Part shown: positions 1-64,000 of the stretch, one piece after another
Position numbering within the stretch: position 1 is the first letter of the stretch
How the letters are laid out: each line of letters starts with the position of its first letter
DNA from: Sphyrna mokarran
Lineage: Eukaryota
Assembly (NCBI GenBank): GCA_024679065.1
Contig: JAGIQG010000005.1
Location: 85,560,001 to 85,624,000, forward strand
Direction of reading: 5' to 3'
DNA: 64,000 nucleotides
Notes under the pieces: model-generated
Told to the model about the DNA's origin: nothing
Databases searched by the model: none
What the model saw: the letters and a program-made list of their open reading frames with translations, nothing else
Made by a program: the position numbers and the translations under genes

Positions 1-3000
1 TGTTAAAGAATGAATGATTCCAAGCATTGTCTTACTTGTTGATGATGCATTTTGTTGCCTTGAATGTTGGTTGTATGTCATCTTAATCCTCCCATGTTTT
101 CCAGAAGTTCTCTTCAATGTCAGACAAATGGGTCAGGTGGTGGCTTGATACCACCATTCTAATGAGGCTTCTGAACACGAGTTCTGCTAACGCGCCAAAG
201 ACCAATTGTAAAAGTGTTTCCAAACAAGCTCAAAAATCAAAGTGGAAAAGAAACCATTGCTTCTAAGAACGAGCCTGTATTTAACCACCGCAGGAATTTT
301 GTAGCCATCAGGTTTCCCAGCCATGAATGTCATATTGGAGACATGCAATACGTTTTTCATCCAGCTTAGCTAAGTCCTCACAATCTTCAGACTCATTTGC
401 TTTAACAGTCTCCTCGGCCAAATAACATCTCGCTCTTCCATTTCTCCCTCAGGTCAACACCTCTCACATTTGCAGCACAAGGTTGCGCAGGATAAAGGAA
501 AACAATGATGGTGAGAATCTCTGTGTTCAGTACTGCAGAGCTCTTCATGAGAATACAAATATCAAGAAAACATCATCAGGAGGCATGTTCTTGAGACTGC
601 ATCACCATTAAGGATCTGTGACAGCTCGCTGAGTACCCAGCACAAACATGCAGGATCTGCTTTCTGAGATTAAAAGTAAGCTCGCAGTTCAAAAGTGAAA
701 TAAATCCATTATGATATTTGAACCTGTGAGGAAGCTGAGATGCAAGCCCACCACCTCTGACAGACTTGCTTGTGTCATTTCTGTGGAACTGAACACGTTG
801 GTAAGCGTTTTTGAAAACAGTATCTTTCTCCTGTCCTGTGATCTGTGTTATTTCATAATGGTCCCAAGTGGAGATCTGAAAAGACATGCTGACAATCAAG
901 TCCTGTGCTAGAACCTCTTACAAAGCCACTGGCATTTAGTTCCTTCAAATCATCCACATGCCCCTAGGTTGCACCACATTTCATTGATTTAGCAATTTTT
1001 TGGTTGAATCTGCAACTTTCTTGTGCTCTGCTCAGGCAAATGTTCCTCTTGGATTGATGCCAACTGGTGACAGACCTTTCCTTATATTCAGAATACAGCT
1101 GGGAAAAAGGCGGAGTTCCATATATCCTATATTCACATACCTCTTCTGTCCATGAACAATTAGATTGGAGACTTTGCTGGAACATTATGACTATTCTTCC
1201 CTCCAAGACAGTGTCAAGCCAACAGTCTGCCAACAGTCTTGACGTGGCATCCCAAGGCAATCCTTTGCAGGTGAACTACAATCTGAAGGTCTGTGGCCGG
1301 CTCTGAGAATGAGCATTTGGCCCTTGAAACTAGAACTCAACTGACACTGGTTCTCCAAGTCGTGAGCAAAGAATTTATTGGACCTCCCTAAGTTCATCCC
1401 AAAATGGTAATTCTGAAATCCTTTTATAATGTGTTGAGACCACTCCCATATCATTATTTTCAAGCTTGATTTTCAAGTTGTATTATCACTCACTGAAGGG
1501 CAAAAAGATGTTGCTGCTAACCTTCCCAAGTGTAACAGCTTCAAATACACACCAAATTCATCACACCTGGCCACATAGTAACTGCCACTTCATTCACATC
1601 CTGTTAATTTCCAGCATCCATCCATTACCCTTGGCACCATCATTGCTCACACTGACATTTCCATTTGTTGCACCCTTGTTTCCATTAACATTGATGCACC
1701 ATGCCTTTTGTTGATCTGAGTCTTTCATTGAAGGTAAATTTAATTTCTAAGATACCCTCCAAATTTACTGCACTCTAACCCACACAATGAGATCAGCCAA
1801 TATCGTATTCCTGGCCAAGACTATTCAACTGCCGATTTAACAACTTCAAATGTCCTGCCATTCTGGTTAAGGTGCCCTGTCCAAACAACACACCAGTGCC
1901 CAAGACATGCCAATGATGGTCAGCCCACAAAATACTTCCATAGAGTGTGACATAATCGCTGCACAATTTATTAAGCAGGCAATCAGCAGCACTGCCTCAT
2001 TTACAAACCAATCTCTTCTTATAACCTCTTGACCACCCCCATCAGAAATTTCTCCTCTGTCTCTAGTGGCCCTGCAGACCATGTCCAGTCACCATCACAT
2101 GTTTGCAACTTAAGACCTTGCCCCACTCCCAGTTCTGAAACCGTCCACCACTCTGCTTTCTGTGCCTTTCCTGCCACTGTTTCACCCTTCTCACATTGGT
2201 CTGATAAGCTGAAAGTAGATTTAGATTTTGAAGACGATGTACCAATTCTCTTGTTTGCCTTCTGTTCATGCTTAACATTGTTCCATTGGGTGTTGTGACC
2301 TCATAGGATCCAGATTCATTGCACGCTTTGATATTTCTGTGAAAAAAAAAATGAATGATTCCAAGTTGTTATCTTCCTTGCAGATTATGCAGTTCCTTCC
2401 TCCCACTCCTGCCTGTGTTTCACTGTCCTCACACTGGCCTGGGACATGAAATGTTGATTCAATTTTTGAAGATGTAGTACCAAATTCTCCAGTCTGGCTT
2501 CGGTTTGTGCTTAATATCATTTCATTGTGTATTGCTAATTCACACGATCTGGACGCATTGCACACTTTGGATACTTCTGTGAAAGTATGAATGATTCCAA
2601 GCTGTTGTCTTACTTGCAATTTATGTAGTTCATTGCCTTGCATGTTGGTCAGATACCATCTTCGTCCTCCACGTTTTCCACAAATTCTCTTCTATGGCAG
2701 AGAAATGGAACAGGTGATGGCTTGGCAATACTGACTTAAAGTAGCTTTGGAACATGACTTCTGCTTGTGCAAAGACCAAGTGTAAACATGTATTCCTTTA
2801 AGGTAAAATGCTGATGTGGAGAATGAACCATTGTTCGGAAGAGATAGTCTGTATTTAACCTCTGTGGGTTAAAACCTTGATAACATGACGTATTCTTCAT
2901 CCGGATCAGCTAAGTCCTCACCATCTTCAAATCCCTTTGCTTCAATATCCTCTTTGTCCAATTAACTTTCTGTTCTTCCATTTCTCTCTCAAGTCAATAT

Positions 3001-6000
3001 CTGCAGCACAAGGAACAGTAAAACAATGGTGATCTGAGACACTCTCTGTGGCGTGAATTGCAGAGAACTGGTTCATGACCAGTCCAAATATCAATAATAC
3101 ATCATCAGGAGCCAAGCACTTGACCCTGCATCGGCATAAAAGATTCACAAGAATTCCCTCAGTACCTCGCACAAATATGCGAGTCGTGCTTTCCAGGATC
3201 AAAAGTAAGCCGGCACTTCCGAAAGTGAAATCCATTTCAATTATTGAGCTTGTGGGGAATCTTGAGATTGTTGCAATCCCACCACCTCTGTCAGTCTGCC
3301 TTGCATCATGTGGAATTGAATATATTGGTGAGTAAATATTGAAATCTGTATCTTTCACTTGTCTTGCGATTTGTATTCTGCCATTTGTGTTATTCCACAA
3401 AGATTTCAAGTCCCACACTGGAACCTCTGATAAAGCCAATGGCACGAGGTGCCCTCCAAATCCTGGCGGCATGAATCCTTCAAGGAGCAGGAGGTTTATT
3501 TGAGTTAGTAAATGCCTGGGCAAGCAATGGTGCCTGTGGTGTCATCTTTGACTCATTTCCATATTCGGGCTGCATCTCCTATCTCTGGTCACACCATACT
3601 TCAGCGATTTAGCAGTTCTTCAGGAGAATCCCTGACTTTCAAGGTAGGACTCTGCACAGACCTGCTGTTCCTCCCAGATCCATGCCAGTGACAGCGCCTA
3701 CTGCTCATTCAAAATATAGCTGGGAGAAAGGCAGTGTTCTTTGTATCCTGTATTCACACTCCTCCTCGAACAAATAGATTGAAAATATCACTGAATCTTT
3801 CTCATAACTGCTGTTCTCTCCAAGCCAGTATCAAGCCAATTGTCTGCCCACAGTGTAGACAAAGCATTCCGAGAAATTCTTTGCAGGTGAACGACAATCT
3901 GATGATCCATTGTTGGTCCAACAATGAGATTCGGACCTTGAAACTAGAACTTAGTTGACACTACTTCTCCATGTCTTGAGCAAATAAGTTGGATGTCCTT
4001 AAAATCACCCCAAAATGATGATTCTGAAATCCTCTTATGTGCTTGAGCTATTCCCATATTATTTTCAAACTGGTCTTTCAAACTGCATCGTCACGCAGTA
4101 AAGCGTGAAGATGTCGCTGTTAACCTATACAAGTCTAACAGCTTCAAACACAGATCAAACTCATCACATCTGCCCAGTCACTATCTCCTAGTTTACCTCC
4201 TTCCTGTTATGCACCAATCTCCACCCATTACACTTGGCAGCATCATTGCTCACACTGACATTTCCATTTGTGGGACCTCTGTTCCCAAAAATGCTAATGT
4301 ATCACGCCCTTTGTTGAGTGAGCCTCATTTTATTAAGACCAGTTTTAATTTCCAAGATAACTCCCCAAATGAGATCAGACAACACCCTACTTCTTGTCAA
4401 GACTACTCAACTGCTGATTTAACAAATTCAAATGTTTCGCCATTCTGATTAAGGTGCTCTGTCTAAAACACACCGCTGTCCAAGGTATATAAGTCATGGA
4501 CAGTCCACTAAATACACCCATGAAGTCTGGTATAATTGAGCACAGTTTCTTAAACAGACAATCAGCAGCACTGCCTCATTTGCAAATAATTTCTTCTCAC
4601 AATGCCTTGACCAGGCTCCATGAGAAACTTTCTCTCTGGTCCTGATGGCCCCGCCAGACCATGTTTAGCCAATTTCACTTGTTTACATATTAAGTCATTG
4701 CCCCACTCTCCAGTCCTTACTCGGTCTACCATTTCCAGTTTGCAACTTGTGCTTTTCCTCTTACTCTTGCTTCTGTTTCACCTTTCTTATATCGGACTGG
4801 TAAGCTAAAAGTAGAGTTAGTTTTTGAAGATGCAGTATCTATATCCCTCGGCTGGCTTCTGTTCATCGTTAGCATTGTTCCATTGAGTGTTGTGACTTCA
4901 TATGATCTAGATTCATTGCATACTTTGCATACTTCTGTTAAAGAATGAATGATTCCAAGCATTGTCTTACTTGTTGACTATGTATTTTGTTGCCTTGAAT
5001 GTTCATTGTATGTCATCTTAATCCTCCCATGTTTTCCAGAAGTTCTCTTCAATGTCAGACAAATGGGTCAGGTGGTGGCTTGATACCATCATTCTAATGA
5101 GGCTTCCGAACACGAGTTCTGCTAACGCGCCAAAGACCAATTGTAAAAGTGTTTCCAAACAAGCTCAAATATCAATGTGGAGAAGAAACCATTGCTTCTA
5201 AGAATAAGCCTCTATTTAACCACCGCAGGAATTTTGTAACCATCACGTTTTCCAGACATGAATGCCATATTGGAGATGTGCAATAGGTTCTTCATCCAGC
5301 TTAGCTAAATCCTCACCATCTTCAGACTCATTTGCTTTAGCAATCTCCTCGGCCAATTAACATCTTGCTCTTCCATTTCTCCCTCAGGTCAACACCTCTC
5401 ACATTTGCAGCACAAGGTTGCGCAGGATAAAGGAAAACAATGATGATGTGAGAATCTCTGTGTTCAGTACTGCAGAGCTCTTCATGAGAATACAAATATC
5501 AAGAATACATCATCAGGAGGCATGCTCTTGAGACTACATCACCATGAAGGATTTGTGACAGCTCGCTGAGTACCCAGCACAAATATGCAAGATCTGCTTT
5601 CTGGGATTAAAAATAAGCTGGCAGTTCAAAAATTGATTTTTGAACCTGTGAGGAAGCTGAGATTGTTGCAAGCCCACCACCTCTGACAGACCTGCTTGTA
5701 TCATTTCTGTGGAACTGAACATGTTGGTAAGCGTTTTTGAAAAAAGTATCTTTCTCCTGTCCTGTGATGTGTTATTTCGCAATGGTCCCAAGTGGAGATC
5801 TGAAAAGACACGCTGACAATCAAGTCCTGTGCTGGAACCTCTTACAAAACCACTAGCATTTGGTTCCTTCAAATCATCTACATCCTCCTAGGTCGCACCA
5901 CATTTCATCGATTTAGCAATTTTTTGGTCGAATCGGCAACTTTCTTGCGCTCTGCTCAGGCAAATGTTCCTCTTGGATTGATGCCAACTGGTGACAGACC

Positions 6001-9000
6001 TTTCCTTATATTCAGAATACAGCTGGGAAAAAGGTGGAGTTCCATACATCCTATATTCACACACCTCTTCTGTCCATGAACAATTAGATTGGAGACTTCG
6101 CTGGAACATTATGACTATTCTTCTCTCCAAGCCAGTGTCAAGCCAATAGTCTGCCCACAGCCTGGGTGTGGCATCCCAAGGCAGTCCTTTGCAGGTGACC
6201 TGCAATCTGATGGTCCGTGGCCGACTCCGAGAATGAGCATTTGGCCCTTGAAACTAGAATTCAGCTGACACTGGTCCTCCAAGTCGTGAGCAAAGAATTG
6301 ATTGGACCTCCCTAAGCTCACCCCAAAATGGTAATTCTGAAATCCTTTTATAATGTGTTGAGACCACTCCCATATCATTATTTTCAAGCTTGATTTTCAA
6401 GTTGTATTATCACTTACTGAAGGGCAAAGATGTTGCTGCTAATCTTCCCAAGTGTAACAGCTTCAAATACACATCAAATTCATCACACCTGGCCACGTAG
6501 TAACTGCCACTTAATTCACATCCTGTTAATTTCCAGCATCCACCCATTACTCTTGGCACCATCATTGCTCACACTGACATTTCTATTTGTTGCACCCTTG
6601 TTTCCATTAACATTAATGCACCATGCCATTTCTTAACCTGAGTCTCATTTTATTGAGGTTAGCTTTAATTTCCAAAGTACCTCCCCGAAAGCACTTTACT
6701 CTGAACTACCCAATGAGATCAAACAATATTTACCCCTTGCCAAGATTACTCAACTAGCGATTTAACAAATTCAAAAGCCTCGCCAGTCTGGTTAAGGTGC
6801 ACTATCCAAACAACACACCAGTGCCCAAAACATGTAAGTCATGGCAGTGCATTAAATATACCCACAGTGTGGTATAATTGCTGCATAGTCCATTAAAAGA
6901 TAATAAGCAGCATCGCCTCATTTGCAAACACTCTCTCTTATAACCCCTTGACCAGACTTCATCGCAAACTTGCCCTGGCCCCAGTGGCCCTACCAGACCA
7001 TGGCTAACTAACTTCACATGTTTGCAACTTATGTCCTTGCCCAGTCCTGACTCTATCTACCATCTCCCGCCTTAAACCTGTGTCCTTCCTCTCATCCCTG
7101 CCAATGTTTTATCCTTCTCACATTGGATTGGTAAATGAAATGTGGAATCAGTTCTCAAAGATGCAATACCAAATTCCATTGTCTGACTTCTCTTTGTGCT
7201 TAACATAATTCTATTGTGTGTTTCTACTTCGTACAATTTGGATCAACTACACTGGATATTCCTGTGAAAGAATGAATGATTCCAAGCTGTTGTTTTTTTT
7301 TGCAGATTACGTAGTTTATCTCCTTGCATGTTGGTTGAACACCATCTTCGTCCTCCCATGTTTTCTCCAAGTTATCTTCCATGTCAGAGAAATGTGATAG
7401 GTAATGGCTTAGCAACATTATCCTAACATGCCTTCTGACCATGATTTCTGCTGGTGCATCAAAGACCAAGTGTAAAAGTGTGTCCCTTCAATGTCAAATG
7501 TCATTGATACCAGGAATAAACCAATGCTTGTAAGGGCTCAGTCTGCATTTAATCTCGATAGGAATTCTGTAGGCATCAGGTTTTCCAGGCATGTCCACCA
7601 TATTGTATTGTTCTGCAAATGTCCCAAGTGGAGGCCTGGAAAGATGTGATGATAATCAAGTCCTGTGCTGGAACTTCTTACAAAGCCACTTGGCACATGC
7701 TTCCCTTCAAATCCCGGCAGTGTATGTTCTTCAGGGAGCAGGAGGTCTGAGTTAGCAAATGCCTAAACAAGCAACAATGCCTGTGGCAATCTTCTTTCCC
7801 TCTTTCCATATATGCACTGCATCTTCTATATCCATTTGGCCATCCCACACTTCTTAGGGAGAATCTGCAACTTGCTATTACTGAGGCACATGTTCTTCTT
7901 TGTGTGACAGGCCCAATTGGTGACAGGCCCTTCTCATTTGAAATTTGGTGGGAAACAGGCAATGTTCCATGAATCCTGCATTCACATTCCTCTTCTGTCC
8001 ATGAACAAATTAACTGGCGACATCACTGAAACATGGCAGCAGAGCCAAACCTTTGCAGGTGAACTACGATCTAGAGATCTATACTGGGCTCCAACAATGA
8101 GCATTTAGCCCTTGAAACTAGAACTCAGCTGACATTAGTTCTCCACATCATGAGCAAAAAATTAGTTGGTTTCCTGAAGGTCACCCCAAAACGGTGGCCC
8201 TGAAATCCTCTTACATGCCCAAGACCACTTTCATTTCATTATTTTCATGCCTCTGCTTCAGACAGCATTATCACTCAGTAAAAGGCAAAGATTTCCAAGT
8301 GAAACTAACAACTTCATGTGCCCAACAAGTCACTGCCACTTAATTCACATCCTTCCTGTTAATTTACAATCTATTCCACTTGGAATCTATTCCAATCTAT
8401 TCATTGCTCCCATTGTTTTTTTGCATCCTACCCCTTCTCCTTAATGCTGATGCACCATCCCTTTCTTAAACTGGGCCTCCTTTACTGAGACTAGTTGTAA
8501 TTTCCAAGATAACTCCCCAAATTCACTGCACCATGAACCACCCAATGAGATTAGACAAAACCCTACTCCTCGCCAAGACTTCTCAGCCGTAGATTTAACA
8601 AATTCAAATGCCTCGTCATTCCAGTTAAGATGCGCTGCCCAAAAGATGTAAGCCATGGACAGCCCACTAAATACACCAATAAGGTGTGATATAACTGCTA
8701 TCACAGTTTATTAAACAGGTAATAAAGCAGCATTGCCCCATTTGCAAACAATCTTTTCTCACATCTCTTTATCCAAACACCATCACAAACTTCCTCTCTG
8801 ACCTTGGTGGCCCTGCCAAATCATGTCTGGCCAATGTCACATGATTGCAACTTAAGTCCTTGCTCCATTCCCCAGTCCTGACTTTTTCTACCATTTCCAA
8901 CCTACCTGTTCCCTTCCTCTCACTCCTGTCTTTGTTCATCCTTCTCATATTGATTCAGTTTTTGACGATGAAGTATCAAATTCCCTTGTCTGGTTTCTGT

Positions 9001-12000
9001 CCGTACTTAGCATCATTTCATTGTGTGTTGTATGATCTGTACTCATTGTACATTTTGGATACTTCTGTTAAAAAATGATTCCAAGCTGTTGTCTTACTTG
9101 CAGACTATACAGTTCATTGCCTTGCATGTTGGTCGTACATCATCTTCATCCTCCCATATTTTCTGGAAGTTCTCTTCTGCGTGAGAGAAAAGGGACAAGT
9201 GATGACTTGGCAACATTGTTGTAATGTAGTTTCTAAACATGATTTCTGCTGGTTTGTCAAAAACCAATACAAATCCCTTCAAGGTCAAATGTCATTGATA
9301 CACAGAATAAACAATTGCATTTAACCTCCACAGGAATTTTGTAGGCATCAGGTTTTCCAGACATGTCCAGACACATCAGGTTTTCCAGACACAAAAGGTT
9401 CCAAGTGGAGGTTTGGAGAGACCTGATGATAATCAATTCGCGCGCTGGACTTCTTACAAATACACTGGCATATGTGGTTCCCTTCAAATCCTGATGATAT
9501 CTGTTCTTCAAGGAGCTGGAGGTTAATTGAAATTAGTAAATGCATAGACCAGCCAATGGTGCTGGTAGCCTCTTCTTTATGTTGTAGCTTCTATATCGCT
9601 TAGTCGTGCTGCACATCATTGATTCACCAAATCTTCATGAAAATCTGTGAATTCCTAGGGCTCTGTTCAGGCCTGCTGCTCAGGTGAATGTTCCTTCTGG
9701 ATCAGTGCCAATTGGTGACAGGCTCTTCTTTTCATTCAAAATTCAGCTGGAAAACAGTGCTTTATGCATCCTGCATTCACATTCCCCCTTCAGTCCGTGC
9801 CTGTGGCATCATCTTTCACTCATTTCCATAAGGGTTGCATATTCAAAATCCTTTTGGTCAAGCCAGGTATCTTCACTGCTTTGCAATTTTTCAGAACAAT
9901 CTGTGATTTCCTATGGCTCTGCACAGGCCTGCTATTCCTCCTGGATCCATATCAATCAATGAAGGAGCCTTCTGTTCACTCAAATTACAGCTGGGAAAAA
10001 GGCAATGAACTGTGCATTCTACATCACACTCCTCCTTCTGTCCGTGAACAAACAATTACAGACAACACTGAAACTTCTTCATGACTGTTTTTTCTCCAAG
10101 CCAGTAGCGTGGCCAAAGTGTAGCACGTAAACACGGCATCCTGAGGCAACCTTTGTCATTGAACTACACTCTGGAGGTTCAGAGTCAGCTTTGACAACAA
10201 ACATTTGGCCTTTGAAATTAGAACTCAACTGACACAAGTTCTCATGTCTTGAGCAAATTATCAATTGGATATCCTGAAGATCACCCTAAAATGGTGACTC
10301 TGAAACACTCTTATGTGCCTTGAGACAACTCCACGTCATTATTTTCAAACTTGTTTTTTAGGCTACGCCACTCAGTACAGGACAAAGGTCTTGCTGCCAT
10401 TCTTTTCAAGCATATCCAACAGCTTCAAACACACAAATTTATTACATCTGCCCAAACAGTCACTGCTCTTAATTCACATCCCTCCTCTTAATTTCCAGTC
10501 ACTACACATTACCCTTGGCACCATCATTGCTCAAACTGACATTTCTATTTGTGCCCCCTCCCAGTTCCCAATAATGTTGACGCATCATACCCTTTCTTGA
10601 GCCGAGCCTCCTTTTGTTGAAGCAAGCTTTAATATCCAGGAAACCTCAGTGCATTCCCTGCACTCTGATCCACCAAATGAGATCATGCAATACCTTACTC
10701 CCAGCCAAGACTACTTACCTGCCGATTTAACAAATTCAAATACTTCACCATTCTGGTGAAAGTGCCCTGCCCAAACTACTTATATACTCTATTTTACAAC
10801 CCCTGGTCCAGACTCCCGCAAACTTCCCCTCTTACACTGGTGCCCCCACAAGACCATGTCTAGCCAACATCATGTTTGCAAATTAAGTCTTTGCTCTGCT
10901 CCATCGACCATTTCCATGCTGCTACCCGTGCCCTTCCTCCCACTCCTGCCTCTATTTCTCCCTTCTCACATTGGACTGGTAAATGAAACATGGATCCAGT
11001 TTTTGAACCAAATTCCCTTGTTCTAACTTCTGTTCATCTTTAACATCATTCCATTGGATGTTGTACTTCGTATGATCTGGATTCATTGCACACTTTGGAT
11101 ACTTCTGTTATGGAATGAATGATTCCAAGCTGTTGTCACACATGCAGGCTATGTAGTTTGTCGCCTTGCACGTTGGTCTGACATCAACTTCATTCTACCA
11201 TGTTTTTCAGAAAATCTCTTCTGTTTCAGAAATTGAGACAGATAATGGCCTGGCAACACTGACCTACAGTGGCTTCTGAACATTGCTTCTGTTGGTGTGT
11301 CAATGACTAAGTATAAAAGTAATCAATATGGAGAATAAGCCATTTGCTTGTCAGAATTAAATTTGCATTTGGTCTTCACAGGAATTCTATAAGCATCAGG
11401 TTTTCCAGTTATGTCTGTCATATTTGTGTTATTCCGCAAAGGTTCTAAGTAAAGGCTGGAAAGACTTAATAACAATCAAGTCCTGGGCTGGAACTTCTTA
11501 CAAAGCCACTGGTATATGGTTTCCTTCAAATCCTGGCAGCATGTGTTCTTCAATGGGCAGGAGGTTTATTTGAGTGAGCAAATACCTAGACAAGCAACTG
11601 TGCTTGTGGCATCTTTTTTCACTCATTTTTATATATAAGCTGCATTTTCCATAGATAAAGTATGGTCACACCACACATCATTGATTTTGCAATTCTTTAG
11701 GAGAATCTGTAACTTCCTAGGGCTGTACTCAGCCTAATGTTCCTCCTGGATTAGTGCCAATTAGTGACAGGCATTTCTTCTCATTTGAAATATAGCTGTG
11801 AAAATGGGTGTTCCTTGCATTCACACTCCTCTTCTATTAACAAATAGATTAGAAACATGAGTGAAACTTCTTCATGACTGCTCTTCTTTCCAAGCCAGTG
11901 TCAAGCCAACAGTCTGCCCAAAGTGTAGACACAACATCCCAAGATAACCATTTGTAAGTGAACTACAATCTGGAAGTCCACGATAGACACCATCATTGCG

Positions 12001-12150
12001 CAGACTGAAATTTCTATTTGTTGCCTCCTCCCGGTTCCCATTAATGTTGATGCACCATGCCTTTTCCTGATCCAAGTCTCCTTTTATTGAGACCAACTTT
12101 AATTTCTAAGATAACTCCCCCATCCCCTGCATCTGAACCATCCAAAGAGA
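1..12150. repeat. Tandem array of diverged ~1.8-2.6 kb units (about 6 units here, continuing past the left edge), derived from ancient LINE ORF2 fragments
   Basis: Anchor (g)aatgattccaag recurs at ~12, 2353, 2589, 4947, 7274, 9074 and 11117. Anchor c(c/t)ttgaaa(c/t)tagaact recurs at ~1322, 3936, 6246, 8110 and 10210. Paralogous ORFs 964-1260 and 5888-6205, and 1191-1463 and 6115-6387, are nearly identical. Units are CpG-poor and have no long ORF. Confidence 0.92.
2640..3620 (-). pseudogene. Best-preserved remnant of an AP-endonuclease (EEP) domain plus linker of an L2/CR1-group LINE ORF2 inside the array unit
   Basis: ORF 2942-3523(-) shows EGFMPPGF, ARQTDRGGGIA (R..GRGGG+A), DDVLLIFG (near +++GDFN) and VSDHH (SDH) in canonical endonuclease order. 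Paralogs show RGGGLA (576-899) and VFDAPAEIMVRRH (7224-7469), resembling the post-endonuclease linker. Heavily degraded. Confidence 0.6.
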
Positions 12151-14599
12151 TCATACAATATCCAACACTAATAGCTAATGAAGTGCTTTTTCTGTTATGG
12201 AGGTAGGAACTTCATTTTTTTAAAAATACATTTTATATGGGTAAAAAGCCTAAATTTAGAACTCTTCCTGAAAATTTCATACCTAGCATGATCTCCTGAT
12301 TTGATTGGTGATGCCAAATGTATAGTAGATGAGTTTAACATTAATCAATGTTAAGAAGAGACAGTGTGTGATTGTCAAAGAAGGTTTTCTTCCTTTAAGT
12401 ATTTACAATAAAGCCAAGATTGGATTTAAACCTCCCCATCACAAGTTCCATTGCTGAATGTATGTTTTCACAAATACTAAAAGTATGCTAAAGAGAACTG
12501 TGAATATAGTGGTGTCCCATCGGGATTACATAAGACTATGTAACCAGTCTTAAAGGTTACATAGAGAGAAGCTTGTAAGATTTTAAACACAACCCACAAA
12601 CTCGCAATCGATAGATCGTGTCACAAATCAACCCCCCAACCCAAATAACAGCAGATTTTTACACTCTGCAAGCATTAAAGCATGGTTATCTCTGTAACAG
12701 TATTCATAAATATTTGATCATGCACAAGAATTTCAAAAATTGGTAGTGTTTTTCGCATTGTCAGAAACATTTGAATATCCATAATTATTCCTTGAAAAGA
12801 AAAATTCTAACAGACATAGGTCCTCCATTCAAATTACAAACTAATGGCTAAAGAGAAAAATGATCCCACTCCTAAAATTGGTGGAAGATAGACATGAATC
12901 GAATGTCTGATGAAAAATGCAGGAAGCAACTCGATCAGGCTCCCAGGTGAAGAGTAAAATTGCATGCATCAAATATGACTTCTCCAAATAAAAACATGAT
13001 TTTCAACTAGAATTTCATAAACCTGACAAAGTTACTGTGAAAATCTTCGCTGGCAAGGGACTCTGGCAAAATAGCACTCAAATTCCAAACAATATTGGTG
13101 CTAATAACAGCAAGGAAAAGGAATCTTTTTCTGAAAAAATGCATTCTATTTTAATTTACAAAAAAAGATTGTTTTGTGTTAGTCTGATAATTAAAATTGC
13201 AGATTCAGTTTTTCATTCAAAGAATCCAGAGATCAATAAACACACAGTAAGAGACTTCCAAGAAACTATTGTCGACTCAACTACAATTGATACTAGCTCT
13301 AAGGGTTAAATTAAAACAACAGTAAAACAACTAAAGCTTAATAAGTACTCTTTTTTCATTTCCGATCATAGTATGAGCCATGCATCGAAGTGCTTGAAAG
13401 TTAACAGTAACATTTTGTATTAACAGTTATGATATGCAAAATTAAAAATAATTTTCTTTAAAATGTGGATGTTTACAAAAAAAATCTATCACGAGTAACA
13501 TTTACATAGGATAATTACACAAGTAAATTATACAATATTTTAAGCAGCAGCCATATATACTGACATTTATGACTAAAATGGAAATGTGGCACGTATACTC
13601 AGATCAATGTACCAAATTCACAGATGACACAACATTGTTCCTATTTTTTTCAGATTTGCAACTCACTTAAACATTTGAGAATATTTAACAATATAACAGA
13701 CAAAGAGCTGCAGTAAACTGTTTTCTCCAATATTATAAAACACCAGATCTTATCTTGCCTGCATGAGAAGTAAAGAGTTAACACTCTGCACACTCTCTCT
13801 CTCTCTGTCATAGTGTGACCTAGGTAATTAATGAGCCATACTCAAATGGGCCTCCAACTCCATGGAAGACTCGAACCTCCCTCAAATCAAGAATTGGGCC
13901 AACAGAAAGCTGTGCAATCCTTAGAACTGTGTCTTTAAACCTAAAAACGAACCCTTGTCTCCCTTGTCATGACTTACCTCGGTAGTGTTTACACAGAACA
14001 ACGCGTGCACTCTCCCAGGCAAATAGCTCAATATGCTGAAATCAGGCAACCGCGATCTCTGAGCCTTTGGTCAGCAAGGCACCACGTTTTTCTCCCATGA
14101 AGACACTCTGAGGGTTTGCCCGCTCGGTGGAACCTCCAAAAAACTGTTGAGGATTACCCCAAATAATGGATGATGAGTGCTCAAATCTTTCTAGTTTTTT
14201 TTAGTTAGCCTGTTAGCAAGTTTGAACACACAGTGAATTTCACTATGGTGTTTGGTCAATCCATACACATATTAGCAGTTATAGTTAATTACAGCAAATG
14301 AGAAATGAGTAATTTACATACATGGTCCATTACTTATAACAAAGGTTTTTGCCCTTTTTCATCCAATGAAAACCATCATCTTCATTAATTATGTCAACAT
14401 TCCTTCTTATTTGATAAGTCAGGGTAACTTGTTTTGTTTTCATTCCCATGTCCTAGCGTGGAATGCAGTGTTTATGAAACTGATGCAAGGTTAGATTAGT
14501 CTTTTATCTTGAGTATGTAAGCGCTGGCCTCACTGAAGGTCTAGGAGGCTAATAAATCAATTTCCATTACTTAATGGAGTTGTTTGTCATAACTCAATT

Positions 14600-17500
14600 T
14601 CAACACCAACAATGAACATTTGGCCCTTGAAACTAGAACTCAGTCGATACTAACTCTCCATCAGCAAATAATCAGATATCCTTAAGATCACCCAAAATAG
14701 TCATTATGAAATCCACTTACGTGCATCGAGACCATTTCCCAAATCATTATTTTCAAACTTCCTTTTCAAATTGCATTACCACTCCGTAAAAGGTAAAGAT
14801 CTTGCTGCTAATCTTTCCAAGTGTAACCAACAGTTTTAAATACACACCAACTTCATCACATCTGCCCAGTCAGTGCCACCTAATTTGTATCCCTTCTGTT
14901 AATTTCCAGTCTCCAGTAATTACCCTTGGTACCATCATTGCTTAAATTGACATTTCTATTCGTTGCTGTATGGTTCCCATTAATATCAATGCACCATGCA
15001 CTTTCTTGACCTGAACTTCCTTTTACTGAGGCCAGATTTCATTTCCAAGATACCTTCCCCAGTCCCCTGCATCCGAACTCCCCAAATTAGATCATATGAT
15101 ACCCTACATCTATCCAGTGATTCTTCAATCACTGCTTTAACAAATTCAAATGCCTTGCCATTTTGGTGAAGGTACACTTCCCAAAACACATCGCTGCCCA
15201 AGGCATATAAGCCGTGGACACCTCTAAATACGTCCACACAGTATAGTATTACAAATTCTATTAAACAGGCAATCAGCAGCATGGCCCTATTTGCAGAGAA
15301 TTTCTTACAAAACCTTGTCCAGACTCCATTGTAACCTTCCCTTCTGGCATTGATGCCCTACCAGACTATAGCCAGTCAACATTACTTAAGAGCTTGCCCC
15401 ACTCCATCTTTCAAATCCATGCTTTTCCTCCCACTCCTGTCTGTTTCATCCTTCTCACATTAGGCTGGTGAACAAAATGTAGATTGTTTTTGAAGGTGCA
15501 GTACCAAATTCCCTTGATCATCTTCTATCTGTGCTTAACATCCTTCCATTGTGTGTAGTTACGTCATATAATATGGACTCATTGCACACTTTGGATACTT
15601 CTGTGAAAGATTGAATGATTCCAAGCTATTGTCTTACTTGCAGACTATGTATCTTGTCGCTTTGCATGTTGGCTGTACACCATCTTCATCTTCTCATGTT
15701 TTCCATAAGTTCTCTTCTATGTCAGAGAAATGGGACAGGTGATGGCTTGGCAGCATTATCCTAATGCGGCTTCAGAATCTACGTTCTGCTGCTGTGTCAA
15801 AGACCAAGTGTAAAAGTGTATCCTTTCAACGTCAAACATTGATAGAATAAATCAGGTGTTAAGTCTGCATTTGATCTCCGCAGGAATTCTATAGCCATCA
15901 GGTTTTGCAGACATGTCTGCCATATCAGTGATGTGAAATGGGTTCTTCATCTGGCTTAGGTAAGTCCTCACCATGTTCAGATCCATCTAATTCGAACCCT
16001 CCTCATCCATTTAACATCTTGCTCCTCGATTTCTCCCTCAGGTCGACATCTCTCACATTTGTAGCACAAGGTTGCACAGGGTACAGCAAAACAATAATGA
16101 TGTGGTGAGCACAGTAGAGCCATTCGTGACCAGTCCAAATATCAAGAATGCATTTAAGAATTGTATAAACATGAAAACTTTATCACAGTTCCCCAAGTAC
16201 CAAGCACAAATATGCAGGATTTGCTTTCTGGATCAAAAGTAAGCTGGCATTTCTGAAAGTGAAATCCATTTCAATTACTGAACTGCTGTATAATCTGTGA
16301 TTGCTGCAAGCCTAACACCTGTCACTCTGGCTTGCAGCATTTATGTGTAATTGAACATACTGATGAGTGATCTGTGTGTTGCCACCGATCTGAAGTGGAG
16401 GCCTGGAAAATCTGCTGACAATAAGGTCTTGTGCTGGAATCTCTGAGGCCACTGGCATGGGGTGTCCTCCAAATTCTGGTGGCATGAATTTTTTTAAGGA
16501 GGTTTATGAGTTACTAAATGCCTGGACAAGCAATGGTGCCTGTGGTATCATGTTTCACTCATTTCCATATATGGGCTGCATCTTCTATTTCCCCTCAGTC
16601 ATATCACACTTCTTTATTGATTTGGCAATTCTTCGGGAAAATCTGTGATTTCCTAGCACTCTGCACAGGCGTGCTGTTTATCCTGGATCTCTGTCAGTGA
16701 TAGCATCTTTTGCTCATTCAAAATACATCTGGGCAGTGTTGTTTTCATCTTGTATTCACAATCCTCTTTCTGTCTGTGAACAAACAGATTGGAAACACCA
16801 TTGAATCTTCCTCATTATTGCTCTTCTCTCCAAGCTAATGTCAAGCCAATGGTTTGTCCACAGTGTAGACTTGGCATTCCGAGGCAGCCCTTTGCTGGTG
16901 AACTACCATCCGAAGGTCCATAGTTGGCTCCCACAATGAGCATTTGGCGTTGAAACTAGAACTCAGTTGACATTAGTTCTCCATTTCTTCAGCAAATAAT
17001 TAATTGAACATCCCTAAGATCATCCCAAAATGGTGACCCAGAAATCCTCTTACGTGCCTTGAGATTACTCCCAAATCATTGTTTTCAAATGTTTTTCAAA
17101 CAATGTTACTCAATAAAGGACAAGAATGTTGCTGCTTACCTTTCCAAGTGTAACCAACAGTTTCAAACACACATCAAATTCATTACATTTGACCAACAAT
17201 CATTGCCACCTAACTCCACTCATTACACTTGGTACCATCCATCATTGCTCACTGATGTTTTTATTTGTTGCCAAAGAATTTCCAAGATACTTCCCTAAAT
17301 TCACTGCATCTCGATCCACCTGATACAATCATACAAAACCATACTCTCAGCCAAGTCTACTCAATTGTCAATTTGACAATTTCAAATACCTTGCCATTCT
17401 AGTGAAGGTGTACTGCCCAAAACACATGCCACTGCCCAAGACGCGTAAGCTAATGACAGCCCTCTAAGTATACCCATATAGTGCGATACAATCGTTGCGT

Positions 17501-17910
17501 AGTCTGTTAAACAGGCAGTTGTATGGCCTCATTTGCAAACAATTTCTTGAATATGCCCCTTGGTCTTTCACCCTTCCCTGGACAAGTTTTCTCATAGAAG
17601 TGTTTTACCATTCTCGTCTGGCCGTTACCTAATATCACTCATGCTGCCTGCCTTACATTAATCCCTTTCTTATCATCCTTTCATCACCTCCAATTCTGGA
17701 TCTGTGCCACTCCACATCATAAGGATCTTACAACCACTTGTTCGGATGCCATTGCAACCTTCCCCTCTGGCCCTGCTGCTGCCCTCTGACCAAGTCTAGC
17801 CAACATGTTTGTAGCTTGGATTCTTGTCCCACTCCCCAGTCCTGACTCCATCTACCAAATCCATCCTAGTATCTATACCCTTCTTCCCATTCCTCTGCTT
17901 CACTCTTCTC
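14600..17910. repeat. Further ~1.5 units of the same tandem family after a 2.4-kb interruption
   Basis: The same anchors recur: cccttgaaactagaact at ~14625, gaatgattccaag at ~15613 and ttgaaactagaact at ~16950. Sub-blocks are in the same order as in 1-12150. Confidence 0.9.
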
Positions 17911-17999
17911 CTCTGGGGATATGATGGAAATTAATGAGCAGGTAGGTTTTTTTTTATGTTGGTGTGGCTGTTGTCTTTGGAATACTTTATGAATTCTCA

Positions 18000-20950
18000 C
18001 TGTCTTCCTGATCTAATAGTTGAGCCTGATTAATACACAGCATACCATGCGCACCTTCTTCGCATAACTGAGGAGTGAGGGTCTGGTGAAAAGCTACAGG
18101 TACAAGCACATATTTTATCTTGAAAAATCATATCTCTTGGAATATTTAGGTTATGAACAAAACCACCCGAGGGTGTCTTGAGCAAGACACTTCTCTGTTG
18201 TCATATTAGACAAAGCTTCTTGGATGAATCTCATGCTTCGTATCTTGCATTTTCTGCTTCGTCCTGAAGTTGGTTATATTTCTGTTCACCAAAATTCATA
18301 ATTTTGTTATTGATTGCATCTTCCCTGTCAATATTTGTGTCATCTGCTCATAGATACAGTGAAACATCAGCAGTAATCAGGGGTAATCTGGTTATTGTTA
18401 CCTAACTATTTTGTTATCATGTATATAACGTACCTCCCTGTATTTTTTTCAACAGGTATTAGCATTTTAGTGGCATACTTGACGGTAGTTTCCACAAAAT
18501 AATTTCCAGTAGTTTGTGGTAAGTTTTCAGAAGAAGCATTCATCAAATAAGCAAATGTAGAACATCATGATAATGGGTACTAAATTGCATGACCCATGCT
18601 CAACGGTCAATAATTGAATTATGTCTGTGATAATTGATTTTCCTTCTTGGATAATGTACACTCCCAATCCATTCTGACATGCATTAAATACTATGATCAT
18701 CTCCTTTATATCATAAGGTGCAAAAGAACAGGCCATTCAGCTCATCAAGCTCACTGGGCCATTCAATTAGATAATGAATGATCTGATATGATAACCCTGA
18801 ATTTCAATTATCTGTCTTATCCCCCTAGCTTTAGTTCTCTTCCTGATTAAATTTCTGTTCCTCTCCATCTTGAGCATGCTTAAGAACCCAGCCTCTCCCA
18901 GTATGTTGCTAAGAAGTTGAAGTATCTGAAGAGTCTTTGCAATTGCTTTCATTGTTGGGGACCAGGCACGCCTGGTATTTATACCTTGGGGCTTGGTTTG
19001 GGATACAGCCAATAACTTGAATATATAGAACACATAAATCAGTTAAATTCATGTCCTTCACAATGAGCTACTTGATGCAAGCACATGACAGATGAGGCCA
19101 TTACTCATCATATCACCCAATTCTATCTTTAGATTCTCCTGTATGTGACCACTGCAGTTTTTCTTCAGCATGTGAACATGGCATTTCCTGGAGTCAATTA
19201 ATCCATATCACATCTTGAAGGTGTCATATGGAACCATGTTTGGCATCAAATCTGCCTCACTGTCATTATTCTTAATATCTTGTTGCGAGTTGTATCTTCG
19301 CGATTTTGTCTTTGGTTATAAAGTTGAGTTCCAAATACTCTTATGTTGTTTGTACTGTTGAGCCATATGTGTCCGCCAGGTAAAATCCCTGTGATTTCCA
19401 TGCAGACTTGTGTATCTGCATGTTAACATCAACATACCCATGGGGTGAATTGGTGACCCATTTGTATACAATCACTTTGTCTGCCATAAGGTGTATCATT
19501 TACTTCCAGTGATCCAGATACATGTCTGTTGGAATCCTGACTGATAAGATATTTATAGTCACTCCAATGTTGACCCTACTGAGTACATGCAGCTTTTCTT
19601 GGGCATATTGCGTTGACCATAACAAGAGCTTCTAACTCTTAGGCTTCGTCCACACATTGTATCAAATGCTCAATCTGGAAAGCCTGTTCACTCTCTAACT
19701 GAAGGTTTTCCTGATATGCATCTTCATCCAGTCTGTATTACTGCCAATGTCCTATGTACGCTTGCACTTGTGGCTCTCCGGTGCAATGTGCAACAAATAC
19801 TTTGTTTGCTTGCTTATATCCTCTGCTGGCACCTTTGCAACCAAATTTCCTGCACTGGCAAGTCCAATGTCCTTTCATCCTGTGTTATAATCCCAGCTGA
19901 TGTTGCTGTCTGATAGTGGAAGGAGGCTACTGGTGTTTATTGATGAACTTTGAACAAAACCTTCATAAAGAAAGAAAAAATTAACTCTAATACATGACTC
20001 CTTCACCCTAGCAATACCTTAAGATATATAGACAGATTTGAGAACAACACATACAAAATCTATCTCAATGAGTGCACAGTCCATGTAAACAAATAGGCAA
20101 ATTATGTCCACAGCTTAAAACTAAGTGGCAGATGCAATCCAAAACACCATCTATGATTTTTCATCAATTCCCCCTCGAAACTTGTCACCCTGAGCCAAGT
20201 GGTTTGAATGGACCTCTGATTTTTACATGAGGTTTTCCAATCTTCGTATATGAAAAAAATGATTTGGAATTGACTCCCAAACAATGCGTTCTCAGGGATG
20301 CCTGCACTAAAGAATCACCTCTTTGGGTATTCACCTATCACAGATCATTATGTCCAGTCAAGCTCCCACACAATGTCTCAGATATCCAGCTGCACTAATA
20401 GAATACCATTGCTTTATAAGCTTTCGGTCAGCCTGACTTCTGAATTCCCTCAAGCTGATTTAAAACTACTTCCAAGTTATCTTCTTTTAGGTTTTATTCC
20501 AGGTTACCTAGTTCCATCTGGCTCAAGGACTCTTGATAGCAACATGTCCTCTGGGTGTTACGGAAGAATCTATTTTTCTTTAAACATGCTTTAGGATTGT
20601 AAAACACTGCATTGTAGGCATCTGAACTAACCTACAACCCCACATAACTTCCTTGCTTTCTGTGTCCTGGCTGTTGCATCAGTATTGGTAGTTGCACCAA
20701 ATGTGTGGTGTTGTCCAGCTACAACTGCTTCATAATTTCTGCAATCTTTCTGCAGTGTTTCTGTCGTGACTTATTTTTTCCCAAAAGTCTTCAATTGGTG
20801 TCAAAACTATAAATCAGATCCACTATTTGTTTAGGCAGCTCAACTTCAGAGGTATCATCATCCTTGTCTTCATCACAGCATCTTCTCACAAACTGAATGA
20901 TTCTTGAGGTCTATGAGCTATCAGCTCTAAACAGTGAGTTCTGAAGTTCA
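18000..20950. mobile_element. Highly decayed, rearranged Gypsy/Ty3 LTR-retrotransposon fragments
   Basis: On +: MFGIKSA near 19236 (RT MPFG+xSA motif) and SPSQIIMS near 20331 (SPAQLLM-like integrase C-terminus). On -: GIPENA..GSQF..EDWK at 20300-20230 (integrase GIPE..SDNGxQF) and a CKIRSMRF-like stretch at ~18255-18225. Confidence 0.55.
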
Positions 20951-22049
20951 GCTTCATGCAAAGGTGATCCTTCAGCCTGTTCCACAACTTGGCAGACTGC
21001 TTCTAAATCGACTTTGGACAGGATCGGCATGTTGAGTTTGCGCAAACTGTCATTTTTAATGCACAAGTAAACTCATTTTATTCACCACTGCATTATCCAG
21101 TTTAATTATGGATGAAATAATAACCATAGTTCCATTCTTTGCTTAAAGGTCTAAATTACGCTAAGACATCTGTGGTCTTCTGCATAAAGCCGAGGAATTT
21201 GGTGGTCATCTTCCTGGTGACTTACTAGTTCAACACCGATTCAGCTACCCGAAATCAGGTATTCATTGCTCTGTGAAAGTCTTTGCAGGGGATTGTCTCT
21301 CAGGTTCCTTTAACATGTACACAAAATCTTGCATGCAGCGTTTGCTGTGATCTTCAAATCTTTATCACTTGTTTAAGAGAATCACCTCTGCTTTCCATGG
21401 TGTATTTCAATATTCGCTTCATACAAGATTACCAATCTCACACTAGATAAGTGAAGTAAATCTGGGTTCAACAGATTTGAAAATGTAGTTTAGGGTTGCT
21501 CAGCAGACAGATTTATTGGAGATGAACGTATGGAATAGGAGAAGTAATCCATTTAGCCGCTTGGGCATGTCCCACCATCACGGCTGATTTATTTGTGTTG
21601 AGTTCTACATTCCCCATCTATCCTTAATAAGCTTTGACTTCCTTACCCAACAAGGATCATATCTACCTCCAGCTTAAAAATATTCAGTGATCCTGCTCCC
21701 ACCAGTTGCACAACCTTCAGAGAACAATGTTCTCTTCATTTTTATCCTACAAGGGTATCCTCTAATTTTAAAACGCAGCTTCCTAATTCTGGATTCTCGC
21801 CCGTTAGAGATATAAACCCTTTTAATGTGCACATTGTCAATACTGCTGAGGTTTTATATACTTCAATCAAGACATCCCACATTCTTCTAAACACTGGTGG
21901 AAACAAGCCCAGTCTTTCCATACTATCGTCATCAGAAAATTTACTGCAGGTATCAATCTAGTAAACCTCCCCTTCTGGTGTCTTCAAAGCACTTAAAAAG
22001 CTTTCCTTACATAGAGACCAATGCTGCAATGTTTTCGCGATGTATTCAA

Positions 22050-22910
22050 AGCTGTTATGCTCTGTTGACAAGGTTGAGTATGTATGATGGTAAGAAGTTG
22101 AAAATCCAAGGTAGCAGAAGAAATAAACACGCCTCAAATATCTTCGAGTTTGCCTGGCTCAGGGCTGATCCAAGAACTTCCATAGTGGAATGGATGAAGT
22201 TAATCTACCCCACGTTCATTGGCATTTCTTGTTGCATCCAAGTCCTTCATGATAAGCCATTTGAAAGTGAAATTTTGTGGGATATAAAGCAATATTCAGG
22301 CATTTTGGGATGAAGTACCATTATTTCTCAGCACACATATGATGGATAGTACACTATCATCTCTGGTACAAATCCGTCTGGGTACATATGATGTACATCA
22401 TGGATTGACTTAATACTTGACGACTTCTGTTGCCATTGGAACTTTAATGAAACTGTGTATGGTCACAATGTTGAGCTGTTTGCAGCTATAGCTGTACTAC
22501 TGTTGGTCCACTTATGTCCACCCAGTAGAATCTTGCGATTTTCATGCAAGGTTGCAGTATCTGTATTTCATTGCCAATATATTTACGGAATAAACGGATA
22601 ATACATTCTTGACAGTTAATTTGTCTGCCGTAGCCCATCTCACTGGCTTCCAATGATCTAGGCCCATGTCCTTCTGAATCCTTACTGGCAAGATATTCAT
22701 GCTCGCTTGTATCGACTTTGGTTGTGAGCGCCTGCTGCTTTTCATTAGACATGTGCTGTCGATAGTAACAAAGGTTTCTAGCTTGATCAGTTTGTAGTTG
22801 AAGATTTTTCCTCTTTGCATCTTCATCTGGTTTATTTTGCTGCTAGTATCGTGTAGATGATTGCACGTAAGGTGGATTTCTGTTACAAGCTGTTGTTGCT
22901 ACAGGTAAGT
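22050..22910 (-). mobile_element. Decayed Gypsy pol (integrase-region) fragment
   Basis: ORF 22486-22752(-) HGPRSLEASEMGY..QPCMKIARFYWVDI resembles the D..L..L...GW / CxxRARxxVYWPG region. A GFVPEMIV-like stretch lies near 22376-22350. Confidence 0.5.
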
Positions 22911-22929
22911 AGCAAGTACTTTCTCCTTG

Positions 22930-23035
22930 GATCTATTTTCCCTCTGGTGGAATCCTGCTAATCTACCTAACCTGCACATGTTTGGATTGTGGGAGAAAAC
23001 TGGAGCACCCGGAGGAAGCCCACATAGGCACAAGA
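22930..23035 (-). mobile_element. Partial tRNA-derived SINE (HE1/V-SINE-like)
   Basis: ctaacctgcacatgtttggattgtgggagaaaactggagcacccggaggaagcccaca is the reverse complement of the SINE core seen at 35150-35460. Confidence 0.75.
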
Positions 23036-23398
23036 ATCCACACTTCAGCAGGATCCTTCTGATCATCCTCACAAAAGCCTTAAGGATTGACTCTGTAAAA
23101 TCCTCATTTCCAAAGGATATTTTTTCCCCTACTATTCCTTAATCGGTTGAATTAAAGATAAATTAATAAGGATAGCTCCATTCCTTGTGTGAAAGGTCAA
23201 GATTCTGATGGGACATGTGGTTTTCAAATTCGTGCTATGTGTTTCTTATCCTTTAAAAACACCTTTGATTTGTCAGGAATTTGAAGTTTCTTTGCACCAT
23301 GGACAGATTCTGCATTACAACAGTTGCATGTTTTTCTTTTTCTTCTTGTCTTCTTTTGAATGATAGAGCTAGGGCATTTTTCCTGTTGTGTTTGGTCT

Positions 23399-23437
23399 CT
23401 AACCCTAACCCTAATGCCCTAACCCTAACGCCTAACC
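23399..23437 (-). repeat. Short degenerate interstitial telomeric repeat (CCCTAA)n
   Basis: ctaaccctaaccctaatgccctaaccctaacgcctaacc, about 6 imperfect units. Confidence 0.7.
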
Positions 23438-24904
23438 TTATACATAGGTTATAATGGCCCTGCAGGTTATACTGTTAGAGTAAAAATTGGAGGGTTCTGT
23501 CTCCCAGGATCTTAAATGCACACACAAAATCTTGTCTGTGCCATTTCCTAAAATCTTCTGACCTTCACAGCATTGTTTCTGTTGCACTTTTACGTTTGCT
23601 TCAAGCAATCTTACCAATCTCATACTGAATCAGTGTACTAAGTTCACTTAATCTGAAGATGTAGTACAGGACTGTCTTCACCTACACCTCTACCAACAGA
23701 TATATCCACCAACAGATACATGCACAAATGAAACAGTGGCATGTGTTGATGTCCCCTCCCCCCTTATTGAGGAAGTGTCATACTGATATAGGATGATAAA
23801 AACAGTATAGTGCAGGAGGCCATTTAGTCCATTGAGTTTACACCAACTCTCAGCATCCTACCCAAGCCCATGTCATATCAGCGAGGTACAAAAAAGTAGT
23901 GAGGCATAAGATCTTTAATAGATTCAAATCTATTAAAATGAATGCAAATCAGGATCTTGTCTATTGAGTGTGAAAGCAATTACATTGCCAGTGAGGGAGT
24001 GATGGAAATCAGAAATTGCATGTGAGATTTGCTATCTTCAGCTTCCACCGGATCTTCAAACTCATTGGCGATATTGCAAATGAAGAGTCTGGGCTTAAGA
24101 TCCTGCCCTTTGTCTACGCTATTTCCTGTGATCTTCAAACCTTCACTGATTAAGAGGAATCACTCCTGCTTTGTGTTGTATTTTTATGTTTGCTTTCATG
24201 CAATCGCACACTAGACTAGTAAACTCAAGATGTTATACAGGATTGCTCAACAGGCAGATTTATTAAAATGATTCATCAGCTATTACTAACAGGGAAGTAC
24301 GACTGTAACTCCTTCACACATGTTGCAAACTAAATGTTTGCTGCTCACATGATTTATGTCTTCAATACTTACTCAGTCACATTTTCTCTCAAAATATTAG
24401 AACAATTATCACCTCATCAACACATTCTGTAAGAGGACACAATCTTCTTGAATGGATGACAATGAAGGATATTGGTGAAGTTGAGATTCCAAGGTCACCA
24501 TACATCTTTGAGACTGAAATTAACGAGCAAACAAAGAGTCCTTATTCGACCTGCAGTGATAGAAAAATAGAAAAAGTCATTAACACCAGCAACTATTAAC
24601 TAGCATCAGACATAACACTAGTTAACTGTGCCAATCCTTCATTGAGAACAATGGATGCCAAATTCCTGTGATGGAGACACTTTTCATATAAACAACATAA
24701 ATAATCATTGACAAAAGTAAAAAAGCAATTCAACACAAAACAATCTGTTTAATTTTATGTTCATTGTTAGCTATCTTTAAACTGTAAAAAAGTTAACCTT
24801 GGAAGACTTTTAGGCTGGAAGGATTCACAAGAATGACTGTAATGTAACCAAGACTGTGAAATGAACAACTATAGTTAAGCTTCCCTTAGCAATATCCAAA
24901 GACT

Positions 24905-25260
24905 CTTCCCACTCTCAATTATCTGTCACAGATGACATTAACTGAAGAATTAAAAACAAAAAAATTGTTGGACAAACTCAGAAGTCTAGCAGCGCTTGTG
25001 GAAAGATAAGCTGAGTCACAGCTGAGTCGAATCTACAAGTAATTTTACTGTGAAGTCTCCATGTCAATGCTATTGCTGCTGTTTCTGGGCTGGGGACAGT
25101 TAAAGGGATAACAGCTTCCCACATGTGCTGACATCTATCCCACGTCCTAGAATCTTCTACTGATCCTTCACGCACGTGCTAAGCTCCTCACACTATTGAG
25201 TGCAAAAACAGAGATCCGCCTGGCAACAGGGAGCATGCAGAGCTCTGACTGGATGAGCAG
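24905..25260. promoter_or_regulatory. Promoter module copy A (decayed, CpG-depleted)
   Basis: Aligns to copies B-D. TGGCAAC at 25221-25227. CCAAT box mutated to ctgactgg. cgcgtgcgcg is replaced by cacatgtg. MYB consensus ACAGTTA near 25096. Confidence 0.6.
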
Positions 25261-28060
25261 CAGGGGGAGGGGAGGAGGAGATCAGGCTGCATGCACGGAA
25301 TGGAGGCGTGCGGAGCCAGATGCAGCATGCACCATTGTGGGTGGACCAGTTATTGGAGCATCAGGCTATAGAGCCAGACACTGTCTCAGTGTGGACTTGT
25401 GCACCTATTGTCCATTCTTCAGTATGCTATACTGATTGATTTATGAGGAGATTCTAAGCTAAGCACTTGCAGCACACTAGCTTGCTGGAGCTGCACTGCG
25501 ATCACTTGCCAGAGCTTTGTGGACAGCGCAGGTAGATATAGATAGAAGAATAAAATTATCAACCTTGCAGAGAAAATTCCTTTTGGTTCCCCTCATTAAA
25601 TCCAATTACATCTATTTCTTTTTTGAAGTTCATTCTTGTGATGATGGCTAACAAATCCAACATTTATTGCCCACCCCATTGACATTGAGCTGCCTTCAAG
25701 GATAGCTGCAGTCCAAGATGAAGGTGATTCACAATATTCTGTAAAGCAGCCTAGAAATTTGATCCTGCAACAGTGAAGGCACAAAAATAGTAGCAAAAGA
25801 TTTGGACTTGAGCTTGTAGAATGCAACTGATGACATGACAACACACCGGCTGCCCTTGTGTGGACAATTGGTATTTGGGTGTTATGTCAGACATCATGCC
25901 AAAACAGGAGCCATAACCCCTTTGGGCTAGACCCTCAAATTTTAAAGTACATGCCACAGACTTTACTGAACAGCGATAGTTCCTGCGTTAAGGTGACATT
26001 TGTCTCATCCAAGATGCCAGTAAGGATGTGTGCAGGATACATCAAAATACCGTCTTGAAAGTTATCTTCAATATAGGAAACTAGTTAGTTGAACACATTT
26101 TTTTCCCTCCTCATTCCAGGTAAGAAAAGGGGAGGACACCATCCTTCAAACCACCCAGACCTCAAATCAGCTCTTAGGAGGAAGCAGGGGGTTTGCTAAA
26201 AGAATCATCAATGTCTTCACCTGCACTCTCCACCAGCACAGACACACAACCTTGATACTACTTCCTCTTCAGCATTCCACATGGATATAAATGAGTGGTA
26301 TGTGTTGCTGCCTTATTGAGCAGTTGTCATACTGACATAGGACTACAGAAACAATACAATGAGAAGGCCATTTGGCCCAGTGAATCTGCACATCTCACCC
26401 AGGCACATAACATGCTGGCAAAAAAAAGAGGTGAGAAGATCTGGTGATAGGGGTGTATCATTACATTATATTCAAATTTATTAGAATGAATATAAATCAG
26501 ATTCTCACCCATTATGGGCATCAACATGGATAATTCACTGGCAAGGGGATGGTAGAAATCAGAGATTGTCAATAAGGTTTGAGACTTTCAGGTTTTGCCA
26601 GATCTTGAAACTCAATGATGATATTGCAAAGAGAACATAGGCTCAAAATCCTTCCCTTCATTTGCCACATTTCCTGTGATCTACAAATCTTCACTAAGAG
26701 GAATGACTACTGGTTTCTGTGTTGTATTTTTATGTTTGCTTCATACAAGCTTACCAATCTCACCCTAGACAAGTAAACACACTTTATTTGAAATGTAGTA
26801 CTGGAATTGCTCAGCCAGATTTATTATTAAGAGCTGATGAATTATTTTAATAGGAAAGCTATTCCTTCACATCACATGTTGCTGAATAAACAAATTGCAA
26901 TTCTGAGCAACATTCTGATAAAGGGTCATCCAGACTCAAAACATTACCTTGATTCTCTGTCCAGATGCTATCAGATCTGCTGAAATTTTCCAACATTTTC
27001 TGTTTACGTCTAAACAACATTTGCTGTTCACATGGTTTACAAACTTGCTATTTACTTATTAGCAAATTCTTTCTTAAAGTGATATTAGAACAATTGTCAC
27101 CTCGTCGCCATATTCTACAAGAGGACACGTCTTCTCAAAAGAAACCCAGTGAAGATTATAGGTGAAAATGAGAGACTCCATGGTCACCATGCATCAACGA
27201 GACTGAAGTCAATAAGTAAATGAGGGAGAGTTCATATTCGACCTACACCAGGGATAGAAAGAAAACATCATTAATACTAGCAACATATGAACATCAGGCA
27301 CAATATTACTTGCCAATCCTTCAGAGTGAAGTACAATATGCCAAGCCTTCAGAGTGCAAATGATGCCAAATTCCCCAGATAGAGGCACACCATCCATGTA
27401 AACAGCACCACAAACAGTAACTTTGTAAAAACAAATCAAAACTTTTCCAAAAGTTCACTTTAATCATAACAATTGATTTTGGTTTTAGTTAACATTTGCA
27501 AAGAGTACTTTGAGACAAAAATCCACTTAAAGGAGAATGACAGTTTTATTATTCTGGTATGATTTTGTGATGAGTACATGTCCAATGTGCACCTTCATGG
27601 CTTTATCAGTCAATTGTTCAGCAACACTATCAGTCAAAGTGGATCTGAGACTTACATGAGATGAGAAGCTCCTGTATCTGTCTGAAACAATCAGTATGTT
27701 GAAATTTTAGCAATCACAAGACATGTGATGTCTCCAGGATAGCTACCAAGCTCTGCAAAAGTTAAGACCCTCAGTTTCAAGTGACGAAATAGCACTACAA
27801 TTATTTGTAGAAATAAAACACCTTTAAAAGGTGCCTCATTGTCAAAACAACATTTGCATCAAATCCACATAATATACTAAGATTCTCAGTCAGATGACCA
27901 GAAGCTTGGAGGAAAGAGATAGGTATTGATGAATTTAAGCTGGAAGAATGAACCATAATCGAGGAGAAAAAAATGCTAAATACACTTAAAAATGTTTAAT
28001 TACACCTGCTGACTAATAATTTTCTTTAAAAAAGAAAAAAGTTAATGGGAAGTTTTAAGT

Positions 28061-28470
28061 ATCTTCCTACCCTCAATTACTTGCTACAGGCAACCGGAAA
28101 AGGAATAAAAACGGAAAATTCTGTTTAAATTCACCAGATCCGACAGCACCTGTACAGAGAGAAGCTGAGTTAATGTTCCTCTATAAGCGCCTTTACAGTG
28201 AAGCCTCCATGTCGATGCTGTTGCTGCTGTTTCTGGGCTGGGGAACAGCTAAACGGACGACAGCTTCCCGCGTGCGCGCTGACACATTTCCCAGACTCTT
28301 CCACTAACCCTTCGCGCGTGCGCCCGGGGTTCTCACGCCATTGGGCGAAAAGAGGGAGATCTGCCTGGTAACAGGGCTCTGATTGGATGAGCGTGGATGA
28401 AGAACCGGCTGCCCCGCTAAAAATTTTGGCGCGGATATCGAGAAGCGGCAAAATGCCGCGCGCTAATAGC
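28061..28470. promoter_or_regulatory. Promoter module copy B
   Basis: tctataagcg; two cgcgtgcgc (NRF1-like); TGGTAAC 28366-28372 (RFX half-site); ATTGG 28382-28386; E2F-like TTTGGCGCG 28425-28433. CpGs are retained. Confidence 0.7.
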
Positions 28471-29130
28471 CAAGGTAGGAAAAATGCAGAGCAGATTAAC
28501 AAGCACCTTCATGGCTACCTCATTCAATTGGTGTGCAACAATTTATCACAGGGCTGAATCTGTGAAGAATATTGGATGCGAGGCTCCTTCATCTGTTTAA
28601 AACAGTGATTATGTTCAACTCTTAGCAACCACGAGAATTGTTTCGAATGTATGTCTCCACGGTTGCCTAGCACGTTCTACAAGTGTAAGACAGTTTCAAA
28701 AAGTGACAAAAGGACTGCACAATTATAATATAAAACTTAAGGTGTCTCATTATCAAAACAAAATCTGAGTCACAACCACAAACGATACTAAGTCAGAGTA
28801 CCAGGACCTTGTATAAAAGATGTAAGTTTATCGAACTTTAAGCTAGAGAAATAAACAATCGAGGGGAAAACATGATAAATTATTAACACTTTTTAAAAAG
28901 TTCAGCTTAAATTTTCTTTCAATTAATCTTCGAGGATATTACAGATACAGAAATTAGCGTGATTCACGATAAAAGTCGTAAAGTGACCAAGACTGTGAAA
29001 TGAAGAACTGGAAAGAACTTCTTTTAGTCAGCAACATTCAAAAATACTCCTCCTACAGTGTACACACAAACATAAAATGCTGGAAACTCAGGTCTGACAG
29101 CAACTGTGGGGAGAATAGTGCCAAGACTCT

Positions 29131-30000
29131 GCCTACCCTCGATTACTTGCTACAGACTACACTAAACAAATAATAAACACGCAACGTGTTGGATAAATTC
29201 ACGCCTGGCAGCGCCTGTGCAGAAAGAAGCTGAGTTAATGTTTCAAGTCTATAAGCGTCTTTACTGTGAAGTCTCCGTGTTGACGCTGTTTCTGGGCTGG
29301 GGAACAGCTAAAGGGACAACAGCTTCCCGCGTGCGCGCTGACACCTGTTCCATTGCCCACTTTTCCACAGGTCCTTTGCGCGTGCGTCCGAGTTCCTCAC
29401 GCCATTAGGTGGAAAGAGGGAGCTCCGCCTGGCAACAGGGAGCGTGCGGAGCTCTGATTGGGTAAGTGGGGGACGGGGTAGAACAGACTGCGCTCGCAGA
29501 ACGGAAGTGGAGAGGATTCGAAACGGCGCGTTTTGTAGGGCCGCGGGAAAAAATGAGTATATTAATTCGGAGAGCGGGGCTTTCTGTCGAGGGGACTTCT
29601 GTCTAGTCTTTTACGTCAAGCCAATTAAACAAACTCAAATTACGTTCGGACAAAGTAAAAGGGGCGGCTCCCCAAAAGGAAGGGGGAGCAGCCCAAACAA
29701 AAAAATAAAAAGTACAAAGAAAACTTAAGACACGTTAAATCAAAATGTGATTGTCGGGGTCTATAACGCATCTCAGCACCGGCGGTGCCCAGCGGGCACA
29801 GAAGGCGTCCACTGTGCCTGCGTCGAGCAGGCGGGGTCAAATGCTGCGCGTGCCGATGAGTTGGGGAACATGGGAGGACGAAGCGGGGAGTAAAGTGCTG
29901 AGTGCATTAACTGAGGGCAGGGCGGGATGTGGAGCGCGGTTTTAGAAGGGCGGGGTGAGACGAGGTCGGTCTGGTCCTGTGTCTGTGTGCACAGGGCAGC
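29131..30000. promoter_or_regulatory. Promoter module copy C plus CpG island
   Basis: TGGCAAC 29430-29436, CTGATTGG 29454-29461, ETS CGGAAGTG near 29502, E2F-like cgcgggaaaa near 29542, and several GGGCGG GC boxes. CpG-rich in a CpG-poor background. Confidence 0.75.
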
Positions 30001-30080
30001 TTCTGCTATAATGGGGAGCCTCTGTCCTTAGTGGGGAGGGAATAAAACTGGGAAGTCCGGATTAGCAGCAGAGAGCATCG
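29950..30080 (+). other. Putative alternative non-coding first exon (distal) of tdrd15; start approximate
   Basis: Ends gagagcatcg|GTAAGAAG (GT at 30081-30082). Paralogous to the donor at 36840 and directly downstream of CpG island C. Confidence 0.5.
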
Positions 30081-31689
30081 GTAAGAAGTAAAAGTTCAAA
30101 AATTAGTGTTGGATTGGAAAGAGTAAATATACTTCCATTATCTGCGTGGCGCACGCTGCAGAGATTTACAGTGGTAGCCAATCCCCAAATAATCCAATTC
30201 ACAAAATGTTTTACTCTATAAAAAAAAACTTATGTTGCCTTAATATTAAATTTAAATCTTCCCGTATTTCTGTTCCTATCCAGGCACTATTTAACCAACT
30301 GATAAACACCTAAATGGGTGTATTTAATACTCTTGTGCAATTATAAATATGAAAAAAACATCTCCATGGTTTATTGTATGTATGTCATCTAACAAATATA
30401 GTAATGGAATTATTCTTAGTTAACAATAAATTAAATCATGGTTTTGGCAACTTCAATATTCTATTTTATTTGGAGGCTCCATTTTTGAACAGATAGAATA
30501 TATTGTAAAAACAGAAAATGCAGTCAAAATTCTGCATGTTTGGCAACATTTGTGGAGAATGAAATTGGCTTAAGTCTGTAAGATTCTTTGCGGCATTTTC
30601 TGTTTTTATTTCCAATTCCCAGCATCCTCAGTATTTTGCTTTTATGTTTCATTGTATCCTGATTGCTTTTATGCAATAAAACTGTTTTTACACGTTCACA
30701 AGTAATTCTGCAAATTTCTACAATATTCAATGAGGATACAGTGATATATATGCGCAAGGTGGCTAAAAGGATACACCATTTAGAACCTGGTATTTATCAG
30801 GGTGGGTGGGGATAGCAGAGAGATCTGCTCAAAATATTGTAAAATTGTGGGTGGACCATTTAGGTAATGTGTCTTGAAAGCCACAGATTGTCATAGTGTG
30901 TACCTTTGCACTTTTTGGCTTGAAGTACTGATTAATCAGTGAGGGAATTTGGGTGGAGTTGAATATTTGAAAATCTGAAGGAAAAACTAAGTAAACTATT
31001 ATAATACTTTCTAGCTAGCTTACTGGAGTTCAGGTGCAATCACTTGCCAATCAGATTTCACAGCTCAGGGGTACCTTTAATTATGGTAGAAGAGTAAAAT
31101 TAAACACCCAGCCTGTAGAGGAAAGAGGCTGATGCTGTCCTCCAAACTTTCAGAGCAACTCTTAAAAGGAAGCAGATGGTTTCTTAAAGGAATCACCATT
31201 ACTGTGTACTGTCCAGCACCATGAGATTACTCTCCTATTCAACCTTTGTGTGATTATAAATGAAAGAGTGATATGCATAGATAGGCCATCTTATTGATGA
31301 GGTGTCATTCTATGTAGAATCATAGAAGTCTACGGTACAAGGGAAGCCATTCAGCCCATCAAGTCTGCACTGACTCTCAAAGAACATGTGCGTTGGACTA
31401 GATCATGTCAGTAAGTGACGGGGAAAGATCTGGCAAGGAAGGATGTGTATTCAAATTTATTGAAATGGATGCAAATCAAGTTCTCGCCTATCATGGACAT
31501 GAAGCTGATCCCATCATCGTTAAGGGGCAATGCAAATTGGAGATTGATTTCGTCAATGAGTTTTGCAATTTCCGTGTTCCACTGGATCTGAAGCCCCCGC
31601 CGGCAATCTTGTGAACCCAGCATTTGTATCGTTTCCTGTTGTTAGGAATGTCTTTGAAGAGTTGTGTAAAAAGAATCACGAAGGAGGCC

Positions 31690-33955
31690 TCATAACTTAA
31701 ACACTGGGAACTCTCGATTGCATGTGTCCACTGTCCACAGAAAAATCTTAAACTGTTTAACTAGGTTCCACACTGGAAGGAGCTAATCCCCCAGTGGTCA
31801 CCTGACTTGCACACTTAAAGTAGCTGTGCATACCCCAAATTTGTGTACACATATTACCCCTTCCCCTTTATTCCAAAACTCCCAGTGAAATATATATATA
31901 TATACAAAGAGCATTTCAAACTACAGTCCCCAACGTAAAGTTTATTCAGGCAGTTCACACAGACATGATGAGTCCATCAGCAGGATGTAGGTTTTGTGTA
32001 AGTTGCTTACACCTTTCAGGAACCTGTTCTGAGTATTTTCCAGGGATTTTGGAAGATCCTGCAGCTCAGCATGGGTGTCCATCAAATGGGCTTCAGGTGG
32101 CTCTGCCCCTGGTGCTGTTTCCTACTTAAGGGTGGCTGACCCTGACTCTGGAACTCTAGGTGTGGGGCACACCAAATGGATCATCCTGGATGGTTCTGTT
32201 TTTGTAGGGCATCCCACTTTGATGCGGTTCTGTGATCAACAGCATGTCTCCTCCAATGCAGCTTTCTCTGCTCTCTACTGTGCAGGACAAGTCTCCTGTT
32301 TGAGCCAGTGTCCAGTTCTCCCCAGAAATATATAATTCCTGGCCAGAACAAACTCCCCTTTCTGGAAAATCCTCAAATTTCACACTTCCTGCATTTCTGT
32401 CCAATTTGATTCCTCTCAAGCACATCTTAGATCTCCTCCAGCCGCAGCAGGTCAAACATAGCTCTCAATTTCTAGTTGAACATCAAGAAATCTGGCGAGC
32501 ATTGGGTTGTTGCATTTAGCATTTTGTGGTACATACTCAGCAATTTATTTACTTATCTGCTGTCTTAGTGACCTATTTCCTTGAGAGACCTTCAGAGATT
32601 GTTTCAAGAACTGTACAAATTGTTCCACTGGATCGTTTGTCAACGGGTGATAAGTTGTGACCTCACGTCTGATTCTGTAGTGTTCTATATACTCAGTGAA
32701 ATCCTGTGCCACAAACTGGGCTCCATCGTCAATTACTTGTTCTGGATTGCCAAATTGGGCAAATATGTCATCGAATTTGTCTGGAGTCACTTGATTTCGT
32801 AGCCACTATCTCTGGCTACTTAAGTGGCCATCTATTACTTTTAAGTATAAGTTTATTTATTAGCATTACAAATAGTCATACATTAACGCTGCAATGCAGT
32901 TACTGTGAAAATCATCGAGTTACCACACTTCAGCATCTCTTCGGGTACACTGAATTTTAGCATGGCCAATGCACTTAACTGACAAGTCTTTCAGATTATG
33001 GGAGGAAACCAGGGCGCCCAACAGAAACCCACACAGACACAGGAAGAATGTGCAAACTCCACATTGACAGTGACCCAAGCAACAGGGCTAACCACTGTGC
33101 CATCGTATTGCCCTACCACTGTTCCAAAGAAAACATAAATTCTCCGCCACGGCAACTGGGGCCACTCCCATGGATGAAGAGACGACATCTTCCATTCCAA
33201 GGTGCAGTAGTCTCACAATTCCACTTTCTTTTCAATTTGGGCATTAACATTCAGTCACCAAAAACAGCTTCTTGCTATTTCTTTGGCATCGTTCGAACAT
33301 CTATCCACTTAATGAGCTGGAAAATGATAGTTCTCAGACCCCATACTAAAACATCCACCCAACACAGCCAACTTCAATCTCTGAATTGTATACAGCATAA
33401 CTCCAGGTGGTTCTTACTATTCATCCACTCTCTCAGGCCTCATTATCAGGCTCAATATCAGGCTGTTCCAAGTGGCATTCCGCATCTGGTTAGAGGTTAC
33501 TAGAACTTTATCTTTTTGCGTAAAATATATTATCTTCAAATTCCAGCCAAAAGCATCTTTATCCCCAAAGGCAGACTTTACAGAGCATCCACATTGCCAC
33601 ATTCCATGGACTAATAGTCTCAGATTTGATGCGAGTAAACTGATAAGGGGCCCTTGCAATTGACAGTATTCCCATGTACAGCCCTAAGATGGGTGTCAAA
33701 GGCTTATGGTCTTCCAAAAGTGCAAAATTTCTTGACACCAAAGATGATACCTAAGCCTTCTTTTTCCACTTAAGCATACTTTTCTTCAGTCTTTGTCAAC
33801 GATTGTGATGTGAATGCTATGGGTCCTTCCTCTCTTTTCGGCATAATGTGGAACAAGACAGCCCAACCCCATAGGTGCAAGCTGCAGTGGTAACTTGGAT
33901 TGAAATGAACTAGTACTTTCAATTTTTTCAACGCCTGCTCCTCACTCTTCCACAG
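31690..33955 (-). mobile_element. Gypsy/Ty3 LTR retrotransposon 3' half (RNase H, integrase, PPT, probable 3' LTR remnant), decayed
   Basis: GPIAFTSQSLTKTEEKYA*VEKEGLGIIFG and LEDHKPLTPILG (RNase H); HPWEWPQLPWRRIYV; FAQFGNPEQVIDDGAQFVAQDF..YHPLTND..EQFVQFLK (integrase core). A polypurine tract lies on - at ~31856-31870. Confidence 0.88.
32830..33118 (-). mobile_element. tRNA-derived SINE nested in the Gypsy integrase
   Basis: gggaggaaaccagggcgcccaacagaaacccacacagacacaggaagaatgtgcaaactccaca...gctaaccactgtgcc is the reverse SINE core and head. It interrupts the integrase frame. Confidence 0.8.
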
Positions 33956-34150
33956 CTACCGTTTACCTATGTGCTCCTTGAATGTTTGCTGTTGCCTATT
34001 CACCGTCATCACTTTAAGTAACACTTTCCAATCTATCACTGACAACTCATGCCTTATATCATTGTAGTTTCCTTTATTATGATTCGGGATCCCAGACTCA
34101 GAATTAACGTCACTCTCCATCTTGATGAAAAATTCTAACATGTTAAAGTC
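33956..34150 (-). mobile_element. CR1 LINE ORF2 fragment (post-endonuclease)
   Basis: SDFNMLEFFIKME..NKGNYNDIRHELSVIDW matches the CR1 SDHN.IEF...KGNY..MR.EL..+DW pattern. Confidence 0.7.
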
Positions 34151-35149
34151 ACTTATCCTCAAGAGACTTCCAGGAACTGCAAATGGAGACACTTCCTGCA
34201 CACACGCTTACACTGGGCATTGGATATGTTCCCAGCCTCCCACAGAGAGCACAAAGCATACTGAAGGGATTCAAGAAGGCAGCTCACTACCACTTTAAGG
34301 GCAACTAGGTTTAGCAATAAATGCTGATCTGACAGCAATGCCTCTGTCCCATGAATGAATAAAAGAGATCAAATGCAATTCTCCAGGGCCTTTCTTTTCT
34401 TTTCCTCATTACTACCAAATATAACCTTTAAAAACAATAAACCACAAAAAGGCCTCTGAATCTTTAAGTCATAAAAATAGTAAATGCTTACCCGACCTTA
34501 CCAATTACTTAGAATCAGTCCTTTCTCTTGTGTGCTGTATACTGCAGCAGGCAAGACCAATTTCTGAAGAGTTAAAAGTTAGAAAGTGAACAGAAAAAAC
34601 AAAAAGCACCTCTTTCCCCTCTGCATTGAATTCCCACTCAGCTCCCAATCCCCGACAGCTCCACGCTCACCCTGGCTACGTCTTCGGACAATTCTCTCTT
34701 GCAGTTTGTGCACAAAGCTCACTAGATGTGGTATTCTCGAACAGATCACAGTAAAGGTATTGGTGAAGTTGAGACTCCAAGGTCATCATATATCTTTGAG
34801 ATTGAAACTGGTGAGTGAATCAGAACAAGTTCACATTTGACCTACAAGAGAGATAGAAAACAGAAAAGTTAATTAACACCAGCAACACATCAGCAACATC
34901 AGACAGAACATCATACACTGTGCCAGATCTTCAAAGTGAATGATGCCAAATTCCTGAGATGGAGGCACAAATATTAATTTTGAGAAAAGAAAAGCTATCA
35001 ATACTTTGTTCATTTCCTTTATATTGAAAAAAGTTAATCTTCGCAAATGGTACACTGAAGAAAAAAGACATTTTTTAAAACAGAAATTTTTATTGTTTCA
35101 GTATGATTTAATGTTTCCCTTGCATGTATGAGCATGTGTATCCAACATG

Positions 35150-35460
35150 CATGGTACCACAATGGTTAGCACTGCTGCTTCACAGTTCTAGGACACAGGT
35201 TCAATTCTAGCCTTGAACCTGCATGGACTGTGTGAAGTTTGCACATTCTCCTCATATCTGTGGGTTTCCTCCAGATAGTCCAGTTTTCTCCCACAGTCCA
35301 AAGATGTGCAGGTTAGGCTCATTGGTCATGCAAATTTGTCCCTTAGTATCAGGGGGACTACAAGGGTAAATTCATGGGGTTACAGTGATAAGGTGGGATT
35401 GTTGTCAGTGCAGGTTTGATGAGCCAAATGTCTTCCTTCTGCACTGTAAAGATTCTGTTC
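35150..35460 (+). mobile_element. tRNA-derived SINE (HE1/V-SINE-like)
   Basis: A/B-box head aatggttagcactgctgcttcacag..ggttcaattc; core gtttgcacattctc..gggtttcctcc..cccacagtccaaagatgtgcaggttagg; CR1-like tail ctgcactgtaaagattct. Confidence 0.85.
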
Positions 35461-36060
35461 TGTGATGCACCTTTTAGGTTTCAGTCAGTTGAAATACAGC
35501 ACTTGATATGCTAGATGAGAAGCGCCAGTATCTGTCTAAAATTGTCACTATGTTGAACTTTAAGAGACCAGAACACTGCATTTGCCTGAGGAAGACACAG
35601 GAGTCGAAAGCTCGCGTTTTTACTATCAAATAAATCGGTTGGATTATAAATTGGTGTTGCTAAATTCTTACTGAGAACTTTAAGATACCAGAAGACATAT
35701 AATATGGAATGCCTGACTCCAGAATAGCCAACAGAGTGCTGCACTTAAGACCCTCATAGTTTCAAAAATGATGAAGTGGCACCACAATATTTATGTATAT
35801 ATAAAATACCCTTAAGGTGCCTCATTAGTAACACAAAACTTGCATTAAATCCATCTGGCTTGCATTAAATCAGTATCTATCTGGCTAAGATATTAAGCCA
35901 GAGGACCAGAAGCTTGAACGAAAGAGACAGCTGTTGAGTTTAAGCTGGAAAAATGAACTACAATCGAGGAGAAAAAAATTCTAACAAATTTGTTTAATTT
36001 TAACAGCTAATATTTAATTTTCTTACCAAAAAAACTTGATATTTGAGGAGTTTGAAAACT

Positions 36061-36950
36061 CTTCTTACTCTCGTTTACTTGCTATGGACGACAGTGAATA
36101 AGGAATAAAAACGGAGAATGTTGGACAAATTCATGTCTGGCAGCGCCTGTGCAGAGAGAAGCTGAGTTAAACTTTCGAGTCTATAAGCGCCTTTACTGTG
36201 AAGTCTCCATGTTGATGTGGATGCCGTTGCTGGGCTGGGGAACAGCTAAACGGACGACGACACTTTCCCGCGTGCGCGCTAACACCTGTCCCATTTCCCA
36301 GACTCTGCCACTAACCTTTCGCGCGTGCGCCCGAGCTCCTCACGCCATTGGATGGAAAGAGGGAGATCCACCTGGCAACAGAAGCGTGCGGTGAGCTGAT
36401 TGGATGGGTGAACGTGGGGGGGGGAGAATGCGCAGGCTGCGCGCGGTGAACTGTTGGCATAGGCGTCGAAGGCTGTACAAGTAGACTGGAGGAGGGCGGG
36501 GCTAGATCTTGTCGACCGTGTGGGCGGGGCTACCTGACGATTGCGGGGGGCGGGGGTGGAGTCAGAGGCTGCGCGCGCGCCGAAAGGACAGGGCGGGGTC
36601 AATATATTAGCAGTGAGGGCGGGGCAGGATTGGAGGTGGGGTCAGGCTGCGCGCGCCGGAAGGACAGGCTGGGGTCAGGATATTAGCTGGGGAACGGTTT
36701 GTGTGTATGGTGGTGGCTGATAGTGTAGTATTAGTTTGTGGTGGGTAGCCTCTGTTAGCAGTGGGGAAGGGAGAAAAACTGCAGATTCCGGAGGCTTCAC
36801 CACACAGAACAGTTTTAGCCCGTGGGGCGGAGAGCACCGGTAAGAAGTTGGAATGGAAAGAGTTCACTTGGGGACGTAAATATCCCGGCCCCATCTCTCC
36901 ATGGGCGTATCCTGCCCGTCCCCGTCCCCCCCCCCCCCCCCCCCCCCCCG
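36061..36950. promoter_or_regulatory. Promoter module copy D plus CpG island: likely proximal tdrd15 promoter
   Basis: TGGCAAC 36373-36379, CTGATTGG 36396-36403, multiple GGGCGGGG boxes, GCGCGC runs and MYB-like AACGGTT near 36693. It sits immediately upstream of the donor at 36840. Confidence 0.8.
36650..36839 (+). other. tdrd15: Putative non-coding exon 1 of tdrd15 (start approximate); intron 36840-42106
   Basis: Donor agagcaccg|GTAAGA. Acceptor tcttttctttacAG at 42105-42106 lies 5 nt before the ATG at 42112. Confidence 0.6.
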
Positions 36951-38305
36951 CACAATTATTTTGTTCACCTCTTTAAACTGGTCTAAATTCTTGAGTTAAC
37001 TTTGTTACTTAAGTGATGGAAAGAGATAAAATCTATGAAGTTACCCGCATTCAGAATTCTAATGTACAACTGGGTGTTGGGTACATTTGATATTGCGAGT
37101 TATACGTTTTTATTTAGCTACATTGGCCTGTCGCTTTCTCATAGGGCACGTCGTTTTTGGCATTAAGTAAAAGCTAAAATAATTCAATTCACCAAATATT
37201 TTCCTTCACTTAAGAAAAACCTTCCGTTGTTTTAATTTGAACCTAAGTCTTATTGCCCTTGGCTGCCAAGCTGCTGTTTAACCAACTGATACATCCATGG
37301 GTGGAGGGAGATCAAAATGTAGCATTATTTTAATAAGTTAATTAAATCATGGCATGTTTTGGCAATTTTATTATCAATGAATCATTTTACTTGCAACTTT
37401 TATTTGTTCAACAAATAAACTTTTATTGATAAAACAGAAAATGCTGGAAAAAGTCAGTATATCTGGTAATATCATTGGAGTCAGAAATTCTTAATTTGAG
37501 TCTGACTCTTCAGAGCATTTTCTAAATGAAATTTTGTTTCCAATTTCCAATAGCTTCAATGCTTTGTTTTTAAATTTCATTGTATATTCTAATTTTCTTA
37601 TACATTAAATTCTGTATATTTTCACAATGCTCAATCAAGATATGGTGAAGTCTATTTGAAATATTTTAAAATCTGACAAACTAAGTAAACTATTACAGTA
37701 CACTTGCTGGAGTTCAGATATGACCACTCCCAATCAGAGGTTTGTGCACAATGCTGGGGTATCTTAAAGATAGAATAATAAAATCAAACATCTTGCAGAG
37801 AAAATTCATCTTGGTTTCTCTCATATACTTTTATCTATTGCATTTTTGAAGTAAATTCTTAGGATGTGGGCATTATCAAGTGCGGTGTTTATTGCCTACC
37901 CCTTGTTGACATTGAGCAGCCTTCGTGGATAGCTGTAGTCTGTCATGAAGGTGATTCTCAATGCTGTTAAGTAGCACAGTCTAGAAATTTGATCCAGCAA
38001 TAGGATCAATAATATTTGTAAGTTGGCGCAGTGTAAGACTTTGTGAGCTTGTAGAAATGTAGTTGATGGGGTTCCCACGTACCTGCTTCCCTTGTGTGGA
38101 CAAAGGATGTCATGAGTTTGGTTGTCCTGTCAAAGTTGTCTTGGTGAGTTACTGTTGTAACATCTTTTGGATAATAATAGAGCAGATATAGTGTTGATGG
38201 TGAGGGCAGTTGATGAGCTGTTGAGCATACAAGCTGATTTGCTCTGAATGGCGTTGAATTTATTGTGTTGTGCAGCCGCATCCATGCAAGTAGAAATTAT
38301 TCTAT

Positions 38306-39567
38306 CGTGTTTGCTACAGCTAGTCCCCGGATGAGTTCCCCAAGTTTGTTAATTTTCCAAATGAGACCCTGATTTTGTTACGCTCCCACATGAGGATGAA
38401 TGCTCCCCTTTATTCAACCTATTCGTTTTCTCAGTTGATCACAAGTTAATTTGAAAAAGATCCCTTTCTGTGTGTTTCTATTTCTGAAAATGCTGGCATT
38501 GGATTGGGATAAACACAGTAAGAAATCTCAACATCAGGCTAAAGTCCAAAAGGTTTATTTGATAGTACAAGCCACTAGCAATTTTGAATTCCAACATTAC
38601 TTTGTAAATTGAGTTTGTGTCTTTAAATGTCCTGTTATGAACAGAACTCCCACTCAGCTGTTGAAGCAGCAGTGTTCCAAAAGCTAGTGGCTTGTGCTAC
38701 CAAACAAACATTTTCCCAAACAGATTGTATTTGCTTTTAAGAAGGAGTCAATTTAACCAGATTTTCCTGAATCAAAGAAAACTAAGTTTGTTAATCACTA
38801 AATTCCTAAGGCAAGAAAAAAATAATTCAGCATACACACTCTGACCAGAAGTGAGCAGATAAGAGTCTAGGTAAAAGGAAAAAAATACAAATCTTTCTTC
38901 TGTGAGCATAAATGATGGTACATTGTGATTATGTTGGATCATTCCAGTAGGGCTGACTTTTGCAATTTAGAACTTAGTTTGGAGTCACTGGGCTCTGCAG
39001 GGTGGCTGAAAAAAATTTGGTTTTCTTTAAATGATGGCTTCTGCTAAGCTTTCCTCCAGCAAGAGGAACACCCTCTTGTCTTTTTGCAAGGATGACTCTG
39101 TTGTTTCTGTATCACTCACAATGACAAACTAGTCCATGCATCCAGTCAGCAACTAGCTTTTTAATCCATTTTCCTGTGTATTCCTAGAAAGGGGTTTAAA
39201 AAAAAAAGCCTTTCAACCCCAGAGTCCATTTTCTTTCAGCTGAATAGGAGATGGGTTTTGGATGTCTGCTAAGATGTGGCAATCAATCTCCATTGTGCAA
39301 CCATGGGATATTTAAGGTTGCTTTTCATTTGTTTCTCTCAAGTGTCTCTATCTGAGATAGGCCTTGACACCTTCGATGCAACATTCAATGTTCCCTTGGG
39401 ATTAGCTGATCAAACATAATCCGCATAAAAAAATTTCCAGAAAGTGGTTACATTACGTTGTCAGCCATCTTATGCTCATTGTCTTGTATTTCTTTTAAAA
39501 ACACATTTTCCTTGAAACGTTTGATATACCAAGAAGTAATTTGGAGCTGTAATCTACAATGGTGACA
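38306..39567. mobile_element. ~1.2-kb insertion, possibly a solo LTR, splitting an older LINE fragment and carrying a Penelope-like short repeat at ~38495-38710
   Basis: The flanks ..attattctatc and acactcct.. rejoin to the motif gagtattctatcaca seen intact near 52700. TG..CA-type ends; no ORF. Confidence 0.4.
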
Positions 39568-39849
39568 CACTCCTTGTGCCGCAAGACTTTGTTTGACATG
39601 CTCTTATAACTGTATCATTTATGCGACTGGTTTGATTAACGGGAGCTCCCAGGAATATTATGTTATGGGAATTGGATGATAATACCATTGAATGTCAAAG
39701 TCAGGCTTTTCAGGTGAAGATAGCTATTGTTTGGCAATTAAGTGTTAGTTACTATTTGTACATACCACACATGATGAAAAAGTCTTTAATATTTGACTGA
39801 CTGTGGCATTAAGTAACTTGAGCAAAATGAAATAGGGGGTGTGGGGAAT

Positions 39850-41100
39850 GGGGAACAGACAGGACTCCACTGGCTGGAGTCATACTGATACAAAAGATTA
39901 TTGTGGTGGTTGGAGATAAATAATCTCTGTTCCCAATCGTGACTGTAGTTTCCCAATCATGAAACTACATGTTTCTCATGTAGTTCCTAGGTTCAGTCAT
40001 CTCCAATTGCTTTGTCAATGACCTTTCTTCCATCGTAAGGTCAGAATGGCATTGTTTGTGTGATGATTGCACATTATTCAATACCACTTGTGACTCCTCA
40101 GATAATGGAGCAGCCCATGTTCAAATATAACCTGGACATTCAGCCTTGGGTTGGAGAGTAGCAAGGAGCATCAGCTTCAGTTCTTACCTCAGATGAATCT
40201 GTGTAGAATTTATTTTTTCTCCCTGTGTCCATGTGGGTTTCCTCCAGGTGTTTCAGTTTCTCCTGACAGTCCAAAGATTTGCGGGTAGATTGATTTGGCT
40301 GTGTCCCTTAACGTCAGGAGGTCTTGTATGTAAATACATGCGGTTACAGGGATGGGGCCTGGATGAAATTGTTGTCAGTGCAGGCTCGATAGACTGAATG
40401 GCCTCCCTCCACACTAGGGATTCTATGACCACGCAAGTGCTCAGCAATCACCAACTCCCGACAAGAGAACATCTGACCATTGCCCCATGATATTGTGGCG
40501 TTACAATAGCTGAGTCCCTCACTGTCAACACTGTGGGTGGGTTATCATTGACAACTAACTGAACTGGATCAGCCATATAAGTGCTGTGGTTGCAACAGCA
40601 GATTGGAGTTAGGAATCCTATAGCGAGTAACTTTCCTGAAGCCACAAAACCCTGTGCACCATCTAAAGCGTAGAAGTAGCCTGAATAAATACTGTTTCCA
40701 AGAACACAAGAAGCTAAACATCCAGAACCAAACAGCATATTATAGTATACTGCATATACTATAGCAGCAGTATATGCCAGATACAAAATGTGCTGCTGGA
40801 ACTCATAAAAATTCCTTCGATTAAACAGTACCTTCCCAACTCACCACTGCTACCATTTTAGAAGGACAAGGGCAGCAGATTTATAGGAACATTACCATCT
40901 GAAAGTTCCCTACCCAGCCACACATCATTCTGACCTGGAAATATATTGTTATTCTTTGGGTCAAAATTGTGGAACTCCCTTCCTAATAGCAGGATGGATG
41001 TACCTACATCAATGGGACTACAGCGGTTCAAGAAGAGAGCTCACCACCACTTTCTCAAGAGCAATGAGGAATGCAGTATAAATGCTGATCAGCCAGGAAC
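39850..41100 (+). mobile_element. Decayed CR1/L2-group LINE 3' fragment with nested SINE (~40160-40425)
   Basis: RT-like tcctaggttcagtcatctccaattgctttgtcaatgacctt..tgatgattgcac. 3' tail gcggttcaagaagagagctcaccaccactttctcaagagcaatgagg..taaatgctg. Confidence 0.65.
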
Positions 41101-42111
41101 CCAGTAAGAAGTCTCTCAATGCCAGGTTAAAGTCCAACAAGTTTATTTGATAGTAAACCCACTAGTTTTTGGGGTTTGCCCCTTTGTCAGGTGAGTGGAA
41201 AATCTGTCACAAACAGAGCATATAAAGGCATGTACAGTCCATGTCATAACAGTCAGGGACACCCAGACTCCATGAATGAATTTAAAATATTATTAAATGT
41301 ACCTTAAGTTTTGCATGTATTCTTTACATGTAGTTAAGTAAGGATACGTTATGATGACCTATGAAAATTCTGTGTAGACTTACAATTTTTAAAAAACTGA
41401 ATCAGGCTGACATTTAGACAATGAAATAGCTGTGTTTCAATCATTGACTTCAAAGATTCAATTTTGAAACTTCATATAATCTATGTTAATACTCCATGTC
41501 CACTTGTGTGGAAATTTCACAGTAGTTTCATTGTAGTGTTAATGTAAACCATACTTGTGACTAATAAATAAACTTTTACTTTTTGCTAGCCAGAGAAGAG
41601 TAGGACAGTTCTTCCTTTTGAGCTGGCCAACATTTATCCCTTAAACACCCAAAACAACTTAACTGGCCATTCATTACATTTGCTGTTTGTAAGAACTTGC
41701 TCTCTGTAGAAATTTGTGTAGAAATAATAATATCATGTTTTCTTGAATTAGAAAGGGTCTACACTTGTAAAAAAAATAATCAGTTGGCTGATTCGGGTTG
41801 CGGGAACTCCTGAGGAAGTGAAAATTGTGATACAAATGCAAGTTTGTTCTTTCTAATTACTGTTTTGCTATGCTAATTTATATAACATTGCTTGCAATAC
41901 TTAGATTATAGACTCCTTAAGAATAACAATGGTAATAAACCATTGTATGTATGATATAGTCTATCCTCGTAACTGTTTATTCTGATGTTTGATCTGTACA
42001 TGAGCACAATCAAAAATGAAATTGTTATTATTTTGAGTTTAAGGTAGGCTGTCTGATGTCTAAAGATTTCTGTTTCAGTAACTTTTTTCAAATCTTTTCT
42101 TTACAGGCCTT

Positions 42112-45100
42112 ATGTGTTCAACTTTTACTCTACCTGTTCATAACTTACACCTTGACCTGAGTATAACCCATGTGGAATGTTGTCCAGAAAACATATTAGT
42201 ACATTTCTGGGCTCGGTACAACAACGTGTGTGAATTGGACTATCACATATTGCACAGTGAAGTGCAGAATGCAGCAAAGATTAATGCCAACATTGCAGTT
42301 GGTGAGTTTTGTTTCGCAGAGGATGTTTACAATGCAGGATGGCATCGAGGAAGGGTAATAAGAAAAGATAAAGAATCATACAAAGTATTTCTCATAGATG
42401 TTGGTATAACATTGACAGTTGATTCAAGGCACATTGCTACTGCCGAAGAGAATTTATTTCAATTGCCACCAAAAGTAGTATGTGGCATATTTGCCAATAT
42501 AGTGCCAGTGAAAGGAACATGGTCCCCAGCAGCAGTTAAGTATTTTTCATCACTGGTAACCTTTAGAATCAAAGGTCACATTGAAGACATCTTAATGGAA
42601 CAAATTATGTTGGTGGATGTCCCCAATATTAACCAAAAGCTCTTTGAACTTGGTTTAGCAAAAATCCTTGATGGCAGTACTTTTCATTTTGTACTGGAAA
42701 TTTCAGGAGATTTACTTGGATGTTCTGGCAGTGAAAATCCTAAAACCCGGAGCATAAATAAATGCTGCAGGAAGCCTGTGCTTGATAAAACAATTATATT
42801 ATCTCCTAGTTTCCAACGTATTCTGGGTGTTTTGAGTCCCAGTTTGCAAACCGGTGTTACAGAGACAGTGAAAATAACATCTGCTTCAGGTCTTCATAAC
42901 TTCTACTGCCAATTGAAAAGGCTGGCTTCAGAGCTTGAAGCAATGTCCAGAGATTTGCATTGTTACTATGAAAATGAAGGAAAAAAATTAAATGATGAAC
43001 CTGTTGACAATTTTGGTGCACTTTGTGCTGCAAAAGGTAAAGATGGAAAATGGTATAGGGGAGTTGTAAAGAAACTTTTAACCTCTGGCCAAATAGAAAT
43101 TTGGTTCATGGATTATGGAAGGACTGAAATTGTATTTCCCGATCATATCAAAAAATTGAAGCCAAACTTTTTTATGATGCCACTGATGTCATTTCCTTGT
43201 GCACTAACTGGCTTATCAAACCAAACAGAACAATGGATAAAATTGCAAACTCAAATTATTAAAGAATCTTTGTTTGAGGAAACATTGACTATTTGCATTG
43301 ATTCCTACTCCTGTGAAGAGCACTTGTACTATGTTACACTTTACAAGCAGAAGAACATTATTACGCATCAGATGACTGAAATGTTGGCAGAAGTAAATCC
43401 AGAGGAAAATAAGGATATCAATGGACAATTTGGAAAATTTCCAGAAACTAAAATGACAGCAACTGGGAAATGTAATTCAATGCATCATAGATTAGCATCT
43501 GTTGGGATGAAAATAAATGCTTCCTATATTGGATTTGTTGAATATGTAGTTAACCCATCTGACTTTTGGATTCGAACATCGGAACACAATGACGAATTTG
43601 AATGCTTAATGATCAACATTACAAACCACTATAGCAATATTGGCATAAATGAAGAACTCCTTCAGGAACCAGTACCTGGTCTGTTTTGCTGTGCTAGATA
43701 TAGCAAAGACCTACATTACTACAGAGCAATTATTACTGAAGTACTTGACAACCAACTGAGAGTGTTCTTTGTTGATTTTGGAAATGCTGAAATTGTAGCA
43801 CTTAGTGCTGTGAAATGTCTGCTTCCTGAGTATACAAATTTACCAGCTTTGGCTATGAATTGTTCTCTTGCTCATATTTTTCCAATTGAAGAAGTGTGGA
43901 CGAAAGATGCCACTAATTTTTTTAAGAAAATAGTATTCAATAAACAGCTTTTTATTGAAGTAATCTCAAGACAGGGCAGCAAATATATGATTGATATGGA
44001 AGATATGGAATGCAGAGAGCAGTCAACTATTAGTGTACTAATGCTTCAAGCTGGATATGCTGATTTTTGGAACGTGCAGTCAGGCAGTACATTGCTTCAA
44101 CATGGATGTATGCTGAAATCTTTGGGAGCTAGGGCAACCAAATCAACCACAAGTGAGACAAGGCTATACACAGATAAAAACTTGGTGTTGAAAAATTCAC
44201 GTGGCATTCCAGCATCAAACATTCTGGCACCTGCTTTATTTCCAGCTGGTACAATGAGTAATAATTTCTCATATGTACGTCTTACCATGCCAACTTGGAA
44301 TAAAGAATCCAAAATAGCATCACCGTATAAACAACAAGTGTTTAAACTTGGGTCTGTTCTAGATGTGAGAGTATCTCATGTAAATTCTCCAGCAGAATTT
44401 TGGTGCCAACTTCAAAGTAACGCAGATCAACTTCAATTACTTATGAGGAATTTACAGCTTTATTACAGTACTCCAAGGGACGCTTTTCAACTTGGACGTA
44501 TTGGGTGTGTTGCAAGACACCCTGAAGATGGTCAGTGGTATAGAGCATCAGTTATCCAAAGGAATTTTCTAAAGGAAGAGGTTACTGTATTGTTGGTTGA
44601 TTATGGTATGCAGCAAGAAATAGCTTTGAAAAATCTTTGTGCTATCAATCCAGACTTTCTTCAACTCGAAGGACAGGCATTTAGATGTACCCTTAACAGC
44701 ATAATTCAATCTGTAAACCAGGACCCTTCTGTTTGGGATAAAATTTCCTGTAATACATTTAAGCACTTCATTGACAATAATTTAATTTCTGGTGAATGTC
44801 TGAAATGCACAATATTTGCTGTGGGTCTGATGGATAGAAAGGGTTTGTGTAATGTGGTAGACCTTCATACACCAATAATGAATGTATGCCAGTTACTTTT
44901 GGATATGGGGCTAGCTACTTGTGTTGAATCACCATGTTCATTTAGTCCCTCAGTTCAGCTATACACACCTTATTACAGTGACCATGGTATAAAAATTGGA
45001 AGTGAAGAAAAGGTGTATGTAACTCATGTGTCTAGTCTGTCAAAATTCTATTGTCAACTTGATAAACACACTTTAATTTTGGATACACTTAGGACTGAAG

Positions 45101-48100
45101 TGGACATTGTTAGCAAGCAAATGCAAGGACAAAGACTAGATCTTGACAAAACCAGCATGTGTTTAGCCAGATATTTTGAAGATGGTCAGTGGTACCGTGC
45201 TATAGCACGTTCTGTGTATTCACCTGAACATTTTAAAGTGTTTTTCATAGACTATGGAAACACAGAGATAGTTGATAAAAATGATGTGGTTCCAATTCCT
45301 GAAGATGCAAAAAATCTGATTTTGATACCAATGCAAGCAGTGAAGTGTTCTTTGTCTCTTAGTCTTCCAAAACCGTCAGATGAATGTATTGCCTTATTCA
45401 AACAAACTGTAATGGGAAAACCTCTAACAGCCTTTGTGATAGCTAAGAAGTCTGATGGTCATTTGGTTCTTAAGCTTTATGATGAAAGTGTGAAAATCAG
45501 TTCTCAAATAACAGAACAAGACATGCACCATTATCAAAGAGACATGTTGTGCCTTGATGAAACAACACGGCAAAGTAGCAATTCTCTCCATCCAGCAAAA
45601 AACGATTCTTCCGCAAAACAAATGGTAACTGGGCAACCTGGTTACTTAGCACAGTTGATCAAAGAAACAAACAAACTGATTCGTTCCTATATTGGACATA
45701 AAAATAAAGACCAGAACCACAGCCTTATAAAGGAAAATACACCATGCAAGAGAGGAAAACATTGCAAAAATAAATGCTCAAAGCATTGCCAGAATGAAAT
45801 TATCCCTAAATTTACTGCACAGTTAGCAAAACTGAAAACAACATGTAACAGAAAGAAATCGGGTGAAACAGACCAGGTAGGCAAGGCAACATTCCAACAT
45901 GGGAAGACTAAGATGGCATCACGTTATGTAATTAACCCTAAGGAGACATTGCCATCTGCTATACTTTGTCACCTTGTGCAAAACATGCCTGCAAAACACA
46001 AGGCAGTGGATCGTTTTGAAATGATTGGTAGATCTAGAAAACGTTGTCAGAGCAAACGCCTTCTTCAAAGTCTGACAGATTTGCCTCAAGCTAAGCTGGT
46101 CACTAGATTAAAGTTTGAAAAATATATTGGATGTGGAAATAGTTCTTCAGACTACTTCATAGAACTGGTACTTAATGAGTACAGGACCCCAGATCTTGTA
46201 AAAAAGGCGAGTGACGCAACATTTGCTGAAACTTATCTTAAGGATTTTCAGAGTAAACATGGAAGTGATGATATGGATGTGTCTGTAGAAAATGAATCTT
46301 TGCATTCTGCTTTTGTAAAAGAAATCAAATTAAATCCATTGTGCATAAAGTTAATGGATTTTGCCAATATGTCAGATTTGACTACTTTGGAAACTGGTCT
46401 GCTTAAGAAATTCTTGAAGTCAAAATTGCAGGGTACACAATCTGATGGATTGTGGTGTTCTCAAATTGTTTCACATTTTACAAATGAATTAACTAAGGAA
46501 TATATAATTTGTGAGTTTGTGCAACAGTCTAGTCAGTTTTGGAAGGTACATCTCAGTCATTGTACTCCATCCTCAGATGACAAATTCTTAAGTGAGATGG
46601 CAACCAGCATGTCAAGCAACCAGAAGGCACTCAGTAAAGCATTAGAAAAAGAAATCTCTATTTCTGAGCTAGCTGCATCTTTACAGGACTTTAGAAATGC
46701 ACCTGAGAAAATTAGCATTGAGGATCAACACAAATGTACAAAAATTATGTCTTATGTGCAACAGTATAAAGATAACAAAGAATATGCATTTTGGACAGGC
46801 AAAAAATTACTTGAGAAGCTTGTGTGTTCAAGAAAAATGGCTTTGCTTGTTAAAGCTGTCTCTTTAAATGTGTCAAATAATGACAATCTCAGTATTAAAC
46901 TTAATGCAAGTACTGAGGAGTTGTTTCCTTTAACTGTGGCTGTTGATGTAAAAAGAAAAAATGTGTCATCACTTGCAATTAAAAGAAAAAAATCTCACTC
47001 GCAACAATTTTCAGAACAGGACAAATCCATAATCAAACTTCTTTACTTGGAAGATAAAAGGGAATTTTATAGTACTGACATTTTATTACAATGGCTTAAA
47101 GTATCAAATGACAGTATTTTGAACTTTACTGAACAAGTCCTTATTCGTCCAAGGAATACCACTAAAAATTTTCAGCTGCTATTAAAACAATATCTAATAT
47201 CGTCTCCCAAGTTTGTATTAAATGATCAGAAATTTATTGAATTGCTTCAAAAATTGGATTCTGGATTTTGGGAGGTTGCGATTAGCCAAGATGCCACTTC
47301 TCTTATTGAAAAATATCAAGCAATGGTCCAAAGAAATGACACAATTATCACTTTGCAAAATTGTTCACCAAATTTAGATGGAAGCATAAATAAAATTGTT
47401 TTGTATCAATTCCTGCAAAAGCAATGTTTGAAGTCATCAAAAATGCTGCTTTCTGGTGATAACAACATAATATCATTGAATCCAGTTTTGTGTGGTAGCA
47501 TTGAAACTAGAATAGGGTACACCGGCTTTGCTACTTCTGTGATTGACCCTTCAGAACTCTACATTCAGCTTGAAAATACCTTTGGAATAATGGAAACACT
47601 GTCTTCACTCCTTGCTCAGCTATCAGATGATTTTCATCCTTTACCTCATGCCTTATTGAATCCTGGTGTAAGTTGCCTAATCAAGCTTGGCATAGATGAG
47701 CAGTGGTCTATGGTGGAAGTCTCTGAACAGTTTGTCCTTGTTAGAACTGTTGATTGTGGACATTATATTTTTGTACCATCTTCAGATTTGAGCAGACTGA
47801 GAGAACTTCCTCAACAACTTGCAAAAATCCCATGTCTAACTAACCACTGCAGTTTAAGCAGTGTGGTGCCTTCAGTTGGATGTAATTGGACAGATAAAAC
47901 CATTATTTTCTTTCAGAAATCCTTAAGCGAACAGATTTTGACTGTATTTTTCAGACAGCATAATCCTAAGTTGCTTTGGGAAGTAGATCTTGTTGTAAAT
48001 AATAGGAGTATTGCAGAAGATTTGCATGCTGCAGGACATGCTGCTTTTCTGAAAGAAACTAACAATTGCTTTACGGAAGATTCGGTTAGCAGCTCTGAGA

Positions 48101-48234
48101 GCTTTCAAGTACTGACTGAACCTATTTTCCAGCAACAAATTGACAAAAGCAATGATGAGCTTCCAGTGGTTTTACGAAATGAAGAGCCTGTCGTGGAGAA
48201 ATTAGACTCCAGTTACTCAATAAAATGTGAGTAG
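42112..48234 (+). CDS. tdrd15: Tudor domain-containing protein 15 (multi-extended-Tudor germline protein), single large coding exon, 2040 aa
   Basis: Uninterrupted 6.1-kb ORF. The N-terminus (LDLSITHVECCPENILVHF..CELDYHILHSEVQ..GEFC..WHRGRV..FLIDVG..NLFQLPPKVVCGIFANIVP..WSPAAVKYFSSLV) matches vertebrate TDRD15 as I recall it. It has five clear Tudor cores (C.A..DG.WYRA..V.F+DYGN type) plus degenerate C-terminal ones. Confidence 0.93.
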   Translation: MCSTFTLPVHNLHLDLSITHVECCPENILVHFWARYNNVCELDYHILHSEVQNAAKINANIAVGEFCFAEDVYNAGWHRGRVIRKDKESYKVFLIDVGITLTVDSRHIATAEENLFQLPPKVVCGIFANIVPVKGTWSPAAVKYFSSLVTFRIKGHIEDILMEQIMLVDVPNINQKLFELGLAKILDGSTFHFVLEISGDLLGCSGSENPKTRSINKCCRKPVLDKTIILSPSFQRILGVLSPSLQTGVTETVKITSASGLHNFYCQLKRLASELEAMSRDLHCYYENEGKKLNDEPVDNFGALCAAKGKDGKWYRGVVKKLLTSGQIEIWFMDYGRTEIVFPDHIKKLKPNFFMMPLMSFPCALTGLSNQTEQWIKLQTQIIKESLFEETLTICIDSYSCEEHLYYVTLYKQKNIITHQMTEMLAEVNPEENKDINGQFGKFPETKMTATGKCNSMHHRLASVGMKINASYIGFVEYVVNPSDFWIRTSEHNDEFECLMINITNHYSNIGINEELLQEPVPGLFCCARYSKDLHYYRAIITEVLDNQLRVFFVDFGNAEIVALSAVKCLLPEYTNLPALAMNCSLAHIFPIEEVWTKDATNFFKKIVFNKQLFIEVISRQGSKYMIDMEDMECREQSTISVLMLQAGYADFWNVQSGSTLLQHGCMLKSLGARATKSTTSETRLYTDKNLVLKNSRGIPASNILAPALFPAGTMSNNFSYVRLTMPTWNKESKIASPYKQQVFKLGSVLDVRVSHVNSPAEFWCQLQSNADQLQLLMRNLQLYYSTPRDAFQLGRIGCVARHPEDGQWYRASVIQRNFLKEEVTVLLVDYGMQQEIALKNLCAINPDFLQLEGQAFRCTLNSIIQSVNQDPSVWDKISCNTFKHFIDNNLISGECLKCTIFAVGLMDRKGLCNVVDLHTPIMNVCQLLLDMGLATCVESPCSFSPSVQLYTPYYSDHGIKIGSEEKVYVTHVSSLSKFYCQLDKHTLILDTLRTEVDIVSKQMQGQRLDLDKTSMCLARYFEDGQWYRAIARSVYSPEHFKVFFIDYGNTEIVDKNDVVPIPEDAKNLILIPMQAVKCSLSLSLPKPSDECIALFKQTVMGKPLTAFVIAKKSDGHLVLKLYDESVKISSQITEQDMHHYQRDMLCLDETTRQSSNSLHPAKNDSSAKQMVTGQPGYLAQLIKETNKLIRSYIGHKNKDQNHSLIKENTPCKRGKHCKNKCSKHCQNEIIPKFTAQLAKLKTTCNRKKSGETDQVGKATFQHGKTKMASRYVINPKETLPSAILCHLVQNMPAKHKAVDRFEMIGRSRKRCQSKRLLQSLTDLPQAKLVTRLKFEKYIGCGNSSSDYFIELVLNEYRTPDLVKKASDATFAETYLKDFQSKHGSDDMDVSVENESLHSAFVKEIKLNPLCIKLMDFANMSDLTTLETGLLKKFLKSKLQGTQSDGLWCSQIVSHFTNELTKEYIICEFVQQSSQFWKVHLSHCTPSSDDKFLSEMATSMSSNQKALSKALEKEISISELAASLQDFRNAPEKISIEDQHKCTKIMSYVQQYKDNKEYAFWTGKKLLEKLVCSRKMALLVKAVSLNVSNNDNLSIKLNASTEELFPLTVAVDVKRKNVSSLAIKRKKSHSQQFSEQDKSIIKLLYLEDKREFYSTDILLQWLKVSNDSILNFTEQVLIRPRNTTKNFQLLLKQYLISSPKFVLNDQKFIELLQKLDSGFWEVAISQDATSLIEKYQAMVQRNDTIITLQNCSPNLDGSINKIVLYQFLQKQCLKSSKMLLSGDNNIISLNPVLCGSIETRIGYTGFATSVIDPSELYIQLENTFGIMETLSSLLAQLSDDFHPLPHALLNPGVSCLIKLGIDEQWSMVEVSEQFVLVRTVDCGHYIFVPSSDLSRLRELPQQLAKIPCLTNHCSLSSVVPSVGCNWTDKTIIFFQKSLSEQILTVFFRQHNPKLLWEVDLVVNNRSIAEDLHAAGHAAFLKETNNCFTEDSVSSSESFQVLTEPIFQQQIDKSNDELPVVLRNEEPVVEKLDSSYSIKCE

Positions 48235-48932
48235 TGATTTTCTAAAATCTTCTTCGTATTGCATTACCTGGCATTGCTATATGTTTCATAAATAGCAGAA
48301 ATGAATGCCTTTTGAATTTGGCAAAGATTTTGCAAATTTAAAATATTGCAAAATGCTTGCTGTATTTAATTCAACGTATTTTGAAAAATTATCACAAATG
48401 CGGAAGATCTTTGAGTTACATGAAAGTTACAATTGCAGTAAATATCATTGACTGTTGTTCTTGAATAGCACCTAGGATAATAGCTCATTTTCAAGCACTA
48501 ATGGCTAAAGCTACAAACTTGTTCTGGATGTCTTCTGTGAGAAAAGTGCCTAATATCCCATCTATTTCTGGCCTTGTAAGGCTTATGCATATAATTTATC
48601 CTCTTCAACTCACCTAATTGAAATTATTTGTCAACATGTGCCCATTCAGTCACAATCAAGTCATCCTCTAATATATGCTTTGTCAAAAGACTATGGAGCC
48701 CTTAAGTCTGAGTAGATAACTAAAGTGATAGAAACAGGCAAGCATTCTTATGGTCCTCAAAACGTCTGTCACTTATCATAAAAAGGGGGCTAAAACGAGA
48801 CGCTGTATTCTAAATTAAGTTTACAGAACTCATTAATTGAAGCCTTCAGAAAACGCTGATCCAGGATTTGTTTATCCTAGTTTTTATTTATAATTTGTAG
48901 AAATGTAATATTGAATTTGGGCCCCATTGGCA

Positions 48933-49909
48933 CTACATTTCTCTTATTGCCACATACAAGTCCATTTTCCTAACATGTGAAATTCTCCATTGATCTAAAT
49001 CAGTGCAAATTTTTACATATGCAAATTGAACAAATACCTTTGTTCACCAAAAGGTACCTTTTTGTCACCAAAAGAGAGAGTGCTGGAAATCTCAGCAGGT
49101 CTGGCAGCATCTGTAAGGAGAGAAAAGAGCTGACATTTCAAGTCCAGATGATCCTTTGTCAAAGCTGAAGAATCCTTTTTAACTTCCTGTGATATTTTGA
49201 TCTGGAGCAGTGGATCCAACATCTGTTTGAAGATACTGAAACAATTATAGGTTTTCTATGCCTGCAGTTGTGTTCACGCTTCCATCTCCATTTTGAGGAA
49301 TACATATCTGAATGGTGTGACTGCAATGCAAATGACCCAGTTTACCAAATTCAGGTACTTGTGCAAAAGTATCTAATTGAAATCTTAAAATGTTAAAAGG
49401 ATTCAGTGATGTGGAGGAGCGCAGTTTCAGTCAGTGGGTGGGAATCAGTTTTCAAATCAGGTCTGGAGTCAGGCAGGGCTGCCCTCTCTCCTCCATTCTT
49501 TGCTGAGGCCCTCAGAAGTGACCCAGGCATCAAAGGGGTGACGATCCCAGGCAGCGGAGGCACACAGGTCAAAGCCTCCCTGTACATGGATGACTTGGCT
49601 GTCTTCTGCTCGGACCCCTCGTCTGTTCGTAGGCTGCTCCAGGTCTGTGAGCAGTTCGAGCTGAAGGATTCTTCAGCTTTGACAAAGGATCATCTGGACT
49701 TGAAATGTCAGCTCTTTTCTCTCCTTACAGATGCTGCCAGACCTGCTGAGATTTTCCAGCACACTCTCTTTTGGTGACAAAAAGGTACCTTTTGGTGAAC
49801 AAAGGTATTTGTTCAATTTGCATATGTAAAAATTTGCACTGATTTAGATCAATGGAGAATTTCACATGTTAGGAAAATGGACTTGTATGTGGCAATAAGA
49901 GAAATGTAG
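48933..49909. repeat. Near-perfect ~245-bp inverted repeat (arms 48933-49177 and 49664-49909, ~490-bp spacer)
   Basis: The right arm is the reverse complement of the left arm. I see one substitution and one 1-nt indel. Confidence 0.95.
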
Positions 49910-51516
49910 GGAGCCAAAGTCAACCAGACTAAGAGTGAGGCCATGTTCTTTGGGAACTGGGCTGCTGAATCCTTTGTCCCCTTCACCGTCAAGGTAGATT
50001 ACCTGAAGTTGCTTGGGGATATGTTTGAGTGGCAGAGGCATGCGCCATAAAGTAGGATGAGCGCATTGCGAAAGCCAGGCAAAACTGAGCTTGTGGGAGC
50101 AACGCTCCGTCTCCATAACAGGGAAAAAAACCTGATGATCCGATGTGAGGTGCTGTCCGTGTTATTGTACGTGGTGCAAGTGTGGCTTATCCCCCAAATC
50201 CTGCTCTGCAGCAGTGACCCAGGCCATCTTCAAGTTTATCTGGAGATCAAAGATGGATTGCGTCTGGAGGGAGGCGATGTACAAATCTCCAGAGAACGGA
50301 GAGGACAAATGTTCCCAACGCTCCCCTCATCCTGTTGGCCACCTTTTGTGTGCGGCTGCATCGAGCTGTGCGTAGATCCTCGGTACACTAACAGCAAGTG
50401 CCGCTACTTTTTGAGGTTCTACCTGTCCCATGTGGAGGATGGGTCTGGCCACGCTGCCACGGAACGTTCCAAATATTTGGACTGTACCGCAGCACCTATC
50501 CTTCATGGAGAAATTTTTCCGCAAACACACCTTTGACCACATGGCGATTAGGCAATGGTCAGCTCGTAATGTCCTTGGGGCCCTAGGAGAAAAGGAGATG
50601 GTGGATCTTGTCGGATGGTTCCCTGAGCAGACTGTCAATGTCATCTGGCAGAACGCTCATTATGTAGAGATACTGGCGTTGGACTGGGGTGAACGCAGTA
50701 AGAAGTCTGACAACACTGGGTTTAAATTCTGGTTTAAGTCAGTTGGACTTAAACCTGGTGTTGTCAGACTTTTTACTGAGAACACTCATTACCAGAGCTC
50801 ACAAACAAGCACCAAGATCTGGCTTGGCTGGTGGTGAGAAGAGTACTCCCCTTCAGATCCTTTATGGATGCTCAAGGTCTCAACATAATTGTACGCTGCC
50901 CTCAAAGCGGCCGCAGGGCTAATGAGACGGTCGCACACCTCCTAGTGGAATGTGCCTTTGCAAAGAAGGTCCAGAGTGAGGTGCAGTAGTGTTTGTCCCA
51001 AGCAGCTCGGTGACGCAGGACTCTGTGCACTTTGGGCAGTTTTCAGGGACGCACACTGAGACAAACATCAGCTGCTGCTGGAGGGTTATCAGCTTGGTGA
51101 AGGACACACTTTGGTCTTCCTGAAACTTGCTGATCTCCCAGCTGAAAGAACTGTCCTTCTCCGAGTGTTGCAGACTGGCAAGTTCCCAGGTCCAGGACTA
51201 CATGCTGAGAGATGTGCTGAAGTTTGGGGCAGCCGCCGCAAAGGCACAATGGGATAAGGCCGACAAACAGGCATTCCAAGGGCCCGGGAACTGCAGAATA
51301 CCCTCAGCCTGTGTAACTGTGTGCCAATCTGACAAATAACAGCACACAGTAAATTTTGAGGCATGTATATAGTTTTAAGTTTTGAAATGTAATGACTAAT
51401 TTGTGTACTACTGTAAAAATGTTTTTATTCTGCACTGTTTGCAATTTTTAGATATGTAGGTTTGCAATAGTTTAATTGAGATTTTTATGAATAAAGTATA
51501 TTTTTGAAAGAAAAAA
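49405..51516 (+). mobile_element. 5'-truncated L1-clade (Tx1-like) LINE: RT C-terminus, CCHC finger, 3' UTR and poly(A)
   Basis: KSG+RQGCPLSP-like; GVTIPGSGGTQVKASLYMDDLAVF; GAKVN; CPQSGRRANETVAHLLVECAFAK; AATAAA near 51490 followed by an A-rich tail. Frameshifted. Confidence 0.9.
50663..50779. mobile_element. Short palindromic Penelope-like/MITE-like insertion within the L1
   Basis: Flanked by gaacgctcatta (50651-50662) and gaacactcatta (50780-50791). Arms cagtaagaagtctgacaacac and gtgttgtcagactttttactg. Related copies near 38515 and 41102. Confidence 0.75.
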
Positions 51517-52429
51517 TTCAATTAGATAGACTAGCTAATGCTTCTGGGAGTTGGGGTGGGGGCAGAATAAAGAACACAGAACAATTTGTCATTTATAAGC
51601 CAAAGCACTCCCACAAAATGCTTATGTCTATAGAACTGACTATTCTGTGTTGAGGAAGTTTGTCTAGCATTGGACCTAGGCCATTCAGGAATGAAATCAG
51701 AAAATGTTTTTACTAAAACATAGGAAAATTTGAATTATCTTCTCAAAAAGCTGTGGACTTTGTCAATTGGAATCTTCAAATTGTAATAATGGATTTTTGT
51801 TTAGTAAAAATATTAAGAGTTTGCTATTAAAGATAGGTGAATAGATTTGAAGTACAGATCAGACATGATCTAACTGGATGACAATAGCAGGCTCGAGTAG
51901 CTAAATGACGTATTTCTGTAGCATTACTGTAGAGGGATACCTAAGCTCTATTTACTGTTGCTTTTTTCACTTACAATAGTGCAGTTAAACATTCCTTTAA
52001 CCAGCAATTTCTTCAACGCAATAATCAGTTATTGGTACTAGAATGTATTATTTTATAATTCAGTTTTTAAAATAAAATTAATGTCACTGATTATATTGTT
52101 ATTTATCTTTGGTGGGAAATGTATTCAGTGAAACAGAACTCCCTTAGGATTCTATTGTTCATTGTCGCAGCATTTATTTCTTACATTTTTGTCATTCAGT
52201 TACTCTGGGATGTAAGTCTGGTAATAAACAACAAATACTGCAGGAAAATTGATTTTCAGTTCTGTAGATGCTGGCAATTTTAGAGTATGCTGTGGCTTAT
52301 ACATGACAAATTAGGAAACTACCTTATTCTTAAGTAGAATTACTTTCATGATTAGCACTCTCCCAAATGCAAATATAATTCAAGTTGTGTGAAAAATGTA
52401 AGATGAGAATTCTCAGATTTTGACCCATT

Positions 52430-52790
52430 GACGATAAGGAAACATATATTTTTAAGGTAGAATTGTGTGATTTTGAGTGGAACGTGGGAGTTTAATGTGC
52501 CTGAAACACTTGTCCTTTTGGGTAGTTGAAGTCAAGAGTGGAGTTGCTGTCAAAGAAGCCTTGACAACTTTCCTCAATGCATCTTGTAGATGAAACACAT
52601 TGTAATCGTGTGTTGGTGGTGGACGATGGAGTGAATGTTAGTACGATCATGTAAAATGCTTTGTTCTGGTTTTGGAGTTGCACTCATCCAGGCAAGTGGA
52701 GAGTATTCTATCACAGTCGTGCTGACTTGTGCTTTGTAGATGATGTTGGTGTAAACCTGTGTGGACAGTGGTGTGTCTCTCCCTTTGTAC
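52430..52790 (-). mobile_element. Decayed LINE 3' fragment (same family as 39850-41100)
   Basis: IYKAQVSTTVIEYSPLAWMSA on - (IYKAQVRS.MEYSPLAW motif). Confidence 0.7.
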
Positions 52791-53352
52791 AATATGGGCT
52801 CTCTTCCTAATTTCTTCCTCAGTTACATTAACAACTGGTTGGCATTGTGTTTTATTTGGTCCACAGTCGTTGAGTAAGTTGTTGGCCATTCTCAGATTTT
52901 TAAAAAATATCCCCTTGAATTCAGAATCCTCCATCACATGTCTTTGTTAAAGTAGTATCCTTAAATTTCATGTGGCCTGACTTCTGACAAACATTAGAAA
53001 AACAATTTGAGTTATTCTTAAGAAATTTCAACTGACTTTTAGATTTTGCTGACCCTGTATTTAGTAGAAAACCTTCAGCAACTATAGCAGAGCAGTTCTT
53101 GTTCAATTTATTACACTGAAACACAAAATCAAGTGCTCTTCGGCTGAGGCAGATGTTTAATCTGATATGTACTTAAAGCAGCCAGAAAAAAAAACCCAGG
53201 CAGCCGCACATCAAGTAAGTGCATGATTCTGTTTTTTGCTTATTTTAAGTTCTAATAATACAAGAGAAATTCACAAGAAGTATGAACTTGTATTATATGA
53301 TATTGAAAGCCTAATTTTAATTTTAAAATGGGTCTTAAAAAATTTAGTAGAC

Positions 53353-53368
53353 TCTGCCATCTAGTGGT
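53353..53368 (-). promoter_or_regulatory. Candidate CTCF binding site
   Basis: TGCCATCTAGTGG at 53355-53367 is the reverse complement of CCACTAGATGGCA, matching the CTCF core consensus. Confidence 0.55.
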
Positions 53369-54129
53369 ACTCTGAAGAAATCGTAATGCTGCATCACATT
53401 TGATTTGAAGAACATTTTATTTTGATGCAACATACTATTGACCATGGATTTTTTTTGATAGCGTCAGTTTCTTTATAATCCAGTTGCATTTGCAACATAA
53501 GTATTTTTTATTTAAGAGTTGAAAAATTTGCAGGAAGCAGTAATCTGCTCCAGCTTTAAAGGGTCAGGCACACCAAAGAGCGAGTGAAGCCACTTAGTCA
53601 ATGTTTATTTTGAAAAGGGTGATATAATCCTAAAATATATTTCCAGTTATTTTGAATAATACCTCTATATTATCACTGCTACTGTCACCAAATATCCTTG
53701 GTTGATGGACTGCCCGTTTGACAGTAACCCATAAATTTCTCAAGTTATGGTAACATGGTGAAAATTGAAGTTTCTCAATCTGTATCACTGCCCCAATTCC
53801 ATTCTCTCTCCAGTATTCACTTGTAGCAGCTAACCACAACTGCTGTGCAGTATTAACCCTGAACTGAACTTCAACTCTTTCAATCCATAATGCATCCACA
53901 ACATCTACTGTCTCTCCCCCCCCCCCCCCACTTCCTTCTCTCCCCTCCTTCCCTTCCTCTCCTCCCCCCCCTCCCCCCACAGAAACAGCTATCTCACCTT
54001 CAATACCACTGAACTCTTGTCCATAACTGTTACTTTATACTTTACTTCACTGTCTACCTCATCACCAACCACCCCCACACCCACGGTGCACTTTATCGTT
54101 AAACTGTTCCTAATCCCTTTGTTACCCTG

Positions 54130-55270
54130 AGATTTGTAAGGATAGAATGTGTGACATTTTAGGTAATCTGAGGGAATGATGGTGGACAGAATGGAACTTG
54201 GAAGCATCATCAGATGCGAGGAGGATGATATAGAACATTGAAAGCACAGAAATGGGTGGGCAAATGAAGTTTGAAATGAAGGATGTGAAGGGATTTGTTT
54301 TGGTAGGAAGAACATGGAGAAGCAATGTAGAATAAATGGTACAACTCTATAGTGCTGCAGGAACAGAGTATACATAATTCACTGAAGGTGGAAAGACCAG
54401 TTGAAAGAGTGATCAATAAAGCATATGGTAATCTCAGCATTAATAATGGCATAGAATAAAAGTGCAAGAAGCTTTAGTTCAGCCTCAGCCAGTTCTGGAT
54501 GTTGCGTTTCAGGAAAGATTTGGAGGTATTGGAGAAAATGCAGAAAGGATTCACAGTGATTCCAGGGATGAGGAACAGCAGTTATGATGATAAATTGGAA
54601 AAGTCAGGACTGCTTTCCTCAAGAGAAGGTTAAGGGGAATTTGAAGAGCTGGTCAAGAATGAGTGGTACGATGGCAAAGTGGTTAGCATTGCTGCTTCAC
54701 AGTGGTAGGGGTCTGGCTTCAATTCTGGCCTCGGGTCATTGTCTGTGTGGAGTTTCCACATTCTCTCCAGGTCTGAGCAGGCTTCCTCTGGGTGCTTCAG
54801 TTTCTTCCCACAATCCAAAGATGTGTGGGTTATGTTATTTTACCATGCTAAATTGACTCTAGTGTCAGGATGATTGGTACAATGAATATATGGGGTAATG
54901 GGAATAAGGCTTTGGTTGGTGCAGATTCAGTGTGCCAGATGGCCTCTTCCTGCACTTTAAGGATTCTATGAATGAGGATTCTGGACAGAGTGGATAGAGA
55001 GAAACTGTTCCTACTGTTGGAAAGATCAAGAATCAGAGGGCACAGATTTAAAGTAAATGGCAAAAGAAGGAAAGGTAACATAAAGTTAAGGTTTGCACTG
55101 CGTTGGCTGGGAGTTTGGTGGAAGCGGGTTCAGTCAACGCATTCATAAGGAAATATCTGAGAGAATTTGTAGAGCTACAGAGAAAAGGTAGGGGAAATGA
55201 CACTAAGTGCTAATTGCTCATTTGGAAAGATTGCAAACATAATGGGCCAATTGGCCTCCTTTCTATGCTG
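54130..55270 (+). mobile_element. Decayed CR1 3' fragment with nested SINE (54665-54970)
   Basis: aaagcatatggta..ggcatagaataaaag..ttcaggaaagat..gcagaaaggattcac..agagggcacagatttaaagtaaatggcaaaag. SINE head ggcaaagtggttagcattgctgcttcacag. Confidence 0.75.
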
Positions 55271-56974
55271 ATCATTGTGAAATCAATGCAGAAGAATTTT
55301 TTATTTTCACAAAATTTAAACATTTCTGGCTTGGCCAGCGTTTATTGTCAATACCTAATTGTCCTTTAGCAGATGCTGGTGAATTGTCTTGAACAGTTGC
55401 AGTCCACAAGCTATTACAGGTACGCACACAGTGCTCTTAGGTTGCAAATTGGGCCCTTCACTTGCCTGATGAGAATTGAGTCAGTTATTATTAATATGCC
55501 ATTTTTCTTATAAAATGCATTGATTTCTTGGAAATAGGCATTAGACAATAGGGTTACGGAGAAGACGCAGTTGTTATACTGGTGAAGTGGGCCAATATCA
55601 ATACACTTGAGAATTTTCTCCCAAGAGATTGGCTGCTTGACTAACTATTGTGCTGTTAATCAAAATACTTCTGTCAAATACTTGAGTGTTTTTACTAAAT
55701 TTATGTGGTCTAAAAGCAGCGAGGATGAGAATACATTGATAGACAGTCGTCCTGGGTAGGGTTGTATTAACAATATTCAGAGTGGCTTAGATAATTTGTC
55801 TAAATCTTGTGCTGTATTTAGTTATACGTAAGTTAAAGCAATAACAAGTTCTGAGAAATTTAGCTTGGAATTTCCTGTGTAGAAGGGTGCTTTAACTTCA
55901 GTATAGTGTGTTCTTCTCCAAATGCCAGTTGAAGAATAAAACTGGAGTGACACTTAAGATTTTACACATTACAAGCAATCACCATCTAGCCCAACAGCTA
56001 TTAAATTCTGACATGTTCAGTCTAGGCCTATTTACAGGGATTCAGTGGAGTCATTAGCATTATATGCTAACCACCTGAATACAATAAAACACAGCATCTA
56101 CAATTAACACACAATTCTCTTGGAAAATAATTACTTATTGAAACTGGCATGTATTTTGTGCTTTGCCACTCTGTAACTTGTTCCTCAAGGCTTCTTGTTT
56201 TGCAAATGTTCTATTCTTTTTTGAGTTGAAGATTACAGGAAGTGGGATGATATGGAGAAACAGACATGGATTTGAGGCCTCAAATCCATCAGCCATGATC
56301 TTGTTAAATGGCAGAACAAAATGGCCTGGTTCTGCTAATTGTTCTATAATACTGGCAGCAGATCTGATCTTGGAATGCATGATTTGAAGGATAATCAGGA
56401 AATAGAATGTGATAGATTGATATTTCATGATAGAACAGTGTACACTAGAGTTTTTTAAATTCAGAACTTATAGCCTACTAATGGTGTACTTACTTAGATT
56501 ATTTGTCTAATTTTGATTGCACTTTAAGGTAACAGAGGAGAAAATTATTGCTGCATTGGTTAAGTGTTTCAGAAATAGTTTACTAAATGAAACTTTTATC
56601 TGCAATAAACAAAAGCCTATGTTTAATAGGGCAGTTATCTTTGGATGCAGTTTGAATTTGTTTCAACTTGCTGAAAGATTAGTCAAGAAGAAAGTGAATT
56701 CTCTTTTCTGATTTTTTTTTTTGTCCAGAGGAAGCTGGATCTTTAGTGTGGTATCTCTGCCAAATCACATCAAATATAGCAAAAAAACAAAACTGGTTAC
56801 TGTTGAACTATGATTCATGAAAATTGTTTAAAGATGTTGATTTCATTGTATTTGTTACAGTGTAAAAGAATTACATTTTTGTTTCTTGGTGATCTTTGAT
56901 ACTCTTAAGAAGTACAATATAATTTTGTAATAGTCTGAGCAGGAAAGAGAGTTCTGACACAGATTCATTTTAGA

Positions 56975-57360
56975 AATATAGAGAGTAGAAGCAGGAGTAG
57001 GCCATTCAGCCCTTTGGGTCTTCACCACCATTCATCATGATCATGGCTGATTAGCCTGATCCTGCCTTCTGCTTCTCCCTTCCCCATTTCCTTTGATCTG
57101 CTTTGTCCCAAGAGCTATATCTGACTCCTTGAAAATAAACAATGTTTTTGTCTTGACTACTTTCTGTGGTAGTGAGTGCCAGAGGCTTGCCACTTTCTGG
57201 GTGAAGAAATCTCTCTTTACCTAAATGGTCTACACTTTGACTCTCAGGTTCTGGACTCCCCTGTTAACAGACACATCCTTTCTGCATCTGCTCTGTCTCA
57301 TCCTGTTAGGAGTTTATCAGTTTCTGTGAGATTCTCTCCTCTTCTGAACTTCAGGGAATA
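56975..57360 (-). mobile_element. CR1 3' end
   Basis: tagaagcaggagtaggccattcagccc..atcatggctgat..gtgaagaaatctctc is the typical reverse CR1 tail. Confidence 0.7.
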
Positions 57361-60300
57361 TAACTGTTAGGGAGAATGAACTCAGAAGAATCGTTCCACA
57401 CTCCAGCCTGATTCACTTAACAAACACTAGTGGGGAGAAGCCACAGGGGCTGACCATGTACAACTCCATCAAACAAAGGAATTCATCAATTCATAGCTCA
57501 TCCCAGCTGGAGAGACACAGGCTACAGATTACGTACATTACATGTAGGTCTAATAAAATTCAGCTCATGAACAAATGAGAGTTTACTCATGTTTCCCAGA
57601 TTACCTTATCAACTGTCCTTGGATCTTCTCTGTGCACAGACATAGCCTTCTTTGTCTCAACCTTGTCTGTGCCTAGTAACTGTTAATAGTTACTCAGAGG
57701 CTGCTGCTTATTGGTGGCTAAAGTGGGAGGCCTGTTCAGCAAGCTGTTTTCTGTGTTTGTATTACAGAATACCCCCAGAATGTGATCAAGTCAGCTAGCT
57801 CCATGATGTTGCTTGAGCTCTATACTCCATTTTGATTAGTGTCATATATTGTTGTATGAAATAGAATTCCAACTTAATCTTTCCTCTTATGTCAGTCTCT
57901 CTCCCTGTCTCTGGACTCTTAGCTTATCCACAATGCTCTCTACCATATGGATGCTCTCTTGTTCCAGAATGCAGGCTTCCAGGAACTGCAGCTGGAGACA
58001 CCCCTTGCATACATGCTGGCTTCCCACCTTAAGAGCAGGAAGAGCTTATGTGGTATTGAACATTCCTGCCATGATATTCCCTTATGATTTAAACTTTTTG
58101 GAAAATGCTTAATATCTAATGGCATGCAACTTTTGAACAGTGGTAATCTCTGTCAGATTGCCACACTCGACAGACATGCCCTTGCAGTGATTGCACAACT
58201 CTAATCACGGCTCTAGACTTGCTCAATCTTTCGTACTCAGGCTGGGTGAGATGGGAGCAGTGCAGTGTACCCCTGCAGCATAAGAGTTAGGTCATGTCCC
58301 CATTTTAAGACTGTAGCTACAGCAGGCAAAGGAGGGGGGATGGACAAAGAATTGGACAGGGGCTGGGGAACCAAACTAACATTCTGCTCTCCAGTCTCAT
58401 CTTTCTTGCAATCCTTTTATCCTCCTGGCTTCACACTCAGTCTCAATCTTGGCCCTGCTTTCTAACTTTATCTTTCTTTGTTTATTTTATTACCCTATTT
58501 CACAACTTGATTCAATTTTACTTTCCTATTACTAGCATTCCTTACTGAAATTCAAGAAGCTACTTCTTTTATAGTTTTTTTTTAGTTTAAGCTATTGAAA
58601 CACAATCCCTAACAGCAACTTCTCACCAATCAATGAATTTACCATTTTCCTGTGACATCACGCATTAATTTCTTTTTCAAACTCTGCCCACTGTCCTAGT
58701 ACCCTTCATGGGTCTGGCTGTCTCTGTTCCTGAAAGATAAGTGAAGACCCTGAGCCTCGCTCTGTCTTCATCCTCTTTCCAATGGAGGGTGTCCCTCACA
58801 GATTTGGCTTTCATTGCTCTGAGAAGATAAGTTGCTGTATGCTAACCTGTTCTAAGATCAGACTAATGACAATGTTTACACAATATTTTTCCCATGATTT
58901 ATTTTCAGTGTACCCAGATCAAACAAAGTTCATATATTTAGTGTAAGTGTTTCAACATCTCCATGTGTACTACTTATAAAATGAATGAAGAATGCATCCA
59001 TTTTATAATTTTTGTGCCTCAAAGTTCCATTTAATATTTATTCTGAACAGTTACTTAATTGAATATCCTGCAATCATGGTCATATATAAAGATCAACTCT
59101 AGGATAGAGATTATACAAATTTGGATAAATTTGTGAATGTACACTATATGTGGAACAAACTGTCCAAACGCAAGCCTTTTTCTACTACTCTATACTTTTT
59201 TGATTTTCTTGAATGGTTAGTTATCTCCCACTTTGCAGTTTGCAAGGTCAGGTCTCATTTTGCAACAGTGTTTTCTCTCATTGGCAGCAAATCTATTTAT
59301 CTGCCATATCAGTGCAATTCCAGATCATCATTATTGTTTTATTAAAATAAAATTCAATTTCTTGAGAGACTTTTGAAGAGATACATTCTTTGAAATAGTC
59401 TTTTTATTTTGTAGTCTAAAAAATTGTAGAGCATGTTTTTTGTTGTCTTGCATACTCTTAAAGTGGTTTATTTCAGATTAACCCTTACAGCAGAAAGTGC
59501 CAGCTCAAGGCTTTTGAAATTTGCATTACATGCTATGAATCATTTCAAATGGTAGTAACTGATGTTTTCATTGTTATTTAATATTGAAGACAGAGTCAAA
59601 TAGCCATTCTGGCATTTGAAGAATAACCTGAGTACAGTTAGTGATTATTCTGCTTGCTTCCAAGAAAACTTATTCTTAAAGCATATTCATGTTTTCATCA
59701 CTTAATGTTAAGAGTATCACATTAACGTTTTAAAAATTTTGTATACTCACATCTTTAGTGTTTGGCTATCTCATTCACATTGCACCTAATTTTGATTTTT
59801 TTGATGAATGAATACAGCAATAATTACACTAAATGAAAAGAGACCTAAAAGTTCTGTCTCCACGTGGAATTGAAATCTTGTTTTGAGAATGTAATTGTGA
59901 AAACTATTTGAATGATGCTCATATAATTTCAAATTCCCCAATTAAAATTTGTCTTGTAAAGTGGCATTATGCATTGGCAGATCTATTATATCTTATCCAT
60001 TGTCTCTCAAAACATTTTAACTTAACTAATAAAAAATAATGTTCTAATTAGTTCAATAATGTAATGAATAGAGAATGCTATCTGCTAGCATTGGATACCA
60101 AAAGTGGGAAAATGTTACTTTTAATGAAATAGCATCCTCCAATATATTGTGGGTTTTTTTTTCAAACTAGTACAATCATAACAAATACATGCAGAAATAA
60201 GTTTGGTACTAGATTATGCTTTTTATTTTCAGATATGGACATAACTTTCTAAAGATGACTTTCTACGACCTCTCTAGTGATGTCATTTGCTTCACTGCAT

Positions 60301-61414
60301 CTTGTTTTGAATCATGCTCAAAATTGGTTAAACATACGTGAAGACGTGAATTAAGTGGAACAAGCAACCATTTCAAAGTAGTATATCTTTGAAGGATATC
60401 ACAAATGCAAAAGTTATATTTAATATAGTAATTATAAGATATTAAAAGTTTAAACAATCTGTACATGTCAATGAAGACTAAGAATCTGTCACTAGTTTGA
60501 CCAGGATGTGAAACTAATTTTTTTTTTGTTGAAACTGCTTGAATTGCAGATTGATTTTGTTAAAGTTCACTTGTTTGAAATTTATTTCCTAAATCTTGTA
60601 AGGATGTTTCTCTAAGAACATTGATGTCCTTATTCAAATAGTTGAGTGCAAGATAACCTTTCAAATTTCATTAAAAATGTTTGGTAATAAACCAAGTTAT
60701 TACATTTTGAAAAATGGTTACTTGTAGAATGTTGTAAACAATGCTTTTTATATTTATTTTGTTTAAATAAAACTTTGTATTTTCTGTTGTATTGTAAAGT
60801 CATGGCCACGTAGTTGTGTTGTTTGAAAATAGAGTAGAGGATACCTATTGGGAACTGGAGGTGAAATACAGATTGGAGAATGTATGAATAACTAAACTGA
60901 AGCCATATTCTTAGAAATCAGCATAACCAGAAATTTTTGTCTTCTGTCAAAATCATTAAACATATCTGCAAATGAAACACCATAGCCCTATGATGCTTCT
61001 TGAACTTTTATATTCTGATTAATATATTTTGCGAGTATAAAATAGAATATATTGCAATATGTATAATTTTTGTGTGCAAGTACTCTTGCATTGAGCCCAC
61101 CTCAATGATTCCACCTCAACAATTTTCCCCCCCCCCCGCCCGCCCGCCAGCGCGAATGGATGAGCCTTAGTCCCATTAATTGATCATTGATGCCTCTTTT
61201 GGTCAATTGCCTGGTCTTTGAACATTAGAATTCACAATTAGAAACAAATTTCTAATTTGTTTCTTGAGTGCTAATCATTTATTGATATCATTACTCATAG
61301 TCCCCCACTCTGGCCTTCTGTGGTATCAAAGATGCCCCCACTTTTATGTTTGCTTTTGCTATTTCTTTTTAAGATTAAAGAATGGTTTGGTATCTCCCTT
61401 GCCCATTTGTGCAG

Positions 61415-62880
61415 GGCAATATGGTGTTGCCTTGTGGATCCAGAACTGGCTTGCCTGCAGAAGGCAGAGAGTGGTTGTAGATGGGTCTTTTTCTGCATGG
61501 AGGTCAGTCACCAGTGAAGTGCCCCAGGGATCTGTTCTGGAACCCTTGCTGTTTGTAATTTTCATAAATGAATGGATGAGGAAGTGGAGGGATGGGTTGG
61601 TAAGTTTGCTGACGACACAAAGGTTATGGTGTTGTAGATAGTTTGAAGTGATGTCAGAGAGGTTGCAGCTTGACATAGAAAGGATTCAAGGCTGGGCGAA
61701 GAAGTGGCAGATGGACCTCAACCTGCATAAATGTTAGTGGTCCATTTTGGGATGAAGGAGTATAATATCAAGGGTAAGACTATTAGCAGTGTAGAGGATC
61801 AGAAAGACCTTCGGGTACTGGGTCCATAGGACTCTCAAATTGGCCTCGCAGGTAGAGGATGTGGTTAAGAAAGCATATGGTGTATTGTCCTTCATCAATT
61901 GAGGGACTGAGTTTAGGAGTCAGGAGATAATGTTGCAGCTTTATAAGACCCTAGTCAGACCTCTCTTGGAATACTGTGCTCAGTCCTGGTCACCACATTA
62001 CAGGAAGCATGTGGAAGCTATTGAAAGAGTGCAGAGGAGATTTACAAGGATGTTGCCTGGATTGGGTGGCATGCCTTATGAAAATAGGTTGAGGGAACTC
62101 AGTCTTTTCTCCTTAGAGACAAAGGATGAGAGGTGATCTGATTAGGAGTGTTTAAGATGTTGAGAGGTGTAGACCAGGTGGATTCTCAGACTTTTTCCAA
62201 GAGCTGGAATGGTTGCTATGAGAGGACACAGGTTTAAGATACTTAAGAACATAAGAAATAGGAGCAGGAGTAGGCCATCTAGCCCTTCAAACCTATCCCG
62301 CCATTCAATAAGATCATGGCTGATCTGAAGTGAATCAGTTCCACTTTCCCACTTTCTCCCCATAAACCTTAATTCCCTTGTCTATTAGAAATCTATCTAC
62401 CCATGACTTAAATACATTCAATGAGGTAGCCTCCACCATCAATGGGCAGAGAATTGCAGAGATTCACCACCTTTTTAAGTGAAGAAGTTCCTCCTCAACT
62501 CCGTTCTAAACTGCTTCTACTCCTCCTCCCCCCCTCCCCCTCCCCAGCCTTATTTTGAGGCTGTGCTCTCTAATTCAGCTATCCTTTCTAAGCGGGAAGA
62601 ATCTCTCTACCTCTGCCCTATCTAGCCTCAAATGTGCTGGGGAGTAGGTACAGTGGAGATATCAGGGTAAGCTTTTCACTCAAAAGGTGGTGGATGAGTG
62701 GATTTGGTGGCTGGTGGTGGTGGAGGCAAATTCGATAGGGTCTTTCAAGAGACTTTTGAATGAGTACATGGGACTTTATAGAATTGAGGGTTATAGGTAA
62801 GCCTAGTAGGTATGGATATCATTGGTGCAACTTGTGGGCCAAATTGCTTGTTTGTACTGTAGTTTTTCTATGTTCTATAG
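61415..62880 (+). mobile_element. CR1 LINE RT and 3' end, with an opposite-strand CR1 tail nested at ~62245-62630
   Basis: WIQNWLACRRQRVVVDGSFSAWRSVTSEVPQGSVLEPLLFVIFIN, KFADDTK and LYKTLVRPLLEYCAQSWSPHYRK; tail tatgttctat. Confidence 0.9.
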
Positions 62881-63019
62881 TGCTCATGTTTTGGACAAGT
62901 TATTTGAAAGTTTCAAAGACTCCTCCCTTGTTATATGGAATGAGTTACTTGTCTTATAACCTTTAAAATACATCTCAAGTGCTTGAAAGTGATTTATTTG
63001 TTTAGTATAACACGCACAT

Positions 63020-64000
63020 TCAAAGAACAAAACAGCACAGGAACAGACTCTTTGGTCAACCTGTGCTGATTCTTAATCCTTATTTAGTCCCACTACTTAC
63101 TGCCATATGTCGTTATTATTTTTCTGGTCGCCTCCCATTCATGTGACTAGCAAGATACGCCTTGAACTTTGCTAATGTGAACTGCTCTCACCACATTCTC
63201 TAGTAATGTGTTCCATGCACCCACCAACCTCTGAAAATCTTTCTCTGCATGTCGTGCCTAAACTACAACTGCACCCCCCCCTTCCTCCCCATCTTGAACC
63301 TGTGCCCTCTTAGTTGCTCCTTCCACCCTGGAAAAAAGCCTCTGACTATCCATCCTATCTCATGCCCCTCATTTTTGTAGACCTCTTATCAGGTTGCCTT
63401 TTCAGTGAAAGCAATCGGAGTTTCTCCAACCTTTCCTCACACCTAAAACCCTCCAGACTAGGCAACATCCTGGTAAACCTTCTTTTGCACCCTCTCCAAA
63501 GCATCCACATCCTTTTGGTAGCATAGCCACGACAACTGCACACAATATTCCAAATGTAGCCTAACCAAAAATCAGGACAGCTATAACAACTTAACAATTT
63601 TTGAAGTCAGTGCCTCAGCCAATGAAGACAAGCATACTGTAAGTCACCTTGACCACCTTTATTCATGTGTGATGCCACTTTCAGGGATCTGTGGACCTGT
63701 ATGTCTAGTTTGCTCTGTATGTCAATGTTTCTTAAAAGATTCTGCCATTTATTGTATAATTCACACCAGGATTTGATCTTCCAAAATGCATTACCTTGAA
63801 TTTGTCCTGATTAAACTCCAACTGCTGTTTCTCTGCCCAAGTCTATCTATTTCCTATGCAATCTATATATTTCCTGCTCAATCCTCGGCATTATCTGCAA
63901 CTCCACCAATTTTTTTTGTCATCTGCAAACTTACTAATCAAACCATCTACATTTTTCTCCAGATTGTTTGTTTATACTACAACCAACTAAGGTGCCAGCA
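63020..64000 (-). mobile_element. CR1 LINE 3' fragment
   Basis: RRFTRMLPSLEGFRCEERLEKLRLLSL on -, and KFADDKK near 63930-63910. Confidence 0.85.

Follow-up and report, generated by a model that had tools for sequence, protein, structure and literature searches.

Four diverged copies of one sequence module lie to the left of the TDRD15 gene in the window (the whole 64,000-nucleotide stretch of Sphyrna mokarran DNA that was analysed), and the explanation that we favour, with modest confidence, is that they represent tandem copies of the TDRD15 promoter region, sharing a two-way CpG-island core that would drive TDRD15 rightward and direct a spliced non-coding RNA leftward. A duplication of the TDRD15 promoter region is itself very well supported, copies 2 to 4 are probably still active, and it is at even chances or slightly better that the minus-strand donors are used in a stable spliced RNA. 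The module is likely the left-hand half of a promoter that works both ways and faces TDRD15, a point missed by an earlier, sequence-only reading of this DNA, which also overlooked that copies 3 and 4 have rightward donors and that copy 1 has decayed.

The four copies and their core

The copies (given without strand) were located at positions 24899-25290, 28062-28392, 29123-29502 and 36055-36451 (copies 1 to 4), with pairwise identities of 71-79% (BLAST, E 1e-29 to 1e-91). The minus-strand 9-mers and GT coordinates previously assigned to their donors (24912-24911, 28070-28069, 29136-29135 and 36068-36067) matched exactly in all four. A module of ~330 bp had been described; four copies do exist, but they are not free-standing units, as the flanks on both sides were duplicated along with them, and they sit within larger tandem duplications of the TDRD15 5' end. 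In a tree of the four copies, copy 1 stands apart and the other three form an unresolved trio. Copies 2 and 4 are identical at 168 of 194 positions in the core versus 240 of 304 in the left flank (p=0.03), a higher core identity that gene conversion or an unmethylated state, instead of selection, could explain; in their rightward exons, copies 3 and 4 agree at only 83 of 120 positions, below the flanks.

An RFX half-site is situated 300-315 bp to the right in all four copies (25219-25229, 28364-28374, 29428-29438 and 36371-36381), as had been proposed. The inverted CCAAT box placed beside it by the same proposal was found to the right of the RFX site in three copies (ATTGG at 28382, 29457 and 36399), but copy 1 reads ACTGG there. 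A second inverted CCAAT box, to the left of the RFX site, is intact in copies 2 and 4 only (28340 and 36347), and both boxes are mutated in copy 1. Strings matching NF-Y, E2F, NRF1 and SP1 motifs are present in copies 2 to 4 as putative sites, and include E2F-like sites at 36265 and 36318 in copy 4, the most complete copy. Across the copies, no paralogous position retains a MYB-type YAACKG string, and hence an A-MYB-type site.

The observed/expected CpG ratio, 0.29 over the window, reaches 1.0, 0.95 and 0.97 in copies 2 to 4 but only 0.36 in copy 1; at 18 CpG columns copy 1 carries TG or CA in ten and CG in two. An island covering both predicted first exons was found in copies 3 and 4 (ratios of 0.9-1.1 on either side of the core), and copy 1 does not qualify as a CpG island. 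Despite having no rightward exon, copy 2 still carries its CpGs and both CCAAT boxes, and the CpG-rich part reaches ~200 bp left of the core. GC skew switches at the core in all four copies, from -0.07 to -0.14 on the left to +0.16 to +0.43 on the right, the left side being weak and the copies not independent. The combined skew left of the modules is negative, with a 95% interval that excludes zero in three of four flank segments. As the copies share ancestry, their skews and splice-like sites amount to one draw and not three or four. Three of the four copies likely retain the make-up of working two-way promoters.

Predicted exons on both sides of the core

The coding exon of TDRD15 occupies 42107-48234 on the plus strand, with an acceptor AG at 42105-42106, 5 nt ahead of the ATG at 42112, and 2040 open codons that include Tudor domains; its product has 87% identity to the TDRD15 protein of Mustelus asterias. 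Since this exon starts at an acceptor, an upstream exon is needed, and in two further cartilaginous fishes the annotated TDRD15 isoforms have leaders that differ but attach at the same point. Behind copy 4, a GC-box CpG island coincides with the predicted main first exon of TDRD15 (36452-36841, plus strand; donor GT 36840-36841, 99.7th percentile), and behind copy 3 a second such island coincides with a predicted alternative first exon (29790-30082, plus strand; donor GT 30081-30082, 98th percentile). Two plus-strand donors (30081 and 36840) and one downstream acceptor (42106) are candidate sites for splicing of variable first exons, and TDRD15 would gain from copies 4 and 3 two alternative first exons that splice to 42107. 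Less weight was given to a match of the residues S-T-G between the copy 4 junction and an isoform from Pristiophorus, as reading through the intron end likewise yields T-G. A literature search found no paper combining TDRD15 and shark. In hamster, excerpts of PMC12548254 describe TDRD15 as testis-specific and its loss as without effect on male fertility.

All splice sites were scored with home-made matrices (the donor matrix using approximate frequencies) and not with MaxEntScan or SpliceAI. Relative to the 6843 GTs in the window, the minus-strand donors of copies 1 to 4 fall at the 83rd, 97th, 98th and 93rd percentiles; they are only moderate, and that of copy 1 is weak. The GT had been regarded as a signal owing to its invariance. 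It is indeed kept in all four copies, but in the aligned module 8 of 19 GT positions are invariant, as are 107 of 295 dinucleotide positions overall, such that the invariance is at background level and uninformative. The proposed donor is, however, the most donor-like among the 12 invariant GTs of both strands.

Copies 1, 2 and 4 each have a strong minus-strand acceptor on their left, paralogous among the three. At the 99.4-99.8th percentile it is comparable to the TDRD15 acceptor (99.6), and among 14 AGs invariant three ways it is the sole good scorer. Predicted leftward second exons, with approximate 3' ends, accordingly span 24371-24550 for copy 1 (acceptor at the 99.55th percentile), 27062-27242 for copies 2 and 3 (99.44th) and 34671-34841 for copy 4 (99.83rd), all on the minus strand. 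The second-exon region has a partial relative elsewhere on the contig, likewise pyrimidine-rich on that strand, so this acceptor may be inherited too. One run presumed to be RNA (0.06 of words), compared with 18500-32900 (copies 1 to 3, not copy 4), was uninformative: its matches were mostly of repeat type, with 85-95% identity, and none formed a joint at a predicted donor.

The mechanism that we propose is one in which RFX, NF-Y and E2F/NRF1-type factors would bind a core that, in copies 2 to 4, would stay unmethylated in the germ line, firing TDRD15 rightward and a spliced non-coding RNA leftward. Leftward transcripts would start in the interval bounded by the left CCAAT box and the E2F-like sites, with splicing from 36068 to 34841 and from 29136 or 28070 to 27242. 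The leftward non-coding first exon suggested earlier is plausible on account of the paralogous minus-strand acceptors, the CpG retention and the skew switch, but draws no support from the GT. As for the four serial start sites of that suggestion, at most three are likely active, since copy 1 has decayed. The label of antisense RNA fits only in part: the predicted RNA would diverge from TDRD15, and only that of copy 4 would overlap, in antisense, TDRD15 transcription beginning at copy 3. It is unlikely to be a leader of APOB, as the nearest lipid-transfer-domain exons were found ~123-139 kb left of the window start; direct family searches for APOB did not place it at this locus.

Alternative explanations and the left-hand array

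Downstream of the predicted leftward RNA is a locus-specific tandem array of ~2.3-kb units (1-17600, without strand), which runs ~19 kb further left of the window. All 13 of its genome matches fall inside the array itself. Twelve open frames gave only weak matches against Pfam (best relevant, an endonuclease/exonuclease/phosphatase domain, E 0.038), 12 read-through frames gave no domain match, and searches of a protein database and the PDB returned no match and no meaningful match, respectively. Along the unit, no sub-element stood out as sharply conserved. On the minus strand there was no excess of A>G over T>C substitutions (ratios 0.74-0.92, all non-significant); A>T and C>G substitutions leaned towards T/G gain on that strand, with p about 0.04-0.07, uncorrected, for C>G. 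Rfam gave no match at gathering level in the window (and one sub-threshold match in 14000-38000), so no known small-RNA family is indicated.

It is very improbable that the module is an interspersed repeat with an incidental likeness to promoters, and this reading is largely refuted already. Although 36 of the 40 genome matches listed are dispersed, they cover just the inner part of ~100 bp, whereas matches to the core and right island are the four copies only (4/4), within larger local duplications; the many dispersed full-length copies of an interspersed family were not found. Genome-wide repetition, raised earlier as an objection, hence holds for ~100 bp of each copy but not for the core, which occurs at this locus only. 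The dispersed fragment (36096-36194 in copy 4, without strand; also in copies 1 to 3) bears an acceptor-like site on the minus strand inherited from the repeat, with its first exon base at 36146, 29214 and 28149, and five of six dispersed repeat copies fetched have it too. Such inheritance lends weight to another explanation, that the TDRD15 promoter copies yield merely a short unstable leftward RNA and that the donors and acceptors are passengers of the duplicated block. The background-level GT invariance, the lack of transcription-type substitution asymmetry in the array, and U1-site and polyA-signal densities without clear strand bias are likewise in keeping with it. We consider it a serious though rather unlikely alternative, given that donor and acceptor stand in the correct order and strand in three copies, that copy 2 has retained CpGs and both CCAAT boxes despite its missing rightward exon, and that CpG richness extends leftward of the core.

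A piRNA-precursor role for the leftward RNA is possible, in which serial germ-line promoters would feed a duplicated, transposon-remnant-containing locus of 55-65 kb, head-to-head with a Tudor gene. The testis specificity in hamster (PMC12548254, in excerpt) and the heavy duplication of the locus, from about -31 kb to +38 kb, suit this role, as does the duplication enrichment at mouse, human and chicken piRNA loci. Within the sections of PMC9925758 available, segmental duplications are enriched at mouse and human pachytene piRNA loci; chicken piRNA loci are enriched for tandem-duplication variants, yet depleted of segmental duplications, which counts against it. So do the want of a paralogously kept MYB-type site, the absence of substitution asymmetry in the array, and an array without recognisable transposon protein or relatives outside the locus, such that no piRNA target is evident. 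We therefore regard the piRNA reading as improbable, and equally so, or marginally more, its specific form of a shark locus facing a piRNA-pathway Tudor gene, driven by RFX/NF-Y without a conserved A-MYB site and given serial starts by promoter duplication.

Significance and comparison with known systems

If the leftward RNA yields piRNAs, the locus would be relevant to dating the origin of duplication-rich piRNA loci among vertebrates, and would extend pachytene-like loci prone to duplication beyond the amniotes; if not, this is a case of ordinary promoter duplication, and the gene concerned is, as the excerpted PMC12548254 indicates, dispensable for male hamster fertility. Under the favoured explanation of a duplicated two-way promoter, four paralogous promoters of similar age would offer a natural experiment in taking such a germ-line promoter apart, their states being complete, with an insertion, without a rightward exon, and decayed and presumed methylated. 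Their comparison could reveal which elements set direction and protect CpGs.

Promoter duplication of this sort is a known type of event. In primates, a bidirectional promoter at BRCA1/NBR1/NBR2 was partly duplicated together with its first exons, leaving a non-coding partner and decayed copies. Both cases are local duplications of a two-way promoter (a likely one in the shark) including first exons; the shark has four copies and not two, involves a germ-line gene, and has no second protein-coding gene nearby, the APOB-like exons being >120 kb away from where the window starts. Zhang, Haws and Wu (2004; cited in PMC4824077) reportedly described genes in which multiple variable first exons are joined to one shared exon. 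The shark likewise has promoter-exon cassettes in tandem, with predicted splicing to downstream exons that they have in common, but they point both ways and each leftward cassette has its own duplicated second exon.

Like the MHC class II W/SXY module, as presented in the accessible part of PMC7866136, the shark core has an inverted CCAAT box placed after an RFX site. The fixed S-X-X2-Y order and spacing was not found, the RFX-CCAAT gap being 15, 4, 15 and 14 nt; there is no CRE-type X2 string between the sites and this is not an MHC locus. Amniote pachytene piRNA loci (PMC9925758; PMC4408798) share with the shark a duplication-rich non-coding locus, an RFX motif and a testis-gene context, but the present host is a shark and its locus lacks a conserved MYB site. 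The partial text of PMC10887517 characterises bidirectional promoters by a CpG island that spans both first exons, by a midpoint in composition and by NF-Y, E2F, NRF1 and SP1 motifs. Whilst the shark unit differs in that its putative promoters form four tandem copies with varied decay, it shares with the vertebrate mRNA/lncRNA promoters of that source an island over the predicted first exons, a switch at the midpoint, and NF-Y, E2F, NRF1-like and SP1 motifs.

Module copies, their spread and their preservation

The four copies of the module (copies 1-4; 24899-25290, 28062-28392, 29123-29502 and 36055-36451), together with the 9-mers around their minus-strand GT donors (24912-24911, 28070-28069, 29136-29135 and 36068-36067), were exactly as the sequence-only reading had described them. 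The RFX half-site was present in all four, the inverted CCAAT box to its right was present in three and absent from one, and a second inverted CCAAT, left of the RFX site, was intact in two. The stretch from RFX site to CCAAT box occupies 25219-25252, 28364-28386, 29428-29461 and 36371-36403 in copies 1-4, with gaps of 15, 4, 15 and 14 nt, respectively; the 11 nt lost in copy 2, approximately one helical turn, would leave both factors on the same DNA face.

Searches of the 2.77 Gb genome with copy 4 retrieved at least 40 matches (a lower bound), comprising the four copies and 36 that span only ~100 bp. The core, which holds the RFX and CCAAT motifs, searched together with the GC-box CpG island to its right, gave four matches, every one at this locus. 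The module is therefore local, yet includes a fragment of a dispersed repeat, and the refuting case named by the sequence-only reading, an interspersed repeat with many copies genome-wide, applies to that fragment and not to the core. The modules were duplicated together with their flanks (for example, 23762-24661 with 26311-27344, 27729-28374 with 35714-36381, and 30187-31106 with 37177-37790).

Copies 2-4 had CpG observed/expected ratios of 1.0, 0.95 and 0.97, compared with 0.36 for copy 1 and 0.29 for the window. At 18 CpG columns, defined by CG in at least two of copies 2-4 (whose retention is thus partly by construction), copy 1 had 2 CG and 10 TG/CA. Copy 1 was ~75% identical to the others, a flank-like value, and copies 2-4 were ~83% identical among themselves. 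Between copies 2 and 4, identity was 168/194 in the core versus 240/304 in the flank (p=0.03), and pooled values, from pairs that are not independent, were 815/979 versus 1377/1782 (p=2e-4), leaving aside the rightward exon pair of copies 3 and 4, itself only 83/120 identical. The likely reading is methylation and decay of copy 1, with copies 2-4 remaining free of methylation in the germ line; the higher core identity could alternatively reflect gene conversion.

TDRD15 and its candidate first exons

An open frame of 2040 codons with Tudor domains (42112-48234, plus strand) had cartilaginous-fish TDRD15 proteins as its best relatives, the closest being that of Mustelus asterias (87%), which points to a shark as host. 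The frame begins 5 nt past an acceptor and therefore needs an upstream exon. To the right of copies 3 and 4 lie paralogous GC-box islands, each ending in a plus-strand donor (30081, 98th percentile; 36840, 99.7th percentile). Annotated TDRD15 isoforms of Pristiophorus, with two different leaders, and of Leucoraja diverge exactly at this acceptor junction. Both Pristiophorus leaders end in T-G before the shared junction, and would be compatible with two paralogous first exons in that genus too. The predicted copy-4 junction would read S-T-G-L-M, as in one Pristiophorus isoform, and 3 of 982 plus-strand GTs would give this reading; the match is a weak hint, since the intron end alone produces T-G-L-M. 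Directly right of TDRD15 is a young inverted repeat (48933-49909), probably a small DNA transposon, whose arms of ~245 nt (99-100% identical) flank a middle of 486 nt.

Predicted leftward splice sites and composition

Invariance of the donor GT, which the sequence-only reading had pointed out with chance as an alternative, proved to be at background level, with 8 of 19 GT positions invariant across the aligned module versus 107 of 295 dinucleotide positions. Scored with an ad hoc matrix of approximate frequencies, this donor ranked top among 12 invariant GTs on both strands, and in copies 1-4 it fell in the 83rd, 97th, 98th and 93rd percentiles, respectively, of the 6843 GTs in the window; these would be moderate donors, that of copy 1 weak. 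The repeat fragment ends ~35 nt short of the donor, which thus lies outside it.

A paralogous segment to the left of copies 1, 2 and 4 has retained a minus-strand pyrimidine tract and YAG/G; the predicted exons would begin at 24550, 27242 and 34841. These acceptors ranked in the 99.4-99.8th percentile of 8252 AGs (TDRD15 acceptor as control, 99.6), and of 14 three-way invariant AGs on both strands theirs was the one that scored well. The second-exon region has a partial relative 9 Mb away that is likewise pyrimidine-rich on this strand, which weakens the acceptor as evidence. Read on the plus strand, the sequence around the predicted second exons (24420-24600, 27110-27290 and 34700-34900) looks like the terminal part of a Gypsy-type pol gene, a likeness for which there was no database match. 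A second acceptor-like site, 78-79 nt ahead of the donor in copies 2-4, could allow a downstream module copy to serve as an internal exon; it was also carried by five of six dispersed repeat copies fetched, and is thus inherited. With assumed start sites, no ATG frame above 48 codons occurred in the two-exon RNAs predicted here.

In all four copies GC skew changed sign across the core, from negative on its left to positive on its right. Outside repeats, the combined skew left of the modules was negative, the interval excluding zero in three of four segments, and in the TDRD15 intron slightly positive and not significant. Features described for bidirectional promoters include a midpoint at which composition switches, CpG islands that span the first exons on both sides, and motifs for NF-Y, E2F, NRF1 and SP1 (PMC10887517). 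Paralogs of the array of ~2.3-kb tandem units further left showed no surplus of A>G over T>C substitutions, and no U1/polyA strand bias was detected; both results count against long leftward germ-line transcription.

The left neighbourhood and competing readings

Measured from the window start, the array reaches from roughly -19 kb to +17.6 kb, and it was found at this locus only. Its ~16 units are mostly 65-75% identical (some pairs 85-87%), with a purine-rich minus strand and a weak endonuclease-domain match (E 0.038). In a second, larger duplication, the segment to its right (17.6-22 kb) is repeated at its left end (-31 to -20 kb, 64-74% identity). The 138 open frames scanned within 150 kb to the left of the window and 50 kb to its right included four minus-strand frames, ~123-139 kb to the left, that match lipid-transfer domains; these are read as putative APOB from the domain and the cattle gene order (PMC9355974), a name that direct family searches did not confirm. 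A ~100-nt segment without Rfam match occurs in six copies along the locus, one 83 kb left of the window and four at 21341-21455, 23575-23671, 24122-24265 and 26670-26826, several with a minus-strand donor-like site. A decayed minus-strand stretch (32300-32850) reads like a retroelement integrase core, with weak PDB matches (E 0.8) and no Pfam match, and 23399-23437 is a short degenerate run of telomere-like hexamers.

With modest confidence, and from sequence comparison, we favour a four-fold tandem duplication of a promoter that would drive TDRD15 one way and a non-coding RNA the other. On this reading three cores have kept their CpGs, TDRD15 has two candidate first exons, and the divergent RNA is probably spliced. 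It is possible, if rather unlikely, that the leftward splice sites are mere passengers of the duplication, as the background-level GT invariance and the repeat-inherited second acceptor would suggest. That the module as a whole is an interspersed repeat is highly improbable: at least 36 dispersed matches exist, but they cover ~100 bp only.

The array, which lies downstream of the predicted leftward RNA, raises the idea that this RNA could be a piRNA precursor, which we regard as doubtful. TDRD15 is described as testis-specific in hamster (PMC12548254), RFX motifs as enriched in some mammalian clusters (PMC4408798), and pachytene loci as rich in segmental duplications in mouse and human but depleted of them in chicken (PMC9925758); against the idea, no MYB site is conserved across the module copies and no target is evident.

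No paper in the literature searched mentioned both TDRD15 and shark. Under the favoured duplication of a two-way promoter, the shark TDRD15 locus resembles known duplications of bidirectional promoters, of which primate BRCA1 is a case.
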